Positions 1 through 64,000 of a DNA stretch of 64,000 bases are shown here, piece after piece; position 1 is the first letter of the stretch, and the number at the start of each line of letters is the position of its first letter. The translations under genes were made by a program, and so were the position numbers. The notes beneath the pieces are model-generated. The model was not told the origin of the DNA. It saw nothing but the letters and a program-made list of their open reading frames with translations, and did not search any database. Source of the stretch: an uncultured Actinomycetes bacterium (GTDB lineage Bacteria; Actinomycetota; Thermoleophilia; RBG-16-64-13); NCBI GenBank assembly GCA_937148845.1, contig CAKZRW010000066.1, forward strand, positions 92-64,091. The letters are read 5' to 3'.

Positions 1-25
1 GGCGGCGCCACAATCACTCGACGAC

Positions 26-1666
<1,641 letters not shown>

Positions 1667-1731
1667 TTACCTGGATCTTAGTCTCACACCTTCACGGTCA
1701 CTTGACTGTCAGCCTGCAAGTGCGGACGGGA

Positions 1732-2028
1732 TCATTCGCCGGGAATCACGCCGATGATGTCGGTGAGTCCACGCAGAACGAGATACTCCTCGCCGTCGAG
1801 CTTGAGCTCAGTGCCGGCATACTTGGCGAAGACGACCACGTCGCCCTCTTTGACCGGCATCGGGATGAGTTCGCCCTTTTCAGAGTATTTGCCCGGTCCA
1901 ACGGCGACGACCCGACCCTTGGACGGCTTCTCTTTGGCCGTGTCGGGAAGCACGATGCCAGCCGGAGTGACCTGCTCCTGCTCGATGACTTTGACGATGA
2001 CCCTGTCCTCGAGTGGCACCAGTTTCAT
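1732..2028 (-). CDS. groS: Co-chaperonin GroES
   Basis: [13 protein letters not shown]... is typical GroES. The ATG at 2028 is preceded by AGGAGG at 7-nt spacing. The track ORF starts two codons earlier at a TTG. Confidence 0.95.
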
Positions 2029-2097
2029 GCACAATCCTCCTACTTATGGCGTTGATGATGACTGCTGCTCGTGGAGCCTTTCGCCCCATCGGGAGAA

Positions 2098-2124
2098 TTG
2101 GCACTCTCCCCTTGAGAGTGCCAA
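2098..2124 (-). promoter_or_regulatory. CIRCE (HrcA operator) inverted repeat
   Basis: TTGGCACTC-N9-GAGTGCCAA is a perfect 9-bp inverted repeat matching the CIRCE consensus TTAGCACTC-N9-GAGTGCTAA. It lies between the promoter and groES. Confidence 0.85.
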
Positions 2125-2133
2125 CGCGCGCAT

Positions 2134-2162
2134 ATGTTATGCGCAGACTCAAGATTTGTCAA
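2134..2162 (-). promoter_or_regulatory. Sigma-70-like promoter for groES-groEL
   Basis: On the minus strand: TTGACA, 17-nt spacer, TAACAT, immediately upstream of CIRCE. Confidence 0.6.
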
Positions 2163-2225
2163 ATGCCTCGTGGAAGGGCAGCCAGGTGAACCGGCGCGAG
2201 CAACGGGAGACGAGGACCGCCAAGT

Positions 2226-3821
2226 CTAGGGCGACTCCGCAGGGAGCCAATGCCCGAGCGGCAGAGAAGCAGACGCGTCCAGCTCCAGATAGGTCGGATA
2301 CGGCAGGAAGGGTCCGGCCAGTGCAGCGGCCCCGATCATAGCCGCGTTGTCGGTGCAATAAGCCAAGGGAGGGACGACCACGTGGAAACCAGCGGCCTCA
2401 CCCTGCTCTCGCAGACGACGACGAAGGAGCGAGTTGGCAGCCACCCCACCAGCCACGGCAAGGGTCCTCGCCTGCTCCTTGCGGCCTGTTTGCAGCGATT
2501 TCTCCACCAAGGCCCGTACGATGGCTTCCCGATAGGAGGCGGCGACATCTGCTGCCCGCCGCGCTCTTTCCTCCGCGCTCATGTCCCGCAGCAGGTAGTA
2601 CAGCGCCGTCTTCACTCCCGAGAAAGAAAAGTCGGGCTTGCGTGAGCGGCGCAGGGCCACCGGGAAGCGGAAGGCAGCGGCATCACCTTTCTCTGCCAAC
2701 AGATCGAGCTCTCTCCCGCCCGGGTACCCCAGCCCGAGCAGACGGGCGCCCTTGTCGAAAGCCTCGCCCGCAGCATCGTCGAGAGTCTGGCCCAGGAGAC
2801 GGAAAGAGGCTCTGTCGTCCGCGCGGACCAGAAGGGTATGCCCTCCTGAGGCCACCAGAATGACCATGGGGAAAGGCGCCGCGGGATCGGCCAACCAGAC
2901 TGCCGCCAGATGTCCGTGCAGATGATTCACTGGATAAAGCGGTAAACGCCGGCTCCAGGCTATGACCTTGGCTGTCTGGACTCCCACTAGAAGAGCACCG
3001 ATGAGGCCAGGACCCACCGTGACAGCCACCCCGCCCAGATCGTCAAAATCACAGCGCGCTTCTCGCAGAGCCTCGGCAACCACTGCACTCATCCTTTCCA
3101 CGTGCGCCCGGCTGGCCGCCTCTGGCACTACCCCTCCGTAGCGCTCGTGTATGGAATCCTGGGAGTGCGAGATCGAGGTCAGGACCTGGCCCTCCCCGGT
3201 CAATACGGCAGCCGCCGTATCGTCGCAAGAGGTTTCGATGGCTAACAACAGTCTGTCCCTGTCCCAAGGTCGCCCACCAGTAGTCCACGACCCCCGGCTC
3301 GGTCTCGGCTTCGCCCGCAGGGCTCCCCGCCCCGCTCGCGACGTCGGGGCGGCGGGTTTCCGGGGGCCAGGCTCACACTTCAACACCAAAGCGTCTTCCC
3401 CTGTGTCACGGTAGTAGCCTCGGCGCACGCCGACCTGCTCGAAACCAGCCGCGGCATACAACCTAAGCGCAGCCGAATTGGCGGGTCTCACTTCCAGAAG
3501 GACTGCACAATCTGCCTCTCGAGCGGCCGCCATGAACTCCTCCAAGAGCAGGCGGCCTATGCCCCGGCCTCGAAACGACGGAGCTACGGCCAGGTCCATG
3601 AGGTGCCAGACCTCGGGGTACATCCGTCCGAAGAGGTAGCCAACCACCCTCCCGGAAGCGTCTTCCGCCACCATCTTCCAAGCTAGCGGCTCATCGAGCT
3701 CGTCGGCCAACATCCCGGACGACCAAGGGTCCGGGAAGGAGGTGCTCTCGATAGCCGCCACTTGGGGCAGGTCAGCGGGCCGCATTCCCCGCAAGAGTAT
3801 CAACCCGGTGTTCATGGACAT
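2226..3821 (-). CDS. tsaD: Fused RimI-type N-acetyltransferase / tRNA t6A37 threonylcarbamoyltransferase TsaD
   Basis: One uninterrupted frame. The N-terminal GNAT domain has RGRGIGRLLLEE. A roughly 40-aa Arg/Pro linker follows, then TsaD (AIETSCDDTAAAV, VTVGPGLIGALLVG, PVNHLHGHL, VAGGVAANS). Start chosen at the ATG at 3821 after GGAG. Confidence 0.85.
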   Translation of the reverse strand: MSMNTGLILLRGMRPADLPQVAAIESTSFPDPWSSGMLADELDEPLAWKMVAEDASGRVVGYLFGRMYPEVWHLMDLAVAPSFRGRGIGRLLLEEFMAAAREADCAVLLEVRPANSAALRLYAAAGFEQVGVRRGYYRDTGEDALVLKCEPGPRKPAAPTSRAGRGALRAKPRPSRGSWTTGGRPWDRDRLLLAIETSCDDTAAAVLTGEGQVLTSISHSQDSIHERYGGVVPEAASRAHVERMSAVVAEALREARCDFDDLGGVAVTVGPGLIGALLVGVQTAKVIAWSRRLPLYPVNHLHGHLAAVWLADPAAPFPMVILVASGGHTLLVRADDRASFRLLGQTLDDAAGEAFDKGARLLGLGYPGGRELDLLAEKGDAAAFRFPVALRRSRKPDFSFSGVKTALYYLLRDMSAEERARRAADVAASYREAIVRALVEKSLQTGRKEQARTLAVAGGVAANSLLRRRLREQGEAAGFHVVVPPLAYCTDNAAMIGAAALAGPFLPYPTYLELDASASLPLGHWLPAESP

Positions 3822-3849
3822 GGATTCTCCGTTTTCCAGGCCCGATGCC

Positions 3850-4797
3850 CTACGCCCAAGGATCACGCATCTTGGTGATGTGCAAGTCAGCATCGGGAGA
3901 TCTGACATAGATGGGCCTGACGCTTTCAGGAGTGCCCGGGGCTCCCGGTCTGAGCGGCGCTACCTTGAGGTCATCGGCAAGAGCCTGGCCCAGCCAGGCA
4001 AGGGCGTCCACCCCGCCTTCCTCCCCTGCGGGCTCCTCCAACCACTCTTGGCCAACCAAGAGAAACTGAGGGCGTAGCAAAGAGTCGACCGCGGTCCAGC
4101 CAGCCGGGACCTCCACCGGGATGAAGTCAAGGTCACCCACAAGAATGCCGGTACCGGCCCGTTGCCCAAGTACATCGCTCAGAGCCCGGCGGTCGCAAAG
4201 AGCTATCGGGCCAGAGCGGCGCCAGGCCGGGAGGCTCACGTCGCTGCCTCTCCCTTGCCCCGCCCTGACCGCCTCGTAGATGGCATAGAACACCTGTCCC
4301 CGACGGGCATCAACGAACGGGACGATCGTGCCAGCCGAGGACGGGACGATCTTGTTGGCCAGCCCTTCCCCCTCCTCAGAGGCTGTTTCGGCAGACTCTT
4401 CACCAGACTGGACTCTTAGGGCAGCGACTGCTGCAAGCGCGCCCAGCGTATTCACCCCGACTACGGGACGGTCGAGAGCTAGGGCGAGAGCCCGAGCCAT
4501 CGCCACGGCGAGTCGCACCCCTGTGAAAGTCCCAGGCCCTATCCCGACCACCACAGCACCGATGTCGCCCGGCTCCGCGCCCATGCTGCACAAGAGCTCG
4601 TCGAGCGAGCGGACTAGACTACGCGCCTGGTTTTGTCCACCCGTGTCGAGGCGGTCGGCAAGCAGCCCCAGCGAGAACCGCCCCCCTCTGTGGCCGCCGC
4701 GATCGCCGCCCGACTCGCTGCTGCAGTCGTAAACAAACAGCGCCACCCCGCACGCCCGAGTGGAACTGTCCAAGGCTACCACCAGCCTCTCAGCCAC
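3850..4797 (-). CDS. tsaB: tRNA t6A37 complex protein TsaB (YeaZ) with low-complexity insertions
   Basis: LVVALDSSTRACGVAL and GIGPGTFTGVRL motifs. The GTG at 4797 is preceded by GGGAGG at 6-nt spacing and overlaps the tsaE stop. Confidence 0.8.
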   Translation of the reverse strand: MAERLVVALDSSTRACGVALFVYDCSSESGGDRGGHRGGRFSLGLLADRLDTGGQNQARSLVRSLDELLCSMGAEPGDIGAVVVGIGPGTFTGVRLAVAMARALALALDRPVVGVNTLGALAAVAALRVQSGEESAETASEEGEGLANKIVPSSAGTIVPFVDARRGQVFYAIYEAVRAGQGRGSDVSLPAWRRSGPIALCDRRALSDVLGQRAGTGILVGDLDFIPVEVPAGWTAVDSLLRPQFLLVGQEWLEEPAGEEGGVDALAWLGQALADDLKVAPLRPGAPGTPESVRPIYVRSPDADLHITKMRDPWA

Positions 4798-5251
4798 CAG
4801 CAGCCTCCCAGCGCGTTCTAGCCGCGTCGTCCATGGCCAAGATCTCGATAGCGCGTTCAAGCAGAGAAACGTGCTCCAGCCTCACCAGCCAAGAAGGGTC
4901 CCCCAGCCGCTCCGCCCCCACCTCCGGCCACTCGACCAGAGTCACGGCTCGATCGTCCCGATATTCCTCGAGCGCGAGGGCATCGTCGTCGGCAAGCGTT
5001 TCCAGACGGTATAAGTCTAGGTGCCTAACAATGAGGTCACCTCGGTAGATGTTGGCCAGAGTGAAAGACGGACTGCGGACGGGATCGCTGACCCTAAGAG
5101 CCTCCGCCACGGCTCGAACGAACGTGGTCTTACCCGAGCCCAGAGGCCCTAGCAAGAGCACCAAGTCTCCCGGGCGCAAGGCCCGGGCCAGGCGCCGAGC
5201 CGCTCTGGTAAGAACGGTCAGGCTCGCCCGAGAGTGGCTGTACACTACCAC
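4790..5251 (-). CDS. tsaE: tRNA t6A37 ATPase TsaE
   Basis: P-loop GPLGSGKTTF followed by SPSFTL..Y....HLDLYRL. Only the C-terminal part of ORF 4790..5674 is TsaE-like; the upstream part overlaps the UDG gene. The start (GTG 5251 or TTG 5266) is uncertain. Confidence 0.8.
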   Translation of the reverse strand: MVVYSHSRASLTVLTRAARRLARALRPGDLVLLLGPLGSGKTTFVRAVAEALRVSDPVRSPSFTLANIYRGDLIVRHLDLYRLETLADDDALALEEYRDDRAVTLVEWPEVGAERLGDPSWLVRLEHVSLLERAIEILAMDDAARTRWEAAGG

Positions 5252-5259
5252 GCCCTCGC

Positions 5260-6021
5260 CTACCAAAGCAGCAACTGCTCCCCCCGTGAGGTAGCCACCT
5301 TGTCTTCCGGGACGACCGCCTCCACGCGCCCCTCTATCCCTGGCCGGAGCTGATCTTGCCAGGGCCCTGCGTCCTCCCGTATGGCCGCCTCTGCCTTGCG
5401 CAAGGCGTCCGCACCTCGGGCCAGAAGGACCTTGAGTTTGGCGAAGTCCTCCTCCAGGACCACACGGTTGGCCGGAGTGTAGAGAGCAGCAGCCGGGTGG
5501 AACACCGGGAAGATGATGACCTTGTGACCACAGAGTTCCCGCTCCTTGGCTCTCCCATGTATGGCGGTGATACTGGATTCTGTATCGGCGAGCAGCCGCG
5601 TAGCGAAACGACCAAGCGTGCAGATCACGCGCGGGCCGATGATGTCGATCTGTTTCATCAGTTTTGGACTGCATGCCTCTATCTCGTCAGGGGCTGGATC
5701 CCGATTCTCAGGAGGTCGGCACTTGACAACGTTAGCGATATACACTTGGTTCCTCTCTAGACCGATGCCCTGCAACAGCTCCGTGAGCAGCTTACCGGCT
5801 TGTCCCACGAATGGCTCTCCTTGCCGGTCTTCGTGGAAACCTGGCCCCTCTCCCACCAGCATCAACTCAGCCTCGGGGTCACCTACTCCGAACACCACCT
5901 GTGTACGCCCCCGATGGAGCGGGCAGTCGGTACAGTCTCGTATCGACTCGTGAAGCGCCCGCAACGCCGCAGCAGCATCCATTTCGACTCCGGATTTCTG
6001 CCTATTCCAGGTCTCGTCCAT
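5260..6021 (-). CDS. Uracil-DNA glycosylase, family 4 (Fe-S type) with C-terminal extension
   Basis: CTDCPLH, GEGPGFHEDRQGEPFVGQAGKLL, NVVKCRPP and HPAAALY motifs. Confidence 0.85.
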   Translation of the reverse strand: MDETWNRQKSGVEMDAAAALRALHESIRDCTDCPLHRGRTQVVFGVGDPEAELMLVGEGPGFHEDRQGEPFVGQAGKLLTELLQGIGLERNQVYIANVVKCRPPENRDPAPDEIEACSPKLMKQIDIIGPRVICTLGRFATRLLADTESSITAIHGRAKERELCGHKVIIFPVFHPAAALYTPANRVVLEEDFAKLKVLLARGADALRKAEAAIREDAGPWQDQLRPGIEGRVEAVVPEDKVATSRGEQLLLW

Positions 6022-6080
6022 CGTAGCTTCCAGGTTACCAAAAGAACGGCGCCGCTAGCTGTCCGCTGGCGCTCCGCCGC

Positions 6081-6109
6081 TTGCCGCGTCTGCGAGGTAC
6101 TGTTATCCT
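6081..6109 (+). promoter_or_regulatory. Candidate promoter of the DUF2520-yjbQ-hps/rraA operon
   Basis: TTGCCG, 17-nt spacer, TATCCT. It would give a leader of about 185 nt. Confidence 0.35.
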
Positions 6110-6131
6110 TCGCCGTGGACAACTGTGGAGA

Positions 6132-6224
6132 GAGTCCACTGACCCCCCGCGGTCATGAGGCGGACCGCCTACCCTGGGGAGGCGTAGCTGCACGACCACT
6201 GCGGGTGGCAGTGGAGTAAGACTC
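6132..6224 (+). other. Long imperfect hairpin in the 5' leader (candidate cis-regulatory RNA)
   Basis: GAGTCCACTG (6132-6141) pairs with CAGTGGA..GACTC (6209-6224). An inner helix pairs CCCCCGCGG with CTGCGGGTGG, and there are small apical hairpins. Confidence 0.35.
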
Positions 6225-6300
6225 ATAGGCCGAGCCACGTCTGGTATCTCTCGGTAGAACTGGAACAGGCAGGTATCTCATCGAGGCAGAAACCACACCT

Positions 6301-7242
6301 CTGCGTTTTGCCGTCATCGGCGCCGGTCGACTCGGAGCGAGCCTCCTACTGGCTTTGCGCAATCAGGGCGCTGTACTCACCGGGTTTGTTACCCGCACAC
6401 CCGCAGGTCGGGAGCGCGCCCGCGCTTGGACCGGTCTGGAACCGTTGCAGACACTCGCCGAGCTGGTCGCCACCGAACCTCGTCTCTTCATCATCGCGGT
6501 CCCCGACGACAACGTGTCCGCGGCCGCCGAGGAATTGGGGGCGCTCCTCGCTGAACGGAGATCGGCCGCTCCTCCCGTGGTGCTTCACACCAGCGGCGTC
6601 ACCTCGGTCTCTGCCTTGCGCCTTTGTGAAGAGGCCGGATGCCTAGTGCTGGTTTTCCATCCTTTGCAGACCTTCCCCGATCCTGCTCTGGGAGCCGGTC
6701 GTCTCCAGGGCTCGGCCGTGGCCATAACCCCACCCGAAGGGGGACGACGGGCGGAGGCGCTGGCATTCGGTGTTGCGCTCGCTCGTCTCCTTGGAGCGCA
6801 TCCCTTCCTGCTGGAAGATGACCGGCGAGCGCTTTACCACGCTGCCGCTGTGGTGGCCTGCAACTACTTTGTAACCCTGGCAGAACAAGCGCGAAAGCTT
6901 TTCGTCCGAGCAGGACTCCCAGAGCAAGAGGCGCTCACGCTTTTCCTGCCGCTGGTCGCTTCGACCTTGGAGAACATCCGCACAACAGGTACGGCTGCAG
7001 CTCTGACCGGACCCGTGGCCCGAGGCGATGGGGACACCGTGCGCAAACACCTGGAAGCACTGAGCCTAGAGGCCCCCGAGGTAGTCCCCCTCTACGTGGC
7101 TTTGGGATTGGCCACGGTTGAGCTGGCCCGCCTGCAAGGACGCCTTGGTGACGCCGAACTCAAGGCTGTAAGGAGCGCCCTCGGGGAGTGGCACAACCTT
7201 TCCCCGTTCACTCTGGACAACCGCATGGAGATAGGAACATGA
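6301..7242 (+). CDS. Rossmann-fold oxidoreductase with DUF2520-type C-terminal domain
   Basis: The dinucleotide-binding motif FAVIGAGRLG starts at 6307, upstream of the first ATG/GTG/TTG in frame (6355). Start tentatively placed at the CTG at 6301. Confidence 0.7.
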   Translation: MRFAVIGAGRLGASLLLALRNQGAVLTGFVTRTPAGRERARAWTGLEPLQTLAELVATEPRLFIIAVPDDNVSAAAEELGALLAERRSAAPPVVLHTSGVTSVSALRLCEEAGCLVLVFHPLQTFPDPALGAGRLQGSAVAITPPEGGRRAEALAFGVALARLLGAHPFLLEDDRRALYHAAAVVACNYFVTLAEQARKLFVRAGLPEQEALTLFLPLVASTLENIRTTGTAAALTGPVARGDGDTVRKHLEALSLEAPEVVPLYVALGLATVELARLQGRLGDAELKAVRSALGEWHNLSPFTLDNRMEIGT

Positions 7243-7763
7243 TGGAAGAAGCTATGTCGACCCCTGAGCCCACCCCAGACTCGCCGCTGCCGGGCCCGCG
7301 CCAGCTTACGCTGACCGAGGGTTCGCTCTGCCTGGGCACGGCGGAAGTTGTCACCCGGCGCCTGCAGTTCACCACAACGGGGGACGCGGACATGGTCAAC
7401 CTCACTCAAGGCGTACGCCAGGCCGTGCGAGAAAGCGGCCTGCGCGCCGGTCTCGTGACTATCTTCGTGCCCGGAGCCACCGGGGCTGTGACCACTCTTG
7501 AGTTCGAGCCCGGCGTGGTGAAGGATTTCCGGGCGTTGTTCGACCGTGTCGCCTCTCCTACTGAGCACTACTACCACAACGACACCCACCCCGACTGCAA
7601 TGGTCACGCCCATGTCCGCGCGGGGCTGCTGGGACCCTCATTGGTGGTCCCGTTCGAGGAAGCTGAACCCTGCCTCGGCCACTGGCAGGAGATAGCTTTT
7701 GTCTGCTTCGACAATCGGCCTCGGCAACGCACGGTCATCCTGCAGCTCATGGGAGTGCGCTGA
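7239..7763 (+). CDS. YjbQ/UPF0047 family protein (secondary thiamine-phosphate synthase-like)
   Basis: VNLTQGVRQAV..SGLRAGLVTIFVPGATGAVTTLEFEP...GHAHVRAGLLGPS...GHWQEI is a typical YjbQ motif string. The ATG overlaps the upstream stop (ATGA). Confidence 0.85.
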   Translation: MMEEAMSTPEPTPDSPLPGPRQLTLTEGSLCLGTAEVVTRRLQFTTTGDADMVNLTQGVRQAVRESGLRAGLVTIFVPGATGAVTTLEFEPGVVKDFRALFDRVASPTEHYYHNDTHPDCNGHAHVRAGLLGPSLVVPFEEAEPCLGHWQEIAFVCFDNRPRQRTVILQLMGVR

Positions 7764-7838
7764 CCATGAACACCTTACGACCACTTGCACCAGGGAGACC
7801 CCGCCATAGCCTTGATCCACACAGGAGGGGGAGGGCCT

Positions 7839-9125
7839 ATGAAACCAGTACTCCAGCTCGCTCTTGATTTCGTCGACCTTCCGCGCGCACTGCAGGTAGC
7901 CGAAGAGGCTGTCGCCGGAGGGGCGGACTGGCTCGAAGCCGGCACCCCCCTCATCAAGAGCGAAGGTCTCCAGGCTGTGCGTGAACTCAAGGCCCGCTGG
8001 CCCGACCATGTGATCGTCGCCGACATGAAGACCATGGACGCAGGTCGAGCCGAGGTGGAATACGCAGCCAAGGCAGGAGCCCGGGTAGTGGGGGTCCTGG
8101 GTGCCGCCTCGGATGCCACTATCCGCGAGTGTATCGAAGCGGCCCGCAACTACGGAGCCGAGATCGTTGTAGACATGATCCAGGTGGCAGACGTCGTGGA
8201 ACGGGCGAAAGCAGTCGAGGAGATGGGCGCGAGCTACATCGGCATCCACATCGCCATCGACGAGCAGATGCGTGGTCAGACGCCCTTTGCTCTGTTGGAG
8301 CAGGTCGCCCGGGCGGTCACCCTCCCCGTGGCCGTGGCAGGAGGTATCAACTCGGAGACGGCACCTCTTGCCATCCAGGCAGGGGCTAGCATCGTGGTGG
8401 TAGGAGGGGCGATCATAAAGGCCGCCGATGCTACAGCGGCCACCCGCACCATCAAGCAGGCCATGGAGACCCTGACCCCCGTCCGCTCGGAATACTTCGT
8501 CCGGGCCACCGGGCCCGATTTACGCGAGAAGCTTGCGCGAGTCTCAGCGGCGAACGTCTCCGACGCTCTCCATCGTGCAGGAGACATCCCCGGCCTCCAC
8601 CCCCTCACCCCCGGTTCCAAGCTGGTCGGGCCCGCTCTCACAGTGCGCACTTATGCCGGCGACTGGGCTAAACCCGTGGAAGCGATCGACAAGGCCGCCC
8701 CGGGGGACGTGATCGTGATCGACGCCGGGGGAATCGGGCCGGCGGTGTGGGGAGAGCTGGCCACCCACTCGGCCCTCCAGCGCAAGGTGGCCGGGGTGGT
8801 GATCTACGGTGCCGCCCGCGACAGTGGGGACATCCGGGCCCTTGGCTTCCCCTTGTTCTGTTCTCTGGTGTCCCCGACGGCAGGCGAACCTAAGGGCTTC
8901 GGGGAGATCGGGGTGCCCATACGTATTGCTGGAGTCCGGATTTGCCCGGGCGACTGGATCATCGGGGACGATGACGGAGTGTGCGTGATACCACGGGAGA
9001 AGGCGCTGGAATACACGAACCGGGCCATGGATGTCCTGGAAAGGGAGAACCGCTTGCGCAAGGAGATACAGGAAGGCAGTACCTTGAGCCAGGTGGGGTA
9101 TCTCCTCCGCTGGGAGAAGCGCTAG
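7839..9125 (+). CDS. Fusion of 3-hexulose-6-phosphate synthase-like (OMPDC family) and RraA-like domains
   Basis: The N-terminal half, MKPVLQLALDF....WLEAGTPLIK...VADMKTMDAG, is HPS-like. The C-terminal half, ANVSDAL...GPALTV...GDVIVIDAGG..AVWGEL...GVVIYGAARD, is RraA-like. GGAGGGGGAGGG lies upstream of the ATG at 7839. Confidence 0.8.
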   Translation: MKPVLQLALDFVDLPRALQVAEEAVAGGADWLEAGTPLIKSEGLQAVRELKARWPDHVIVADMKTMDAGRAEVEYAAKAGARVVGVLGAASDATIRECIEAARNYGAEIVVDMIQVADVVERAKAVEEMGASYIGIHIAIDEQMRGQTPFALLEQVARAVTLPVAVAGGINSETAPLAIQAGASIVVVGGAIIKAADATAATRTIKQAMETLTPVRSEYFVRATGPDLREKLARVSAANVSDALHRAGDIPGLHPLTPGSKLVGPALTVRTYAGDWAKPVEAIDKAAPGDVIVIDAGGIGPAVWGELATHSALQRKVAGVVIYGAARDSGDIRALGFPLFCSLVSPTAGEPKGFGEIGVPIRIAGVRICPGDWIIGDDDGVCVIPREKALEYTNRAMDVLERENRLRKEIQEGSTLSQVGYLLRWEKR

Positions 9126-9231
9126 CCGTCTGGAAATCCGATCCACCGGCTGCTGTCAGGCGCGTCGGCTTGGGCACGCTTTCTCTGGCTACCCACTGTG
9201 TGTTCCTCCAGCCGGAAGCCGCCTGGTCGGC

Positions 9232-10257
9232 CTAGGGTACCTCCACCACTAGGCTGTCTATCAAGCGCGTCTCCCCGAACCGGACGGCCAGGGCCAGTAG
9301 ACACCGGCCTCGCAGCGTTTGCACCGGCTGGAGGCTGTCAGCATCCACCACTTCTACGTAATCGATCACCGCTAGCGGAGCCGTATGGACGATCTCGGAG
9401 AGACGGCGGACAATCACTTCCGCCGCCCGCTCGCCCCCTTCGACCAGGTGCCGGGCCTCCTGCAACGCGGCGAAAAGCACCGGCGCCTGCTCCCGCTGGA
9501 CCTTCGTGAGGCGAGTGTTGCGCGAGCTGAGAGCAAGACCGTCTGCCTCCCGCACTGTGGGACAGCCCACTATCTCCACGGGAAGATTCAGGTCCCGGGT
9601 CATGCGCCGGATCACGGCCAGCTGTTGGAAATCTTTTTCGCCGAAGTAGGCACGGTCGGGGCTGCAAATAGCGAAGAGCTTGGCGACCACGGTGCATACT
9701 CCCCGAAAATGACCAGGACGGGAGGCACCGCACAAGTGGTCGGTCAACCGCTGGACCTCTACCCAGGTGGCGAAACCGTCCGGATACATCTCTGCCACCG
9801 AAGGAGCGAAAACCAGGTCAGCGCCGGCCTGCCCCGCCACCTGGCGGTCGTGTTCCAGAGTGCGGGGATAGGTAGCGAGGTCGCGCCGGTCGTCGAACTG
9901 GGTGGGGTTCACGAACACGGAGACTACGACCAGGCCGTTCTCTGAGCGGGCCCGGCGCATAAGAGAGGCGTGACCATTATGCAGAGCCCCCATGGTGGGC
10001 ACCAGACCTACACTTAGACCGCTGGCGCGGGCAGCTGCAACTTGTGAGCGGAGCTCCACGATGGTTTCCACGACGCGAGCCGGGCGGGTGGGGACATCCG
10101 GCCCTTCGGGAGTGCACGACTCGGCAGGCCCCCCCGGCGCGGCAAGCGGAGCGGTCCCAGAACGAGGTCTCAGGGTTTCTTCGTCCCCGAGGGCGCTCGC
10201 TCCACCGCTTCCATCCTCATACGGCATCCCAGTTCCCGACCTCGCTTCCCGAGTCAT
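9232..10257 (-). CDS. panC: Pantoate--beta-alanine ligase with a ~65-aa N-terminal low-complexity extension
   Basis: PTMGALHNGH, VSVFVNPTQF and FGEKDFQQ motifs. The start overlaps the upstream stop (ATGA). Confidence 0.9.
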   Translation of the reverse strand: MTREARSGTGMPYEDGSGGASALGDEETLRPRSGTAPLAAPGGPAESCTPEGPDVPTRPARVVETIVELRSQVAAARASGLSVGLVPTMGALHNGHASLMRRARSENGLVVVSVFVNPTQFDDRRDLATYPRTLEHDRQVAGQAGADLVFAPSVAEMYPDGFATWVEVQRLTDHLCGASRPGHFRGVCTVVAKLFAICSPDRAYFGEKDFQQLAVIRRMTRDLNLPVEIVGCPTVREADGLALSSRNTRLTKVQREQAPVLFAALQEARHLVEGGERAAEVIVRRLSEIVHTAPLAVIDYVEVVDADSLQPVQTLRGRCLLALAVRFGETRLIDSLVVEVP

Positions 10258-11234
10258 CCCAGTGGCTCTCCCTGATCCGGGGGCAACTCCCTCAGCCCGG
10301 GCACTCCGCCCTTACCTTCCGCTTGCTCTACCGCCCGGCGTATGGCGCGGGCTACCACTTCTGCCGCAGCCACGCCGACCTGAAAGACGTTGCCGGGCAC
10401 CTTTCCGGTGGCAAGGACGAAAACGGCATCTCCGTCCACCGGAGTATGCACCGGATCGATGGCTCGGGCGAACCCGTCGTGGCACAGTCGAGCCACGATC
10501 CCGCACTGAAGCTTATCCAGCGCGGCGTCTGTCATCACCACGGCAAGAGTAGTCGCTTCCACCGCGTTGAACACCGGCGCGCTGGGCAGGGAGAGAAGCC
10601 GCCGACTGCTCCTGATGAAGACTCCGTTCTCGCGGGCCCCGGCCAGCACCGAACCGTCCTCGGCCAGCACGTCTCCCAGGGCGTTCACGACCGCAAGCGC
10701 AGCAACCGTGATACCGGCACCGATGGTAGCCCGGGCCAGTCCCACGCCCCCCTTCACAGCCCCGGTCATGCCGAGGAGCTTGCCTACGGTAGCGCCTGTA
10801 CCTGCTCCCACCGAGCCCTCGGTCAAAGCGCCCGTGCCTTCGTAGGCGGAAAGAGTCGCCAGATAGGCATCGTGAGGCTGAGGACAGGCAGACGGATCCC
10901 CTAGACCCAGGTCATATACCACTGCTCCGGCCACTAGCGGCACGCGGGCATAAGGGGTTCGGTAACCCAGCCCTCGCTCCCGCAGGAAACGGCTCACCCC
11001 GGCGGCTGCCGCTAGCCCGGGAGCGCTGCCTCCGGTGAGAAGAACGCCGTGGAGTTCGCGCACAGAGGCGTAGGGAGATAACAGGGCGGTCTCCAGCGTT
11101 CCCGGGGCTCCTCCCCTGATATCGACCGAGGCGGTCGCCCCTTGGGGGGCAAGCACCACCGTGCACCCGGTCAGGCCCACATAGTCAGAGTGGTGGCCGA
11201 TGAAGATACCGTCAAGCCCGGGGACCGCCGTCAT
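10254..11234 (-). CDS. P1/S58 family peptidase (DmpA/L-aminopeptidase D-esterase-like)
   Basis: GLTGCTVVL, DIRGGAPGT, LLTGGSA.GL, EATTLAVVMTDA and PVDGDAVFVLATG motifs. Confidence 0.8.
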   Translation of the reverse strand: MTAVPGLDGIFIGHHSDYVGLTGCTVVLAPQGATASVDIRGGAPGTLETALLSPYASVRELHGVLLTGGSAPGLAAAAGVSRFLRERGLGYRTPYARVPLVAGAVVYDLGLGDPSACPQPHDAYLATLSAYEGTGALTEGSVGAGTGATVGKLLGMTGAVKGGVGLARATIGAGITVAALAVVNALGDVLAEDGSVLAGARENGVFIRSSRRLLSLPSAPVFNAVEATTLAVVMTDAALDKLQCGIVARLCHDGFARAIDPVHTPVDGDAVFVLATGKVPGNVFQVGVAAAEVVARAIRRAVEQAEGKGGVPGLRELPPDQGEPLG

Positions 11235-11250
11235 GGCCTTGTCGTACGGA

Positions 11251-12543
11251 TCAGCGCGAGTTCTTCCTCATCTGCTCGAGGAACTCGGCGTTGGACCTGG
11301 TCTCCTTGAGTTTTTGGATGAGCAGTTCAATGGCCGCGTTCGGGTCGAGCGCGTGCAACACGGAGCGAAGTTTCCAGATCATCTTCGCTTCGGCCGGATC
11401 CAAGAGCAACTCTTCTTTTCGCGTACCGGAGTTCTCGATATCGATAGCTGGAAAGATGCGTTTGTTGGCAAGCTGTCTGGTGAGACGGACCTCCCAGTTG
11501 CCAGTGCCCTTGAACTCCTCGAAGATGACCTCGTCCATCCGCGATCCCGTCTCCACAAGGGCCGTGGCCAGAATGGTAAGCGAACCACCTTCCTCGATAT
11601 TGCGGGCCGCTCCGAAGAACTTCTTGGGCGGATAGAGGGCAGTAGAGTCAACACCCCCGGACAAGATACGCCCGCTGGCCGGTGCCATCAGGTTGTAGGC
11701 CCTGGCCATCCGGGTAATGGAGTCCAACAGAACCACCACGTCTTTACCGATCTCGACCAGACGCTTGACCCGTTCGAGTACCAGTTCCGTCACCTGGATG
11801 TGGTTCTCCCCTGGTTGGTCGAACGTGGAGGCCACCACCTCGCCGTTGACTGTGCGCTCCATGTCGGTGACTTCTTCCGGGCGCTCGTCAACCAAGAGGA
11901 CGATCAGGTGCACCTCGGGGTTGTTGATGCTTATGGCATGTGCAATGTCTTTGAGGATGGTGGTCTTACCGGCCTTGGGAGGCGAGACTATCAGACCACG
12001 CTGCCCTTTCCCCAAGGGACTGATGATGTCCATCACGCGGGCCGATATGCGGTCGGGCGTGGTTTCCAAGCGCAGTCTTTCCGTCGGGAAGAGGGGAGTC
12101 AGTGACTCGAAATTCGGCCGGTGCCGCGCCTGCTCCGGGTCCATGCCGTTAACGGACTGTATCTTGAGCAAAGCATGGTACTTCTCGTTGTCGCGCGGCA
12201 TCCGCACCTGACCGGTTATCTCGTCGCCCCGTCTGAGCTTGAACCTCCGTATCTGCGACAAGGAGACGTAGATGTCGGAGTCCGACTGGGTATAGCCCTG
12301 GGTACGCAGGAAGCCGTAACCGTCGGGCAAGATGTCGAGCAGGCCAGTGCGGAACTGAAGACCGCGGTCCTGGGACTGCTCGTTCAGGATCTTCATGATG
12401 AGATCCTGTTTCGAGTACTTGCGGTAGTTCTTGATGCCCAGCTCGCCCGCTATGATGTGCAGATCGGACAGCAGTTTGGGCTCGATCTCGTTCGCGGCAG
12501 TAGTCTTCACCGCGAGTGCCTGTTGTTCTTCATGCTCTTCCAC
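11251..12543 (-). CDS. rho: Transcription termination factor Rho
   Basis: Full-length Rho: N-terminal RNA-binding domain, GKGQRGLIVSPPKAGKT Walker A, and the C-terminal motif string. Confidence 0.95.
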   Translation of the reverse strand: MEEHEEQQALAVKTTAANEIEPKLLSDLHIIAGELGIKNYRKYSKQDLIMKILNEQSQDRGLQFRTGLLDILPDGYGFLRTQGYTQSDSDIYVSLSQIRRFKLRRGDEITGQVRMPRDNEKYHALLKIQSVNGMDPEQARHRPNFESLTPLFPTERLRLETTPDRISARVMDIISPLGKGQRGLIVSPPKAGKTTILKDIAHAISINNPEVHLIVLLVDERPEEVTDMERTVNGEVVASTFDQPGENHIQVTELVLERVKRLVEIGKDVVVLLDSITRMARAYNLMAPASGRILSGGVDSTALYPPKKFFGAARNIEEGGSLTILATALVETGSRMDEVIFEEFKGTGNWEVRLTRQLANKRIFPAIDIENSGTRKEELLLDPAEAKMIWKLRSVLHALDPNAAIELLIQKLKETRSNAEFLEQMRKNSR

Positions 12544-12585
12544 TTTCGTTCTTCTCTTCCTCCATGTTGCGCTGGTTTGACACTT

Positions 12586-13596
12586 CTAGCGCAGAGTGAG
12601 ATGCACCCCTGCCCCATCCTCGTTGCGGTGCAAGGTCCGGACGGTCCTCACTGCCTTACACCGCGAACAGATCACTAGCGTCTCCGTACAGACTCCCTCG
12701 CTGCGCCTTTCGACCCCCCGCAGGAAACGTCCCCCGGTGACGGCCGTGGCCACAAACACCACGCCCTCTCCCACCAAGTCGGTGGTGCTCAGTTTGGCTT
12801 CGAAATCTGCGAGACCGAACGACTGCAGCTCTTCCACCTGCCGCCGGGATACGGGCCAGAAACGCGCCTGGATGTGCCCACCCAGACCCCGTAGAGCGGC
12901 GGCCGCGATGACGGCCTCGATGGAGCCGCCGATGCCGATGCAGATGTCCACGCCTGCGTCCTTGACCGCGGCTGCCAGACCAGCCGAGATGTCCCCATCG
13001 GGGATAAGGCGCAGCCGGGCTCCTGCCTCCCTGATTTCCGCGCACAGCCGTTCGTGCCGTGGCCGGTCTAGCACGGCCACCACCAGCTCCTGCGTCGGCC
13101 GGTTCAACGCGATCGCCAGGTTCCGCAGGTTCTTGCCGACAGGTGCATCCAGATCGAGCGAGCCCTTGATCGAGCCGCCGGTCATGATCTTCTCCATGTA
13201 CATCTCAGGGACCGCTAGCAGACTACCGAGCGGCCCGGCCGCGAGCATCGAGAGTGCCCCCTCGGCTCCCCGAGCCAGCGGCTCTCTTCCCTCCAGGGGC
13301 AGCGTCACTATGTCCCACCCTTCCCCCGCATCCCCCCACTCTTGTCCCGCCCGGAGAGCCCCGGGCCCTCCCGACCCTTTGGTCGCTACCACTCGGGTCT
13401 TGACCGAAACCTGTGACAACGCCTCCGCCATGGCTGCCTGCGCAGCCAGGTCGGCCGCGACTCCGTCGCCCCGGCCCAGCCACTGCGCCGCGGCCAGGGC
13501 CGCAGCTTCGGTCACCGCCTGGAAGTGGCGGCAGCCACAAGAGACCTCAGGCCACACGGACGCCCTCTGCTTCCTCGATGACGTCGTACAACGCAT
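12586..13596 (-). CDS. GlpX-family (class II fructose-1,6-bisphosphatase-like) protein with a divergent active site
   Basis: VTEAAALAAAQWLGRGD, YMEKI, IPDGDI and GIGGS.E are GlpX-like, but conserved GEGE and VDP(I/L)EGT are replaced (see finding). The start (ATG 13596 or GTG 13557) overlaps the 2PGK stop. Confidence 0.75.
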   Translation of the reverse strand: MRCTTSSRKQRASVWPEVSCGCRHFQAVTEAAALAAAQWLGRGDGVAADLAAQAAMAEALSQVSVKTRVVATKGSGGPGALRAGQEWGDAGEGWDIVTLPLEGREPLARGAEGALSMLAAGPLGSLLAVPEMYMEKIMTGGSIKGSLDLDAPVGKNLRNLAIALNRPTQELVVAVLDRPRHERLCAEIREAGARLRLIPDGDISAGLAAAVKDAGVDICIGIGGSIEAVIAAAALRGLGGHIQARFWPVSRRQVEELQSFGLADFEAKLSTTDLVGEGVVFVATAVTGGRFLRGVERRSEGVCTETLVICSRCKAVRTVRTLHRNEDGAGVHLTLR

Positions 13597-14464
13597 CTAC
13601 GATGGACACCACCGTGTCATCGATGTTCACGTTGTCGACCACCAGCGTCCCTTCTCTTTCGGCCTGTTCCAGGATGAAATCCTGTATGCGGCGTATCTCG
13701 GAGAAGTTGCGCAAGTAACGAGCCACCGCTCGCTTACCGGCAGTCTCTTGTTCGCGGACCAACAGATGGCTGCGGTGCAGCTCCTCATCCTGGACTGACA
13801 CGACCAAGGGGAGCAGGAAGACCTCCGGCACCCTCTCCTTGGCCCCCATGGAGGCCAGCATGCCCGGCACCATATGTACACCTTCCACCACTATGCTCGT
13901 GTGCTCCTGGATGGAGCGGTCGATGATGGCAAGAACACCCACATTGACCATCTCCACCTGCTCCATGAAACCCAGCATGCGATGATCGACGTCGCCTCCG
14001 ACCGGGATGCGTACCGCGCGAGCCGCCTCGTAACTGGAGTAGTGGATAGCAGGCATCAGACTCTTGGAGAAGAATGCCCGCATGGCCTCCCGGATGGAGT
14101 CGGTGGAGATGATGCGCACGATGCCCAGTCGGTTGGCCAGACGCGCGGCAATGGTGCTCTTGCCCACCCCCGTGGCTCCCCCTATCAGGATCACCACGGG
14201 CTTATCCTCAGCGGCCACCTTGTTCCACAGCCGATATCTTTGCAGGTACCGATCCTCTCCCAGGCCGGCGAGCACGTTTTCCACCATCATGCGCAGATGG
14301 TCCAATCCCACTTCACTTCTGCCCGTCTGAGACAGACGACTCTCCACCTCGAGTGCCACCACGTAGGAGCGCTCCGGGGGAAGACCGGTCGAGGTCAAAG
14401 CAGTGGCCAGCAGCCCCTTGGAGAAGGGGACCTTATGACCCTCGCTCACGAGATGGATGATCAC
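13547..14464 (-). CDS. 2-phosphoglycerate kinase (ATP-cone + P-loop kinase)
   Basis: N-terminal ATP-cone-like segment, then VVILIGGATGVGKSTIA and RIISTDSIRE, which I recognise as the 2PGK family of methanogens. Confidence 0.75.
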   Translation of the reverse strand: MIIHLVSEGHKVPFSKGLLATALTSTGLPPERSYVVALEVESRLSQTGRSEVGLDHLRMMVENVLAGLGEDRYLQRYRLWNKVAAEDKPVVILIGGATGVGKSTIAARLANRLGIVRIISTDSIREAMRAFFSKSLMPAIHYSSYEAARAVRIPVGGDVDHRMLGFMEQVEMVNVGVLAIIDRSIQEHTSIVVEGVHMVPGMLASMGAKERVPEVFLLPLVVSVQDEELHRSHLLVREQETAGKRAVARYLRNFSEIRRIQDFILEQAEREGTLVVDNVNIDDTVVSIVDALYDVIEEAEGVRVA

Positions 14465-14468
14465 GCGG

Positions 14469-15869
14469 TCATACTCCCTGTGCGAACCTTTTCCTGGCCA
14501 AAGCCGCCAGTCTGTCGACCAGTTCTCTCAAGTGTCCCTCGCGCACTCCTTCTGCCTCCACCGGAACATTGTCGACGAACACGATGGGCAGCCCCCGCTT
14601 GTCGGCCTCCTCCGCCACCAGGTCTATGGAGGCAGCCTTGATCTCCGTAAGCACCAGCTCCACCTTCGCCATGGCCGGGCTCTCCAACGCCTCTCGCAAC
14701 CCCCTCCGGTCAGCCAGTCGGCAGCACACCAACTCGACCTGGCACCCCCACTGCTCTTGCAGGTGCCGGGCCAGATGCGGCCCCAACTCCGCAGGCGCGG
14801 TCGTGAAGAAGGCCACCCTTCGACCACTAACCTCCGCCTGGGGCCGAGGCCTGAACACTACCGGCACCGCCTCGATGCCTGGCTTCACACCCCGCACCGC
14901 GTCGACCAGGAGATTCACCTGGGCATCGCGGGCAAGCGGCTCCTCGGCCATGGTGACCACCACCGCGTCGCTCACCAGCGTCCGGTACCTGCCCAGGTAC
15001 CCAGCCACATGTGCGAGCGGCTGCTGAGCTCCCACCACCAACAACGTGACGTCACTGGCGACAGGAGGCAGCGCGGCCCCACTTCCTTCCAGGACCACGA
15101 AGTCCGCATGTAGCTGGTTGGCGAGCCTCACCCCTTCGGCGAAATTCGAGGAAAAGGGTGCGCCAGCCAATCCACCGCCACAGCGCCTACAGCCCACCGC
15201 CATCACGCCCGCCAAGACCGCATCTTCGAAATGGTCCGACGCGGCATGCCGACCCTGTCGACTGAGAGCAAGCAGATCGACCGCTTGCAGGCGCCCATCC
15301 CGACCGTCCACGATCTCGGGTACTGCAGGCCCCCCTCTTCCCATAGCCACTACCACCACGGGCGGCGCTCCCGGGGGCGCAGAGACCCCTCCAGCCTCAG
15401 CGGTCTCCCGGATCCTGCGGGCTACGTAACCGCTGACCCCTGTCTTGCCTACTCTCTTACCCGTGCCGATGACTGCTAGCGACGGACTTGAGCAAAGGCG
15501 TTGACGAGCCGGGGCATGGAAACGGAAATCGGAACCTACATAGTCGATGTTGCGTGCCAGACTCTCACTGATGAGGCAGAAACGCTTTTCGTATCCTAGC
15601 ACTGGTTCATCGCTCAGGTCAACGACTACCTCCGGGCGGAACTGCTCCATCGCCCTGGCTAGGGTCTCCACCACATCTTCTCCGAAAAGCACGGGCAAGC
15701 CGTAGACCTGCTCCGCTTCCTCCCGAAGGCCGGTCACTCTTATCTTCTCCGCCCCCCCGACGAACACCGCAGCGAGGAACTCATATTCCTCGGCAGCGCA
15801 TCTCAACGTGTCGGCCACCACCGGCGGGTAGTGCTCGCCGTCGATCAGGGCTAAGGCTCTTCGTCTCAT
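14469..15869 (-). CDS. Cyclic 2,3-diphosphoglycerate synthetase
   Basis: LIDGEHYPPV, DLSDEPV, GTGKRVGKT, AMGRGGP, HAASDH, VGCRRCGGG and VLEGSGAA appear in the same order as I recall for Methanothermus fervidus cDPGS. The length matches too (466 aa). Confidence 0.75.
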   Translation of the reverse strand: MRRRALALIDGEHYPPVVADTLRCAAEEYEFLAAVFVGGAEKIRVTGLREEAEQVYGLPVLFGEDVVETLARAMEQFRPEVVVDLSDEPVLGYEKRFCLISESLARNIDYVGSDFRFHAPARQRLCSSPSLAVIGTGKRVGKTGVSGYVARRIRETAEAGGVSAPPGAPPVVVVAMGRGGPAVPEIVDGRDGRLQAVDLLALSRQGRHAASDHFEDAVLAGVMAVGCRRCGGGLAGAPFSSNFAEGVRLANQLHADFVVLEGSGAALPPVASDVTLLVVGAQQPLAHVAGYLGRYRTLVSDAVVVTMAEEPLARDAQVNLLVDAVRGVKPGIEAVPVVFRPRPQAEVSGRRVAFFTTAPAELGPHLARHLQEQWGCQVELVCCRLADRRGLREALESPAMAKVELVLTEIKAASIDLVAEEADKRGLPIVFVDNVPVEAEGVREGHLRELVDRLAALARKRFAQGV

Positions 15870-16624
15870 CAGCTCTTCGAGCGGTCGAACTCCACTATCG
15901 GCTCTTCCCCGTGGAAAGGAAAGCGCCGAGTAACCACCACGTGGCAGTCTTCGATCTTGATCACGTTGTAGCAGGGCTTGGTGTCGCCGCGAAGACGTAG
16001 AGTCGATACCGTACCGGCGTTGACGATGTACATGTTCTCAAGGCGCCAGGCGTAAGGCACGTGTTTGTGCCCAGAGAGAACGAGCTCCACCCCGCACTCG
16101 ATCAGGACTTCGAGCACATCGCCGGCGTCGTTCACGATGTTGCGCTCCCGGCCAGTACCGGGGATGGGCAGCAGATGGTGGTGGAGTACGAAGATCTTGA
16201 AATCGTCGGGTCTCTCCAAGAAAGCCTGCCTTATCCAGGGATACCGGTGGCGACCGATGCGACCGTTGTCCAGGTCGGGCTCCGTGGAATCCACCCCCAC
16301 GATGGTCACGCCGGGTTTGCGTATCACCGTCTCCCGACTGGCGAACAGGCGCTCGAAGTGAGCATAGCCCACGTTGCGACTGTCGTGGTTCCCCGGCACC
16401 ACTAGGACGTCAGGACAGCTCAACCGGTCCAGGTATTCCTTCGCCTCGCGGAACTCCTGGCGAAAACCCATATTGGTGAGGTCTCCGGTCACCACCACCA
16501 CGTCCGGTCCCAGGTCGTTCACCTCCACCAGAGCGCGGTCGAGCAGGTTGGAAACGAAGTACTGGGAGCCAGTGTGAAGGTCGGAAAGATGGGCGATGAC
16601 GCAGGAACACTGTTGGTCTGGCAT
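15869..16624 (-). CDS. Calcineurin-like metallophosphoesterase
   Basis: HLSDLH, TGDLT, GNHD and VLHHH / GHKH motifs. Its stop overlaps the cDPGS start (TGATG). Confidence 0.8.
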   Translation of the reverse strand: MPDQQCSCVIAHLSDLHTGSQYFVSNLLDRALVEVNDLGPDVVVVTGDLTNMGFRQEFREAKEYLDRLSCPDVLVVPGNHDSRNVGYAHFERLFASRETVIRKPGVTIVGVDSTEPDLDNGRIGRHRYPWIRQAFLERPDDFKIFVLHHHLLPIPGTGRERNIVNDAGDVLEVLIECGVELVLSGHKHVPYAWRLENMYIVNAGTVSTLRLRGDTKPCYNVIKIEDCHVVVTRRFPFHGEEPIVEFDRSKS

Positions 16625-16629
16625 CGCGT

Positions 16630-17685
16630 TTACTCCGTGCCGGCTATCAGTTCCTCTACACGCCCCAGGTCAGCAGGACAATGAAGGATAGGCCGAGACT
16701 GTTCGATAGCTATCTGCGGGTCCTTGAGACCGTGACCCGTCAACACGCAGACCACGGTGTCCCCGACAGGAAGCCCCCTTTCCCGGTACTTGAGGAGGCC
16801 GGCGACACTGGCTGCTGAAGCTGGCTCGCAGAACACCCCCTCCCTCTGCGCCAGCAACCGTTGTGCCGCCAATATCTCCTCGTCGGTCACGTCACGGATC
16901 GCACCTCCCGACTCCCGAGCGGCACCTAGAGCCTCCTCGCCCCGAGCGGGATTGCCGATGCGGATGGCGGTAGCCACAGTCTCCGGGTTCTCTACGGGAT
17001 AGCCGCGCACCAACGGATTGGCACCCTCGGCCTGGAACCCCCAGACTACCGGCAGGCGTTTGGCCGTGCCCCGGGACTGATACTCCTTGAAGCCTTTCCA
17101 GTACGAGGTGATGTTGCCGGCATTTCCCACCGGGATGGAGAGTAACGCAGGGGCCTCCCCCAGGCTGTCGACTATCTCGAAAGCGGCTGTCTTCTGCCCT
17201 TCGATCCGGTACGGGTTGAGCGAATTCACCAGGGTGATGGGGTGGCGTTCGGCGATCTCCTTGACATAACTCAGGGCCAGGTCGAAATTGCCATCTATAG
17301 CTATAGCCACCGCTCCGTGCATGAGCGCTTGTGAAAGCTTGCCCATGGCGATCTTCCCCTCGGGGATGAGCACCACGCAACGCATCCCCGCCCTGGCCGC
17401 ATAGGCGGCCGCAGAGGCAGAAGTGTTCCCGGTCGAAGCGCAGATGACCGCTCTCGAACCCTCCTCCACCGCCCGAGTGATGGCTACCGTCATGCCTCTG
17501 TCCTTGAAAGACCCGGTGGGGTTGGCCGCTTCATACTTGAGGAAGACCCGGCAGGCCAGCTCCTGGCTGAGCCAAGGGGCTGGGATCAGGGGGGTACTAC
17601 CTTCCCCCAGCGTGACCGGCGGGGTGTCTGCGCGCAGGGGCAGATGCTCGCGATACCTCTCGATGACACCGAACGGCGCCTTCAT
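16630..17685 (-). CDS. thrC: Threonine synthase
   Basis: [12 protein letters not shown]-lysine motif and a full-length ThrC-like sequence. Confidence 0.92.
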
Positions 17686-18965
17686 CAGAGCACCCTCAGG
17701 GTCCTGGGGCTACTCTTGCAGCAGGAGAGTCCCTTGACCTGCTCGATGGCAGCGAAGAAACCTGCTTCCTTGGTGGGATGGGTGATGAGCACTAGTTCGG
17801 CCTCAGCCCCCCGCCCTTTCTGGAGCATGCTGGCAACGGAAACGGAATACTCACCGAAGACGGAGGCTATCTGGGCGAGTACTCCGGCGCGGTCTTCCAC
17901 GTTCATCTTGATGAAGAATGCCGACTCCACTTCGCTCGCGGGCAGGAACTCCAGACTCCGGTAGCAGGAGCAGCTCTGCAGGAAACCGACATCCTTGGTG
18001 TTAGCGATGGACACGATATCGCTGACCACCGCGGTGGCCGTAGGCCGGCCTCCCGCTCCCGGGCCCATCAGCATGATTTCGCCGATCTCATCCCCTTGCA
18101 AGAACACGGCATTATTGGACCCCTCGATCGAAGCCAAGGGATGTGACTGGGGCACCAAAGCCGGGAACACCCGCACACTCACTCTGTTACCGATGAGGCG
18201 CGCCGCTCCAATGAGTTTGACCACAAAACCCAGCCCCTTGGCGTAGCGCACATCCTCCAAGGTCACGTCTTGGATGCCCGTGTAGCTGACATCGGCCAAT
18301 GTCACCCGGCTGTGAAAAGCGATGGAGCCCAGGATGGCCATCTTGGCGGCAGCGTCTGCCCCGCCCACATCGGCGGTGGGGTCAGCCTCGGCGTAGCCCA
18401 ACCGCTGGGCCTCAGCCAGGATCTCAGCATAGTCACCCTCTTCATGATGCATGCGGGTGAGAATGTAGTTGGTCGTCCCGTTCACGATTCCGTAGACGGT
18501 CTTAAGGCCGGCCGCGATCATGCTTTCCCGCATCACCTTGATGATAGGTATGGCTCCAGCTACCGAGGCCTCGAACCGCAAGTGGCGTCGCTCTTCGCGG
18601 GCCAGGGTGAACAGCGCTTGACCCCGCGTAGCAAGGAGTTGCTTATTGGCAGTGACCACATCCTTGCCCTTCCGCATGGCGGCATCCAGGAAGTCGAAGG
18701 CGGCCTCAGTGCCGCCGATCACCTCCACTACGATAGCGATGCTGGGATCGTCTACGATCTCCACGAAATCAGTGGTGAAGAGCCCGGCGGGAGCATCCGG
18801 AGGCACCTTCCGCGGGTCAATCTCGAGGATCTTGGCTACCTGCAGATCGACTCCAGTGCCCTCTAGTATCTGGCCGTGCTCTTGCTGGATCAGACGATAG
18901 ACACTGGACCCGATAGTGCCGAATCCCAGCAACCCGATCCTCACAATCCTCTCGCGGTTCATCAT
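17685..18965 (-). CDS. hom: Homoserine dehydrogenase
   Basis: [10 protein letters not shown] Rossmann motif, catalytic domain and C-terminal ACT domain. Confidence 0.92.
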
Positions 18966-20320
18966 TCTCCTCCATCCGGCGGACTAAGGTCCGGGCGAAG
19001 CGGCCGGTGCTTGGCGATGAGATCGCCGTAGGTCTCCCGCTCGATTATGACTCTGGCCCTGCCTTCGCGCACCATCACCACGGCTGGCCGTAGACTTCCG
19101 TTGTAGTTCGAGGCCATCGCATAACAGTAGGCCCCAGTGGCAGGCATGACCAGGGTATCCCCTGGCTCAGGCCGGGCGATCACGGCCTCTCGCAGCAAGA
19201 TGTCACCACTTTCGCAGTGCTTTCCGGCCACGGTGACCACCGTGTCGGCCGGCCACTCCGCCTTGTTGGCCAGCATGGCCTCATACTCCGCGCCGTATAG
19301 CATGGGACGGATGTTGTCACTCATCCCGCCATCCACGCTCACATAGGTACGCACACCGGGGATGGCCTTTATGGTGCCCACGGTATAGGCGGTGACTCCT
19401 GCCTTCCCGACGATAGATCGTCCTGGTTCGATGAGCACTCGCGGCATAGGGAGACCAAGGGCGCTCATCTCTTCTCGCACCCCCTCGACTTTGACCGCCG
19501 CGTATTCGCCGATCGAGGAGGGGGCGTCTTCTCTTGTGTACCGGATGCCCAGTCCGCCGCCGACATTCAGATAGCGGCAATCGAAGCCGAGCCTCTCCCT
19601 GGCTTCGGCAATGAGCCCCACAAGGATCTCGATGGCTTTGCGGTAAGCCTCTAACTGGAAGATCTGACTACCGATGTGAGCATGAAGACCTATCAGCTCC
19701 AAGGAGGGGGAAGCCAGGGCCTGACGGATAGCTTCAAGCGCGATCCCTTCGGCCAGGCCGAACCCAAACTTGGAGTCTAGCTGACCCGTCTGGATATAGG
19801 AGTGGGTATGGGCTTCGATGCCGGGCGTGATACGGAGGAGGATCTTCTGCCGTGACCCGCTGTCTCGGCCCCGAGCTTCGACCAACTCCTCAAGGAGCTT
19901 CAACTCCTGGAAGCTATCCACGATCACAAAGCCCACACCGCCGGCCAGAGCGTATTCCAGCTCTTCTCTGGTCTTGTTGTTACCGTGGAAGAAGATCTTC
20001 TCGGGCGGGAAGCCCGCCGCCCTTGCGATGTGGTACTCACCCCCCGAGGACACGTCTACGGAGAGCCCTTCCTCGAGGACCAGCTGCTCGACGGCGAGGG
20101 CTGGGAACGCCTTGCTGGCATAGATGATCTCGAAATCGTCGGTGTGCTGAGCGAACGCCTCTCGGTAACGCGTGCATTGGTCCCGTATTGACTCTTCGTC
20201 GTAGATGAGCAGCGGCGTCCCGAAAGCCGCCACCAGTTCCACGACATCGCAGCCAGCTATCTCTAGGTGCCCAGACGCGTTGTGGCGCGCCGTGATCGGA
20301 TAGACAAGTGTGTGAGTCAA
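18962..20320 (-). CDS. lysA: Diaminopimelate decarboxylase
   Basis: YASKAF, GGGLGI and CESGD motifs. Start set at the TTG at 20320, 5 nt after GGAGG. The upstream 68 codons of the ORF are not LysA-like. Confidence 0.9.
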   Translation of the reverse strand: MTHTLVYPITARHNASGHLEIAGCDVVELVAAFGTPLLIYDEESIRDQCTRYREAFAQHTDDFEIIYASKAFPALAVEQLVLEEGLSVDVSSGGEYHIARAAGFPPEKIFFHGNNKTREELEYALAGGVGFVIVDSFQELKLLEELVEARGRDSGSRQKILLRITPGIEAHTHSYIQTGQLDSKFGFGLAEGIALEAIRQALASPSLELIGLHAHIGSQIFQLEAYRKAIEILVGLIAEARERLGFDCRYLNVGGGLGIRYTREDAPSSIGEYAAVKVEGVREEMSALGLPMPRVLIEPGRSIVGKAGVTAYTVGTIKAIPGVRTYVSVDGGMSDNIRPMLYGAEYEAMLANKAEWPADTVVTVAGKHCESGDILLREAVIARPEPGDTLVMPATGAYCYAMASNYNGSLRPAVVMVREGRARVIIERETYGDLIAKHRPLRPDLSPPDGGE

Positions 20321-20352
20321 GACAACCTCCAGGCAGGAAACACGCGGGTACC

Positions 20353-20380
20353 TTATCACACAACGCGAAGCTGGTAGAAT
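20353..20380 (+). promoter_or_regulatory. Candidate promoter giving a near-leaderless mRNA
   Basis: TTATCA, 16-nt spacer, TAGAAT (20375-20380), with the ATG at 20392. The -10 is bracketed by the 8-bp inverted repeat CGAAGCTG / CAGCTTCG. Confidence 0.4.
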
Positions 20381-20391
20381 GCAGCTTCGGC

Positions 20392-20748
20392 ATGAGGGAA
20401 CAACTGCCCACTTTCGCTTATTACCGGGGCACCAAAGAGCCCGAATTCGCGACTCGCACTGAGCTTGAGGCGGCCAAGTTGTTCGACTACCACCGCATAG
20501 CTTGGGAGTACGAACCGCGTACATTCATCCTGGAAGAAGACGACCAGGGCAACATTCTGGAAGCCTTCACTCCCGACTTCTATCTGCCCGACCTCGACCT
20601 CTACGTGGAAGTCACGGAGATGAAGCAATCCTTGGTCACGGCCAAGAATCGTAAGGTGCGCAAGCTGCGCGAACGCTACCCCGACATCAAGATCAAGCTG
20701 CTTTATCGCAAGGACTTCGTGCGCTTGGCCCAGAAATACGGTCTGTGA
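20392..20748 (+). CDS. Small PD-(D/E)XK nuclease-fold protein (TnsA-N/DUF1064-like pattern)
   Basis: 118 aa. WEYEP...FTPDFYLP..DLYVEVTEMK fits the D...(D/E)xK restriction-endonuclease-like core. Confidence 0.5.
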   Translation: MREQLPTFAYYRGTKEPEFATRTELEAAKLFDYHRIAWEYEPRTFILEEDDQGNILEAFTPDFYLPDLDLYVEVTEMKQSLVTAKNRKVRKLRERYPDIKIKLLYRKDFVRLAQKYGL

Positions 20749-20755
20749 GGTCCGC

Positions 20756-21307
20756 ATGCCTGTCACCGGTCCCATCTTCCTCACCGCAGAGGCCCTCGAG
20801 CGCCGCGTGGCGGAGTTGGGAGCCGAGATCAGCCGCGACTTCGCCGGCGGAGAGGTGCTGCTGGTGGGCATCCTCAAGGGCGCGGTCTTCTTTCTCGCCG
20901 ACCTGGCTCGGGCCATCCACGTTCCTCTGGAGATCGACTTCCTCAGTCTCAGTTCCTACCACAAGGAGCACCATCAGATCGGCGCCAAGACCATCCGCTT
21001 TCTGAAAGACCTTGACCAGCCCATCAAGGACAAGAACGTGATAGTGGTCCAGGACATGGTGGACTCCGGGTTGACTTACCACTTCATCCACCGGTCGCTG
21101 AGCTTGCGGCGGCCGCGCCGGTTGGAGGCCTGCACCTTGTTCGACCGGCCACAGCTACGGCTGGTCGACATCGAAGTACGCTACCGCGGCTTTGAAGTCC
21201 CGGACGACTTCTTCGTCGGCTATGGCCTCGACTACCAACAGTACTATCGTAATCTTCCCTACGTAGCTTATCTGGAGCCGAGTAGCCTCCAGCAATCCCT
21301 CTTCTGA
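20756..21307 (+). CDS. hpt: Hypoxanthine phosphoribosyltransferase
   Basis: LLVGILKGA and the VIVVQDMVDSGLT PRPP-binding motif. Confidence 0.92.
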   Translation: MPVTGPIFLTAEALERRVAELGAEISRDFAGGEVLLVGILKGAVFFLADLARAIHVPLEIDFLSLSSYHKEHHQIGAKTIRFLKDLDQPIKDKNVIVVQDMVDSGLTYHFIHRSLSLRRPRRLEACTLFDRPQLRLVDIEVRYRGFEVPDDFFVGYGLDYQQYYRNLPYVAYLEPSSLQQSLF

Positions 21308-21320
21308 GGGAGAGCAGACC

Positions 21321-21365
21321 GAGAAAGAGCCGACTGGAAAAGAGCTGACTAGAAAAGAGCTGGGC
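21321..21365. repeat. Three tandem ~15-nt repeats (GAAAAGAGCTGACT-like)
   Basis: gagaaagagccgact / ggaaaagagctgact / agaaaagagctgggc, in the hpt-hydrolase intergenic region. Confidence 0.8.
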
Positions 21366-21396
21366 TCCACAGATCCCGGCCGACCGCATCTGACCT

Positions 21397-22245
21397 ATGG
21401 AAACGTCCGCTATGGATATCTCGACGGTTGCCCTCTCGGTGCCAGCCCACCCTGGTTCCCGGGAAGACCTGACCCTGGCCGCTACCCTGTACCGACCCCG
21501 CTCATCGCGGCTATCGTCTGCGTTTGCGGCCGGGGCCACCCTCCCGGCTTCGGCCTTGCCTGCTGAGCCCGAGGCTGGGAAAAGGCCTGCGCTGGTGGTA
21601 GGCCATGGGGCGAGCAGCCACCGAGGGAGACACGCAGAGTTCTGCAGGGTGGCTTGCAATCACGGTTTTCTGGTTCTGGCAATTGATTTCCGAGGCCACG
21701 GCGAAAGCCGAGGGATGGCAGACGGCGACCTTGACCTCGATCTGGTCGCGGCCGCGCGGTTCCTGCGCGAGCAAGGAGAAGTCGACCCCGACCGCATCTA
21801 CTACAGGGGCTCCAGCATGGGCGGCTACTACGGTATACGAGCCGCACCTGCAGCAGGCTTCGCCGGCCTGGTCCTACTTTGCCCGGCCAGCCGCAGAGTT
21901 CTTCTGGACGCGGTGAGGAAGGCCGAGAAAGGCCAAGACAGCAGTCGGGCCTCTGCGGCCGACTCATCCCCCGCCCGCTGGGACCTAGCGAGGATGCGCC
22001 GTTATCTGGAAAAACAAAAGGAGTGGGAAGGTGTCTGGCAGGTCACCTGCCCAGTTCTTGTCGTCCACGCCCGGGATGATGAAGTTGTGCCCTTCGAGCA
22101 GTCCCTCGAGCTGGCCCGGCGCCTTCCCGGCGAGGTCACCCTAAAGATCCTCCCCGGCGGCAGCCACACCTCGGCCCAACACGACCCCGCCGTCCATTGC
22201 TGTACCGTCCACTGGCTCGCCGACCTGGCAGGACGGAAAGGGTGA
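21397..22245 (+). CDS. Alpha/beta hydrolase
   Basis: DFRGHGES, nucleophile elbow GSSMGG, and a C-terminal D...H region. Confidence 0.75.
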   Translation: METSAMDISTVALSVPAHPGSREDLTLAATLYRPRSSRLSSAFAAGATLPASALPAEPEAGKRPALVVGHGASSHRGRHAEFCRVACNHGFLVLAIDFRGHGESRGMADGDLDLDLVAAARFLREQGEVDPDRIYYRGSSMGGYYGIRAAPAAGFAGLVLLCPASRRVLLDAVRKAEKGQDSSRASAADSSPARWDLARMRRYLEKQKEWEGVWQVTCPVLVVHARDDEVVPFEQSLELARRLPGEVTLKILPGGSHTSAQHDPAVHCCTVHWLADLAGRKG

Positions 22246-22268
22246 GGCCGAAAAGCAGTGGCAGCGGT

Positions 22269-22601
22269 TCAGCGCAAACAGTTCACGTACCTGTGCAGCA
22301 GAGAGAAAGCGCGCTCGAACGCGCTCGGGTCCATACTGGGGCCCATTTCCTCGCGAAGGCACTCCCGAAGATGGTGAGCGATCAGGTGCGCCCCCACCCC
22401 GTCAAGAGCGGAGCGCACTGCAGCAAGTTGGGTGAGGATCTGCTCGCAGTCCTTGCCTTCCTCCAGCATGCGCCTCAGACCTCGCACCTGGCCTTCCACC
22501 CGGGCCAGACGATGGAGGATGCGCGAAGGATCCTGTTCCCCGTTGTACTCGCTCGCACCGTGCCCGCTTGCACCGTGCCTCTCGCTGGGCCGCTCGTCCA
22601 C
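22269..22601 (-). CDS. csoR: CsoR/RcnR family metal-sensing repressor
   Basis: RLARVEGQVRGL..M.E....C..ILTQ..AV..AL......HHL..C. The GTG at 22601 follows GGAGGG. The rest of ORF 22269..22805 overlaps the tRNA. Confidence 0.8.
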   Translation of the reverse strand: MDERPSERHGASGHGASEYNGEQDPSRILHRLARVEGQVRGLRRMLEEGKDCEQILTQLAAVRSALDGVGAHLIAHHLRECLREEMGPSMDPSAFERAFSLLHRYVNCLR

Positions 22602-22775
22602 AGTGCCAGCCCTCCTACCTACCCTGCTGCCCCAGCTTGCCCTGGTTGCCTCATGATACCCCAGGGGGTACCGTGGAGCAAGCCCATTGAATGAGGAGGG
22701 CCGAGCAAGACCAGAGCAAGCTGAACAATGCGGGTCAGACTCAAGGCAGAGGAAGCGGCGACCGCACAAAAAAGG

Positions 22776-22848
22776 AGCGGAGTACGGGATTCGAACCCGC
22801 GACATCCAGCTTGGGAAGCTGGCACTCTACCAACTGAGTTAACTCCGC
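22776..22848 (-). tRNA. tRNA-Gly (anticodon CCC)
   Basis: Hand-folded cloverleaf with acceptor GCGGAGT/ACTCCGC, D arm ACTC/GAGT, and anticodon arm CCAGC-TTCCCAA-GCTGG. The T arm is GCGGG-TTCGAAT-CCCGT. CCA is not encoded. Confidence 0.9.
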
Positions 22849-23006
22849 TCGCTCCGGTAGCCCGGTGTTATCGGCCCCGGGTGTAGTGATTCTAGCATAG
22901 AACAAGCCCCTTGGGGATCGCCTGAGTACGCTCAGGGCGTACCCCCCGTCCGCCCAAGAGTAGCGCACACACCGTCATTTCCTGCGTGCCCACCCCTCAG
23001 CGAGAC

Positions 23007-23034
23007 TTGACCGATCGCTGGAGCCGTGTAGAAT
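23007..23034 (+). promoter_or_regulatory. Strong sigma-70-like promoter with no downstream CDS
   Basis: TTGACC, 16-nt spacer, TAGAAT. Confidence 0.55.
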
Positions 23035-23040
23035 ATGAAT

Positions 23041-23195
23041 AGAGTCCCGAGAGCTCAGACGCGGCGTCTGAGGAGCTTACAAGGGGGCCCGCGGAGGAAA
23101 TGCGGAGGTAAATGGCCGCAGAGTACAGAGAGGCGGGAACGAAGTGAGAGCCGGTGAAAGACGTAAAGCGAGTGCACTCGGGGCTCGCTTTTTTT
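23041..23195 (+). ncRNA. Candidate ~155-nt small RNA (unknown family)
   Basis: Bounded by the promoter above and a hairpin plus T7 terminator. Purine-rich with several GGA/GGAGG motifs. No ORF longer than 43 codons, and the next gene is on the opposite strand. Confidence 0.4.
23167..23195 (+). terminator. Intrinsic terminator
   Basis: AGCGAGT...GCTCGCT stem followed by seven T residues. It may also serve mutM on the other strand. Confidence 0.65.
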
Positions 23196-23258
23196 CGCGG
23201 CCGTGACGGGGCCTTCTAACGCGGGCCTTGTAGCCCAGGCCCCTCTAGCCCGGCCTGT

Positions 23259-24080
23259 TCAGCGTTGGCAATCCGGGCAGTAAGTGGTGCCCCTTCCCGC
23301 GACGACGACCCTCGTCATGGTCCCGCCACAACGACGGCAAGGCTCTCCTTTACGGCCATAGGCTTGCAGCCAATCTTGGAAGCCGCCGGTCTGCCCCTGA
23401 GTATCGACGAAATCGGAGAATGAGCAACCAAGAAGTCTCACTCCTTCCCCGAGGCGTCTCCTGATCTCCTCCGACAGGCTGGCGACCTCTGCCTCACTCA
23501 AGGCGCCCGCGGGCCGCAAGGGGGAAAGGCCGGTCCACCACAGCACCTCATCCGCGTAGATGTTGCCCAAGCCCGCCAATACGCTCTGATCCAGGAGGAC
23601 CGCCTTGAGCGGTGCCTTGCGGCCAGCTAGCCGGCCGGCCAGGTATGGCGCGTCCCAGTCGCCCAGCCAGGCATCGGGACCCAGACGGGCGAGACGAGGG
23701 GCAGGCCCACCCCAGGTGAGATGCACCCGCCCAAACTTACGCGTGTCCCGGAAGCGCAGTGAAAACGGTCGGCCTGAGCTACCACGGAGTAAGAAGACAA
23801 ACCGCGTGTGGTCATCAACAGGGGCCTCATCCAGCAGGAGCTGCCCCGTCATGCCCAGATGAAGGGTCAGACAAGGGCCCGCCTCCAAGCCTATGATGAG
23901 GAACTTGCCCAGCCGGCCGACGTCCTCGACCCGCTTGCCGGGGAGGCTTTCTTTCAGCTCCTCCTCGTCACAATCCTCGAGCATGGCAGGTTCTAACCGC
24001 TCCACGCGCAGGAACTCCGCCCCCGGCAAACACTGGGCCAATTGCCGGCGGATGGTCTCGACCTCTGGCAGTTCGGGCAT
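23259..24080 (-). CDS. mutM: Formamidopyrimidine-DNA glycosylase
   Basis: MPELPEVET N-terminus (catalytic Pro2 requires the start at 24080) and a C-terminal zinc finger CRRCG...CPDCQ. Confidence 0.9.
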   Translation of the reverse strand: MPELPEVETIRRQLAQCLPGAEFLRVERLEPAMLEDCDEEELKESLPGKRVEDVGRLGKFLIIGLEAGPCLTLHLGMTGQLLLDEAPVDDHTRFVFLLRGSSGRPFSLRFRDTRKFGRVHLTWGGPAPRLARLGPDAWLGDWDAPYLAGRLAGRKAPLKAVLLDQSVLAGLGNIYADEVLWWTGLSPLRPAGALSEAEVASLSEEIRRRLGEGVRLLGCSFSDFVDTQGQTGGFQDWLQAYGRKGEPCRRCGGTMTRVVVAGRGTTYCPDCQR

Positions 24081-24096
24081 GCCCGACCTTTCCCGC

Positions 24097-25905
24097 CTAC
24101 ATACTGTCGGGAGCACTCACGCCCAGCAGGTCGAGACAGCGGGCTATCACCCGCTTGGTCACCAGGCACAGGGCCAATCGCGAGGAAGCCAGCAGCGGCG
24201 GCGCGCCTATCACCCGGCAATGCTTATAGAAGACGTGAAAGTCGGCCGCTAGATCTTGAGCGTAGGCAGCCAGCCGGTGCGGCGCCCTCCGCGCCGCCGC
24301 CTCCTGTACCACCCACGAGAAGCTGTCCAACCGCTTTATGAGGTTGCGCTCGTAGGGCGAAGCGTACACTTGCGGGTCGCCCCCTACCGCGGCCACCAAG
24401 TCAGGCGGCGCGTTGCGGATGATGCTGGCAATACGGGCGTGAGCGTACTGCACGTAGTAGACAGGGTTCTCCTGCGACTGCCGCCGAGCCAGGCCTAGGT
24501 CAAGGTCCAAAGTCTGATCATGTGAGCGCATGACTAAGAAGAAACGAGCGGCATCAACCCCGATGGCCTCGATGAGTTCCGCCAAGGTGACCATCTCACC
24601 TCGGCGAGTCGACATCTGTCGTGTCTCGCCCTCTTCCATGAGGTTGACTAGTTGCCCGATGATGACCTCAAGCACCCCTGGCCGGCCGGCCAGGATCTCG
24701 ACGGCAGCCATCATCCGAGGCACGTAGCCGTGGTGATCCGCCCCCCAGATGTTTATGAGATGCTCGAAGCCCCTCTCTAGCTTGTCTTCGTGGTAGGCGA
24801 TGTCGGCGGCGAAGTAAGTGGGGCGCCCGTTCCTGCGTATGAGGACGCGGTCTTTGTCGTCGCCACGGGCGCTGGTGCGTAGCCAGACGGCGTCTCCCTT
24901 GTAGTAGGCCTCGCCGCTGGCCAGCAGCCTTTCCACCACCTGCTGGAGCCGGCCACTGGTATGCAGGGTAGTCTCGCTGAACCAGCAATCGAACTCCACC
25001 CCGAAGGCTGCCAGCTCCTCCCGGATGCTCTTCAGCATCAGCTCGCAACCGCGGGTGCGGAAGAAGGTCACCGCCTCTTCCACAGCGCTGTCGCTCGGCC
25101 ATTCGCTGGGAAGCCCCGCGGTTTCTTCCTCCTCGGCTTCCTCTTCCTGTTCCAGCTCCGCTCCCACTGCCGTACCTCCGACAGCAGAAGAACGTGGCTC
25201 TGCGTCACTCTGACCCTGGGCCAAAGACTCCGCCACCTCGCGCAGCACCGGCAGGTACTGGTCGCCCACCTCGTCCCGCAGAACGGCTGCGATATCCTTG
25301 ACATACTCGCCGAAATAGCCATCCTCTGGCACGGGAAGATCCACCCCCAAAGACTGGGCGTAGCGAGCCGCGATACTGCGACCGAAACGGTCCATCTGCC
25401 GGCCATAGTCGTTGATGTAGTACTCGGTGGAGACCTCAGCACCGCTGAACACCAACAGCCGGTATAGAGAGTCGCCGTAGGCGGCGTAACGACCGTGGCC
25501 GACGTGGAGCGGCCCGTTCGGGTTGACACTGACGAACTCCAGGTTCACCCGGGGGTGAGGGCGCCTTTCCCCTCGGCCTACCTCTTCGCCCTGCGCAAGC
25601 AGGTCGGTCATCACCTTGGCATAGGCCTTCTGCCCCAGCGTGAAGTTGAGGAACCCGGGTCCGGCTACCTCCACCTTTTCGACCAGATCGGCCAGCTCAG
25701 GATCGGCCACTAACCAGGCGCGGAGATCCTCTGCCAGTACGCGCGGTGGCTTGCCCGCCGCTCGCGCCAGTTGAAGACAGAGAGGGGTGGCATAGTCGCC
25801 ATGGGCCTCGTCTGCCGGACGCTCCAACCGACAGGCGGGTAACTCCGTCAAGCCTCGGGCCGAGGCCCAGGCATCCACTACTTGCTGCACTTTTTCCGTG
25901 ATCAA
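24097..25905 (-). CDS. argS: Arginine--tRNA ligase (with an acidic insertion)
   Basis: PNGPLHVGHGR, QMSTRRG, and a C-terminal anticodon-binding domain ending in M. Confidence 0.95.
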   Translation of the reverse strand: MITEKVQQVVDAWASARGLTELPACRLERPADEAHGDYATPLCLQLARAAGKPPRVLAEDLRAWLVADPELADLVEKVEVAGPGFLNFTLGQKAYAKVMTDLLAQGEEVGRGERRPHPRVNLEFVSVNPNGPLHVGHGRYAAYGDSLYRLLVFSGAEVSTEYYINDYGRQMDRFGRSIAARYAQSLGVDLPVPEDGYFGEYVKDIAAVLRDEVGDQYLPVLREVAESLAQGQSDAEPRSSAVGGTAVGAELEQEEEAEEEETAGLPSEWPSDSAVEEAVTFFRTRGCELMLKSIREELAAFGVEFDCWFSETTLHTSGRLQQVVERLLASGEAYYKGDAVWLRTSARGDDKDRVLIRRNGRPTYFAADIAYHEDKLERGFEHLINIWGADHHGYVPRMMAAVEILAGRPGVLEVIIGQLVNLMEEGETRQMSTRRGEMVTLAELIEAIGVDAARFFLVMRSHDQTLDLDLGLARRQSQENPVYYVQYAHARIASIIRNAPPDLVAAVGGDPQVYASPYERNLIKRLDSFSWVVQEAAARRAPHRLAAYAQDLAADFHVFYKHCRVIGAPPLLASSRLALCLVTKRVIARCLDLLGVSAPDSM

Positions 25906-25944
25906 GCCTTACCAGTCCTCTCCCTAGACTTCACGACCTAGGAC

Positions 25945-26976
25945 TCAGGAACCATCTCCCTTGGGCCCGAGCAACTCTTCCAGTTTGGCGATCTCGGTGG
26001 GGGTCCCGATGGCTATGACCATGTCTCCCTCCCGCAAACAAGTCTGCCCCGAGGGGTTGGTGTCGAATACCCCGGTGTCAGACCGCCGCACCGCCAATAT
26101 GCTGGCCCCGGTCTCGCGCCGCACGGCCAAGGCCTCGAGGGACTTCCCCACCGCTGGACTCCCGGGACGAAGAGCGAACTCCTCCAACCTGAACTCCAGC
26201 TGTCCCCCACCCGTGATTACCTCCAGGTAGTCGCTGACTGCGGGTTTGAGTACGAGAGTGGCCATCCGCTCACCGCCGATCCCGTAGAGCGAGACCACAT
26301 GGTCGGCCCCGGCTCTTTTCAGCTTGCTGGCCGCGTCGTCGGACCCGGCCCGGGCCACGATCAACAAAGCCGGGTTCAGCACCCGAGCAGAAAGCGTAAC
26401 GTAGATGTTCCCGGCATCAGATCCCACCGCAGCCACCAGGCCTCTAGCCCGACGCACACCCGCCGCTTCAAGGACCTCGTCAGCGGTAGCGTCCCCGCGG
26501 ATCGCTAGAAGACCCTCGGTCTCCGCTTGGGCCACAGCCTCCGGATCGTTGTCGACGACGACAAACTTGGCTTTGTGACTGGAGAACTGTCGAGCCACCG
26601 CCTGACCGACCCTGCCGTAGCCGCAGATGATGTAGTGTCCTTGAAGCCTTTCCACTTGCCGCTTCACCGCCCTTCGCTTGAAGACCCCGGCGAGCTGTTC
26701 GCCCAGCACGAACTGGGCCATGCGTCCGAGGCCATACAGGATAGCTCCTACTCCCACCACGACCAGCACCATGGTGAACACCGTACCGGTCGTCGACAGG
26801 GGATGTACCTCCCGGTAACCCACCGTGAAGATGGTGATCACCGTCATGTACAGGCAGTCGAGCAGCCCCCACCCCTCTATGAGCCGGTAGCCGACCGTGC
26901 CTACGACCACTACCGCTACCAGAGAACCGACGAAGGCGAGAACTGCCTGTGCTTCCTGTCTCCGTGAGCCGAACAT
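25945..26976 (-). CDS. Two-TM K+ channel-like protein with RCK (TrkA-N/TrkA-C) domains and an atypical filter
   Basis: Pore helix plus TIFTVGYREV, and IICGYGRVG Rossmann RCK-N and RCK-C domains. The ATG at 26976 lies just after the rlmH stop. Confidence 0.8.
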   Translation of the reverse strand: MFGSRRQEAQAVLAFVGSLVAVVVVGTVGYRLIEGWGLLDCLYMTVITIFTVGYREVHPLSTTGTVFTMVLVVVGVGAILYGLGRMAQFVLGEQLAGVFKRRAVKRQVERLQGHYIICGYGRVGQAVARQFSSHKAKFVVVDNDPEAVAQAETEGLLAIRGDATADEVLEAAGVRRARGLVAAVGSDAGNIYVTLSARVLNPALLIVARAGSDDAASKLKRAGADHVVSLYGIGGERMATLVLKPAVSDYLEVITGGGQLEFRLEEFALRPGSPAVGKSLEALAVRRETGASILAVRRSDTGVFDTNPSGQTCLREGDMVIAIGTPTEIAKLEELLGPKGDGS

Positions 26977-26981
26977 GTCAA

Positions 26982-27443
26982 TCAATAGTGGTAGGGTTCG
27001 CCTCGTTCGATCCGGCAGGCTCGATAGAGTTGTTCGACCACGAGACAGCGGACCAGCTGGTGAGGCAAGGTCAACCGCGAGAGGGACCATACCAGGTCGG
27101 CTTCCGTCAGGAGTTCAGCCGGCAGACCCGCAGGCCCACCGATGACGAATTGGAAGTGGCTCTGCCCCGCCGACTTGCGCTGGGCAAGATACGCGCTCAG
27201 CTCTTCTGACGACAACTCCCGTCCCTTCGCGTCGAGCACCACCAGATCAGCCCGCTCCCGCAAAAGACCCTGGAGAGCCGCCCCCTCTTTGGTCCGCGCC
27301 TGCTGCAGGCCCTGTTTGAGAGGCCGCTCCGGCACCTCCAGGACTTGCAGCTCCGCGTAGGGCCGCAGGAGACCCTCGTAGTGACGCCACAACGGCAGGT
27401 ACTCCCGGTTCAAGCGCCCTACGCAGATCAGAGTTATCCGCAT
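26982..27443 (-). CDS. rlmH: 23S rRNA (pseudouridine1915-N3)-methyltransferase
   Basis: 153-aa SPOUT protein, FVIGGPAGL...LSLSRLTLPHQL. Confidence 0.9.
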   Translation of the reverse strand: MRITLICVGRLNREYLPLWRHYEGLLRPYAELQVLEVPERPLKQGLQQARTKEGAALQGLLRERADLVVLDAKGRELSSEELSAYLAQRKSAGQSHFQFVIGGPAGLPAELLTEADLVWSLSRLTLPHQLVRCLVVEQLYRACRIERGEPYHY

Positions 27444-27446
27444 CGA

Positions 27447-28142
27447 TTACAGGAAGGGCAGGTCGATTTCCTCGCCCTCGTCCTCGCGTGGCTCTCGGCG
27501 CTTGGTGACGATAGCGAACTCGGGGTCCTTGAGCACGGCCGGCATGCTTCTCCAGAGGCAGACATCAGGCTTGAGATAGCGCGCCTTGATGCGAGGGGTG
27601 CACTCCAGCGTGCAGCCGAGACACAGCTCCGCCTCTACTGCGACCTTCTCGCGACGCGGCCGTTCCCCTTCATCCAGGCGCCGGTAGGCCTCGAGAAGAA
27701 GAGTCTCCACATCGAGCGTCGGGACCACGGCGAAGCGGACCGGCTCACTGGGCAGGACCAGACGGAAGGCCCCGCTGTGCCAGTACATGAGCTGCATCAC
27801 TTGGTCCGTGGCGTGACGGTTGACCAACTCCAAAAGGGTCTCGCGGTCACCCCGGACCTCCTCCAGCAAGACAGCCAGAAGCGGCCGCGAGCCATCGCTC
27901 GTGAACCGCAGGAGACAGTCTTTGAATTGTTCTTCGCTCAAAGCACCCAGGGCTACCAGACGAGCCCCGAAATCCTCATCGCTTTGAGGCAGACTGATGC
28001 CCTCGATCCACCCGTGCAGCAAGTAGATGGCCCCTTGCTCTTCGAAATCCTGGATCTCTAGCACCCCAGACCGCCGCTGCGCGGCCAAGAACTGAAGGAC
28101 GGTCGGAAGTGGGAACTCCTTGATATCACCCCAGAGGATCAT
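27447..28142 (-). CDS. DUF4388 domain protein with a C-terminal Cys cluster
   Basis: N-terminus GDIKEFPLPTVLQFLAAQRRSGVLEI....GAIYLLHG fits DUF4388. The C-terminal part carries CLGCTLEC...C. Confidence 0.6.
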   Translation of the reverse strand: MILWGDIKEFPLPTVLQFLAAQRRSGVLEIQDFEEQGAIYLLHGWIEGISLPQSDEDFGARLVALGALSEEQFKDCLLRFTSDGSRPLLAVLLEEVRGDRETLLELVNRHATDQVMQLMYWHSGAFRLVLPSEPVRFAVVPTLDVETLLLEAYRRLDEGERPRREKVAVEAELCLGCTLECTPRIKARYLKPDVCLWRSMPAVLKDPEFAIVTKRREPREDEGEEIDLPFL

Positions 28143-28327
28143 GCCCAGATTCTAGCGCAAACCCGGGTGCCGATAGAGGCCGGAGTTCCGGCTGGCAGAC
28201 TTCTGACTTGACAGCACGAAAGACGACACCCAAAATACGCTGATGTGCCTGCAGCTCGACATAGAGGCACACGGAACGTTCAACTGGCGACCCGCCCGGG
28301 TCGCCGCGTAATGTATGGGGGGTGCGC

Positions 28328-28612
28328 ATGCTCCATGAACCCGCAAATGTCGTGACAGGAGTCGATGAGGCCGCAGCATACAAGAGGCGCCTCGGTCTTT
28401 GGATGTTGGCCGTCTACAGCGTCCTCTACCTCGTCTTCATCATCATCAATGTGAGCGTGCCCAAGACCATGGGCGTCATGGTGGTGGCAGGGCTGAACCT
28501 CGCGATCATCTACGGCTTTGCGCTAATCGCCATAGCTTTCATTCTGGCCATCATCTACAACTGGCTATGCACTAGGCACGAGAAGTCGTTCGAGACCGAG
28601 GGAAAGGCCTGA
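28328..28612 (+). CDS. yjcH: DUF485 (YjcH-like) small membrane protein
   Basis: Two TM helices, placed immediately upstream of actP as in other bacteria. GGGGGG lies 7 nt before the ATG. Confidence 0.8.
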   Translation: MLHEPANVVTGVDEAAAYKRRLGLWMLAVYSVLYLVFIIINVSVPKTMGVMVVAGLNLAIIYGFALIAIAFILAIIYNWLCTRHEKSFETEGKA

Positions 28613-28613
28613 G

Positions 28614-30587
28614 ATGGGTGAAATCAAGCCTCTCGCGATTGTTCTCTTTCTTGTCATCGTTGGGCTTATGCTCGGCATCTCGTTCTATACAGCACGCAGA
28701 GCCCGGTCCGCGAGTGGTTACTATGCGGCTGGTGGACGTATCCACTGGGGTGTCAACGGCATAGCATTTGCCGGTGACTACCTCTCGGCGGCTTCCTTCC
28801 TCGGCATCTGCGGGATGATCGCCACGGCTGGTTATGACGGGTTCCTGTATTCCATCGGCTATCTGGCAGGCTGGGTGGTAGCTCTATTCGTGGTGGCCGA
28901 GCCGATGCGGCGTTTGGGTCGCTATACCTTCACCGATGCGCTCGACGCCAAGTTCAACAAGCGCGGCCTTAAGTTGATGGCGGCACTAGCCACCTTGATC
29001 GTTTCCATCTTCTACCTGATCCCCCAGATGGTGGGAGCAGGAGTGCTGATCGAACCTCTACTGGGACTACCTTATTGGGCAGGCGTGGTGCTGGTGGGCG
29101 CTATCGTGATCACGATCGTCGCCACCGCGGGTATGACCTCTACCACCTATGTACAATTCATCAAGGGCGCCTTGCTCATTGTTTTCACGCTGGTCATCAC
29201 CGTTGCGTTGTGCGTACGCGGTCTCTCCACCACTCCGGACCAGGGCGGAAGAGTGCCCTTCTACGAGTACAAGACGATCACTGCCACTCAGACAGCAGAA
29301 GGAATCGAGCCTCAAGACCCCAGCTACAAGGCAGTCGATCAGTACGACCTCAAGGTGAAGGACAAGGTCACAACGTTCGTCAAGCTGGAAAAGGATGGCA
29401 TCGCCACCTGGTGGAAGGCAGACATCAAAGATGGCACCATCACCCTGCACGAGACGCAGGAAGTGGTCATCAAAGCAGATGGGACCAAGTGGATCAACGG
29501 GGCTCCCGCCTCAAAGGACAACAAGCTGCGTCTAACAGGGAACCTGAGCAAGATAGCTGGCGAGGAAGATGTCAAGACCGGAGCCCTCAATCCTTTCCGC
29601 TTCCTTGCCCTCATAGGTGACCCCGACAGCACTGTCAACCTTTGGAAGAAGGCCGGCTTCACTCACGCAGGAGAGAGCGTCACCATCTACTACGAACACC
29701 CTGTCCCTGGTGACACGGTGACCCGGCCAGGGCAGATGTTCAAGCTCGAGGGTTCTGCGCTAGACAGAATCGACTTCTTCTCCTTGATGCTCGCCCTTTT
29801 CTTCGGGACTGCAGCGCTCCCGCATATTCTCATCCGCTACTACACCGTTCCCAGTCAGCGAGCGGCCCGTAAGTCCACGGTGGTGGCCATCGCCGCCATC
29901 GGATTCTTCTACATCTTGACCCTCTTCTTAGGGCTGGGGGCAATGGTGAACGCTACAGTCAACCCGGCCGACAACAATATGTCAGCGCCGCTGTTGGCTC
30001 AGTCTTTTGGTACTTTCCTCTTTGCCATGATCTCGGCAATCGCCTTCGCAACCGTGTTGGGTACGGTGAGCGGCCTTATCATCGCGGCGTCAGGCGCAGT
30101 CGCACACGACCTGATGGACCGGTTCGGCGGGCTGATCAAGAACGAACGTCAGAAAGTCATCGCCGGACGAGTCGCCGCCTTCTCTGTTGGGGGAGTGGCG
30201 ATCCTTCTGGGTATCGCCTTCCATGGAGTCAACGTCTCCTTCTTGGTGGGTCTAGCGTTCGCCGTCGCTGCTTCTGCCAATCTCCCCTGTATCCTTATGA
30301 TGCTCTTCTGGAAGCGCACGACTTCCAAGGGCATGATCGCCTCTATAATCGTCGGCATCGTCGTGTCGGTGGGCATCATCCTCTTGTCCCCGACCGCTTG
30401 GGAGCTCTACGGACTGGTGCCAGCTGATGCCCCGATACCCTTCAAGAACCCGGGTATCTTCTCGATCCCGGTCAGCTTCATCACCATCATCCTGGTCTCC
30501 CTACTTACGAAGCCGGACATGGTAGACGAGCACAAGCTGCCCAGCTCTCCTAAGTCAGTACCTGCGCCTGCACCAGCCTCCGAATAG
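28614..30587 (+). CDS. actP: Cation/acetate symporter ActP (SSS family) with a large loop insertion
   Basis: YYAAGG, FAGDYLSAASFLG, GTAALPHILIRYYTV and the SSS topology. 657 aa, versus about 550 as I recall for E. coli ActP. Confidence 0.88.
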   Translation: MGEIKPLAIVLFLVIVGLMLGISFYTARRARSASGYYAAGGRIHWGVNGIAFAGDYLSAASFLGICGMIATAGYDGFLYSIGYLAGWVVALFVVAEPMRRLGRYTFTDALDAKFNKRGLKLMAALATLIVSIFYLIPQMVGAGVLIEPLLGLPYWAGVVLVGAIVITIVATAGMTSTTYVQFIKGALLIVFTLVITVALCVRGLSTTPDQGGRVPFYEYKTITATQTAEGIEPQDPSYKAVDQYDLKVKDKVTTFVKLEKDGIATWWKADIKDGTITLHETQEVVIKADGTKWINGAPASKDNKLRLTGNLSKIAGEEDVKTGALNPFRFLALIGDPDSTVNLWKKAGFTHAGESVTIYYEHPVPGDTVTRPGQMFKLEGSALDRIDFFSLMLALFFGTAALPHILIRYYTVPSQRAARKSTVVAIAAIGFFYILTLFLGLGAMVNATVNPADNNMSAPLLAQSFGTFLFAMISAIAFATVLGTVSGLIIAASGAVAHDLMDRFGGLIKNERQKVIAGRVAAFSVGGVAILLGIAFHGVNVSFLVGLAFAVAASANLPCILMMLFWKRTTSKGMIASIIVGIVVSVGIILLSPTAWELYGLVPADAPIPFKNPGIFSIPVSFITIILVSLLTKPDMVDEHKLPSSPKSVPAPAPASE

Positions 30588-30661
30588 GAAGCGGCCTGGT
30601 GCACGCGTGACCACACCCGAGCCAGCGAGCGCCGGGGTCGGGTGAGGTCACTGGGTAAACA

Positions 30662-30699
30662 AGAAGGCCGGTGCCGGATGAATCCGGCACCGGCCTTCT
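30662..30699. terminator. Bidirectional terminator hairpin between convergent actP and the satP fusion
   Basis: AGAAGGCCGGTGCCGG-loop-CCGGCACCGGCCTTCT, a 16-bp perfect stem flanked by A/T-rich runs. Confidence 0.75.
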
Positions 30700-30717
30700 G
30701 CTGTTCCGACCCGTGGT

Positions 30718-31773
30718 CTAGAAAACGTCCTTGGGACGCAGCGGGTAGCCGGTGTATCCCGCGGTCGCGTAGTACACGGCCCGGTCGAAGAAGCGACCGA
30801 GTTCGCGGTTGAGGTCGACGGCCCGCTGGAGATCCATCGCAGATTCCCACACACCATGGGTACGCGCGGTCATCCAAATCTCCCGCTTGAGAAGAAGAAT
30901 AGCGCTCACAAGCTCCGGCAAAGGCAGACCCTGCGCAGCCCTTGTGGCTCCAAGCTTATGGAAGAAACTCCCAATGTCAGCCTCACTGGGTTTGCCGCTG
31001 AAATACTCTTGCACTTGCTGAAGGGCAAACTCGCTGGCGCCGACCAATTCCTCGTCGCTCACCACACCATAGGAAGGTGTCTGCGGACTCGCCCGCAGCG
31101 CCTCCAACCACATCCTCGCGATTTCCTCGCCATACTCTTGAACGAAATTTCTGGGAAGCTGGCTGATGGGCCCCAAAGGTAGGACGACCCGCTTGTACGT
31201 CTCATTGAGGATCTGAGCCATAGCCGTGTAGATAGCAGCCAAGCCGGTCAATATCCCTTCCCAGCCGGCGATCTTGCCCCAGACAGCGCCTCCACCAAAA
31301 TCACGGACGGCAAGCAGGAAGAACAGGACGGTGAGCAATCCGAAAACGACCTGCAAAGCCCTATTAAGCTTCAGTGTGCCGATAAACATGTATAGGGTGA
31401 AGAGACCCCAAAACACGAAATACCAAGCCAAAGAGGTCTCGGATGGCTTCGCAGCTGCGCCAGCCTCCGAGAACACGGCCGGGAACAGCCAGATGCCAGC
31501 AAGCGTCAGCCAGAAAAGACCATATGAAGTGAAGGCCAGGGTCCCGAAGGTATTATTCTTCTTCCATTCCATGACCCCCGCGATGATTTGAGCCACTCCG
31601 CCGTAGAAGACGCCCATCGCCAAGATCATTGCGTTCAGCTCGTAGAACCCGGCGTTGTGAATGTTCAAGAGCACCGTGGTGAGACCGAATCCCATCAGCC
31701 CCAAAGGTGCCGGGTTGGCGTTGGTATCAAGTAACTTTGCGACCGTCTCGGTCGACACCACTGAATTAGCCAT
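30718..31773 (-). CDS. SatP/YaaH (GPR1/FUN34) acetate-succinate channel fused to an RsbRD_N-like cytoplasmic domain
   Basis: The first ~195 aa align residue by residue with E. coli SatP ([42 protein letters not shown]). An extra ~155 aa has an [23 protein letters not shown]-type motif. Confidence 0.8.
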
Positions 31774-31986
31774 CTCTCGTCGCTACTCTCCTTCCTTACG
31801 CGGTCAGTTGATACAACACCTACCGCGACCGCTCCCCCCTTTCTAGGTCGCTGTTCCGAGCCGCGCGACACTATACTGGGGCTTGGGTCTGTTGTCCACC
31901 TGATGCCTCAGTTCTTGTAGAATGTCCCGGCATTAGTGAGCGGAAGCATTGACTAACCCAAGTCGGCAAGGTCAGAGGCACAGCAT

Positions 31987-32781
31987 TTGGAAACCGTGCG
32001 TATCGATCTACACTGCCACTCGTCGGCAAGCGACGGTGACCATTCCCCTTCCCATGTCGCCCGCCGCCTGGCTGAGATCGGTGCGATATGGGCCTCACTC
32101 ACGGATCACAACACCGTAGCCGGACAAGACGAGTTCCGCAGGGCATTGTCCCGGTACGGGATCGGATACATTCCGGGGGTCGAAATAGACGCCCGCTCAC
32201 CTCTTGGCCCCTTGCACATCCTGGGTTACAACATCGATATCGGACACCCAGCTTTGCTGACGGCTCTGGAGGCAGTCCGCAAGCCGCTCAGATCGTCATT
32301 CCACCGCTTGCTTGGTCGCTTGCACCCGGCCGCCAAGAATGGCAGAGAGCCTGTGACGGGCTGCGTCCCCGATCCCAGCACGCGGAAAGGTTCTCTTTCC
32401 ACAGCTCGGGCAATCTGCCTCATCCATGAGGCGGGAGGTATTGCTTTCCTGGCCCACCCTCTCGAAAGTCTGGGGACTTTCAAGCGCTTGGAGGAAGCTC
32501 TTGACTTCTTGCAGCCGCAGGGTCTTGACGGTCTGGAGGTCTTTCACCGCTCTTACCCGGAAGGAGTGCGGTTCGCCTTGCTAGCGCTGGCAGTGAGAAG
32601 AGGTCTGATACCTTCTGGAGGTAGCGACTTCCACGGCCTCCATCACTCCGACGGGGCAACACCAGGTGTGGACGTGCCCCGAGGAGAGTGGAACAAGATG
32701 TTGAAACACCTTGTGAGAGAGGAGCTGGCAGTGCCTCGAGTAGCCCTTGACAAGCCGAATCTCTGGTATCGACAGCCATGA
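31987..32781 (+). CDS. PHP-domain phosphoesterase (TrpH/YciV-like)
   Basis: RIDLHCHSSASDG, LTDHNT, PGVEI, FLAHP and GGSDFHG motifs. The start may be the GTG at 31996. Confidence 0.8.
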   Translation: METVRIDLHCHSSASDGDHSPSHVARRLAEIGAIWASLTDHNTVAGQDEFRRALSRYGIGYIPGVEIDARSPLGPLHILGYNIDIGHPALLTALEAVRKPLRSSFHRLLGRLHPAAKNGREPVTGCVPDPSTRKGSLSTARAICLIHEAGGIAFLAHPLESLGTFKRLEEALDFLQPQGLDGLEVFHRSYPEGVRFALLALAVRRGLIPSGGSDFHGLHHSDGATPGVDVPRGEWNKMLKHLVREELAVPRVALDKPNLWYRQP

Positions 32782-32825
32782 GTCGGACTGGACTTCTTAA
32801 ACTCATCTAGACGAAGGAAGGGGCC

Positions 32826-35768
32826 TTGGTGATTACCGAGCAGACTGGTCTGAGCGCTCTGCGCACCACCCGGAGTTTTGTTCTACGTATCGTCTTACCC
32901 GCAGCTCTTGCGGTAGTCCTTTTCGTCTTGGTTACCTTCTTACTCCTCATCCCTGCCGTCGAAGATCAGATGATGGAGGGGAAGAAAGAGACCGTCCAGG
33001 AACTCACACGCTCCGCGATCAGCATCATCAAAGAGTTCTACGCCGACGAGCAGGCGGGGAAACTGTCGCGCGAAGAGGCGCAGGCCGAGGCCGCCCGCCG
33101 AGTAGAACTGCTGCGTTGGGGCGACGAAGCGAAAGACTACTTCTGGATAACCGACATGACTCCGGTCATGATCATGCACCCTTATCTGCCTGAACTCAAC
33201 GGGCAAGACCTCTCCGCTTACCAGGACAAGGCTGGACACCGGCTTTTCGTTGACATGGTCAACGTCGTGAAAGCACAAGGTGCCGGCTATGTGAGCTACT
33301 ACTGGCAGTACAAAGACGACCCTGGTCAGGTCGTAGAGAAGGTCTCTTACGTGGAGAGATTCGCGCCTTGGGACTGGGTGGTCGGTACTGGGATCTACCT
33401 TGACGAGGTGGAAGCCGCCATAGGAGCTGTACGAAGAAACCTGATCTACGCCTCTGTCGCTATCGCCGTCCTCGTGGCCCTTCTCCTTTTCTACAGTAGT
33501 CGGCAAAGCCTAGCGATCGAGAGAAAACGAGCCCTCGCGGAACAAGCGCTCAAAGAATCCCACGAGAAATATCGGGCGCTGGTGGAAGCCGCCACAGAGG
33601 GTCTTCTGATTGTGATCGGGGGAAGGACGACCTACTCCAACAAGCCCCTGGCCGATGCACTGGGGTATCCAGAGAGTGCGCTCGTGGACATGGAGATCAG
33701 TCGCCTTTTCTCAGCCGAAGGCACTGATTCCAAAGCGTTCGAACTGCTCCGCTCCGGGGCAACAGAGGGTATGCCGGCCACCTTTGATGCACGCCTCAGG
33801 ACCAAGGACGGCGAGGCCGTGGACGCTCTGGTCACGTCCACGCCTATCTCCCTGGGAGGCAAAGCCGGCTTCATTCTCCTTGTGAAAACCCTGACATCCC
33901 GCAAGGCGCTGGCTGCCGCCCTGGAGGAGACCCGCAGGCAGTTCCGCGACATGTCTGATGCTCTGACCCTGGGCGTGTTTCGCAGTACCTGGGGCCGCAA
34001 AGCAGCACTCCTTGAGGTCAATCCCGCTGTGCGCTCTATCTTGGGCCTACCGATGGCCGCGGACATCGTGGGTTCTGACTGGCTCGAACGCATCATCGAC
34101 CCGGAGCAAAGGAACGCCTTGGTCGAGACTCTCAACCGAGACAAGACCGTCCAGAACTACCACCTAGGGCTCAGACGCGAGGACGGTAGTCGCGTGGATG
34201 TCTCGCTTTTCGCCGTCCTTGTGGAAGGTGAGGGTGGTCACCCACTCTACCTTGACGGCATCATGGAGGACATTTCGAAGCAGAAGCGCCATGAGCAGGA
34301 ACGCGAGGCCCTCATCGCCCATCTGCAGACCACACTCTTCTTCTTGCGCGAACCCGTATCCCAGGCCATGACACCGGCGCTTACAGTCGACATGAATGAG
34401 AGTGTTGTGCGGACAGCGATCCTCATGAAGAAACGAGGAGTGTCAGCCGCCTATGTGACCGGGCCGGACGGAACCTTGCTCGGCGTGGTGACAGACCATG
34501 ACTTCAGAGAAAGAGTAGTGAGCGAAGGTCTCGAAGCGCACAGTCCTGTTCATCTGATCATGAGCGCACCTCTCATCTCGATACCTGCTAGCGCTCCCAT
34601 ATATGAAGCACTCACCCGGATGCACGAGCGTCACGTCGACCACCTCGCGGTAGTGGACGAAATCGGGAGACTACTGGGTACGGTCCATCTGCGCGATCTG
34701 GCTCACTCGCAACAATCATCCTCGGTCATCATCACCGACTCTATCCGACGGGCACGGAATATCGGGGAGATAGTCGATGCCCATGACCGTCTGCCAGCAT
34801 TGGTAAAAGCGGTCGTGGATTCGGGCGCTGACACGCGGTTCGTAAACCGGATAATCTCCGGCGTCTCCGACGCCGTGGTCGAGCGTCTGGTAGAGATGGC
34901 CATCGAAAGACTGGGGCCCGCTCCGGTACGGTTCGCCTTCCTGGCCCTAGGAAGCGAGGGGCGAGAAGAACAGACCCTACTCACCGACCAGGACAACGCC
35001 ATCATCTATGAAGACCCCGAGCCAGAGCAGGCTAAGGAGGTAGCGGACTACTTCCTCAATCTGGGAACCCTGGTCTGCGACTGGTTGGATCAGGTGGGTT
35101 ATCGTTACTGCGAAGGTGGGATCATGGCGAAAAATGCGCGTTGGAACTTACCACGCGCAGTCTGGAGGCAGCAGTTCTCTCACTGGATCCACAACGCTGA
35201 GGCCAAAGAACTCCTCGAACTCAATATGCTCTTCGACTTCCGCTGTGTGACCGGGGAGGACCACTTGGCCCGAGATCTTCGTAGCTGGGTTTTCGACCAG
35301 ATGGAGGAATACCCACTCTTTTTCCTCCATTTCGCCCAGAATGCTCTCCTTTACAAGCCGCCCCTCACCGTCTTCGGCCAACTGCAGGCTGCGACAGCTA
35401 ATGACGGAAGCAAGACTGTAAGTCTCAAAGAAATGATCATGCCCATTGTCAACTACGCCCGGCTCTATGCCCTGCGTCACCGCATCGACTCCACCAACAC
35501 TCTCGACCGTCTGACCGAGCTGTACCAGCTTGGTGCCCTCAGCCGCGAATCCTACGAGCAGATACTTCCAGACTACGAAGCCGTGATGCGCATTCGTCTA
35601 CACCGCCAGGCGATCGCAATGGAAAAGGGCGAGCAGCCGAGCAACATCGTGGCTTTGGATACCCTGACGTCAGCGGAGAAGGCCAGACTGAAGCGGCTGC
35701 TGTCTTTGTCCAGTGACTTGCGGAAGAAGATCAGCTTCGATTTCCTAGGAGGTATAGCGGGCTTCTGA
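32826..35768 (+). CDS. Membrane Cache-PAS-PAS-CBS pair-DUF294 nucleotidyltransferase protein
   Basis: TM helix, Cache-like ectodomain, TM helix, two PAS-like segments and tandem CBS. These are followed by LGSEGREEQTLLTDQDNAII (DUF294 NTase signature) and a DUF294_C-like helical domain. Confidence 0.8.
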   Translation: MVITEQTGLSALRTTRSFVLRIVLPAALAVVLFVLVTFLLLIPAVEDQMMEGKKETVQELTRSAISIIKEFYADEQAGKLSREEAQAEAARRVELLRWGDEAKDYFWITDMTPVMIMHPYLPELNGQDLSAYQDKAGHRLFVDMVNVVKAQGAGYVSYYWQYKDDPGQVVEKVSYVERFAPWDWVVGTGIYLDEVEAAIGAVRRNLIYASVAIAVLVALLLFYSSRQSLAIERKRALAEQALKESHEKYRALVEAATEGLLIVIGGRTTYSNKPLADALGYPESALVDMEISRLFSAEGTDSKAFELLRSGATEGMPATFDARLRTKDGEAVDALVTSTPISLGGKAGFILLVKTLTSRKALAAALEETRRQFRDMSDALTLGVFRSTWGRKAALLEVNPAVRSILGLPMAADIVGSDWLERIIDPEQRNALVETLNRDKTVQNYHLGLRREDGSRVDVSLFAVLVEGEGGHPLYLDGIMEDISKQKRHEQEREALIAHLQTTLFFLREPVSQAMTPALTVDMNESVVRTAILMKKRGVSAAYVTGPDGTLLGVVTDHDFRERVVSEGLEAHSPVHLIMSAPLISIPASAPIYEALTRMHERHVDHLAVVDEIGRLLGTVHLRDLAHSQQSSSVIITDSIRRARNIGEIVDAHDRLPALVKAVVDSGADTRFVNRIISGVSDAVVERLVEMAIERLGPAPVRFAFLALGSEGREEQTLLTDQDNAIIYEDPEPEQAKEVADYFLNLGTLVCDWLDQVGYRYCEGGIMAKNARWNLPRAVWRQQFSHWIHNAEAKELLELNMLFDFRCVTGEDHLARDLRSWVFDQMEEYPLFFLHFAQNALLYKPPLTVFGQLQAATANDGSKTVSLKEMIMPIVNYARLYALRHRIDSTNTLDRLTELYQLGALSRESYEQILPDYEAVMRIRLHRQAIAMEKGEQPSNIVALDTLTSAEKARLKRLLSLSSDLRKKISFDFLGGIAGF

Positions 35769-35850
35769 GGACTCTCCACTGGGCTCCTCCCGTGACTTAG
35801 GTCCGTGCCTAGGCGACGGGGCCCCGATCCCCACGGCGGGGGTGAAAGAG

Positions 35851-35875
35851 GCGGCCGGCGTTTCACGCCGGCCGC
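35851..35875. terminator. Hairpin between convergent genes
   Basis: GCGGCCGGCGT-TTC-ACGCCGGCCGC, an 11-bp stem with weak U tracts. Confidence 0.55.
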
Positions 35876-35879
35876 TTGC

Positions 35880-36725
35880 TCACTTAGCGTGCCTCCACTT
35901 CCGCCAGAGCAGACCCCGCTGCGGGGCAAGAAGAAAGGCGAGGATAAAAAACCCGGTCGCGACCAGGACTATCGTCCCCCCCGAGGAAAGGTCGAAGTAG
36001 TAGCTGAGATAGAGGCCGGCGACCGCCGATACGGCCCCGATTAGAGCGGAGACGACCATCATCACGGGCAACCTCCGGGTGAGCAGGTAGGCCGTGGCGG
36101 GCGGCGTCACCAGCATGGCCGCGACCAAGGCCACCCCTACGGTCGAGAGAGAGACCACTATCGTGACTGCCAACATCAAGAACAGGCCGGCTCGCAACCA
36201 ACCTACACCAAGACCAAGAGTATCGGCGAACACGGGATCGAACGACACCACGAGAAGCCTCTTGTACAGCAGCAGGACGGCTAGAAGCACAGCGGCGGCA
36301 AGTCCCCCGGTTATCCATAGGTCCGTGCTGCTAACGGCAAGAACATTCCCGAACAGAACGTGCGTAAGGTCTGCGGCATAAGAGCGCATGGTGCTGATAA
36401 GCACTACCCCCAAGGCCAGGGCCGCTGCAAAGAAGATGCCTATCGCCGTATCCTCGCGTACGCTTCCGGTCTTGGAAAGCAAACTGATGCCGAGTGCAAC
36501 CAGGACCCCGGCGACCAACGCCCCGGCTAGGAGGTTCACTCCCAGCAGGTACGCTGCCGCCACTCCCGGCAGAATAGCGTGAGCCAAGGCATCACCCAGG
36601 AAAGCCATGGATTTCAGCACGATGTAGCAGCCCACCACAGCGCACACCACACCGACCAGTACCGCCGCCCCCAAGGCGCGCTGCATGAACCCGTAGACAA
36701 ACGGCTCGGTCAACCAGTCGATCAA
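35880..36725 (-). CDS. Metal (Zn/Mn/Fe) ABC transporter permease, ZnuB/TroD family
   Basis: 281-aa polytopic protein with typical ABC-3 family motifs (LGDALAHAILPGVA). Confidence 0.88.
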   Translation of the reverse strand: MIDWLTEPFVYGFMQRALGAAVLVGVVCAVVGCYIVLKSMAFLGDALAHAILPGVAAAYLLGVNLLAGALVAGVLVALGISLLSKTGSVREDTAIGIFFAAALALGVVLISTMRSYAADLTHVLFGNVLAVSSTDLWITGGLAAAVLLAVLLLYKRLLVVSFDPVFADTLGLGVGWLRAGLFLMLAVTIVVSLSTVGVALVAAMLVTPPATAYLLTRRLPVMMVVSALIGAVSAVAGLYLSYYFDLSSGGTIVLVATGFFILAFLLAPQRGLLWRKWRHAK

Positions 36726-37507
36726 CGCCCCACCTCCCGCTCTCTACCTCCCTGACAGCACTGATCGACCACTATCACCTTCCCGTCTACGACCATCATC
36801 TGGCCACCGAACGCCTGCTGGAGATGCCGTCCGGTGAAGACGTGTTGCGGATCACCGGCAGCAACGAGACGACGGTTGAGTAGTACCACTTCATCGAACC
36901 TTTGCGAGGCCAGGTCCAGGTCATGGGTGGAGACCAACACCGTCACCTCCCGCGCCCGCAGACCTTTGAGTAGCTCGAGTATCGCTTCTCGGGTGGCCAG
37001 ATCCACTCCCGTGAAGGGCTCATCCAGCACAAGGATGTGCGGCTGCTGAGCCAGAGCCCGCGCAAGAAACACCCTCTGTTGCTGGCCACCGGAGAGCTCA
37101 CCGATCGGGCGAGAGGCGAGGGAAGACACTTCAAGCTGCTCCAAGCTCTCTGCGATGATGCGCCTATCCTCTGGGTTGAGACGCCGCAGCCAGCGGCTAG
37201 GCCTGTACCTCCCCATGGCAACTACGTCGTATACAGTGACCGGAAACCGCCAATCCACCTCTTCACGCTGAGGGACATACGCCACCGGACCCTGCCACTC
37301 GGACACGGGCCGGCCGTGAAGGCGGATCTCTCCCCGGGTCAGAGGGAGAAGTCCCACCAGTGCCTTGAACAGAGTCGACTTCCCGGCGCCGTTTGGCCCC
37401 ACCACCGCCACTTGCGCTCCATGTGCGATCCCTAAAGTGACCGAGTCAAGCGCGATGCGATTACCATAGGCGACACTTACTTCACGCAGTTCCAGAAGAT
37501 CGGGCAT
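36722..37507 (-). CDS. Metal ABC transporter ATP-binding protein, ZnuC/TroB family
   Basis: Walker A GPNGAGKST, signature LSGGQQQR, Walker B ILVLDEP. Confidence 0.9.
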   Translation of the reverse strand: MPDLLELREVSVAYGNRIALDSVTLGIAHGAQVAVVGPNGAGKSTLFKALVGLLPLTRGEIRLHGRPVSEWQGPVAYVPQREEVDWRFPVTVYDVVAMGRYRPSRWLRRLNPEDRRIIAESLEQLEVSSLASRPIGELSGGQQQRVFLARALAQQPHILVLDEPFTGVDLATREAILELLKGLRAREVTVLVSTHDLDLASQRFDEVVLLNRRLVAAGDPQHVFTGRHLQQAFGGQMMVVDGKVIVVDQCCQGGREREVGR

Positions 37508-37534
37508 CCCACTCCGCCTGTATGACCCCAGGCC

Positions 37535-38443
37535 CTAACTCAGGGCCTCTACGATACGCTTCGCGTTCCACTCCATCATCTCGATATAGGTGCGAGCAGC
37601 TTCCCCCAGGGAATGTGTGTAGAGATCAGTAATGACAGCGACCCCGGTTTCCCGCGCGATCTGTTCAGCTAGACCCGGGTCGCTGCCGGTCTCCAAGAAC
37701 ACCGCCGGGGCTCCGCTCTGCTTGACTGTCGTCACCAAGGCAACGAGTCTCTCCGCGGAGGGCGCCCCTTCCGTGTGTTGTCCGGGTAGCAGAGTGCCGA
37801 CCACTGCAAACCCGTACCTCCGGGCAAACCAGCCGAGACTCTCGTGGTTGCTGACCAGCAGGCGACGAGCGGCCGGGACGCTCTTTACCTGCTCCTCGAT
37901 CCACTCGTCCAGCTCACGAAGCCTGTGTCCGTAGCTCTCGGCGTTCGAGCTCATCGTGGTCCCCGCCTCCGGCTTCACCGTGGATAATCCCTTCACCAGG
38001 TTAGGTAGGTAGTAGTCGAGGACCATCACCGGATCGAGCCACACGTGGGGGTCTTGTTCGGCACCCGGGATCCCGGCTGAAACGTCGATCACGGGACAAC
38101 CCTTCTCGGCCGCTGCTTGTACCAGCTCTACTATCTTGGGCTCGAGACCCAGATGGGTAGCCACTATCGCATCCGCCTCTGCAATCGTCGCCGCATCCTT
38201 GGGGGTGGGTTCGAACGAATGCGGATCGACGCCTTCGGGCACGAGTGACACGATATCGAAGCTGTCTCCGGCCACTTGACGCACTATGTCAGCCAGGAAA
38301 CTCGTGTCCACTACTACCAGGGAGCCCGTCGCTGACGATCCACCCTCTGGCGATGTCCTCTCAGCACAGCCCAGAGGCCCTACCTGAGAGCCCAGGCCTA
38401 GGATGAGAAGAAGGATTGCCGCAGCGTATGAACGTCTTACCAC
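37535..38443 (-). CDS. Metal ABC transporter substrate-binding lipoprotein (TroA/ZnuA cluster)
   Basis: The GTG at 38443 follows GGGGGAGG. Lipobox LGC, DPHVWLDP motif, no His-rich loop. The upstream ~96 codons of the ORF were judged non-coding. Confidence 0.85.
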   Translation of the reverse strand: MVRRSYAAAILLLILGLGSQVGPLGCAERTSPEGGSSATGSLVVVDTSFLADIVRQVAGDSFDIVSLVPEGVDPHSFEPTPKDAATIAEADAIVATHLGLEPKIVELVQAAAEKGCPVIDVSAGIPGAEQDPHVWLDPVMVLDYYLPNLVKGLSTVKPEAGTTMSSNAESYGHRLRELDEWIEEQVKSVPAARRLLVSNHESLGWFARRYGFAVVGTLLPGQHTEGAPSAERLVALVTTVKQSGAPAVFLETGSDPGLAEQIARETGVAVITDLYTHSLGEAARTYIEMMEWNAKRIVEALS

Positions 38444-38685
38444 AGAGCCTCCCCCTTGCCCGTCACCCCGCCTAGGACTACTTGCATGACCGCTTCGCCG
38501 CCAATCGAACGCCTCCTCGTCCCTGTGCCGAGTTCTGGATGACAATGTTAGCCCCTCCCTGTCCGGCAGGCACACGAGAAGTCTTACACAAGACCAGCCC
38601 CGCCTCCCACTCCGGGAATAGGTCAGCGTCGCAAGAGGGGAAGTGCGGCCTGGCGACAGACGCAGCCCCTGCCCCAGATGACGGT

Positions 38686-38731
38686 GTGATGCCGCGGGTC
38701 GGGGGCCTAGGGCTCCGACCCGCGGCATCAC
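38686..38731 (-). repeat. Perfect 17-bp inverted repeat starting at the hisG stop codon
   Basis: GTGATGCCGCGGGTCGG - 12 nt - CCGACCCGCGGCATCAC. No U tract follows. Confidence 0.8.
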
Positions 38732-39597
38732 ATCACGATCTTGTTAAGCGGGTACTCCACGATCCCCTGAGCCCCGGCCGCCTTCAAGCGAGGGATGATA
38801 ATGCGGACGGTAGACTCATCGATGATGGTGTTCACAGCAAGCCACTCCTCGTCGCTGAGCGTGGAGACGGTCGGCTTGCGGAGAGCAGGTAGCGTCTCCA
38901 AGACTTTGGCCAGGTCCTTCCTGTGCACGTTCAGCATCAGACCCACCTTGCCCAACGCAGCGATGGCTCCTTCCAAGAGCATCGCCACATCCTCGAGCTT
39001 CTGTCGCTTAGCGGGATCCTGCCACGAATCCAGGTTGGCGATCAACTGGGTGTTAGATTCCAGCACCGTGTCGATTATGCGCAGCTTGTTGGCCCGGAGG
39101 GAACTGCCAGTCTCTGTCACTTCCACGATGGCATCCGCCAAGTCGGGCGGTTTGACCTCGGTCGCACCCCAACTGAACTCCACTCTGGCGTCCACCCCCT
39201 TTTCCGCCAGGTAGCGTTTTGTAGTAGCCACCAATTCGGTGGCAATGATCTTTCCCTGCAAGTCGTGGACGGACTGGAAAGGGGACGCCTCTGGGACCGC
39301 AAGGACCCAGCGCACCTTGCCGAAGCTCTGCTTGGCATATACCAGATTGCATACGACATGCACCGTGGCTCCGCTCTCCACAACCCAATCTAAGCCGGTG
39401 ATACCGGCGTCGAGCACTCCGTTCTCCACGTAGCGCGCCATCTCCTGTGCTCGAATCAGAACGCACTGCAGTTCCGGGTCATCGACCACTGGGTAGTACG
39501 AGCGACTGGAGGTGGTGATGTTGAAACCGGCCTTGCGGAAAAGATCGATGGTAGCCGCTTCCAGACTTCCTTTGGGAATACCCAGTTTGAGGATCAT
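38728..39597 (-). CDS. hisG: ATP phosphoribosyltransferase (long form)
   Basis: [14 protein letters not shown]-terminus, catalytic domains and a C-terminal regulatory domain. The ATG at 39597 follows GGAGAG. Confidence 0.9.
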
Positions 39598-39811
39598 GCT
39601 CAAGTCTCTCCGATGTCTCCGAGTCTGCCCCAGACCGCTGGGCGACCCGCGTGGTAATGACGGTGCCCAGGATTATAACCCCCTGTTTGCGTTTCAAAGA
39701 CACGGGCTTTGGCGTGCTCGATCTCAAGGTGCCGAACCGTGTGGTCACGGACCCAGCCGGTCTAGGACCTGTTGATTGCTGATGCCGCTTAGGAGATTAT
39801 GACGGACAGCC

Positions 39812-41200
39812 ATGTCCGAACCTTCGCCCCATACAGACTCGCTGCCGGTTCCTCGCTCCGATTCCGTGGGTCCCGATAGACCGCGACCATTGTCGATCTA
39901 CCGAGTCCTTCAGACCTGGTGGCCGCTTGCGGCCAGCTGGGTGTTGATGGGCCTCGAAGGACCGGCGGTGAGCGCGGTGGTCTCCCGGTTGCCAGAACCC
40001 AAGGTGAACCTGGCAGCTTGGGGCGGGATAGTCTTCCCCTTGGCTCTGATGGTCGAAGCTCCCATCATCATGATGTTGGCAGCTTCCACAGCGCTCTGCC
40101 GAGATTGGCCTTCTTACCTCAAGCTTCGTCGGTTCATGACTCAGCTAGGCGTGGCCCTCACTATCGTTCACCTTGCCATTGCTGCCACGCCACTTTACTA
40201 CCTGATCGCCCGTCAAGTCATCGGCGTTCCGGAAGCCATCGTCGAACCTGCCCGCTGGGGTCTACTCCTCATGACCCCTTGGACCTGGTCGATCGCCTAC
40301 CGGCGCTTCCAACAAGGGGTGCTTATCCGCTTTGGCGGTTCTCTCAAAGTGGGGTTGGGCACTCTGGTTCGCTTTACAGCCGATGCGGCTGTCCTCACCC
40401 TTGGCTATCTTTGGGGGCGTGCCCCCGGCATAGTGGTGGCCGCATGTGCCATGACTGCGGGGGTCATGGTCGAAGCTCTCTATGCTCGCTTGGCCGTCCG
40501 GAGGACTCTGCGGGAAACATTGCGCAAAGCCCCTCTTTCTCCTCGCCCTCTGAGCACCAAGGTCATGCTGGCCTTCTACATACCCTTGTCACTCACCCAA
40601 GTCCTCATGCTGGTGGTCAATCCGGTAGCCAGCGCCGCCATGAGCCGCATGCCCCACGCTCTTGAATCCCTGGCGGCGTGGCCCGTGGTCGCGGCAGTCA
40701 ACTACATCGTGAGGGGTGGCGGCGGAGCCTTCAACGAGGTAGTAGTAGCCCTGACAGAGGAGAGGCGATCGACCTGGGCGCTTCGCCGCTGCGGCTGGCT
40801 CATTGCGGCGGGCTCCACCCTCTTCCTGGGTATACTGCTGATTCCGTCTGTGTCCCGCGCTGTGTTCGCGGGCCTCCTCGACCTGGCTGCCCCCCTGCCA
40901 AAGGTGGTGTGGCAAAGTCTATTCCTTCTCGCCCCCATGCCAGCCCTAGCGGTAGCCCAGAGCTACTTCCAAGGGCTGATACTCTATGGCAGGCACACGC
41001 GCAGTGTGACCGAATCAGTCGCACTCTCACTGGTCGTCATCAGCCTGGCTCTTACCCTCGGAGTGCTCTACGGAGCACTCACTGGTATCTACGTGGCCAT
41101 AGGAGCCCTGGTGGTGGGTGACGGCTTGCGGACGGTGTGGTTATGGGCGCGGAGCCGCGCCATCCGAGCGCGGCTCCGCGCCCGCGACGATCTGGCTTGA
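39812..41200 (+). CDS. Polytopic membrane protein, MATE/MOP-superfamily-like
   Basis: About 12 predicted TM helices. The N-terminal pattern resembles MATE transporters. Function not established. Confidence 0.5.
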   Translation: MSEPSPHTDSLPVPRSDSVGPDRPRPLSIYRVLQTWWPLAASWVLMGLEGPAVSAVVSRLPEPKVNLAAWGGIVFPLALMVEAPIIMMLAASTALCRDWPSYLKLRRFMTQLGVALTIVHLAIAATPLYYLIARQVIGVPEAIVEPARWGLLLMTPWTWSIAYRRFQQGVLIRFGGSLKVGLGTLVRFTADAAVLTLGYLWGRAPGIVVAACAMTAGVMVEALYARLAVRRTLRETLRKAPLSPRPLSTKVMLAFYIPLSLTQVLMLVVNPVASAAMSRMPHALESLAAWPVVAAVNYIVRGGGGAFNEVVVALTEERRSTWALRRCGWLIAAGSTLFLGILLIPSVSRAVFAGLLDLAAPLPKVVWQSLFLLAPMPALAVAQSYFQGLILYGRHTRSVTESVALSLVVISLALTLGVLYGALTGIYVAIGALVVGDGLRTVWLWARSRAIRARLRARDDLA

Positions 41201-41214
41201 GCGCTAGCGAGTAC

Positions 41215-41391
41215 TCAGTCTTCTTCCTTGAGTGTGAGCGGTTCCCCGCAGCATACAAAGCCTTCGACGCGGCAGGTCTCTTCCGCTTCCTCACCTTCCT
41301 CGTGACTACATTCCGCGATCACTTCGATTTCAAGGCCGCACTTCTCGCAGTAGTAGATCTCACCTTCCCGCATCTCATCGCACCGTACCAT
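41215..41391 (-). CDS. Desulforedoxin-like small Fe(Cys)4 protein with an acidic insertion
   Basis: EGEIYYCEKCG...VCCGE matches the CxxC...CC pattern of D. gigas desulforedoxin (GDVYKCELCG...VCCGE). AAGGAG lies 6 nt before the ATG. Confidence 0.65.
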   Translation of the reverse strand: MVRCDEMREGEIYYCEKCGLEIEVIAECSHEEGEEAEETCRVEGFVCCGEPLTLKEED

Positions 41392-41514
41392 GCTAGTCTC
41401 CTTAAGCTTCCACGTTTCTGCTTGGGAGTGCCCTTGTACCTGACGCAACCCTTCCAGTCAAAACGCAGCCCCAAGGAGCCGAGGCACTGGCCTTAGTGGG
41501 TCATCCCTAATCGC

Positions 41515-42036
41515 TTAACAGACAGCCTCCGGGTGGTCAAGGAACCACTTCCAGCGCTCTATGTGTCCATACTCATCGGTTTGGTCCTTCTCGATTATCC
41601 TTTTCGTCTCCTCGTCCCACTCGGCGCTGTCCAGAAGCTCAGCGTAGTGTCGGACGGCCTTGGCCTCCACCCACACGCCTGTCCTCAGGATGCTCTTGGT
41701 CCCCATGATCCTCGACCCCAAACCGAAGAGGTATCCCACGAGCCAGTAGGCAAAACGCAGCTTGCTAGGCTTGAACCCATACTCGTACAGCTTGGTCTGA
41801 AAGTCCTGCGCGTGAGTCATCTCGTTACACATAGCCGCCGTGAGCTGACGGTTGAGCTCACAGGGTCGCGAGGTGATCTGACTCTTGTATATGTTGACCG
41901 CCATGATCTCCAAAGTGTGGAGGGTTCGCAGCGCTTTACGCAGTGCTCTACGGCTAATACCGGTCAAGTCTCGGCCGCGGAACTTGACCTCTTCGGCCCT
42001 CAGTTCAGGACGAATGACAGACAAGTCGTAGTTCAT
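41515..42036 (-). CDS. COQ7-like (demethoxyubiquinone hydroxylase family) diiron carboxylate protein
   Basis: E / ExxH / E / ExxH ligands (LEIMA, NEMTHA, VEAKAVRHY, DEYGHI) and the COQ7-like PS.L....W..G...G linker. Confidence 0.7.
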   Translation of the reverse strand: MNYDLSVIRPELRAEEVKFRGRDLTGISRRALRKALRTLHTLEIMAVNIYKSQITSRPCELNRQLTAAMCNEMTHAQDFQTKLYEYGFKPSKLRFAYWLVGYLFGLGSRIMGTKSILRTGVWVEAKAVRHYAELLDSAEWDEETKRIIEKDQTDEYGHIERWKWFLDHPEAVC

Positions 42037-42227
42037 TGCCCCGCCTCGGACTTCTCAGGTTCTACGGGAGTACTTTGCTCAGCATGTTCCAGCGCCGCCC
42101 TTAGGCGCTCTCGTCTTGCCTCGAGTCGCTCTGCCTTGCCTTCCAGTAGCTCAAGCTCTCTTGCCAGGCTTTCTTCGAGGTGCATGTCTTCGCGGATAGC
42201 GTCGCGATCGCTTCCGGTCCCTTCCAT
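42033..42227 (-). CDS. Small charged coiled-coil protein (hypothetical)
   Basis: 64 aa with Glu/Arg/Leu heptad-like sequence. Its stop overlaps the COQ7-like start (ATGA). Confidence 0.4.
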   Translation of the reverse strand: MEGTGSDRDAIREDMHLEESLARELELLEGKAERLEARRERLRAALEHAEQSTPVEPEKSEAGQ

Positions 42228-42592
42228 CGACTCCCCCGCTCCTCTTGCCTGAAGGCGGCGATGCTCGCCTGCCGCCTGCAGAACGTTTCGCCTGCCGCCG
42301 TTGTCCTCATCATATACCCAGGGAAGCGACCCGGCACTCGCTCAGAGTCGGGGGACTCCGCCGCCTAACTCGCCGGCTTGCCGGGTGACCCCCGGCCAGT
42401 TGTCGGAGACCCGTCCGCCCGAGTATCCTGCGAGGCATAAGAGTCGACAGCGGACCAGCCCGGCTAGACCGCAAGCAAAGCCTGCACCTGTGTCTTGGGC
42501 CATGCTTGGCTTCGGGCCAAGCCCGAATCAGACCGGGGAGGCTGCGGCCGCTTGCCGTCTGGGCTTAGTGACCGAAGGAGGACCGAGAAACT

Positions 42593-43333
42593 ATGGAATG
42601 CCCGCACTGTCGCGCAGAGATCGAAGAGAAGCCTCACGTCTTTGCTCTCGGTATCGACCCCGACGGCGAATGGAAAGTCTCCAGTCAGCGCTGCCACGTA
42701 TGTGATCGCCTCATAGTCCGCCTGGTCGGGGAAGCCGGCACTTATCCAGCCCGCCCGGCAGGACTCATCCGAGCCCCGTTGGACGCTGCCGTGCCCCCGG
42801 AATTGGCCGCCACCTACCGTACTGCCGGTGAACTCCTCCCCTACAGTGAAGAGGCTTCGGCTGCCCTCTCGCGCCGGCTCCTGCACCGGGTGCTGGCCGC
42901 CTGTGGCCGAGCCGGCTATGGCGGACTCAGTGACCAAATCCAACGGGCGGTGGCCTCCCCGGCTCTCCCTGACTACCTCAAGGACGGCCTGAACGGCTAC
43001 GTGCGCCTCACCGGTCTGGAAAGCGACCACGTACGCAGTTACCGCCCTGATGCCTTGGTGCCTGCCGTTGCCGGCGAGGCCGACTGGCTGCTCGACCTGC
43101 TCGAGTCCCTTCTTGACTTCTACTACGTGCAGCCCGCCCGGCTCAAACGTAGGCTGGAAAGACTACAGCCTCCCAGCCCGGCTACCGACCCCGACCCGGC
43201 ACTAGTTGACCCAGACACAGCACTTTCGGAAGACGCGGGGACATCGGGACAGCGTCAGGCAGCTTCGACCCCACCGGCAGGACAGCCCGCGGGCTCGGAG
43301 TTTGGGAGCACGGGAGGTAGTGATGTCAGTTGA
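42593..43333 (+). CDS. Zinc-ribbon protein with a DUF4145-like helical domain
   Basis: CPHC...CHVC N-terminus. The central part resembles DUF4145 (AALSRRLLHRVL...). The C-terminus is low-complexity. AGGAGG lies upstream. Confidence 0.5.
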   Translation: MECPHCRAEIEEKPHVFALGIDPDGEWKVSSQRCHVCDRLIVRLVGEAGTYPARPAGLIRAPLDAAVPPELAATYRTAGELLPYSEEASAALSRRLLHRVLAACGRAGYGGLSDQIQRAVASPALPDYLKDGLNGYVRLTGLESDHVRSYRPDALVPAVAGEADWLLDLLESLLDFYYVQPARLKRRLERLQPPSPATDPDPALVDPDTALSEDAGTSGQRQAASTPPAGQPAGSEFGSTGGSDVS

Positions 43334-44651
43334 ACCGTCTACTGTTTCGGCCAGCGAGCTGAACCGGCTACGTGCTGAAGCCCTCCCCCGCGGCGTGGTC
43401 ACCGCTACGCCCTCCCTGGTCAGCTACGCCAAGAACGCCATCATAGTCGATACCGAGGGTAAGGAGTTCATCGACTTCGCCGGTGGCATCGGGGTCATGA
43501 ATGTGGGACATTCTCACCCCAAGGTCATCGCTGCCGCCCGGGCCCAGATCGAGCGCTTCGCTCACACCTCCATAAGCGTGTTCGGCTGGGAGTCCTACAT
43601 CAAGCTAGCAGACCGCCTCAACCAGAAAGCGCCAGGGCCCACCCCCAAACGCAGCTTCTTCGTGAACTCCGGGGCGGAGGCGGTGGAAAACGCCATCAAG
43701 ATAGCGCGCTGCGCGACGGGGAGACCGGGCATCGTTGCCTTCACCAACGCTTTCCACGGACGGACCAACCTGACCATGGGACTTACTTCCAAGATAGTCC
43801 CATACAAGAAGGATTTCGGTCCCTTTCCGGCTGACATCTACCGGATCCCTTACGCCTACTGTTACCGCTGCCCTCTCCACCTGAGCTACCCGGCGTGCGA
43901 CGTCGAATGCGCGGAGTTGCTCCGCCAAGGCTTCGAGAACCAGTTCCAGGCTGACCGTATCGCCTGCGTGATCGTGGAGCCGGTGCAAGGGGAGGGCGGC
44001 TTCATAGTGCCGCCGCCTGAGTATCACGCGAGACTCAAGCGCATCTGCGAGGAGCACGGGATTCTCTTCATTGCCGACGAGATCCAGACGGGATTCGGGC
44101 GCACCGGTCGCTTCTTCGCCATGGAGCACTATCAGGTCGAGGCTGACATCATGACCACGGCCAAGTCCATCGCCGCCGGATACCCGCTGGGTGGCATCAC
44201 CGGGAAGGCGGAGGTGATGGACATACCCGGACCAGGCAGCATCGGCGGGACCTTCGGGGGGAACCCGCTGGCTTGCGAAGTGGCCCTGGCCGTGTTTGAC
44301 ATCATGGAGGAAGAGCGACTGCCCGAGCGCGCGCAAGAGATAGGTCGCAGAGTGAGGGAGCGCTTCTTGGCCATGCAGAAGCGCTTCCCCCAGATCGGCG
44401 ATGTGCGCGGCCTGGGAGCCATGATGGCCATGGAGTTGGTGGAAGACCCCGACACCAAACAGCCGGCCACGGCTCTCACCAAGGCCTACCGGGCCCGGCT
44501 CTACGAGAACGGCCTTGTCAACATAATCGCGGGGACCTACGACAACGTCGTGCGCACTCTGATGCCTCTCACCATCGAGTGGGAGACGTTGGACCGCGGT
44601 TTGGACATCATGGAGGAGACTCTGGCTCAAGTGACCCAAGGAGTCGGCTAG
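43323..44651 (+). CDS. Class-III aminotransferase, 4-aminobutyrate aminotransferase-like
   Basis: DFAGGIGVMNVGH, NSGAEAVENAIK, ADEIQTGFGRTG and TTAKS (PLP lysine) motifs. Confidence 0.88.
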   Translation: MSVEPSTVSASELNRLRAEALPRGVVTATPSLVSYAKNAIIVDTEGKEFIDFAGGIGVMNVGHSHPKVIAAARAQIERFAHTSISVFGWESYIKLADRLNQKAPGPTPKRSFFVNSGAEAVENAIKIARCATGRPGIVAFTNAFHGRTNLTMGLTSKIVPYKKDFGPFPADIYRIPYAYCYRCPLHLSYPACDVECAELLRQGFENQFQADRIACVIVEPVQGEGGFIVPPPEYHARLKRICEEHGILFIADEIQTGFGRTGRFFAMEHYQVEADIMTTAKSIAAGYPLGGITGKAEVMDIPGPGSIGGTFGGNPLACEVALAVFDIMEEERLPERAQEIGRRVRERFLAMQKRFPQIGDVRGLGAMMAMELVEDPDTKQPATALTKAYRARLYENGLVNIIAGTYDNVVRTLMPLTIEWETLDRGLDIMEETLAQVTQGVG

Positions 44652-44772
44652 GACACTCCAGGATCGGCTGGGGACGTGCAGGTGCGGTAGGGTGACGCCG
44701 CGAGACACCAGCCGGAGACGCAGCGGACGGGGAAGAGACCCACACCACAGACCCGCGGGAGCCCAAGACCAC

Positions 44773-46644
44773 ATGGACATATCGGATATACCCACAGTGA
44801 CGCTCTCAAGCCCCTCTCTGGACAGGCGCGACCTCGAGCGCAAGTCCTCGGCGGTGACGCTGTCCGACATGGAGGTCTTCATCTTCCCCGAGCTCATGTA
44901 CAGCTTGGTGCTGGCCAACCTCATGTCGCCCCGCATCTGGAAGTGGCGCGATGACCCTTGGTTCGCCGACAATGCCAAGCTCACCCCGTACCGCCGCATC
45001 CTGCGGGTCAAGCAGTACATCATGGACAACTACGCTTTCAACCTCGACCTCGACACCTGGGGACTTACCCGCAAAGAGGTGGAGATCGCCCGATTCCGTG
45101 ACTGGGTGAGCGAAGAAGCCCTGGCCCAGTCGAATGCCCTGTTCGGTTACGAGGGCGACAAGTACTACTTCGACCTGGACATCCGTACCCACTTCGGCCT
45201 CGACAAATACGACAGCGAGGTCATCCCCTACTGGAAGACAGAGACCGTCGAGGCCATGGACGCGTTCCGCTACAAGCCCAACTACGAGTCGGGAGCCGGG
45301 GAATGCGTCTCTCTGGCCGCCTTGTATGCAGCCGCGCTTTTCATCGTCGCCAAGATCCCCCTGCGAGACATCTTTCTCATGGCTACGCCGCTTCACTCCC
45401 AAAACTTCGTGGACGTCGGTCAAGGTATCCTCACTAACAACCGACGGCTGGTGACCAAGAACATGTGGTTCAACGGCACCGCCCTTTCGGCGCAGGCCCG
45501 CCGGGCTTTGGAGAACGAGCGCGTGACCATCGTCGCCCACGAGTCGGGTTTCATCCACATCCTTTTCGAACGGGCCACCATCGACCCTCAGGCTTACGAC
45601 CGTTTCTCGACCAAGCTCCGCCGCTTTCTGCAGACGCCCCTCACCCCCGAGCTCTTGGGCAACTTCGTGCGGCACAGCGCCGATCTGCAGAAATGCTTCC
45701 AGGCTCGCTGGACTAACTTCGGGGTCGACCGCTACATCGCCATGGAGAAGCTCATGGCCTACGAGCGGGATTTTCCTTACCGCTTCAATGACGAGACACG
45801 GGAGCGGCTCTTCCGAGAAGTGGCAGGAGAAGACTTCGAATCGCGTCCGCTGCCTGACCGCATAATCATCAACGACTTGGAGCAGATGGTCGCCGAGCAA
45901 CAGGTGGACGTACGCACCGAAGAGGGTTTTCGCTTGCTGGTAGAGCAGCTAGCGCCCTCTTGCCCTCAGGCCCAGGACGCCATCGAGCGGCTGCGCAGGT
46001 TCTGCTGGACCGAGCCGCGTCTGCCGGATCCTTCCACTAAGACCTTCGACCGTACCCAGGCTCCGCTGGGTCTGGAAGTAGGCATGGAGCGAGGCGACAT
46101 CATCGCCCGACTCGAGTCCATACGCGGTCAGAACGAGACGGCTGAGCTCGCCTTCTATGCCTACCGAGACCTCACTCGGACCGCCGTGGAGCCGTTCCTC
46201 AAAGCAGCCTTGGAGCGCTGCCCGGTCTCTGTCGCCGGGAGCGCCGACCTGACCGACGAGGCGGTCCTAGACCTCCTGGAAACCTTCGCCGCGGAGTCCA
46301 TCTACGACGAGCCCGGTCGTTTGGCCCAGCCGGACGAAGTCTGGAACTACCGGCGCGGAGACGGCCTGGAGAAAGCCCTGCTCCTCGCCAACATCCTCCG
46401 CAATCGCCATCCGGACAGGCCTATCAGCATCGAAGTGGAACCCCAGCAGGCTATCCTGCGGGCAGGGAACCTCATCATCACCTACCCTACAAGCAAGGCT
46501 CTGCGTCCCCAACGCTGGGAGTGCGGCGCTCAAGCTAGCGGGGGCTCCAGTGGGGGCGCCGGTCAAGCCAGCCCCGCGCCGGTCTCCGCCGGCCCTACTT
46601 CTGGCCGAACGGCTGAGCCTCGGGGCCGGGCTCGCTCCCGATGA
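44773..46644 (+). CDS. Large (~620 aa) uncharacterised protein with a transglutaminase/papain-like core
   Basis: GAGECVSLAALYAAALFIVAKIPLRD...PLHSQNFVDV resembles the Cys-His-Asp core of transglutaminase-like proteins. A second, Cys-less copy of the motif lies near the C-terminus (GDGLEKALLLANILRN). Confidence 0.55.
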   Translation: MDISDIPTVTLSSPSLDRRDLERKSSAVTLSDMEVFIFPELMYSLVLANLMSPRIWKWRDDPWFADNAKLTPYRRILRVKQYIMDNYAFNLDLDTWGLTRKEVEIARFRDWVSEEALAQSNALFGYEGDKYYFDLDIRTHFGLDKYDSEVIPYWKTETVEAMDAFRYKPNYESGAGECVSLAALYAAALFIVAKIPLRDIFLMATPLHSQNFVDVGQGILTNNRRLVTKNMWFNGTALSAQARRALENERVTIVAHESGFIHILFERATIDPQAYDRFSTKLRRFLQTPLTPELLGNFVRHSADLQKCFQARWTNFGVDRYIAMEKLMAYERDFPYRFNDETRERLFREVAGEDFESRPLPDRIIINDLEQMVAEQQVDVRTEEGFRLLVEQLAPSCPQAQDAIERLRRFCWTEPRLPDPSTKTFDRTQAPLGLEVGMERGDIIARLESIRGQNETAELAFYAYRDLTRTAVEPFLKAALERCPVSVAGSADLTDEAVLDLLETFAAESIYDEPGRLAQPDEVWNYRRGDGLEKALLLANILRNRHPDRPISIEVEPQQAILRAGNLIITYPTSKALRPQRWECGAQASGGSSGGAGQASPAPVSAGPTSGRTAEPRGRARSR

Positions 46645-47983
46645 CCGCCCTGACCACGTCCGCGATGTGGGCGGCGATCCGTTCAGTGTCCTCGGGGGTA
46701 GGGCCTTCGACCATGACTCGGCAGAGATTCTCCGTGCCCGAGTAGCGGACCAGGACCCTGCCTTCCTCCCCCAGCTCTGCTTCAGCCTCAGCGATGGCTG
46801 CCTGCACGGCCGGCAGGCCCTTGAGGTCCGGCTTCTCCCTCACCGGTACATTGAGCAAGCGCTGCGGGAACACCTCCATGAGATCGGCCAGTTCCGACAG
46901 AGGCTTCCCCGCTTTGAGCATGGCGCTCAACAGTTGCAGCGCGGTCAAGATGCCATCCCCGGTCGAGTGGTGCTCCAGAAAGATGGCATGACCGGAATCC
47001 TCTCCACCTAAGACGCTGCCCAGCCGCAGCATGGCCTCGAGGACGTTACGGTCACCGACCTGGGCTTGGTGCAACTCCAACCCGTATTTCCTGCAGGCCA
47101 GCCGCAAGCCCAGATTGCTCATCACTGTCGACACGACGAGATCGCGAGCCAGTCTGCCTTCGGCCTTGAGCATCAGGGCACAGATGAGAAGAATCTGATC
47201 GCCGGTGACTACTCTGCCTTTTTCGTCCACCGCGATCAGCCGGTCACCGTCGCCGTCGAACGCCAGCCCAACCTGCGCCTTCTGGGCCAATACCTCTTGT
47301 CTCAAGTCTTCCGTATGCTGAGAGCCGCAGCGGTGATTGATGTTGAGCCCGTTCGGCGTGTTGTGGATGACAATGACCTCCGCACCCAGTTCGGCCAGAG
47401 TGGCAGGAGCTACTCGGTAGGTGGCCCCGTTCGCCACGTCGAGGACTACTTTGACTCCCTCCAAGCTCAAGGACTCAGGGAAGGTCTCCTTCAGGAAGAC
47501 GACATAGCGGCCGGGCGCATCTTCCAGCCGCCGAGCATGCCCCATCTCCCGCGCAGGGGGAAGCAACTTGGTCAGACCGCCCTCCAAGACCAGCTCCTCC
47601 ACCGCCGCCTCTTGCTCATCGGAGAGCTTGTAGCCACTGCCGGCGAACACTTTGATCCCGTTATCTTGGTAAGGGTTGTGAGAGGCCGAGATCACGATAC
47701 CGGCGTCAGCCCGCATACTACGGGTAAGAAAAGCAATGCCGGGAGTGGGCATGACCCCGACCAGGAAGGGCTCGCCCCCCATCGAGGTGATGCCGGCCTC
47801 CAAAGCGCTCTCCAGCATATAGCCAGAGATGCGCGTGTCCTTGCCGATGATGATCCTGGTGACGTGCCCCGGCCGGCGCAACACGTGCGTCACTGCCTGA
47901 CCCACGGCGAGCGCCGTAGCCGGATCCATAGGGGGCCGGTTAGCTTCCCCCCGTATACCGTCGGTGCCGAAGAGTCTAACCAT
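46595..47983 (-). CDS. glmM: Phosphoglucosamine mutase
   Basis: LFGTDGIRG, SASHNP (phosphoserine loop) and GDGDR motifs. The ATG at 47983 follows GAGGAGG. Confidence 0.93.
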   Translation of the reverse strand: MVRLFGTDGIRGEANRPPMDPATALAVGQAVTHVLRRPGHVTRIIIGKDTRISGYMLESALEAGITSMGGEPFLVGVMPTPGIAFLTRSMRADAGIVISASHNPYQDNGIKVFAGSGYKLSDEQEAAVEELVLEGGLTKLLPPAREMGHARRLEDAPGRYVVFLKETFPESLSLEGVKVVLDVANGATYRVAPATLAELGAEVIVIHNTPNGLNINHRCGSQHTEDLRQEVLAQKAQVGLAFDGDGDRLIAVDEKGRVVTGDQILLICALMLKAEGRLARDLVVSTVMSNLGLRLACRKYGLELHQAQVGDRNVLEAMLRLGSVLGGEDSGHAIFLEHHSTGDGILTALQLLSAMLKAGKPLSELADLMEVFPQRLLNVPVREKPDLKGLPAVQAAIAEAEAELGEEGRVLVRYSGTENLCRVMVEGPTPEDTERIAAHIADVVRAVIGSEPGPEAQPFGQK

Positions 47984-47999
47984 CCTCCTCTTCCTCTTA

Positions 48000-49205
48000 C
48001 TAGCGGGGCGCACAGGAGGGCACTAGCGCAAACGCCCCCCCCACCAATGTGTCCACTATGTCCTGAAGCCAGGCGACGCCCGCCCTCTTGGTGTCGGGGT
48101 CGAGCGCGCGTATTGTAGCCACATAACCCGCGGGGGAATCGCTGGCAGCCGCGCGGAAGCGCGCCAAGAAAGCGTCCCCACGCGGCAGGTCTTGCTTGGA
48201 GTCGAACATGGCACAGAGGGCATCAACCCGTTCCCGGAACTCTCGCCCCGCGGGCAGGCCTTGCGGAACCTTGGCCGCCAGGGCCTTGAGCCGGGCTGCC
48301 CGCTCCTCTTTGGCCTTGGCCAGAACGGCGAGCGCACCTTCCCACACCAGCTCCCCCAGCGGTTGCCGGGTAAAGAAGGGCCTGCGCACCTCCTCGTACC
48401 AGAGTTCGAGCGCGGTCAGATTGGCCAGATAGGTTAGATTGTTGCGCACCAGGCGGGGCAGGTTGCCATAAGCATAGGGGCTACGGCGCCTCCTCAACTG
48501 TCTGTAGGGCCCCACTACCACCAGCTGCCCACCTTCAAGAACGTCGTCGCGGAGAATCGACCCCGCTGCGAGCACCGTCCCATATTCCACCCGGACCGGC
48601 CCTACGGCTCCCCCTTGACCGCCCAAGAAGATGGGCGGCTGATCCAGCATCACGCCTCGCGGTACGTCGCCGAAAAGCGAAGGCGTCGTCTTGTCGCCGT
48701 CAGGAGTGAAGTTGAAATGGATGAACGAACTCCCCACCTCGCTGTGATCTGCCCTGCTCGTCCCTCCGGCCAAGAGACAGTCGCAGAAGTTGATCAAGCT
48801 GCCCAGAGTGGCGAACGGGAAGAGGATGGTCTGCTTGAGACCCACGCAGTGGGCACCGCTAGCTTCCTCTTCCAAGAGACAGGCTTCCCGCACCTGGGCC
48901 CCCGACCCCATCTTGGCCTTCTCCAGGAACACCGACTCCTTGAAATACCCGCCCCGCAACTCCACTGCAGGGCCGAGTTGGCAGTCGACCACGGTCACGG
49001 GCGCTTCTGCCCCCAGCTCGACCCCGGGAGAGATGACCGTCCGCGAGCCGTAAAGACGGCAACCGGGATAGATGACCACTCCCTCGGTCGCGATGCGGTC
49101 GAGGTCCACCTCTTCGCCGATGTCGATACTGAGCGGGTTGGGGATAAAGACGCCGCGCTCCTGGAGGAGCGCTATCTTCTGCCATCCTCTAGGGGTGAGC
49201 TCCAT
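48000..49205 (-). CDS. Left-handed beta-helix (hexapeptide-repeat) protein, GlmU C-terminal-like, plus a helical C-terminal domain
   Basis: Repeated [LIV]-G-x-x-x-x periodicity over ~250 aa. No nucleotidyltransferase domain. Lies directly upstream of glmM. Confidence 0.6.
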   Translation of the reverse strand: MELTPRGWQKIALLQERGVFIPNPLSIDIGEEVDLDRIATEGVVIYPGCRLYGSRTVISPGVELGAEAPVTVVDCQLGPAVELRGGYFKESVFLEKAKMGSGAQVREACLLEEEASGAHCVGLKQTILFPFATLGSLINFCDCLLAGGTSRADHSEVGSSFIHFNFTPDGDKTTPSLFGDVPRGVMLDQPPIFLGGQGGAVGPVRVEYGTVLAAGSILRDDVLEGGQLVVVGPYRQLRRRRSPYAYGNLPRLVRNNLTYLANLTALELWYEEVRRPFFTRQPLGELVWEGALAVLAKAKEERAARLKALAAKVPQGLPAGREFRERVDALCAMFDSKQDLPRGDAFLARFRAAASDSPAGYVATIRALDPDTKRAGVAWLQDIVDTLVGGAFALVPSCAPR

Positions 49206-49269
49206 GCCCGCAAGGGTCGCCCAGAGCCGAGGGATTGTCAAGAGAACTTGCTCAGCAGGCCGAACCCGC

Positions 49270-51282
49270 TCACGAGGCCTCGACCAGGGCTTCCACGAAC
49301 TGACTGTAGTAAAGGTCATGGTAGAAGCCACCCCGGGCCAGCAGCTCCTCATGGGTGCCTTGCTCCACTATGGCCCCCTGGTTCATGACCAGGATGAGGT
49401 CGGCTCCCCGAATAGTCGACAGCCGGTGGGCGATCACGAAGCTGGTCCTTCCCCGCAGCAACCGTGCCATGGCCCGCTGGATGAGCACTTCGGTCCGGGT
49501 GTCCACCGAGCTGGTCGCCTCGTCCAAGATGAGGATCTCAGGATCGGCCAGGAAGGCCCGGGCGATGGTGAGCAGCTGACGCTCCCCTTGCGAGATGTTG
49601 GCAGAGTCATCGTCCAAACGGGTGTCGTAGCCCTGGGGCAGGGTCTGCACGAAATGATGCACGTGGGCGGCTTCGGCCGCGGCTATTATCTCCTCCTCGG
49701 TCGCATCCTCCCGACCATAGGCGATGTTCTCGCGGATAGTGCCGGAGAAGAGCCAAGCATCTTGGAGAACCATGCCGAACAGCCGGCGGAGGTCCTCCCG
49801 ACCCAGCGAACGCGTGTCCACCCCATCGATGAGGATGGTGCCCCGGTCGACTTCGTAGAAACGCATCAGCAGGTTGACCAGGGTGGTCTTGCCGGCACCG
49901 GTAGGTCCCACGATGGCACAGGTCTGCCCGGGCTTGACCTCGAAGCTGAGGTCCTCCATGAGCGGCACATCCGGCAGATAGCGGAAGGAGACGTTCCGGA
50001 ACTCGATGTGGCCCCGCACCTGTTTCATCACTACCGGTCGCGCAGGGTCGGCCTCTTCTTCCTCTTCGTCCAGCAATTCGAAGACCCGCTCCGCCGAGGC
50101 CACCGCGGACTGGAGCACGTTGGCCATGCTCGCTGTCTGGGTTATCGGCTGGGTGAACATCTGGGAATACTGGATGAAGGCTTGGACCTCACCGAGCGGC
50201 AAAGCCCCGGTGGCCACTCGGAGGCCCCCCACCACAGCGATCGCCACGTACTGCAGGTTACCGACAAACATCATCATGGGCATGATGATCCCGGAGATGA
50301 ACTGGGCCTTGAAGCTGGCCCGGTAGAGCCGCTCGTTTTCCTCGTCGAAGCGAGCGATGGCTTCTTGCTGGCGGCCGAAGATCTTGACTATGGTGTGACC
50401 GGTGAAGGTCTCTTCCACATGACCGGTCAGCGTGCCGGTGTGCTCCCACTGCAACGCGAACTGCTTCTGAGACCGTTTAGCGATGGCGATGGTTATCGCG
50501 ACCGAAAGAGGCACTGTGACCAGGCAGATGACAGCCAAGAGGGGACTGATCCAGAACATCATCCCCAGGACCCCGAGCAGCATCATGACTGCGCGTAGGA
50601 TCTCGTTCAGGGTCTGCTGCATGGTCTGCTGGATGTTCTCGATGTCGTTGGTGACGCGGCTGAGGATGTCCCCGCGGGCGTGACCGTCAAAGTACTTGAG
50701 AGGCAGCCGAGCGAGTTTGGCGTGGACATCTTCCCGGAGTTTGTAGACGGTGCGGGCTACCACTCCCGCCATCAAGTAGCCTTGCAGCCAGCCGAACAAG
50801 GCACTGAGCAGATAGATGGCGGTCACAATGAGCAAGACCCGTCCCACGGCCCCGAAGTCCACTCCCTGGCCTGGCACGATGCCCTTCATTGCTGCGAGCA
50901 TGTCAGCCAGGTTGTCCTGGCCGGCGGCTCGCAGGCCAGCTACCACCTGCTCCACGGACATGCCGGAAGGAAGCTTGGCCCCGATGACTCCGCTGAAGAT
51001 CAGATTCGTGGCCCGGGCCAGAATCTTGGGAGCGGCCACTGTACAGCCGACACTGACCACGGTTAGTAGTACGATGAACAAGATCATGGGGCGCTCCGGC
51101 CGCAATCTGCGCACCAAGCGCTTGAAGGAGCCTCTGAAGTCCTTGGCCCGCTGTCCCGAACCGATCAACCCCGGCGGGCCGTAGCCGGGACCCTGGGGCG
51201 GGCCGCCCCGCCTTCCCCCTAGGGGCAGGCCGGGACCGGCGGGGCGGCCCGCCCCGTCACCACCATGCTCTCGCGCGCTCAA
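49270..51282 (-). CDS. ABC exporter, fused permease/ATPase (heterodimer subunit)
   Basis: Six TM helices, Walker A GPTGAGKTT and Walker B ILILDEATS. Gly/Pro-rich N-terminal extension. Confidence 0.9.
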   Translation of the reverse strand: MSAREHGGDGAGRPAGPGLPLGGRRGGPPQGPGYGPPGLIGSGQRAKDFRGSFKRLVRRLRPERPMILFIVLLTVVSVGCTVAAPKILARATNLIFSGVIGAKLPSGMSVEQVVAGLRAAGQDNLADMLAAMKGIVPGQGVDFGAVGRVLLIVTAIYLLSALFGWLQGYLMAGVVARTVYKLREDVHAKLARLPLKYFDGHARGDILSRVTNDIENIQQTMQQTLNEILRAVMMLLGVLGMMFWISPLLAVICLVTVPLSVAITIAIAKRSQKQFALQWEHTGTLTGHVEETFTGHTIVKIFGRQQEAIARFDEENERLYRASFKAQFISGIIMPMMMFVGNLQYVAIAVVGGLRVATGALPLGEVQAFIQYSQMFTQPITQTASMANVLQSAVASAERVFELLDEEEEEADPARPVVMKQVRGHIEFRNVSFRYLPDVPLMEDLSFEVKPGQTCAIVGPTGAGKTTLVNLLMRFYEVDRGTILIDGVDTRSLGREDLRRLFGMVLQDAWLFSGTIRENIAYGREDATEEEIIAAAEAAHVHHFVQTLPQGYDTRLDDDSANISQGERQLLTIARAFLADPEILILDEATSSVDTRTEVLIQRAMARLLRGRTSFVIAHRLSTIRGADLILVMNQGAIVEQGTHEELLARGGFYHDLYYSQFVEALVEAS

Positions 51283-53021
51283 GCGACCTCCTCCTCAGTG
51301 AGCTGGGAGTAGACGATCTCCCGGTAGGTCTCGCACCGGTCTATCAAGTCTTCATGCCGGCCCAGACCGCATATGCGGCCTTCTTCCAGCACCACTATCT
51401 GGTCGGCGTGCAAGATGGTGCTCACCCTTTGGGCTACCACGATAACCGTGGCGTTTCGAGTCTCCTCGCGCAGAGCGGCCCGTAGCAAAGAGTCGGTCTT
51501 GAGATCGAGGGCAGAGAAGCTGTCGTCAAACACATAGATGTCAGGCCGCTTCACCAAAGCCCGCGCTATGGCTAGTCGCTGGCGCTGGCCTCCCGACACA
51601 TTCTGGCCGCCCTGCATGATCGGTTCCTCCAGTCGGCCGGGCATAGCCCGCACGAAGTCCTCCGCCTGCGCCACCCGCAAAGCGTGCCAAAGCTCCTCGT
51701 CGCTGGCCTCGGGCTTGCCGAAGCGAAGGTTGCTCGCCACCGTGCCCGAGAATAGGAAAGCTCTCTGGGGAACGAAGCCGATACGTCGCCAGAGCTCAGC
51801 TCGAGTCATATCCCTGATGTCATGCCCATCGATCAATATGCGCCCCGCAGTCACATCGTTCAGACGCGGTATGAGACTGATCAGGGTCGACTTGCCACTT
51901 CCGGTACTACCCACGATGGCGGTGGTCTCCCCCGGGCGGGCTGTGAAGGTGACCTGACTGAGCACGGGCTCTTTGGCCCCCGGGTAACGGAATTCCACTT
52001 CCTCAAACTGCACCAGCCCACGCGGGCCCGCCTCCCGCCGCACCACGGTGATCGGCCGGAGAGCCTCACGGATGGCGGGCTCGACGTCCAGCACCTCTTG
52101 GATCCGCCCGGCTGAGGCAGCCGCCCGGGGGACCATGGCCGCCAACATGGTGGTCATCAGGACGGAGAACAGGATCTGCATCACATAGGCAATGAAGGCA
52201 AACAGGTTACCGATCGGCATCTGACCGCTGTCGACTCGCATGCCTCCGAACCACATAATGCCTACGGTCGACAGGTTGACTATCGAGAACAGGACCGGGA
52301 AAAGCACGGCGAAAAGCCGGAAGACACGCAGAGTAGTGTCCGTGAGCTCGGCGTTCGCCTGCGCAAAGCGACGGCGCTCGTAGTCGGTCCGAGCAAAGGC
52401 CCGGATGACGCGGACACCGCTCAGGTTCTCCCGCATGATCTGGTTGATGCGGTCGATACGGGCTTGGATAGTGCGAAAAAGCGGGATGGCCTGCCGCAGG
52501 ATGAGTAGCAGGAACACCAGCATGATTGGAACGATGATGGCCAGCGACAATGACAGCGGGCGGTCTTGCCGCAGAGCCATGATGATCCCGCCGATGGCCA
52601 TCATAGGCGAGAACAACATAAGGGAAAGCCCCACAGCAAGGAACATCTGGACTTGCTGCACATCGTTGGTGTTGCGCGTGATGAGGGAGGGAGTGCCGAA
52701 GCGGCCCATCTCGCTCTGCGAAAGGCTCTGCACCTTGCGGTAGAGGTCGCCGCGGACAGCCCGTCCCAGGCCCATCGCCACCCGCGCAGAGTTATACACA
52801 GCGGCGATAGTCAGGGTGATGACGACCAGCGCCACGGCCAACATTATCCCGCCTGTGCGCAGAATGTAGCCGGTGTCGCCCTGGGCCACCCCGTTATTGA
52901 TGATGTGGGCATTAAGCGTCGGTAGATAAAGGTTACCGATGGCCTGGCCCAGCACCAGCATGACAACCAGAGCGATGCGTAGCCGAAAAGGACGTAGGTA
53001 GGTAGCGAACAACCGCCTCAC
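51279..53021 (-). CDS. ABC exporter, fused permease/ATPase (heterodimer subunit)
   Basis: Six TM helices, GSTGSGKST, VSGGQRQRLAIARAL and IYVFDDSFSALD motifs. Overlaps both neighbours (ATGA-type junctions). Confidence 0.9.
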   Translation of the reverse strand: MRRLFATYLRPFRLRIALVVMLVLGQAIGNLYLPTLNAHIINNGVAQGDTGYILRTGGIMLAVALVVITLTIAAVYNSARVAMGLGRAVRGDLYRKVQSLSQSEMGRFGTPSLITRNTNDVQQVQMFLAVGLSLMLFSPMMAIGGIIMALRQDRPLSLSLAIIVPIMLVFLLLILRQAIPLFRTIQARIDRINQIMRENLSGVRVIRAFARTDYERRRFAQANAELTDTTLRVFRLFAVLFPVLFSIVNLSTVGIMWFGGMRVDSGQMPIGNLFAFIAYVMQILFSVLMTTMLAAMVPRAAASAGRIQEVLDVEPAIREALRPITVVRREAGPRGLVQFEEVEFRYPGAKEPVLSQVTFTARPGETTAIVGSTGSGKSTLISLIPRLNDVTAGRILIDGHDIRDMTRAELWRRIGFVPQRAFLFSGTVASNLRFGKPEASDEELWHALRVAQAEDFVRAMPGRLEEPIMQGGQNVSGGQRQRLAIARALVKRPDIYVFDDSFSALDLKTDSLLRAALREETRNATVIVVAQRVSTILHADQIVVLEEGRICGLGRHEDLIDRCETYREIVYSQLTEEEVA

Positions 53022-53620
53022 CGCGCCGACCTCGCTTGCTCGTCCTCGGGACCGCGCAGCCGTTCTTCGATCCGTAGGGCAAGAGCTTCTAGGAGCCTGG
53101 CCAGCTCACACTTGTCGTCGTCGCTCAAAGACCCTACCGTGGAGTTCACGTACTCCTCGAAAGCCGCCCGGTTTGCTTCCTCTTGCCGCCGTCCCTCGGG
53201 AGTCAAGTAGACCCTGGTCACCCTCTGATCATTCGGATCTGCCAACCTTCGCACCGCCCCCACTTTCTCCAGGCCTTGCAGCAGACTGGTGATGCGGGGA
53301 CGGGAAAGATGGAGAATCTCGGCCAGATCCCGCTGACTCATGCCGTCGTTTTCTGCCAAGAGACGAAGAGCGAACACAGCGCTATGGTCGAGGCCGGTGC
53401 GCCGGAGTCCCATGAGGATCGCCTGGCGGTGCAGATGGAAGACCCGCCCAAAAGCTTCGAAGGCCCGCTGGGTCAGAGCATCGACAGCGTGGAAAGCGGG
53501 CTTGGGAAGCTTCCCCCCCGCACAATGTGGTGGCCTTGCCTTCGTCTGTTCCCTCCGGAAACCGCTGCTGGCCTGTTGCTCCCCGGACCAGTCAGCGCAT
53601 CGCCAATCAGTTTTGCGCAA
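53018..53620 (-). CDS. MarR family transcriptional regulator
   Basis: GLDHSAVFALRLLAENDGMSQRDLAEILHLSRPRITSLLQGLEKVGAVRR..DP.DQRV winged helix. The start is uncertain: TTG 53620, GTG 53716 or TTG 53728. Confidence 0.75.
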   Translation of the reverse strand: MRKTDWRCADWSGEQQASSGFRREQTKARPPHCAGGKLPKPAFHAVDALTQRAFEAFGRVFHLHRQAILMGLRRTGLDHSAVFALRLLAENDGMSQRDLAEILHLSRPRITSLLQGLEKVGAVRRLADPNDQRVTRVYLTPEGRRQEEANRAAFEEYVNSTVGSLSDDDKCELARLLEALALRIEERLRGPEDEQARSAR

Positions 53621-53623
53621 AAC
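53610..53623. promoter_or_regulatory. Candidate MarR operator palindrome
   Basis: GTTTTGCGCAAAAC, a 14-bp perfect palindrome in the divergent region. It overlaps the candidate TTG start. Confidence 0.4.
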
Positions 53624-53694
53624 AGTTTCCCATGGAACTATTTTTGCGTCAAGACAGGATGCCCTGAGGAGAGGGGTACCCCTGCGGGTGTAGA

Positions 53695-54600
53695 ATGAAC
53701 ACTGCCCTTGATACACCAGCCCGGGCAAGCGGTATGGAGAGCCTACGATCTGTGACTGGCAGAGCCCGTCGGCAAGGCGCGTTGTGCCCCGCCTGGCCCT
53801 CTCCTCTGGCCATGCCCTTCTTGCTCGGGACTGTGCTACTGCTTCTCGTGGGGGCGGCTCTCTTCTCTGCCTGTAAAGCGGAGACTTCCGTCACGAGCGC
53901 CGGCTCCCCGGGCTCGCAAGCTGTCTCAGCCACCGAACCCGAGCCAACCGCCCGGGAGGTGGAGTTCACTAGCACGGACGGCCTACGGTTGAGCGGCCGC
54001 TTGTTCGGCTCAGGTAACAGGGGCGTGGTACTTGCCCACATGTATCCGGCTGACCAGACCAGTTGGGCTGAGACCGCCACCCGCTTGGCAGAAGAGGGCT
54101 ATCTCGTCCTTACCTTCGATTTTCGCGGCTACGGCGATTCGCAGGGCGACCGCGACATCGCCCATCTCGACCGCGACGTCATGGGAGCCGTCACCTATCT
54201 ACGTACTCAGGGAGCAACCGAGCTCGCCCTGATCGGGGCTTCCATGGGGGGTACCGCCTGCCTCATAGCCGCCGACCAAGCCCAGCTACTTTCCAGCATC
54301 CGACTCGCGGGAGTAGCGGCTCTGTCCGCACCCGTCGAATTCAAAGGCTTGTGCGCGGCTAGTGCCGTACCAAGGTTGGTGGTGCCTCTCCTTCTTATTG
54401 CTGCAGAAAGAGACGTCGGGGCTGAGGGGGCCCAGGCCTTGGCAGCTTTGGCAACCACGAGTGGCGACGCCGAGGTAGGTAGAGTCCAGCTGCACCTCCT
54501 CCCGGGAAGCGACCACGGCACCAATCTCCTCACAGGCGACCAAGGAGAGACCGTGTACTCCCTGCTCCTAAGCTTCCTGGAGGTCACCCTAGGGAAGTGA
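53695..54600 (+). CDS. Secreted/lipoprotein alpha/beta hydrolase
   Basis: Signal with LFSAC lipobox, DFRGYGDS, GASMGG. A paralogue of the 21397 gene. The start may be the ATG at 53734 or 53812. Confidence 0.7.
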   Translation: MNTALDTPARASGMESLRSVTGRARRQGALCPAWPSPLAMPFLLGTVLLLLVGAALFSACKAETSVTSAGSPGSQAVSATEPEPTAREVEFTSTDGLRLSGRLFGSGNRGVVLAHMYPADQTSWAETATRLAEEGYLVLTFDFRGYGDSQGDRDIAHLDRDVMGAVTYLRTQGATELALIGASMGGTACLIAADQAQLLSSIRLAGVAALSAPVEFKGLCAASAVPRLVVPLLLIAAERDVGAEGAQALAALATTSGDAEVGRVQLHLLPGSDHGTNLLTGDQGETVYSLLLSFLEVTLGK

Positions 54601-54824
54601 CCCCGGCCCGCGACAGCTTCCGGCGCCGAGCCCGAGTAGGCCGCCTGCGCGAGCAATTGGCCGACAGGCCCGCGGGCCGGTGGTCTCCTGCCTCGGGGTT
54701 AGCCGGCAGTCCATCTGGGGAAATCCAGTGGGAAGTACTAGGCGATCGGCCTAATCCAAGACAAGCGACCGAATGGTCGGCGCCGCCGACACGGCCCCGG
54801 GCAGACCCCGTTGAAGGAGACGGC

Positions 54825-55226
54825 ATGAGACCTACGCACGCACCAGGCTGGCTGGTCCTGGGATTTTTCTTGGTACTCTTCCTCCCGCTTCTTGCGGCTG
54901 GCGGCTGCGGGGATTCCCAAACGACGACCACACTGGCGACCACCTCCGGCAGTGGCGAGACTTCGAACCCGACCCCAGGGGAGCAGACCTTCACCTTAGA
55001 GCAACTGGCCAAGTTCGACGGCAAGGACGGACGGCCCGCCTACGTGGCCGTCGACGGCATCGTCTACGACGTCTCCACCAGCCTGAGCTGGCAAGAGGGG
55101 ACTCATTCGCGCTGCAACCTAGGCGCCTCGGCCGGGAGAGATCTTTCCGAACTCATCAAGCAGGCCCCGGCTAGCATGCGCGGACTCCTGGCCCGTATGC
55201 CCGTGGTGGGGAAGCTCGTCGAGTAG
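54825..55226 (+). CDS. Lipoprotein with a cytochrome b5-like heme/steroid-binding domain
   Basis: Lipobox LAAGGC, Thr/Ser linker, FTLEQLAKFDGKDGRPAYVAVDGIVYDVS. AAGGAG lies 6 nt before the ATG. Confidence 0.75.
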   Translation: MRPTHAPGWLVLGFFLVLFLPLLAAGGCGDSQTTTTLATTSGSGETSNPTPGEQTFTLEQLAKFDGKDGRPAYVAVDGIVYDVSTSLSWQEGTHSRCNLGASAGRDLSELIKQAPASMRGLLARMPVVGKLVE

Positions 55227-55290
55227 GCCAGCCGGGTGACGAAAGTAGCGGCCATAAGTATTTCCGCCCCCAGACTTGCGTGAGCGCCCG

Positions 55291-55965
55291 ATGAGTCGAC
55301 AGGCGTGTACCGGTTGGGCCCGCCGGCTCTTCCAGTCACTCTTTGTCCTTGCTGGCCTCGCCCTCCTGGCCGTGCCCCCCGTAGTCATCACCCTTTCCGG
55401 CACCGCCGGGGCGGATCCGCTGTGGACCTTCCTGCGCCTGGTCGGACTCGAGGCATTCATGGTTCTGTTTCTCAATCTGGTCTTGGGCGCCTATCGACCT
55501 TTCCTGGCCCGCCTCGCCAGACCGCGTCCCCTCCAGCGGCTGCACCTCTTGGCCGGGATCGCAGCGTTCGCCCTCGCCCTCAGTCACGGGGCGTCTGTGT
55601 TCATCTTCGGCATCCTGGGCTACCCCACCCACGGACTCTGGATCGGACCCGGCGTGCTCGTCGCTCTCTTCGTAACCATCGCCTCCGCCTTGCTCAGAAC
55701 CAGACTGGCGAGCTACTGGCGCTATCTACACCGTCTGAACTACGCTCTTTTCTTGGCCGCTCTCGCCCATGCTGTGATCCTGGGGACCGACCTCCGCTCC
55801 AACCGTGTCCTTCTCGCCTGCGCTCTGCTCTTTGCAGTGGTCGCCGCCTGCGGTCTCGCTTATAGGCTCCTGCGCACACGGCTGTCCTCTAGGCAGGCCC
55901 GGCCCCCTAGTCGCTCCCCCGGGCCAGGCCCGAGCTCTGCCGAGGAGCCGTCACTCGAGTCATAA
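55291..55965 (+). CDS. Ferric-reductase-like (YedZ/MsrQ-type) transmembrane heme protein
   Basis: Six TM helices with paired His (LHLLAG...SHG and YLHRLNY...AHAV). Confidence 0.7.
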   Translation: MSRQACTGWARRLFQSLFVLAGLALLAVPPVVITLSGTAGADPLWTFLRLVGLEAFMVLFLNLVLGAYRPFLARLARPRPLQRLHLLAGIAAFALALSHGASVFIFGILGYPTHGLWIGPGVLVALFVTIASALLRTRLASYWRYLHRLNYALFLAALAHAVILGTDLRSNRVLLACALLFAVVAACGLAYRLLRTRLSSRQARPPSRSPGPGPSSAEEPSLES

Positions 55966-56027
55966 CGGCTACCCCTAGCCGCAAGCCTTCGTTGCTATTA
56001 CGTTGAGATAAACACGAGCTGGAGCGA

Positions 56028-56486
56028 ATGATGAACCAAGAGGCCGAGCCGAAGCCGCCGACTTCCTCCTCCCGACGGATGAGGCGCGAGAAGCAGACGG
56101 TGACCCTTATGATCCAGCTTTACTGCCGAGACCACCATGGCGGGCCGCTTTGTGCCGAGCGCTCAGCGTTGTTGACTTATGCCCTGACCAGAGTGGACGC
56201 CTGTCCCTTCGGCGCCGACAAACCGGTGTGCTCCCGCTGCCTAGTCCACTGTTACCGACCGACTATGCGCGAGCGTATCCGGGAAGTCATGCGCTACGCC
56301 GGGCCACGCATCACCCGCCACCACCCATATCTGGCCCTGCGGCACCTGCTTGACCGCCGCAAGCCGCCCCGGAGACGGGACCAAGACGGAGCCGCCCCGG
56401 TTTCGAACCTCCAAGACCAGGGAACCAACCATGACGAAGCGCCGCTCGCCGGCAAGCCTGGAGCCGACCCCTCTCAACCGCGATAA
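56028..56486 (+). CDS. Nitrous-oxide-stimulated promoter (YgbA-like) family Cys-rich protein
   Basis: REKQTV..MI..YC...H....LC..C..L..YA..R...CPFG..KP.C..C..HCY motif string. Confidence 0.7.
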   Translation: MMNQEAEPKPPTSSSRRMRREKQTVTLMIQLYCRDHHGGPLCAERSALLTYALTRVDACPFGADKPVCSRCLVHCYRPTMRERIREVMRYAGPRITRHHPYLALRHLLDRRKPPRRRDQDGAAPVSNLQDQGTNHDEAPLAGKPGADPSQPR

Positions 56487-56537
56487 TTAAACCGCGCTGA
56501 CGAGGTTAGACAGGATGACTGTTCGGGAGGATCACTC

Positions 56538-56780
56538 ATGACTGAAGAGCTGCAGCCCGCCCAAACCCTGGACTGCATCGGGCTGCTATGCCCTGAGCCC
56601 CTCTTCCGCACTCGGCAGACCATCGACCAACTCAAGGACGGAGAGATCCTTGAGGTGCTGGCCGATGACCCAGCCGCCGAGGGCGACTTGAATCGCTTTG
56701 CCAAGCGCACGGGCAATGAGATAGTGAAGGTAGAGCACGAAGAAGATCATGTGCGGATACTCATCCGCAAGAAGGGTTGA
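56538..56780 (+). CDS. TusA/SirA-like sulfur carrier
   Basis: LDCIGLLCPEPL (CPxP motif), 80 aa. Confidence 0.85.
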   Translation: MTEELQPAQTLDCIGLLCPEPLFRTRQTIDQLKDGEILEVLADDPAAEGDLNRFAKRTGNEIVKVEHEEDHVRILIRKKG

Positions 56781-56800
56781 CGAGGGGACGGCCAACAACT

Positions 56801-58000
56801 ATGAAGACAGAGCACCCGGCCAGGGACCGACCCCTGGTCTATCTCGATTATCAAGCAGCCAAGCCTGTCGACCCCCGCGTCGTGGAGGCTATGCTGCCGT
56901 ATTTCACGGAGCGGTTCGCCAATCCCGCCTCGCTTCACACCATGGGGGACGAGGCGGCCGAGGCGATGGAGAGCGCTCGCCGCACCATCGCCGCTTTCAT
57001 CAATGCCAGGCCGGAGGAGATCATCTTCACATCCGGAGCTACCGAGTCCAACAACCTGGCCCTGGTCGGTTACGCCTTGCGCAACCGGCGCAAAGGCAAC
57101 CACATAGTGATATCCGAGATGGAGCACATCTCCATCCACAACCTTGCCAAGTACCTGGAGAAGAACGGTTTCGAGGTCTCCCGCATCCCCCTCGACCTCT
57201 ACGGCCGGGTGGATCCGGCCAAGGTCCGCGCGCGCATCCGTGACGACACCATCCTGGTATCCGTGGGCATGGCCAGCAACGAGATAGGCACCCTGCAACC
57301 CATCCGCGAGATCGGGGAGCTCCTGCAGGGAAAGGGCATCGCTTTCCACACTGATGCGGTGGCGGCGGAGGGACTGCTGCCGCTGGACGTCGAACGGGAT
57401 CACCTCGATCTCATGAGTCTGTCCTCCAACGATATCTACGGGCCGCGGGGGCTCGGCGTGCTCTATGTCCGCAAGGGCATCCCTCTTACTCCCCTCATGA
57501 TTGGCGGCGGTCAGGAGAACGGGCTGCGCTCGGGCTCTGAGAATGTCGCTGCCATCGTGGGCATGAGTCGGGCCGCCGAGATCATGAGGGAAGAAAGAGA
57601 GCAGGAGGTAGCTCGCCTGCGCACTTTGCGCGACCGCCTGATTGAAGGCGTGCTCGCTACGGTGCCCAAGTCCTTCCTGAACGGACATCCCAGCGCACGC
57701 TTGGCTAACAACGCCCATTTCCGCTTCACAGGGATCGAGGGCGAATCCCTGGTTCTTCTGCTCCGCGACGAAGGCATCCAAGCTGCTACCGGCTCAGCCT
57801 GTTCGTCGAAGACCCTCGAGCCTTCGCATACGCTCATCGCCTGCGGCTTGCTCCACGAAGAGGCCCACGGCTCCTTGGAGCTCACCCTGGGCCGCTTCAC
57901 TCGCCCCGAGGACATCGAGGCCGCCCTGGAGGCGGTTCCTCGAGCGGTTAGACGACTGCGCCAGCTCTCCCCGCTTTACAAGGAGGAGGTTCCCTCATGA
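56801..58000 (+). CDS. IscS/NifS-like class V aminotransferase-fold protein lacking the PLP lysine
   Basis: GATESNN, FHTDAV and ATGSACSS (Cys loop) are present, but the canonical S-G-H-K is S-S-N-D (57422-57433). Confidence 0.85.
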   Translation: MKTEHPARDRPLVYLDYQAAKPVDPRVVEAMLPYFTERFANPASLHTMGDEAAEAMESARRTIAAFINARPEEIIFTSGATESNNLALVGYALRNRRKGNHIVISEMEHISIHNLAKYLEKNGFEVSRIPLDLYGRVDPAKVRARIRDDTILVSVGMASNEIGTLQPIREIGELLQGKGIAFHTDAVAAEGLLPLDVERDHLDLMSLSSNDIYGPRGLGVLYVRKGIPLTPLMIGGGQENGLRSGSENVAAIVGMSRAAEIMREEREQEVARLRTLRDRLIEGVLATVPKSFLNGHPSARLANNAHFRFTGIEGESLVLLLRDEGIQAATGSACSSKTLEPSHTLIACGLLHEEAHGSLELTLGRFTRPEDIEAALEAVPRAVRRLRQLSPLYKEEVPS

Positions 58001-58833
58001 AATCCACCAGCTACTCTGAGAAGACCCTCGATCACTTCCGCAATCCCCGCAATGTCGGTGTGCTGGAAGGCGACGACGTTGCCATCGGTCGAGTCGGCAA
58101 CCCGGTCTGTGGAGATCTCATGGAGATGTACATCCGTGTCCGGGACGACCGTATCGAGGACATCAAATTCCAGACCTTCGGCTGCGGCTCGGCAGTGGCC
58201 ACCAGCAGTATGATCACCGAGTTGGTCAAGGGCATGACCCTGGACGAAGCTCTCAAGGTCACCCGGAGCGACGTGGCGGACGCCCTGGACGGTCTTCCCC
58301 CCATCAAGATGCACTGCTCCAACCTGGCTGCCGATGCTCTGCATGACGCCATCAACAACTGGCGACAAGGTATCAAGCTGGAGCCCATGGATCCTTTGGC
58401 GGTGCCTGCCAAAGCCTGTGGGCCTCAGGCCCCGGCCGCACCAGCCGCGACTGAAGCGGCGCCGGCGGTCGCCGAGCCCGCCGGCGCGGATGACTACCTC
58501 GGGAAAGGCTACTACCGTAGCCGGCCCGATCCAGCGCACTTGCAGGACCTGCGCCTGCTCGTAGTCGACGCCGGGCCAGACTCGTTGGCCTACGCTCTTG
58601 AGGCAGCCGGGCAGGCCGCGCGGGTGGTTTTTCTGTCACCTGCCGCCTACCTTCCCGGCGACGCCGACCTCAAAGCCCGGGCTAAACAGTCCGACCTCAA
58701 GATCCTTCTACGCAGTGAGCCGCTTGCGCTCGGCGGGGAAGGCGTCTTGGAGAAGATCCGCGTCCATGACCTCGACGAGGACGAGGAGTACGAGCTGTTC
58801 GTGGACGCCGTGGTGTTCTTGACCAAGTCCTGA
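57997..58833 (+). CDS. IscU-type Fe-S scaffold fused to a degenerate thioredoxin-reductase-like NAD(P)-domain fragment
   Basis: GNPVCGD, FGCGSAVA and LPPIKMHCS form the IscU domain. An Ala/Pro linker follows, then ~110 aa alignable to the TrxB NADPH domain without CxxC or GxGxxG. Confidence 0.85.
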   Translation: MKSTSYSEKTLDHFRNPRNVGVLEGDDVAIGRVGNPVCGDLMEMYIRVRDDRIEDIKFQTFGCGSAVATSSMITELVKGMTLDEALKVTRSDVADALDGLPPIKMHCSNLAADALHDAINNWRQGIKLEPMDPLAVPAKACGPQAPAAPAATEAAPAVAEPAGADDYLGKGYYRSRPDPAHLQDLRLLVVDAGPDSLAYALEAAGQAARVVFLSPAAYLPGDADLKARAKQSDLKILLRSEPLALGGEGVLEKIRVHDLDEDEEYELFVDAVVFLTKS

Positions 58834-58879
58834 TCAAGCGGAAACGCGGCCCACTCACCCGGCCAGGGAGCCGAGCTGC

Positions 58880-60367
58880 TCAGTGGGCCAGCGAGCGCAG
58901 TCGCTCCAGAATGCGGACCAGGGCCAGCGTGTCAGTAGCGCAGTAACCACGCAGGTCGGCGAAGACCTGTTCGCGCTCCTCCTCCCCAAGCTGGCCATGC
59001 ACGGCCTGGGCCCACCGCAGACTGGCCACGTCGCCGCTTGATACTGCCAAACCCTGGTAACAAAGATCGGGTACCAAGGCCGGCAGGACATACTTGAGGG
59101 AAGTCCGTCCGCGAAAGCCAGGGTGCTGCACGTACTCGCGGATCACCTGCTCCAAATCGAACAGTCGGCCCTGCACCGCGACCAGCCGCGGAGCCAGGTC
59201 GGGTACTTCGGGAAGCAGTGACTCGATCAGCCGCCGTTCAAAGGAAGTGTACACGACAATAGGTCCTTGACCTTCGACCGCCTCCAGCAGGCTCTCGGCG
59301 AAGGGGCGACGGGGGTCGCTACTGTCGGTGTGGAGAAACCCCCGGTGGCGCAGATCCCCATCCAGGACGTGGCACGACCACTGCACCGGCACCGGCTGAT
59401 ACGGACGGGTCCGCGGATAGAGCGGCACCGCGGGACCGAAGGTCTCGAAGCCAAGGAAGTAAAGGGGCTCGTCAAGGACCTCCAGCACCTCAGCCAGGCC
59501 GGGCGCTATCCGTAGCTCCCTCGTGCGTGCGAGATAACAGAGGGTGCGTTGCCGCGCAGTGAGGCCCGGAAAGTCCAGCGGGACATCACGCAAGGAGTAG
59601 TAGCCGCTCGCGATCAGCGCGTCGAGGACATCCTCGCTTACACGGGGGAGTTCGGTGACCGCGTATTCAGGAAGAAACTCGTGGCAGCGACCATAGTAGT
59701 AACGGCACGGATACGGGTCCTCGCAGCGTCTTCCGATGGGAACTTGAGGCTGGGGCCCCAAGAGCATCCGCCGCATCCCGGCAAGAAGCTCGGGAATCTG
59801 GGGCAGCAGGACCGCCACTTCGGCGGTCAGGTCGACCTCGACGAAAAGCTCGCCGAGATCGTAGGGTCCCCCGGGCCACTCGTAACCCGTGTTGAGGTGA
59901 ACAAGGCGAGCGCTGGAAACGGGGACGCCCGCCCCGGAGAGGACATAGGCCTGGATGGCGAGGTCGGGCAGGTGTTCATCCTTGGCGGAGGCCGAAGACT
60001 TGACCTCGAGAAGCACCCATTCATCGAGGTCTTCGCGGAACAGGATGTCGGCCCGAACCAGTACCCCGTCGTGAGCGAAAGCCCCCTCATACAGGCAGTC
60101 CACCCCTTCAGCGAGCAGCCGCCGGGTAGTGCCGACCGCCTGCCAGCTCTGAGTGTGATCCTCCTCTACCAATATCCCGCCTGCGTAGCGTTCGCGGGCC
60201 AGCGCCCCGACCAGATGCCCCTGGTCGAAGAGAGCTTGGCTTGCTTCATCGACAGGATCGGCAAGACCAGGCTCATGGCAATCGAGCCACAAGGACTTCG
60301 GGCACCGCAGGCCGCTCAGGAACCGGGTCTTGGAAAGACGTGGCGAGATCTTGGCGCTCATGAACAT
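58880..60367 (-). CDS. DUF2779 family protein (PD-(D/E)XK nuclease N-domain + RNase-H-like C-domain)
   Basis: LSKTRFLSGLRCPKSLWL, ...ADIL......LLEVKSS... and a C-terminal exonuclease-like region. Confidence 0.65.
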   Translation of the reverse strand: MFMSAKISPRLSKTRFLSGLRCPKSLWLDCHEPGLADPVDEASQALFDQGHLVGALARERYAGGILVEEDHTQSWQAVGTTRRLLAEGVDCLYEGAFAHDGVLVRADILFREDLDEWVLLEVKSSASAKDEHLPDLAIQAYVLSGAGVPVSSARLVHLNTGYEWPGGPYDLGELFVEVDLTAEVAVLLPQIPELLAGMRRMLLGPQPQVPIGRRCEDPYPCRYYYGRCHEFLPEYAVTELPRVSEDVLDALIASGYYSLRDVPLDFPGLTARQRTLCYLARTRELRIAPGLAEVLEVLDEPLYFLGFETFGPAVPLYPRTRPYQPVPVQWSCHVLDGDLRHRGFLHTDSSDPRRPFAESLLEAVEGQGPIVVYTSFERRLIESLLPEVPDLAPRLVAVQGRLFDLEQVIREYVQHPGFRGRTSLKYVLPALVPDLCYQGLAVSSGDVASLRWAQAVHGQLGEEEREQVFADLRGYCATDTLALVRILERLRSLAH

Positions 60368-60419
60368 AGGCTAGCACCAGCCGCGGACGGACGAAGCCGC
60401 AACGCCTCAAGCGGGCTGC

Positions 60420-63029
60420 TTAGACCCTGGACGCACCCAGCACTAGACGAAGACGTTCCGCCAGCGCCGTGAGGGTGTACGGCTTTTGGATGAAGCCGGC
60501 CAGGCCCTTACCGGCGAAGCGGCTGGCCACGTCGTTTTCCATGTAGCCACTGGACAGGATCACCCGCACCCCCGTGTCGAGTCGGCGAAGCTCGCGGAAA
60601 GTCTCCTCGCCGTTCATATGCGGCATGGTCAAGTCGAGCAGAACGACTCTGATGTCTCGACTCCGCGTTCGATAGAGTTCGACCGCTTCCCGACCGTCCG
60701 CCGCCGTGATGACGTCGAAACCAAGAGTCTCCAGCATGCGCTTCCCCAGGGCGCGGATAGTCTCCTCATCGTCTACCAGGAGAATGGTCCCTTCCCCTCT
60801 CCAGCCAGAGGCGATCTCGACCTGCTCCTGCCGCAGGGTCTCCTCGGCCGCCGCTGCCGGGAAAAGCACCTTGAAAGTGGTGCCTCTGCCCGGCTCGCTA
60901 TAGACCTTAATGGCGCCTTTATGAGCCCGGACTATGCCCAGCACCGCCGCCAGTCCCAGCCCACGGCCTCCGGCCTTGGTGCTGAAGAAGGGCTCGAACA
61001 AGCGGCCCAGGGTCTCCCTGCTCATGCCCACCCCGGTGTCCGAAACCTCCAACGTCACGTACAGACCTGCGGGCAAGTCCTCGTCAAGGTAGGTGCTCCG
61101 CAGGTAGTCCCGGGTGCATTCCATAGCCCCGGCAGAGATAGTGATCACCCCGCTTCGTTCGCCGATGGCCTCGGACGCGTTGAGCACCAGGTTCATGACC
61201 ACCTGGTCGATCTGGCTGGGATCGCCCAGTACGGACGGAAGGTTCTTCTCCAAGTTGAGGTTCAGGAGAATCTTCTTGGAGATGACGCTTGATAACAAGT
61301 GCACCATGTTGCCGATAAGTTCCACCAGGTCGACAGCCTCCGCCTGTATGTGTCCGCGACCGGAGTAAGCCATCATCTGGCGACAGAGTTCGGCTGCTCG
61401 GTGAGCAGCGTTGGCGATCTCCTGGAGGTCTTCGCGGGCGGGCGACCCCGGCGGAAGCTCTGCCTGCGCCAGTTCGGCGTGGCCCAGGATAGCCATGAGT
61501 ATGTTGTTGAAATCATGAGCGATGCCCCCTGCCAGCCTGCCCAGACTCTCCAGCCGCTGACTGTGTTGTAGCTGGCCCTCCAATCTCCGCCGGTCAGCCT
61601 CTGCCCGCTTCCGCTCGCGTATATCACGCACGATGACCTGCACGTGTTCCCGGTCCTCCACGAGGAAACGCCGCACGCTCACCTCCACCGGGACCTCCTC
61701 CCCGTCCTTGCGCACATGGGTGGCCTCGCGCACGTAGGCGTCTGTTTCCTCGAGAAGGCGCAGAACCTCAGCGACCGCCTCCGCGTCGTTCGCGGCGAGC
61801 AAGTCGACTAACTTCAGGCGGAGTAGTTCTTCCGGCGAGTACCCATAGAGCTCGACCGCCCGCTGGTTCGCCTCGAGGATGTGCAAGTCAGCGTCGGCCA
61901 ACAGTATGGCGTCGTTCGCCTGGCGCACGAGGTGCTCGAAGCGCAAGAGCAGGGCTTCGCGCGCACGCTGCGCCCGATAGGCGTCCTCGTAGCGTCTCTT
62001 GAGCGTGCGCTGCCACGCCGTCCCCCCTACCCCCACCATGGCTGCCACCAGCACCAGACTCGCCACCAACAGGGGCACGGATCGGGCCCGCGCTTGGCCC
62101 AGGACCTCTGATTTGTCTATCTTGGCCACCATGAACCAGGGGGAATCAGAAATCGCCCCCAGGGCCGCAAAGACCGGGGTGCCTCGGTAGTCCACCCCTT
62201 CGATGATCCCGTTGACTCCTGAGACGGCCTGTACCGCTGGTAGGTCAGTCCGGGTAAGGGGCACTCGCAGAGTGAGAGCAGTACCCGTCTGGTGCCGCAG
62301 TTCGTTCAAGAACAGCACGTGGTCCCCGTCGCGGCGCACCAGGAGGGTCTCGCCGCTCGGGCTGGCCGTGGGCCAGGTTTGGATGAGGGGGAAGAGAAAG
62401 CTGTTTGCCTCTTCCGATAAGATCACGGCCCCCAGCCGCCACCTCACTCCACCCTTCTCAGCAAACAGTGGAGCAATGGCGTCGACATGGATGATATCCC
62501 CATCCCCCTTGTGGAGATCGGTAAGTACCGCGCGGTTTTCTGTCAGCGCCGCCGCCAGGTCGGTGGCCATCTCCGGCCCGATGGTCCCCAATCTCCCCGT
62601 GAGACTCCACAGTACCCGGCCGCCCGCATCCACCAGCCGGACATCCGAGTAAGACCGCCCCACTCGCAGACTGTCCAGCCAGGCTGCCAGCACGCGCTGC
62701 ACAGATTCGGAGGGCGATTCCAGCCACCTTGCTACCAGCTCACTGGCGAGAGGGTTGGCCGAGATATGAGCCGCGTCGGCGAGTCGTTCTGCCCGCCAGG
62801 ACTTGATCTGATCGGCCTTGAGCCTTCCGACGGCAAGCAGGTCTTGCTCAGCGTCCTCGCGAGCATCACGGTTCTGGTCCACATACAGCCACACGCCAGC
62901 AGCAATGACGGCCAGAGCCAGAACGGCCACCAGGATCACGGGCCAGAACCGATGAGGAAACAGGGAGTCGTCTCGCAGCCGGTCCCGACTCCTGCTTGCC
63001 ACCCGCGGCCTCTCGCCCCCTGTGCTCAC
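60420..63029 (-). CDS. Hybrid sensor histidine kinase/response regulator with an extracytoplasmic sensor and PAS
   Basis: TM helix, ~280-aa periplasmic domain, TM helix, PAS, H-box IAHDFNNIL, HATPase N/G boxes, REC domain (LLVDDE...DLTMPHMNG). Confidence 0.88.
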   Translation of the reverse strand: MSTGGERPRVASRSRDRLRDDSLFPHRFWPVILVAVLALAVIAAGVWLYVDQNRDAREDAEQDLLAVGRLKADQIKSWRAERLADAAHISANPLASELVARWLESPSESVQRVLAAWLDSLRVGRSYSDVRLVDAGGRVLWSLTGRLGTIGPEMATDLAAALTENRAVLTDLHKGDGDIIHVDAIAPLFAEKGGVRWRLGAVILSEEANSFLFPLIQTWPTASPSGETLLVRRDGDHVLFLNELRHQTGTALTLRVPLTRTDLPAVQAVSGVNGIIEGVDYRGTPVFAALGAISDSPWFMVAKIDKSEVLGQARARSVPLLVASLVLVAAMVGVGGTAWQRTLKRRYEDAYRAQRAREALLLRFEHLVRQANDAILLADADLHILEANQRAVELYGYSPEELLRLKLVDLLAANDAEAVAEVLRLLEETDAYVREATHVRKDGEEVPVEVSVRRFLVEDREHVQVIVRDIRERKRAEADRRRLEGQLQHSQRLESLGRLAGGIAHDFNNILMAILGHAELAQAELPPGSPAREDLQEIANAAHRAAELCRQMMAYSGRGHIQAEAVDLVELIGNMVHLLSSVISKKILLNLNLEKNLPSVLGDPSQIDQVVMNLVLNASEAIGERSGVITISAGAMECTRDYLRSTYLDEDLPAGLYVTLEVSDTGVGMSRETLGRLFEPFFSTKAGGRGLGLAAVLGIVRAHKGAIKVYSEPGRGTTFKVLFPAAAAEETLRQEQVEIASGWRGEGTILLVDDEETIRALGKRMLETLGFDVITAADGREAVELYRTRSRDIRVVLLDLTMPHMNGEETFRELRRLDTGVRVILSSGYMENDVASRFAGKGLAGFIQKPYTLTALAERLRLVLGASRV

Positions 63030-63050
63030 AGTCGGTCCCCAGCCCAGGTG

Positions 63051-64000
63051 TCAGAACAGACGCTTCGCACCAAAGTAGCTGCTTCGCCAGACATTGCTTA
63101 TCTGCACCTGGTTGCCGGTGGCGTTGATCATGCGACCATTGCCGATGTAGATGCCCACGTGATGGATAGGGTTGTAGAAGAAGACTAGATCGCCCGGTTT
63201 GAGGTCGCTGCGCGCCACGTACCGGCCATATTCGTACTGCATGCGACTCGAGTGGGGTAGAGATATCCCCACCTGAGCGAAACAGTACTTGACCAGGCCC
63301 GAGCAGTCGAACCCCCGGGGGCTCTCCCCTCCCCGAACGTAACGTACTCCCAAGTACTTCATGGCAATGGTGATCACTCGCCCTGGCCGCGAAGCCAGCC
63401 AGGCCCGCCGGGCCCGTGCCTCCGCTGCCAGCCGCGCTTGGCGCTCAGCTTCTTCCTTCTTCAGTTTCGCGATGAGGGCTTCTTTACCCTTGAGCGCCTT
63501 CTCTTGCTTGGCCAGCTGGGCTTCGACCTTTTTCTTGGCCTTCTCCAGCTCTTCAGCCTGGGCTTTCTGCTCGCTGATCTGCTTGTCGAGGGCGGCCCGC
63601 TTCTCTTCCATGCGGGCTCTGTACGTCTCCACCTCGTCCATGAGACGGGCATCCTGCTTGCTGAGCAGGGTCAACTGGTTCCAGCGAGAGATCACTTCCG
63701 AGAAGGAAGCCGCACCCATGAACACATCGAGCCAGCCCGGTGCCCCGGCCTTGTAGATGGCCACAATCCGACGGTTGAGACGCTGCTGCACCTCGTCAAG
63801 ATCGGCTCGCGCTTGCTCCAGCTCCTTGGCAGCCCGATCCGCGGCCGCCTTCTTCTTTTTCAGCTGCTCTTTGGCGTAGTTGTACTCCTCGGTGGCAGCG
63901 CTGAGCTCTTCCTCCAGCTGTTCGATCAGTCGGACCAAGGCGGCGGCTTCGGCCTTGGCCTTCTCTATGGCAGGAGTCGCGTGAGAGACACTCGGGAACG
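63051..64000 (-). CDS. NlpC/P60 (C40) peptidoglycan endopeptidase with an N-terminal coiled coil; 5' end outside the window
   Basis: GFDCSGLV...HVGIY catalytic Cys/His. The frame stays open to position 64000. Confidence 0.8.
   Translation of the reverse strand, partial: FPSVSHATPAIEKAKAEAAALVRLIEQLEEELSAATEEYNYAKEQLKKKKAAADRAAKELEQARADLDEVQQRLNRRIVAIYKAGAPGWLDVFMGAASFSEVISRWNQLTLLSKQDARLMDEVETYRARMEEKRAALDKQISEQKAQAEELEKAKKKVEAQLAKQEKALKGKEALIAKLKKEEAERQARLAAEARARRAWLASRPGRVITIAMKYLGVRYVRGGESPRGFDCSGLVKYCFAQVGISLPHSSRMQYEYGRYVARSDLKPGDLVFFYNPIHHVGIYIGNGRMINATGNQVQISNVWRSSYFGAKRLF

Follow-up and report, generated by a model that had tools for sequence, protein, structure and literature searches.

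A transmembrane Cache receptor with a DUF294 nucleotidyltransferase output and a possible role in the control of short-chain carboxylate uptake

The receptor gene in the 64,000-nucleotide stretch of DNA analysed here (the window) encodes a membrane protein in which an extracytoplasmic sCache_2 sensor is joined via PAS and CBS domains to a DUF294 nucleotidyltransferase (NTase), and it lies beside a gene for a PHP phosphoesterase and genes for acetate-type transporters (Table 1). It is tentatively proposed that this extracellular C2/C3-carboxylate receptor drives a nucleotidylation switch on carboxylate uptake, with the NTase as the writer and the PHP as the eraser.

Table 1. Features of the receptor locus, with positions in the window.
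Feature	Position	Strand	Evidence
DUF485/YjcH-type small membrane protein, putative transporter subunit	28322..28612	+	Pfam DUF485 6.8e-10
ActP/MctC-like sodium:solute symporter, candidate controlled transporter	28614..30587	+	Pfam SSF 3.5e-72
SatP/AceTr acetate uptake transporter with C-terminal extension	30718..31773	-	Pfam Gpr1_Fun34_YaaH 4e-37; NCBIfam AceTr_1 6.8e-79
TrpH/YciV-type PHP phosphoesterase, 264 aa	31987..32781	+	Pfam PHP
Receptor: TM, sCache_2, TM, PAS, PAS, CBS pair, DUF294, DUF294_C	32826..35768	+	Pfam, hydropathy
TM helix 1	32880..32957	+	residues ~19-44; Kyte-Doolittle 19-residue window >1.6
Extracytoplasmic sCache_2	32970..33431	+	residues 49-202; Pfam E 5e-42
TM helix 2	33435..33503	+	residues ~204-226; hydropathy peak
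Cytoplasmic PAS 1	33564..33884	+	residues 247-353; Pfam PAS 5.9e-11, also PAS_8; TIGR00229 sensory_box 2.6e-22
Cytoplasmic PAS 2	34011..34277	+	residues 396-484; Pfam PAS_9 5.9e-14
CBS pair (Bateman module)	34368..34706	+	residues ~515-627; Pfam CBS 1e-20, two stretches
DUF294 pol-beta-type NTase core	34788..35201	+	residues 655-792; Pfam 8.5e-47
DUF294_C helical 'substrate-binding' domain	35316..35744	+	residues 831-973; Pfam 1.1e-32

The initial annotation had described a 980-aa ORF with a TM helix, a Cache-like domain and a second TM helix, and the ORF list, Pfam and hydropathy agreed with this. When read from its TTG codon the ORF is indeed 980 aa long, while the public gene call is of 979 aa and starts at GTG 32829. 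As the spacing to the ribosome-binding site GAAGGAAGGGG (positions 32813-32823) is better for this GTG than for TTG 32826, the GTG is likely to be the true start. The two PAS segments, the CBS pair, DUF294 and DUF294_C, all named previously, gave strong Pfam scores (DUF294, PF03445: 159 bits, cut-off 21; DUF294_C, PF10335: 113 bits, cut-off 22.5), and the motifs quoted for the Cache domain (DYFWITD, MIMHPY, YYWQYKDD and WVVGTGIY) and the GlnD-like signature LGSEGREEQTLLTDQDNAII were all found in the translation. The hydropathy profile includes exactly two strong hydrophobic segments (~19-44 and ~204-226), one either side of the Cache domain. There are positive residues at the N-terminal end of TM1 (R13/R16/R21) and behind TM2 (RQSLAIERKR), and the positive-inside rule therefore places the Cache domain outside the cell and the N-terminus in the cytoplasm. 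The CBS pair is related to PDB 2yzi (E 1.7e-10), has Foldseek matches to other CBS pairs (TM 0.8-0.88), and directly precedes the NTase, as in DUF294/COG2905 proteins. No histidine-kinase, MCP, GGDEF, EAL or cyclase domain was found in the receptor by Pfam at E <= 1.

The solved domains nearest to the receptor sCache_2 are the carboxylate sensors PscD (PDB 5g4y/5g4z, E 4e-36) and Adeh_3718 (PDB 4k08, E 2e-33). The ligand contacts of PscD are Y90, W92, H103, F126, Y143, W145 and K156 (PMC5062169), and in the alignment these correspond to Y105, W107, H118, F141, Y158, W160 and K172 of the receptor, all seven being identical. The same seven residues are present in every untruncated sequence across 80 related loci with full-length relatives, to which all locus counts below refer. 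Judged from the sequence of the pocket, the sCache_2 ligand is probably a carboxylate. PscD of P. syringae, McpP of P. putida and Adeh_3718 share the homologous sensor domain and the TM, Cache, TM topology with the receptor, but their output is an MCP signalling domain. As the receptor includes an NTase instead, its response would not be chemotaxis. The two-component systems MctS/MctR and CrbS/CrbR (MxtR/ErdR) couple carboxylate sensing to ActP/MctP-type transporter genes, as is proposed here, and the Cache region of the receptor is similar to the one in MctS (NCBIfam 4e-26, well short of the cut-off). However, unlike these systems, the receptor and its neighbours include no kinase, receiver or DNA-binding domain detectable with Pfam. 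Some related loci, such as L011, additionally hold an sCache_2 histidine kinase and a sigma-54 response regulator.

The motif that defines GlnE/DrrA-type NTases is Gx11DxD plus a third acidic residue. In the receptor this motif is G709-S710-x10-D721-x-D723, and D804, a short way past the DUF294 core, is the third acidic residue. Except for one D723S replacement, all five residues are invariant in the untruncated sequences of the 80 loci. Thus, the catalytic G-S...D-x-D...D residues, the possible loss of which had been raised in the initial annotation, are intact and conserved. An AF2 model of the isolated NTase and helical domain had pLDDT 92 and pTM 0.90. A Foldseek search with this model, which covered solved structures only and could therefore miss a closer relative that does not modify proteins, gave only four PDB matches at E <= 0.001, one to DrrA-Rab8a, one to the N-terminal domain of GlnE and two to chains of its C-terminal domain. 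The best match was DrrA bound to Rab8a (6yx5_B, E 7.9e-9, TM 0.62), and those to GlnE included 1v4a (E 1.9e-7) and 3k7d (E 2.8e-7). Aminoglycoside NTases (E >= 0.014), and TUTases and the CD-NTase CdnC (E >= 0.2), matched more weakly. The NTase core and DUF294_C together align onto DrrA and GlnE over ~340-390 columns. Both are protein adenylyltransferases, though their sequence identity to the receptor NTase is only 12-14%; the Pfam GlnE family (PF03710) had no match in the receptor at E <= 1 and was listed for only one homolog (P0110).

In GlnD an NTase is combined with an HD domain, and SidD counteracts DrrA, so that each writer is paired with an eraser. GlnE, GlnD and DrrA/SidM with SidD share with the receptor an NTase core with Gx11DxD followed by a helical domain, but the receptor differs in being anchored in the membrane with an extracellular sensor, and the eraser proposed for it is of the PHP fold. 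Nucleotidylation of a target, as suggested from the first inspection, is a plausible reading to which the fold match with DrrA and GlnE adds weight, and protein NMPylation has about an even chance of being the chemistry of the NTase. The further suggestion that cyclic dinucleotides are not involved was not established, as a nucleotide messenger is still a conceivable output.

The upstream PHP gene, which stops 44-47 nt short of the receptor start, is very probably the functional partner of the receptor. Its product scored 34.3 bits in Pfam (cut-off 26.4), and matched the NCBIfam models for 3',5'-bisphosphate phosphatase (1e-30) and RNase RNM (5e-27) below equivalog level (107 bits for a cut-off of 400 and 95 bits for one of 375, respectively). 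The PDB matches were 3e0f, 7ug9 (RNase AM) and 2yb1 (the Cv1693 pAp phosphatase). The motifs of the PHP fold recur in the product, as do all nine of the metal ligands (H9, H11, D16, H41, E66, H77, H157, D214 and H216), which are invariant. PHPs linked to DUF294 form a dedicated clade, the members of which share contigs with receptor homologs, are ~32-38% identical to generic TrpH proteins and have no counterpart of their ~50-60 aa insert. Unlike the generic TrpH/YciV proteins, the DUF294-linked PHP is often fused to the receptor: the fusion, at the N-terminus on the cytoplasmic side of TM1, was seen in 26 of the 80 loci, while in the window and three close relatives the PHP is a separate upstream gene. 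In 35 loci, calcineurin-like phosphoesterases with intact motifs, belonging to three clusters unrelated by BLAST, occupy the adjacent position, and in one locus (L005) an RNase T-like exonuclease takes it. No RNase T-like ORF is present in the window, and no adjacent phosphoesterase was seen in 15 of the 80 loci. Since unrelated folds replace one another as the partner, it can be argued that the hydrolysis of a phosphodiester is in itself what is needed. The usual substrates of RNase T-like and TrpH-like enzymes are nucleic acids or nucleotides rather than proteins, which counts against the proposal of protein NMPylation.

A functional link of the receptor to SSF transporters is also well supported, if a little less firmly than the PHP partnership. 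An SSF gene accompanied by DUF485 or DUF4212 is found within 10 kb in 63 of the 80 loci, with DUF485 adjoining it in most. In the remaining 17 no SSF gene was seen; some of the loci that lack this gene or an adjacent phosphoesterase are short contigs, and both gaps count against the main proposal. Often the SSF gene precedes the receptor by 8-120 bp in the same orientation, with no DNA-binding protein encoded nearby, and the genes often form one operon. In the window, the symporter carries an insert of ~165 aa and scored below the cut-offs of the NCBIfam MctC (1.7e-127) and ActP (6.5e-124) models, and the public call for the DUF485 gene starts at 28403. The SatP gene, with an AceTr_1 score above its NCBIfam cut-off, is divergent from the PHP-receptor pair, and of the related loci only those of Actinomycetota (L001-L004) have it in this place. 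The NTase is unlikely to act directly on the transporter or on its small subunit. The acetate-type ligand pocket, the phosphoesterase partner and the linked DUF485/ActP-like and SatP genes were all missed in the initial annotation, and these make the system interpretable.

DUF294/COG2905 has been a predicted signalling nucleotidyltransferase since Aravind & Koonin 1999, according to the citation in PMC5715377. Consistent with the earlier statement that no substrate or product had been established, no biochemical evidence for a substrate or product of any DUF294 protein, and no characterisation of DUF294 or of the Cache-PAS-CBS-DUF294 architecture, was found in the literature to September 2026, in which month a preprint still called the PP_0354/PP_0353 pair unexplained. 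The classical COG2905 proteins, P. aeruginosa PA3233, P. putida PP_0354 and P. fluorescens Pflu5625, consist of a cNMP-binding domain, two CBS domains, DUF294 and DUF294_C. They share the CBS, DUF294, DUF294_C cassette with the receptor (~36-40% identity in the NTase region) and also have a dedicated partner of phosphodiesterase type, the RNase T-like PA3232 or PP_0353. The classical pairs are linked genetically or by position to actP/yjcH and C2/C3 acid metabolism, and the receptor likewise lies near DUF485 and SSF genes. Price et al. (10.1101/072470) reported that a COG2905 member, which they describe as an 'RNAse T domain protein', is co-fit with a DUF4212 transporter subunit. In P. putida, deletion of pp_0353 phenocopies that of actP-I on pyruvate, but deletion of PP_0354 has weak phenotypes, which counts against the main proposal. 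The two types differ in input, as Pfam finds no cNMP_binding domain in the receptor and TM, sCache_2, TM, PAS, PAS stand in place of this cytosolic domain, and in the partner, which is a DEDD exonuclease in the classical pairs and a PHP (calcineurin-like in other lineages) here. In contrast to the classical pairs, the PHP can be fused to the receptor, although not in this window. Furthermore, the receptor has an extracellular sensor of its own, whereas the classical systems depend on CrbS/R (MxtR/ErdR) for induction. The RNase T-like partner in L005 parallels the PA3233/PA3232 and PP_0354/PP_0353 pairs, and a classical-type DUF294 paralog in the same locus has lost the DxD motif.

In the mechanism proposed, a one-component transmembrane receptor would bind a short monocarboxylate (acetate, glycolate, propionate or pyruvate) at its sCache_2 domain, and the signal would pass through TM2 to the two PAS domains and the CBS pair, the latter probably adding information on adenine nucleotides or energy state. 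These inputs would set the activity of the C-terminal GlnE/DrrA-type NTase, which would most likely move NMP (AMP or UMP) onto a hydroxyl of a protein target. As the eraser, the upstream PHP would hydrolyse the phosphodiester with release of 5'-NMP; alternatively, it may degrade the product of the NTase. The process controlled would be monocarboxylate uptake by the DUF485/ActP-like symporter, and in this lineage possibly by SatP too. The formal analogue would be GlnD, which acts on AmtB by way of GlnK and sets a precedent for the control of a membrane transporter by NMPylation. That the substrate is a protein and not a nucleic acid, that the target is the transporter complex, and in which direction it would be regulated are what we infer from this comparison of genes and folds.

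A different use of the NTase, which appears rather unlikely, would be to make a diffusible signal (a di- or oligonucleotide, whether linear or cyclic, or another NMP adduct formed with a small molecule) that the partner degrades and through which a nucleotide-binding receptor, for example a cNMP-binding domain, switches transporter genes or activity. The partner families do include enzymes of nucleotides and short RNAs (TrpH/RNase AM, pAp phosphatase, RNase T-like exonucleases), and the classical proteins hold a cNMP-binding domain. Eight loci of Bacteroidota have a gene for a CRP-type regulator (cNMP_binding plus HTH_Crp_2) that separates the receptor gene from the DUF485/DUF4212-SSF operon, and in four of these it is oriented like the phosphoesterase gene next to it. 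The placement of this regulator would fit transcriptional or messenger control and is a point against the main proposal. However, most loci, including the window, have no candidate receptor protein for such a signal nearby, the fold matches are to protein adenylyltransferases, with CdnC only at E 1.5, and we know of no pol-beta NTase of the GlnE/DrrA branch that makes a messenger.

It is quite improbable that the NTase tails the 3' end of an RNA (transporter mRNA or small RNA) and the partner trims it, together setting message stability or translation, even though the classical partner is of the RNase T family of 3'-5' exonucleases, TrpH homologs are exoribonucleases, and the P. putida authors speculated on mRNA degradation. 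TUTases are very weak fold matches, neither a poly(A) polymerase nor a CCA-adding enzyme is among the 50 fold matches listed, Pfam finds no RNA-binding domain in the receptor, and a search around the genes gave no conserved RNA element. Absence of the generic TrpH insert from the DUF294-linked PHPs, and a membrane anchor that would be unusual for an RNA-tailing enzyme, also argue against it. Pseudo-NTases exist, as the L005 paralog illustrates, and the knock-out phenotypes of the classical pair are mild; hence an NTase-like region that only binds nucleotide or acts as a scaffold, beside genes that are co-regulated without direct coupling, was also considered. This is very improbable indeed given the catalytic residues kept in all untruncated sequences of 80 loci from >15 phyla (one D723S apart), the physical fusion of the PHP in 26 loci and the exchange of non-homologous phosphoesterases at one position.

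If the nucleotidylation switch exists, it would be a new type of output in bacterial transmembrane signalling, spread over >15 phyla, whose signalling currency would be neither phosphorelay nor methylation nor any of the known cyclic (di)nucleotides, and it would explain the regulation of short-chain fatty acid uptake in many anaerobes and soil bacteria. More broadly, though with the same reserve, Cache-PAS-CBS-DUF294 proteins and their interchangeable phosphoesterases (PHP, calcineurin-like, DEDD) may form a widespread unrecognised class of one-component transmembrane receptors, in which short-chain carboxylate outside the cell leads to a nucleotidyl mark that can be reversed, or to a nucleotide signal of a new kind, and ActP-type transporters are thereby gated directly. 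The parts of a testable circuit can be named, with acetate, propionate or pyruvate as the probable ligand, the PHP as the probable eraser and ActP/YjcH-type uptake as the probable process, and the receptor system thus offers a concrete route to testing the function of the DUF294 family. By the same logic, the PA3233/PA3232 and PP_0354/PP_0353 genes, a puzzle in pseudomonads, can be given an interpretation.

The architecture is neither rare nor an oddity. The initial annotation had regarded DUF294 proteins as usually cytosolic and of the cNMP-CBS type, but 104 of the 150 nearest NTase representatives include a Cache domain and only six are of the cNMP type. At least 80 species-level genomes, from >15 phyla that are mostly uncultured, encode a full-length relative.

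When read from TTG, the receptor gene encodes a protein of 980 aa. The public gene call gives the identical protein from GTG 32829 (979 aa), a start that is better spaced than the TTG relative to the ribosome-binding site GAAGGAAGGGG. Two transmembrane segments, at residues about 19-44 and 204-226, were located by hydropathy either side of the Cache domain, and the cytoplasmic sides of both are positively charged. Pfam searches of the receptor identified the domains listed in the table, and no kinase, MCP, GGDEF/EAL or cyclase domain. As judged by the ORF list, Pfam and hydropathy, the ORF, domain order and transmembrane topology described in the initial annotation were right in every detail. 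The nearest relatives of the protein are encoded by Actinomycetota and Thermoleophilia MAGs.

Features of the window, domains of the receptor and selected genes at related loci (L numbers, loci with receptor relatives in other genomes)
Feature	Sequence	Position	Strand	Remark
DUF485/YjcH gene	window	28322-28612		upstream of receptor
ActP/MctC-like sodium:solute symporter (SSF) gene	window	28614-30587	+	upstream of receptor
Strong hairpin	window	30646-30718		between convergent SSF and SatP genes
SatP/AceTr acetate transporter gene	window	30718-31773	-
PHP phosphoesterase gene	window	31987-32781	+	upstream of receptor
Receptor gene	window	32826-35768	+
sCache_2	receptor	residues 49-202		Pfam E 5e-42
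PAS	receptor	residues 247-353		Pfam E 6e-11
PAS_9	receptor	residues 396-484		Pfam E 6e-14
CBS (two stretches)	receptor	residues about 515-627		Pfam E 1e-20
DUF294	receptor	residues 655-792		Pfam E 8.5e-47
DUF294_C	receptor	residues 831-973		Pfam E 1e-32
ORF of 462 aa	window	39812-41200	+	no Pfam match; also a public gene call, without domain
ORF of 650 aa	window	44692-46644	+	no Pfam match
Classical cNMP-CBS-DUF294 paralog	L005	7449-9970
Cache-type sensor histidine kinase and sigma-54-dependent response regulator	L011	7124-9803
Cache-type sensor histidine kinase and sigma-54-dependent response regulator	L015	3103-6407
AP_endonuc_2 TIM-barrel gene	L012	2926-3768	-	adjoins receptor; Pfam-confirmed
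AP_endonuc_2 TIM-barrel gene	L014	3700-4674	-	adjoins receptor; similar N-terminal sequence
HD-domain dGTPase-like gene	L075	12903-14246	-	adjoins receptor
Gene for conserved protein of about 380-470 aa	L068	7152-8402		417 aa, hydrophobic signal-like N-terminal segment, no Pfam match

The closest solved structures to the Cache domain are those of PscD from P. syringae (5g4y/5g4z, E 4e-36) and Adeh_3718 (4k08, E 2e-33). PscD takes acetate, glycolate, propionate or pyruvate as ligand, and its seven ligand contacts (Y90, W92, H103, F126, Y143, W145 and K156) recur unchanged in McpP and Adeh_3718, both C2/C3-carboxylate sensors (PMC5062169). In the window protein, the HMMER alignment places Y105, W107, H118, F141, Y158, W160 and K172 at these seven contacts, each an identical residue. 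The same residues are invariant among 14 homologs of 37-75% identity, and identical in all untruncated sequences from 80 loci in other genomes. Since the PscD contact residues are retained here and in the relatives, a short monocarboxylate is strongly predicted to be the ligand of the receptor.

The pol-beta nucleotidyltransferase (NTase) active site, whose integrity the initial annotation proposed to check, is intact in its catalytic residues. The motif G709-S710-(x10)-D721-x-D723 and residue D804 are conserved in the alignments of the 14 homologs and the 80 loci, the sole exception being one D723S substitution. AlphaFold2 models were obtained for residues 495-980 (mean pLDDT 88) and 640-980 (pLDDT 92, pTM 0.90). 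In a Foldseek search of the PDB with the latter, only four chains matched at E ≤ 0.001, namely the DrrA AMPylation domain with Rab8a (6yx5_B, E 7.9e-9, TM 0.62), the GlnE N-terminal domain (1v4a) and two chains of the GlnE C-terminal adenylylation domain (3k7d). Aminoglycoside nucleotidyltransferases followed at E ≥ 0.014 with TM about 0.3, and TUTases and the CD-NTase CdnC were found at E ≥ 0.2. With the 495-980 model, the top NTase matches were unchanged and numerous CBS pairs were matched in addition. On these matches to DrrA and GlnE, the DUF294 enzyme as modelled belongs structurally with the protein adenylyltransferases and is set apart from enzymes that tail RNA and from messenger synthases like cGAS.

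The PHP gene ends 44-47 nt upstream of the receptor gene, and its product belongs to the TrpH/YciV family. It matched the NCBIfam models for 3',5'-bisphosphate phosphatase (1e-30) and RNase RNM (5e-27), as well as PDB entries 3e0f, 7ug9 (annotated '5'-3' exoribonuclease') and 2yb1, and all nine metal ligands are invariant in the alignment. Many receptor homologs, of about 1,190-1,260 aa, carry PHP fused at the N-terminus, on the cytoplasmic side of TM1. PHP proteins that stand alone group in a clade of their own (46-81% identity), many on contigs with receptor homologs, and beyond this clade identity falls sharply to about 35% (generic TrpH). An insert of roughly 50-60 aa in generic TrpH is absent from DUF294-linked PHPs, separate or fused (PHP alignment A3), and its absence hints at a changed substrate.

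For the 80 loci, ORFs were extracted, searched with the window proteins and clustered. PHP is fused to the receptor in 26 loci and encoded by a separate upstream gene in three, in addition to the window. Calcineurin-like genes fall into three clusters, lying upstream on the same strand (cluster a, 23 loci), downstream and abutting the stop codon (cluster b, six) or downstream on the opposite strand (cluster c, six); these are mutually unrelated by BLAST, Pfam-confirmed and have intact metal motifs. An RNase T-family exonuclease is present in one locus (L005), and no partner was seen in 15, of which three are clipped by contig ends. A search of the window for further partner genes detected none of the CRP-like, calcineurin-like or RNase T-like type. 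Among 384 collected proteins, none had a calcineurin-like or exonuclease domain fused to DUF294, PHP being the only fused type. Classical systems have an RNase T-like exonuclease as the partner (PA3232; PP_0353), in contrast to the PHP enzyme of the window. The PHP fusion, together with the exchange at one position of phosphoesterases of three or more unrelated folds, is strong comparative evidence that the DUF294 NTase needs a phosphodiester-cleaving antagonist, of any fold.

The AP_endonuc_2 genes in L012 and L014 and the HD-domain gene in L075, three of the 15 loci in which no partner was seen, may be further replacements of the partner, or coincidental. The L005 locus has the order cNMP-CBS-DUF294 paralog, RNase T-family exonuclease, Cache-type receptor and DUF485-SSF. 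The paralog is degenerate and has lost the DxD motif (GSEGRREAAWPPTRAG), and the arrangement resembles the pairing of a pseudo-enzyme with an active one.

An SSF gene is located ≤10 kb from the receptor gene in 63 of the 80 loci, with a gene for its small DUF485 or DUF4212 subunit almost always alongside. The commonest order is DUF485, SSF and (PHP-)receptor, on one strand with gaps of 8-120 bp. SatP is restricted to the Actinomycetota clade, with the same gene in the same position in L001-L004; the window SatP is extended at its cytoplasmic C-terminus by about 150 aa, which give a weak RsbRD_N match (4.7e-5). Compared with the profiles of ActP and MctC, the window SSF has about 165 additional residues (about 200-365). 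This insert is shared by 38 of 56 full-length SSF genes adjoining a receptor, which form a subfamily of about 626-703 aa. This insert was considered as a cytoplasmic NMPylation target and dropped, as crude hydropathy counting placed it outside the cell. Beyond the partner and the transporters, no conserved gene family was found in the 80 loci except lineage-restricted extras, which are a CRP-type regulator (eight Bacteroidota loci), a probable outer-membrane protein (20 loci) and two-component systems (a few loci).

We propose that the Cache domain would bind a C2/C3 carboxylate outside the cell, that the PAS domains and CBS pair would integrate intracellular state, and that the GlnE/DrrA-like NTase would write an NMP mark on a protein, to be erased by the PHP enzyme, with control of the co-encoded carboxylate transporter as the output. 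As most loci lack a DNA-binding protein and have the receptor within the transporter operon, the transporter complex itself would be the simplest target. The circuit would be analogous to that of GlnD, which acts via GlnK on AmtB. Hydrolysis of Tyr-, Ser- or Thr-O-NMP to 5'-NMP would resemble the 3'-5' exonuclease reaction, with the protein hydroxyl in the role of the upstream 3'-OH, and this likeness could account for the interchange of DEDD, PHP and calcineurin-like enzymes.

The nucleotidylation output suggested in the initial annotation gains in plausibility from the DrrA/GlnE fold match, though a rival reading is retained, in which the NTase makes a diffusible nucleotide messenger that is degraded by the partner. 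Relatives of TrpH and RNase T act on nucleotides or oligonucleotides, and cNMP-binding domains recur, both fused in the classical proteins and in the CRP-like neighbours at eight loci, as a messenger would lead one to expect. However, the modelled fold match, which is the chief evidence for a protein target, favours the latter, and a messenger is considered rather unlikely. Tailing and trimming of the RNA 3'-end of the transporter message is a still less probable explanation, the fold grouping with protein adenylyltransferases and not with RNA-tailing enzymes. That the NTase region is a non-catalytic module is very improbable, given the conserved active site and the PHP fusions.

In published genetics, Price et al. 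(10.1101/072470) reported co-fitness between a COG2905 member, which they termed 'RNAse T domain protein', and the DUF4212 subunit of a lactate or alanine transporter of the SSF type. In P. aeruginosa, propionate co-induces PA3232-PA3235 (PMC9765439). The P. putida genes PP_0354/PP_0353 form one operon and are direct MxtR/ErdR targets, and deletion of pp_0353 resembles that of actP-I, in that no growth defect is seen with 20 mM acetate but pyruvate supports growth poorly (PMC9927547). Should a phosphoesterase mutant phenocopy the transporter mutant better than an NTase mutant does, one hypothesis would be that the nucleotidyl mark is inhibitory and the eraser activating. In a preprint of September 2026, PP_0354 and PP_0353 are still without an assigned function, and the HEPN paper classifies DUF294_C and goes no further.

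A protein search with the window receptor returned 344 relatives at E ≤ 1e-10, and the Cache to DUF294 domain set is found throughout the 120 listed, apart from a small number of truncated entries; the number of PAS domains varies among relatives (zero, one or two). When one genome was scanned for each species, at least 599 matches were obtained, the best 80 of which are full-length or near so, with a few clipped by contig ends and nearly all records labelled as MAGs. These 80 represent Actinomycetota, Myxococcota, Desulfobacterota, Acidobacteriota, Gemmatimonadota, NC10, Chloroflexota, Armatimonadota, Spirochaetota, Elusimicrobiota, Lentisphaerota, Sumerlaeota, Bacteroidota, Ignavibacteriota, Chlorobiota and Calditrichota. 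With the NTase region as query, exhaustive HMMER searching recovered 2,805 representatives of 50% identity clusters at E ≤ 1e-10. Among the best 150 of these, sCache_2 is present in 104 (32 of them with PHP as well) and a cNMP-binding domain in six, and 40 are fragments or other types. As 104 of these 150 nearest representatives carry sCache_2, the Cache N-terminus singled out in the initial annotation marks a major DUF294 branch and no curiosity, and this branch sits outside the cultured proteobacteria where DUF294 has been discussed.

The DUF294 family and its presumed nucleotidylation signalling are old ideas. In the searchable literature, no description was found of Cache-type DUF294 receptors, the acetate-type pocket, the PHP fusion or the phosphoesterase displacement series, nor any prior characterisation of the architecture. 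In databases, the Cache-type proteins are entered as 'PAS domain S-box protein', 'cache domain-containing protein' and the like, all generic names. These receptors open the DUF294 problem to experiment.

The CRP/FNR-type regulator (cNMP_binding and HTH_Crp_2) of L044, L052, L056, L057, L058, L064, L079 and L080 is placed between the receptor and the DUF485/DUF4212-SSF operon and is divergent from the operon in these eight loci; in L044, L056, L058 and L064 it is co-directional with the adjoining calcineurin-like phosphoesterase gene. The histidine kinase in L011 bears the same sCache_2 domain as the receptor, and two different signalling outputs may therefore read one ligand in such loci. The conserved protein of about 380-470 aa, found in L068 and 19 other loci (Bacteroidota, Ignavibacteria and others), is encoded downstream of the SSF gene in most of them and may be an outer-membrane carboxylate channel. 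A promoter and terminator scan gave counts near the shuffled expectation. No RNA element was found at Rfam E ≤ 1 in 27000-37000, the only matches being sub-threshold ones to eukaryotic miRNAs/snoRNAs on the hairpin between the SSF and SatP genes. This hairpin is probably a bidirectional terminator.

Follow-up and report, generated by a model that had tools for sequence, protein, structure and literature searches.

An Asp-type IscS of an actinobacterium, predicted to be non-catalytic, encoded with a TusA-family carrier and an extended IscU

What can an IscS-like protein contribute to Fe-S cluster assembly when an aspartate stands in the place of its Schiff-base lysine? The question is raised by a gene at positions 56801 to 58000 on the forward strand of a 64-kb stretch of bacterial DNA (the window, which means the whole stretch analysed), encoding a protein of 399 amino acids. 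Current annotation pipelines call proteins of this Asp type 'cysteine desulfurase', a label that is probably wrong. A Pfam scan assigned the open reading frame to the class-V aminotransferase fold (PF00266, E 1.2e-71), the protein could be aligned over its full length to the structures of IscS, NFS1, and NifS, and its best match among solved structures was IscS2 of Archaeoglobus fulgidus (4eb5; phmmer E 1.8e-143). The motifs named in the original prediction (SGATESNN, FHTDAV, RSGSEN, GSACSS, and DLMSLSSNDIYGPRG) were all found in the translation.

The same prediction had placed the segment SSND at 57422 to 57433 in the position of the PLP-lysine motif, and both the codons (tcc tcc aac gat) and the translation (S208, S209, N210, and D211) agree with it. 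Cysteine desulfurases have S-G/S-H-K at this position. S208 corresponds to S203 of E. coli and is kept, whereas H205 is lost to N210 and K206, the Schiff-base lysine, to D211. The segment is ungapped against A. fulgidus IscS2 (4eb5) as well as against active desulfurases (9wer and others), and D211 therefore falls exactly on the Schiff-base lysine. These ungapped alignments, together with a clade-by-clade comparison of columns in a 39-sequence alignment in which no gained lysine was found anywhere among the Asp-type proteins, exclude a shift in register and a lysine that compensates from elsewhere. In that alignment, the Asp and Lys clades are told apart only at E. coli positions 106, 183, 205, and 206. 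A sequencing error was likewise rejected, because two bases must change to turn a Lys codon (AAR) into an Asp codon (GAY), an identical protein is encoded on 5 contigs, and all 120 of the closest database homologues, which are 67-100% identical, carry SSND (118) or SAND (2). Purifying selection on the gene is strong (dN/dS 0.045-0.19), which along with the 5 contigs speaks against a pseudogene.

The aspartate occurs jointly with other changes in the active site. In E. coli numbering, the window protein shows Q183A, H205N, K206D, and R354E; the first three changes and the loss of R354 are common to the window protein, A. fulgidus IscS2, and all sequences of the Asp clade, while the Lys-type sister sequences retain Q, H, K, and R at the four positions. 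Q183 and H205 are cofactor contacts, and R354 is the arginine for the substrate alpha-carboxylate. The Q183 position is occupied by A188 (57362 to 57364, forward strand) and is lost across the whole Asp clade, and the R354 position by E360 (57878 to 57880, forward strand), where the Asp clade has E, L, V, or Q and the Lys clade R. Lacking the Schiff-base lysine, the substrate arginine, and two more cofactor contacts, the window IscS should be incapable of desulfurating cysteine. It also scores below every NCBIfam equivalog cut-off (NifS TIGR03402, 463 against 530.75; IscS TIGR02006, 391 against 643; NF010611, 399 against 548). Other parts of the active site have been kept. The persulfide-carrying loop cysteine, C328 in E. 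coli, is present as C334 in the GSACSS loop (57800 to 57802, forward strand) and is retained in all homologues compared, and the residues that hold the ring and phosphate of the cofactor (T76, H104, N155, D180, and S203) are strictly retained throughout the Asp clade.

This retention could mean that the protein is still an enzyme, in which PMP or PLP reacts without a Schiff-base lysine or a substrate other than cysteine is used, and the very strong conservation (dN/dS as above) and the PMP bound in isolated A. fulgidus IscS (PMC8918507) would fit such a role. It appears quite improbable, as the substrate-carboxylate arginine has given way to E, L, V, or Q and nothing conserved stands in for it, no lysine compensates, S106 is the sole invariant residue that the Asp clade has gained, the A. 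fulgidus protein showed no detectable activity (PMC8918507), and the cofactor may be kept merely for folding and dimer stability. The identity of the window protein as an Asp-type protein that shares a clade with A. fulgidus IscS2 is secure; that it is non-catalytic and a partner of IscU is predicted, and its lack of enzyme activity is argued by analogy with the A. fulgidus homologue, to which it is 57% identical (tblastn).

A. fulgidus IscS2, presumably AF_0564, is accordingly the reference for what such a protein may do, with structures of the IscS2-IscU system in PDB 4eb5, 4eb7, and 4hvk and of the D199K mutant in 4r5f. The segment SSNDIYGP is identical in the two proteins, and the earlier statement that A. 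fulgidus IscS likewise has Asp at the Schiff-base position is borne out by the same SSND and the same changes at 183, 205, and 354. The accompanying statement that it binds no PLP needs correction: the protein was isolated with non-covalent PMP, and the model of its complex with IscU contains PLP (PMC8918507). The loss of four residues may explain why the single D199K back-mutant holds PMP and not lysine-bound PLP. The claim that the protein still supports cluster assembly stands for structure and in vitro work, where the A. fulgidus IscS-IscU complex holds a [2Fe-2S] cluster (PMC8918507, PMC13066941), but not in vivo, since A. fulgidus iscS2U2 did not complement E. coli (bioRxiv 10.1101/2024.03.20.586028). 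Under anaerobic conditions with 5 mM sulfide, A. fulgidus sufCB complemented whereas iscS2U2 did not, and the authors raise the question of what the pair still lacks (bioRxiv 10.1101/2024.03.20.586028).

The two loci are alike in SSND, in the losses at 183, 205, 206, and 354, in the retained loop cysteine and cofactor-holding residues, and in an iscU that lies directly downstream of iscS with all its ligands present. They differ in several respects. The host of the window is an actinobacterium and A. fulgidus an archaeon; tusA is directly upstream of iscS in the window and ~6 kb away in A. fulgidus; a DsrE-like gene lies directly upstream of iscS2 in A. fulgidus and is missing from the window; and the window IscU has a C-terminal domain of ~115 residues, resembling thioredoxin reductase (TrxR), that the A. 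fulgidus IscU (153 aa) lacks. A 112-aa ORF after A. fulgidus iscU was considered as a free-standing form of this domain and discarded, being unrelated and HTH-regulator-like.

In a neighbor-joining tree of 40 sequences, the Asp-type proteins form one clade that spans many archaeal and anaerobic bacterial phyla. The window IscS groups with A. fulgidus IscS2, apart from the Lys type, with moderate support, as the tree is without bootstrap or maximum likelihood. The window encodes Rho factor and other bacterial housekeeping genes, so that its host is a bacterium, and among genomes a Gaiellales MAG comes closest. Both the grouping and the housekeeping genes agree with the original prediction of a non-desulfurase IscS in a bacterium. 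As to the ancient anaerobe-type system mentioned there, the same tree suggests for this lineage a horizontal acquisition of the system and not ancient vertical descent. While the literature treats A. fulgidus IscS, the only Asp-type IscS studied, as exceptional, the Asp type is a large clade under purifying selection across both domains.

The locus has the outline of the minimal (MIS) system, in which adjacent iscS-like and iscU-like genes (MisS-MisU) occur without HscAB, Fdx, and IscA and which, according to a review, has representatives among anaerobic archaea and some bacteria, with non-cysteine sulfur sources suggested (PMC13066941). Like MIS (Garcia et al., 2022), the window has the pair, and no hscBA, fdx, or iscA was present in the 64 kb or in ~6 kb beyond. 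SUF, SMS, a canonical IscS, and a second desulfurase were likewise absent among the ORFs scanned in the 64-kb window, a result that answers the earlier call for such a check within the window only. As described, MIS consists of two genes and MisS is treated as a cysteine desulfurase. The cassette described here differs in that its MisS is dead by sequence and that it comprises three to four genes, with TusA, in many cases a DsrE-like protein, and an IscU fusion. No account of these accessories of MIS was found in the accessible literature, although an earlier mention in Garcia et al. (2022) is possible.

The tusA gene (56538 to 56780, forward strand) ends 20 bp upstream of iscS, is probably co-transcribed with it, and encodes an 80-aa sulfur carrier of the TusA family (Pfam TusA, E 1.8e-24). 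Its active-site Cys18 (codon at 56589) lies in a CPEP motif, and the PDB entries that match it best are 1dcj (E. coli TusA) and 3lvj (the IscS-TusA complex). With an NCBIfam TusA equivalog score of 63, under the cut-off of 78, it is to be regarded as a family member and not as a TusA equivalog. All 39 cassette TusAs compared have C19, R27, D45, and D51 (E. coli numbering). Of the Asp-type loci, 35/37 have a TusA gene no more than 1.5 kb upstream, against 0/17 of the Lys-type loci (Fisher p 3.6e-12, uncorrected for phylogeny, the counts not being phylogenetically independent). This linkage is silent on the direction of sulfur flow and on the sulfur source.

In 23 of the 37 Asp-type loci, a DsrE-family gene is found between tusA and iscS. 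Its product has its best PDB match in 3mc3 (SSO1125; E 7.7e-10) and matches NCBIfam DsrE2 only weakly, with 36 bits against a cut-off of 210. No such gene was detected by tblastn in the 64-kb window, and it is absent from the locus of a 96%-identical relative too; no single accessory gene is universal among the Asp-type loci. The active-site cysteines of the cassette TusA and DsrE are both invariant. The cassette's DsrE-like protein, with its conserved active-site cysteine and its gene beside tusA, resembles the DsrE3A-TusA thiosulfonate/persulfide carriers of sulfur oxidizers (Metallosphaera cuprina), for which sulfur transfer from DsrE3A to TusA has been demonstrated (PMC4175335). Unlike the DsrE3A-TusA pairs of sulfur oxidizers, the cassette does not lie in an sHdr or Dsr sulfur-oxidation cluster.

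The combination of IscS, TusA, and a member of the DsrE/TusD superfamily encoded together recalls the IscS-TusA-TusBCD system of E. coli (3lvj). E. coli TusA docks on IscS with Cys19 ~4 Å from Cys328, sulfur passes from IscS to TusA, and IscU and TusA compete for IscS (PMC2854127). The cassette TusAs share with E. coli TusA the Cys-Pro-x-Pro motif, D45, and D51, and a homologous docking surface on the cassette IscS is plausible. The interface is only partly conserved, and a docking mode identical to that of E. coli is not claimed. The whole crown group has D45/R58 in place of the E. coli contact between W45 of IscS and F58 of TusA, and IscS position 45 is variable among the Lys-type sisters, which are without TusA. 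In E. coli, R31 of TusA bridges to E49 and D52 of IscS. The cassette TusAs have D or E instead of this R31 (D in the direct comparison with E. coli) while IscS position 52 is still acidic, and the inversion without a matching change at 52 means that the two interfaces are not identical. A further difference concerns the chemistry. The E. coli IscS is active and makes the persulfide that TusA accepts for tRNA thiolation, whereas an Asp-type IscS could not make one, and sulfur flow in the cassette would therefore have to start elsewhere.

The iscU gene follows iscS directly. Within ATGA its start codon shares bases with the stop of iscS, and the two genes are translationally coupled. The IscU/MisU scaffold domain (57997 to 58380, forward strand; Pfam NifU_N, E 1.6e-46) keeps all essential residues (Y3, C37, D39, C63, K103, H105, C106, and the LPPIK motif), and its best PDB matches are the IscU of Methanothrix (7c8m) and of A. 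fulgidus (4eb5_C). A Pro/Ala-rich linker, seen in the translation and poorly aligned, occupies 58381 to 58488 and leads to the C-terminal domain at 58489 to 58833 (both forward strand). As a single sequence this domain has no Pfam match and reaches E 0.01 at best against the PDB. A profile of 22 sequences matches 2zbw (E 1.9e-15) and 3lzw (6.5e-12), the AlphaFold2 model has a pLDDT of 95, and the top Foldseek hits are TrxR/AhpF with a TM score of 0.88-0.90. The domain thus shares a fold and detectable sequence homology with the NAD(P)H subdomain of TrxR and of TrxR-like ferredoxin-NADP reductases (2zbw, 3lzw, 3f8p).

Several features mark the domain as a relic. The glycine-rich motif has degenerated to VVDAGPDS, so that GGGxSA of TrxR reads DxGxxS; the 2'-phosphate motif HRR of TrxR-type reductases is absent; and the ~115 residues include no cysteine, hence no CxxC, and are without an FAD domain. 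An acidic motif, HDLDEDEEYELFVDA, is nearly invariant. The domain is probably past nucleotide binding and would most likely be a docking or accessory module. It occurs in 28/40 Asp-type loci and 0/16 Lys-type loci and is known only as an IscU fusion inside this cassette. Three free-standing proteins (P0298, P0299, and P0307) are probably artefacts, as iscS is also split there and the cassette context is unchanged.

The complete set of essential residues in IscU and the overlap of its start with the iscS stop argue for a role of the cassette in Fe-S assembly. The reading preferred here, with a probability of roughly 55%, is that of a module that assembles Fe-S clusters independently of cysteine and is fed by a TusA relay, with the Asp-type IscS as the partner of IscU. 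The Asp-type IscS would serve IscU as a structural partner and donor of the fourth (cysteine) cluster ligand, and protein-bound sulfane sulfur would pass from TusA to the loop cysteine of IscS and on to IscU. A DsrE3-like carrier would join the relay in most relatives, and the TrxR relic of IscU would act in docking or another accessory function. We infer the relay from the linkage of TusA to Asp-type loci, the DsrE genes, the invariant TusA and DsrE cysteines, the docking of TusA on IscS in E. coli, the D45/R58 pair of the crown group, the transfer from DsrE3A to TusA, and the insufficiency of A. fulgidus iscS2U2 alone. The flow in E. coli, from IscS to TusA, runs opposite to the proposed direction.

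That E. coli TusA is an acceptor and a competitor of IscU for IscS (PMC2854127) fits a scheme in which IscS(Asp)-IscU builds clusters from free sulfide and TusA either accepts sulfur for tRNA thiolation or Moco or regulates complex formation. Free sulfide is the published hypothesis for A. fulgidus IscS by Pagnier et al. (PMC8918507), and the MIS and SMS systems have been described in review as able to use sulfide (PMC13066941). Such a scheme is considered unlikely, though to be taken seriously. A. fulgidus iscS2U2 failed anaerobically with 5 mM sulfide where sufCB worked (bioRxiv 10.1101/2024.03.20.586028), an acceptor role leaves the linkage of TusA to the dead type alone (35/37 versus 0/17) unexplained, and without a desulfurase there would be no persulfide for TusA to accept.

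A wider version of the TusA-fed module is put forward only tentatively, namely that TusA, in most lineages the DsrE3-like carrier, the Asp-type IscS, and the IscU with its TrxR relic may form a self-contained cysteine-independent Fe-S machine across anaerobes, the accessories being what the failed 'minimal ISC' reconstitutions were missing. In that case the Asp type would be a distinct and hitherto unrecognised subtype of Fe-S biogenesis and no mere oddity of A. fulgidus. For the question of how anaerobes with 'minimal' Fe-S systems acquire sulfur, TusA, the DsrE3-like carrier, and the IscU fusion domain are concrete candidates in complementation and in vitro assays. The TusA linkage, the DsrE3-like gene, the TrxR relic of IscU, and the set of four lost residues are new beyond the original prediction. 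That prediction had overlooked the loss of the substrate arginine, the presence of tusA 20 bp before iscS, and the additional domain of IscU.

Since dissimilatory sulfur trafficking is the best-known setting of the TusA and DsrE families, and a role in the detoxification of reactive sulfur species has been proposed for DsrE4 (PMC11094781), the cassette might instead handle or sense reactive sulfane sulfur (detoxification, storage, or signalling), with the cysteines of IscU and IscS as sinks and no Fe-S assembly. The gene upstream of tusA could point the same way, as it belongs to the YgbA family, named after a nitrous-oxide-stimulated promoter. Such a role is very improbable given that IscU keeps every residue for de novo cluster assembly including LPPIK, that the A. 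fulgidus IscS-IscU pair carries a [2Fe-2S] cluster (PMC8918507, PMC13066941), and that sulfur-oxidation and sulfur-reduction genes are absent nearby in the window. The ygbA-like gene itself (56028 to 56486, forward strand; Pfam YgbA_NO, E 4.7e-40) is Cys-rich and lies 52 bp upstream of tusA. Other lineages are without it; it is found near the cassette in two further loci (L001 and L076), and in the Gaiellales lineage alone the operon may begin with it.

The iscS-like gene of the window is by itself a further bacterial case of the already known IscS type in which Asp occupies the Schiff-base lysine position (Asp-type). Considered together with its conserved partners and with the joint loss of active-site residues, it represents a distinct variant of the minimal ISC system (an adjacent iscS-like and iscU-like pair) that is apparently undescribed; the accessible literature yielded no description of the IscU fusion, of the linkage to TusA/DsrE or of the signature of four residues. 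This variant gives direct experimental access to the question of how minimal Fe-S systems obtain sulfur.

The forward-strand ORF at 56801-58000 encodes a class-V aminotransferase of 399 aa (Pfam PF00266, E 1.2e-71) and contains every motif on which the original prediction had based its alignment with cysteine desulfurases. Its codons tcc tcc aac gat (57422-57433, forward strand) translate to S208-S209-N210-D211, and the alignment to structures of active desulfurases is free of gaps around this segment; therefore, Asp211 lies exactly on the Schiff-base lysine position, as had been claimed. Alignment with E. coli IscS and A. fulgidus IscS2 keeps the Asp in register, and a column scan of 39 aligned sequences found no lysine gained at any position in the Asp clade. 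Among solved structures, A. fulgidus IscS2 (4eb5/4hvk, E 1.8e-143) matches best; its identical segment ISSNDIYGPKG supports the assignment to an unusual non-desulfurase type, and the second hit is 4r5f, an engineered D199K mutant of the same protein. The original prediction is thus confirmed for the replacement of Lys by Asp and supported in its likening of the protein to A. fulgidus IscS, with one correction: A. fulgidus IscS is not devoid of cofactor but holds PMP non-covalently (PMC8918507). The score of the window protein falls below every curated NCBIfam desulfurase cut-off. A sequencing error was rejected as the source of Asp211, as Lys to Asp requires two base changes, the same protein sequence occurs on five contigs, and all 120 of the closest homologues (67-100% identical) have SSND or SAND. 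Decay of the gene is ruled out by dN/dS values of 0.045, 0.086 and 0.19 in comparisons with, respectively, a 96%-identical relative, the Gaiellales MAG and a Thermoplasmata MAG.

The comparison of window IscS covered, besides E. coli IscS and A. fulgidus IscS2, 14 further Asp-type sequences and 8 sequences of the sister homologues that keep the lysine (Lys-type). The Asp-type proteins jointly carry the substitutions Q183A, H205N, K206D and R354E/L/V/Q (E. coli numbering), whereas the 8 Lys-type proteins retain all four residues. Both types have in common G74, A75, T76, H104, D180, S203 and the loop Cys328, as well as N155 with few exceptions. An unbiased scan of the 39-sequence alignment returned only columns 106, 183, 205 and 206 as separating the clades. 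In IscS structures, H205 and Q183 are cofactor contacts, and R354 is the anchor of the substrate cysteine alpha-carboxylate. With these residues lost, the others kept and no lysine gained, window IscS looks capable of retaining a pyridoxal-type cofactor without a covalent bond, in the way that A. fulgidus IscS holds PMP, but seems unfit to bind or activate cysteine. The PMP that is still present in place of lysine-bound PLP in the A. fulgidus D199K variant could, we infer, likewise be explained by the four-fold residue loss. One Methanobacteriota MAG (L003, 10001-11161) has SSNA in place of SSND; Asp is thus no absolute requirement at the site that lysine used to occupy.

The window carries bacterial housekeeping genes (Rho, GroEL, ArgRS, TsaD/TsaB, PanC, HisG, Fpg and Udg, among others), and its nearest genome is an uncultured Gaiellales (Actinomycetota) MAG at 85% identity. 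Among species-representative genomes, IscS relatives of at least about 53% identity nearly all have SSND (one SSNA), and those at or below 52% nearly all have SSHK or SAHK. Asp-type hosts include bacteria (Thermoleophilia, Coriobacteriia, Thermodesulfobacteriota, WOR-3, Aerophobetes, Acidobacteriota, Clostridia, Krumholzibacteria) and archaea (Bathyarchaeia, Asgard archaea, Methanobacteriota, Thermoplasmata), and the nearest Lys-type hosts are chiefly Thermoplasmatales and Patescibacteria. In the literature A. fulgidus IscS1/2 are termed ‘exceptional’ (bioRxiv 10.1101/2024.03.20.586028), and M. acetivorans IscS1 is noted as a further case. In a neighbor-joining tree without support values, Asp-type proteins form one clade with Bathyarchaeia and A. 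fulgidus on the deepest branches and with bacteria and archaea intermixed in the crown. The window sequence pairs there with that of Gaiellales, and the sister of the two is a Thermoplasmata/Methanobacteriota group rather than the other Actinomycetota. This topology is suggestive of one origin with later transfer between the domains. A Krumholzibacteria IscS (L021, 76-1230) is nested within the Bathyarchaeia group and has that group's short cassette, without DsrE and the IscU C-terminal domain, which looks like a transfer from archaeon to bacterium.

The iscS gene follows tusA (56538-56780, forward strand) by 20 bp, and its stop codon is overlapped by the start of iscU (57997-58833, forward strand; 278 aa, about double the usual length). 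By tblastn of all fetched loci, tusA lies within 1.5 kb upstream in 35 of 37 Asp-type loci (two contigs of the window itself included) vs none of the 17 loci of Lys-type (uncorrected for phylogeny, Fisher p 3.6e-12); the two exceptions, one Bathyarchaeota and A. fulgidus, have TusA a few kb off. A 120-aa DsrE-family gene (PF02635) stands between tusA and iscS in 23/37 Asp-type and 0/17 Lys-type loci, and is cleanly missing from the window as well as from the relative of 96% identity. Its product has an invariant cysteine and best matches 3mc3 (SSO1125), which Tanabe et al. placed among archaeal DsrE3A proteins (PMC11094781); the same gene is directly upstream of A. fulgidus iscS2 (48% identity). 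The A. fulgidus locus (L078, AE000782 506338-519486) also has FeoB fragments and a gene with an iron-dependent repressor domain upstream of dsrE-iscS2-iscU, an HTH-like ORF (112 aa, CxxC at the C-terminus) after iscU, and its TusA gene about 6 kb away, adjoining a Pyr_redox_2 flavoprotein.

Upstream of the window cassette, a Cys-rich YgbA-family gene (‘nitrous oxide-stimulated promoter’ family; 56028-56486, same strand) ends 52 bp before tusA and may be co-transcribed; it is also near the cassette in two Gaiellales relatives (L001, L076) and not in other lineages. It is preceded by genes for a cytochrome-b5-like protein with a lipoprotein-type signal peptide (54597-55226) and a His-rich polytopic membrane protein without Pfam match (55276-55965). 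An Aerophobetes MAG also has a cytochrome-b5-like homologue (L019, 4381-4602), there on the downstream side of the cassette at a distance of about 1.2 kb. Convergent with the cassette are a DUF2779/RecB-like nuclease family gene (58880-60367) and a large PAS-histidine kinase-receiver hybrid (60420-63029), both kept in position in close relatives.

The C-terminal domain of IscU (residues ~165-278; 58489-58833, forward strand) had no Pfam match. A 22-sequence profile found the NAD(P)H subdomain of TrxR-like ferredoxin-NADP reductases and thioredoxin reductases in the PDB (2zbw, E 1.9e-15; 3lzw, E 6.5e-12), and the AlphaFold2 model (pLDDT 95) was superposed by Foldseek on TrxR and AhpF NADPH domains (TM 0.88-0.90). 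The change of the nucleotide motif GGGxSA to DxGxxS (VVDAGPDS in the window), the lack of CxxC, of any cysteine and of the FAD domain, and the almost invariant acidic motif HDLDEDEEYELFVDA suggest that reductase function was lost. The domain is rare (57 representatives in a set of 1.84 billion proteins, each time at the C-terminus) and occurs in 28/40 Asp-type vs 0/16 Lys-type loci. A docking or accessory module is the favoured role; an iron-binding function of the acidic patch would be purely speculative. Copies that look free-standing probably stem from frameshifts, as iscS is also split in those assemblies: in ERZ25039503 and ERZ25039477 (ENA; L081, L082, L083) the cassette genes are broken into several short ORFs, probably by indel errors, giving rise to spurious ‘stand-alone’ database proteins.

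The N-terminal IscU domain retains Y3, C37, D39, C63, K103, H105, C106 and LPPIK, for which Fe-S assembly would be the natural function. The [2Fe-2S] cluster on IscU in the A. fulgidus structure receives its fourth ligand from IscS, namely the loop cysteine (PMC8918507, PMC13066941). Because window IscS would be unable to make persulfide, sulfur would be needed from another source. A relay in which TusA (and DsrE) would pass sulfur to IscS and IscU has three lines of support: the linkage of TusA/DsrE only with the dead IscS type, the docking of E. coli TusA on IscS with Cys19 ~4 A from Cys328 (PMC2854127), and the demonstrated sulfur transfer from DsrE3A to TusA (PMC4175335). The E. coli contact W45(IscS)/F58(TusA) is D45/R58 in all crown-group cassettes, and position 45 is variable in Lys-type proteins without TusA, an observation that is suggestive only. 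Against the relay, sulfur in E. coli moves in the opposite direction between IscS and TusA, TusA and IscU compete for IscS (PMC2854127), and R31 of TusA is inverted in the cassette without a matching change in IscS. The main rival, direct use of free sulfide, is weakened by the failure of A. fulgidus iscS2U2 with sulfide to complement E. coli (bioRxiv 10.1101/2024.03.20.586028), an experiment from which the adjacent dsrE and tusA were left out. The ORFs scanned in the 64 kb window and the genes called immediately outside it include no SUF, SMS or further class-V aminotransferase.

Elsewhere in the window, a RimI-like GNAT acetyltransferase is fused to TsaD beside a TsaB-like gene with ~60 bp ORF overlap (2226-3908, 3850-4860), an OMP-decarboxylase/HUMPS-family domain is fused to an RraA-like aldolase domain (7785-9125), and a CsoR-type metal-sensing repressor domain follows an N-terminal extension of ~90 aa (22269-22805). 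The 400-aa ORF at 12596-13798, with no Pfam match and codon-position GC of 0.56/0.64/0.76 vs ~0.67/0.45/0.75 in neighbouring genes, may not be a real gene.
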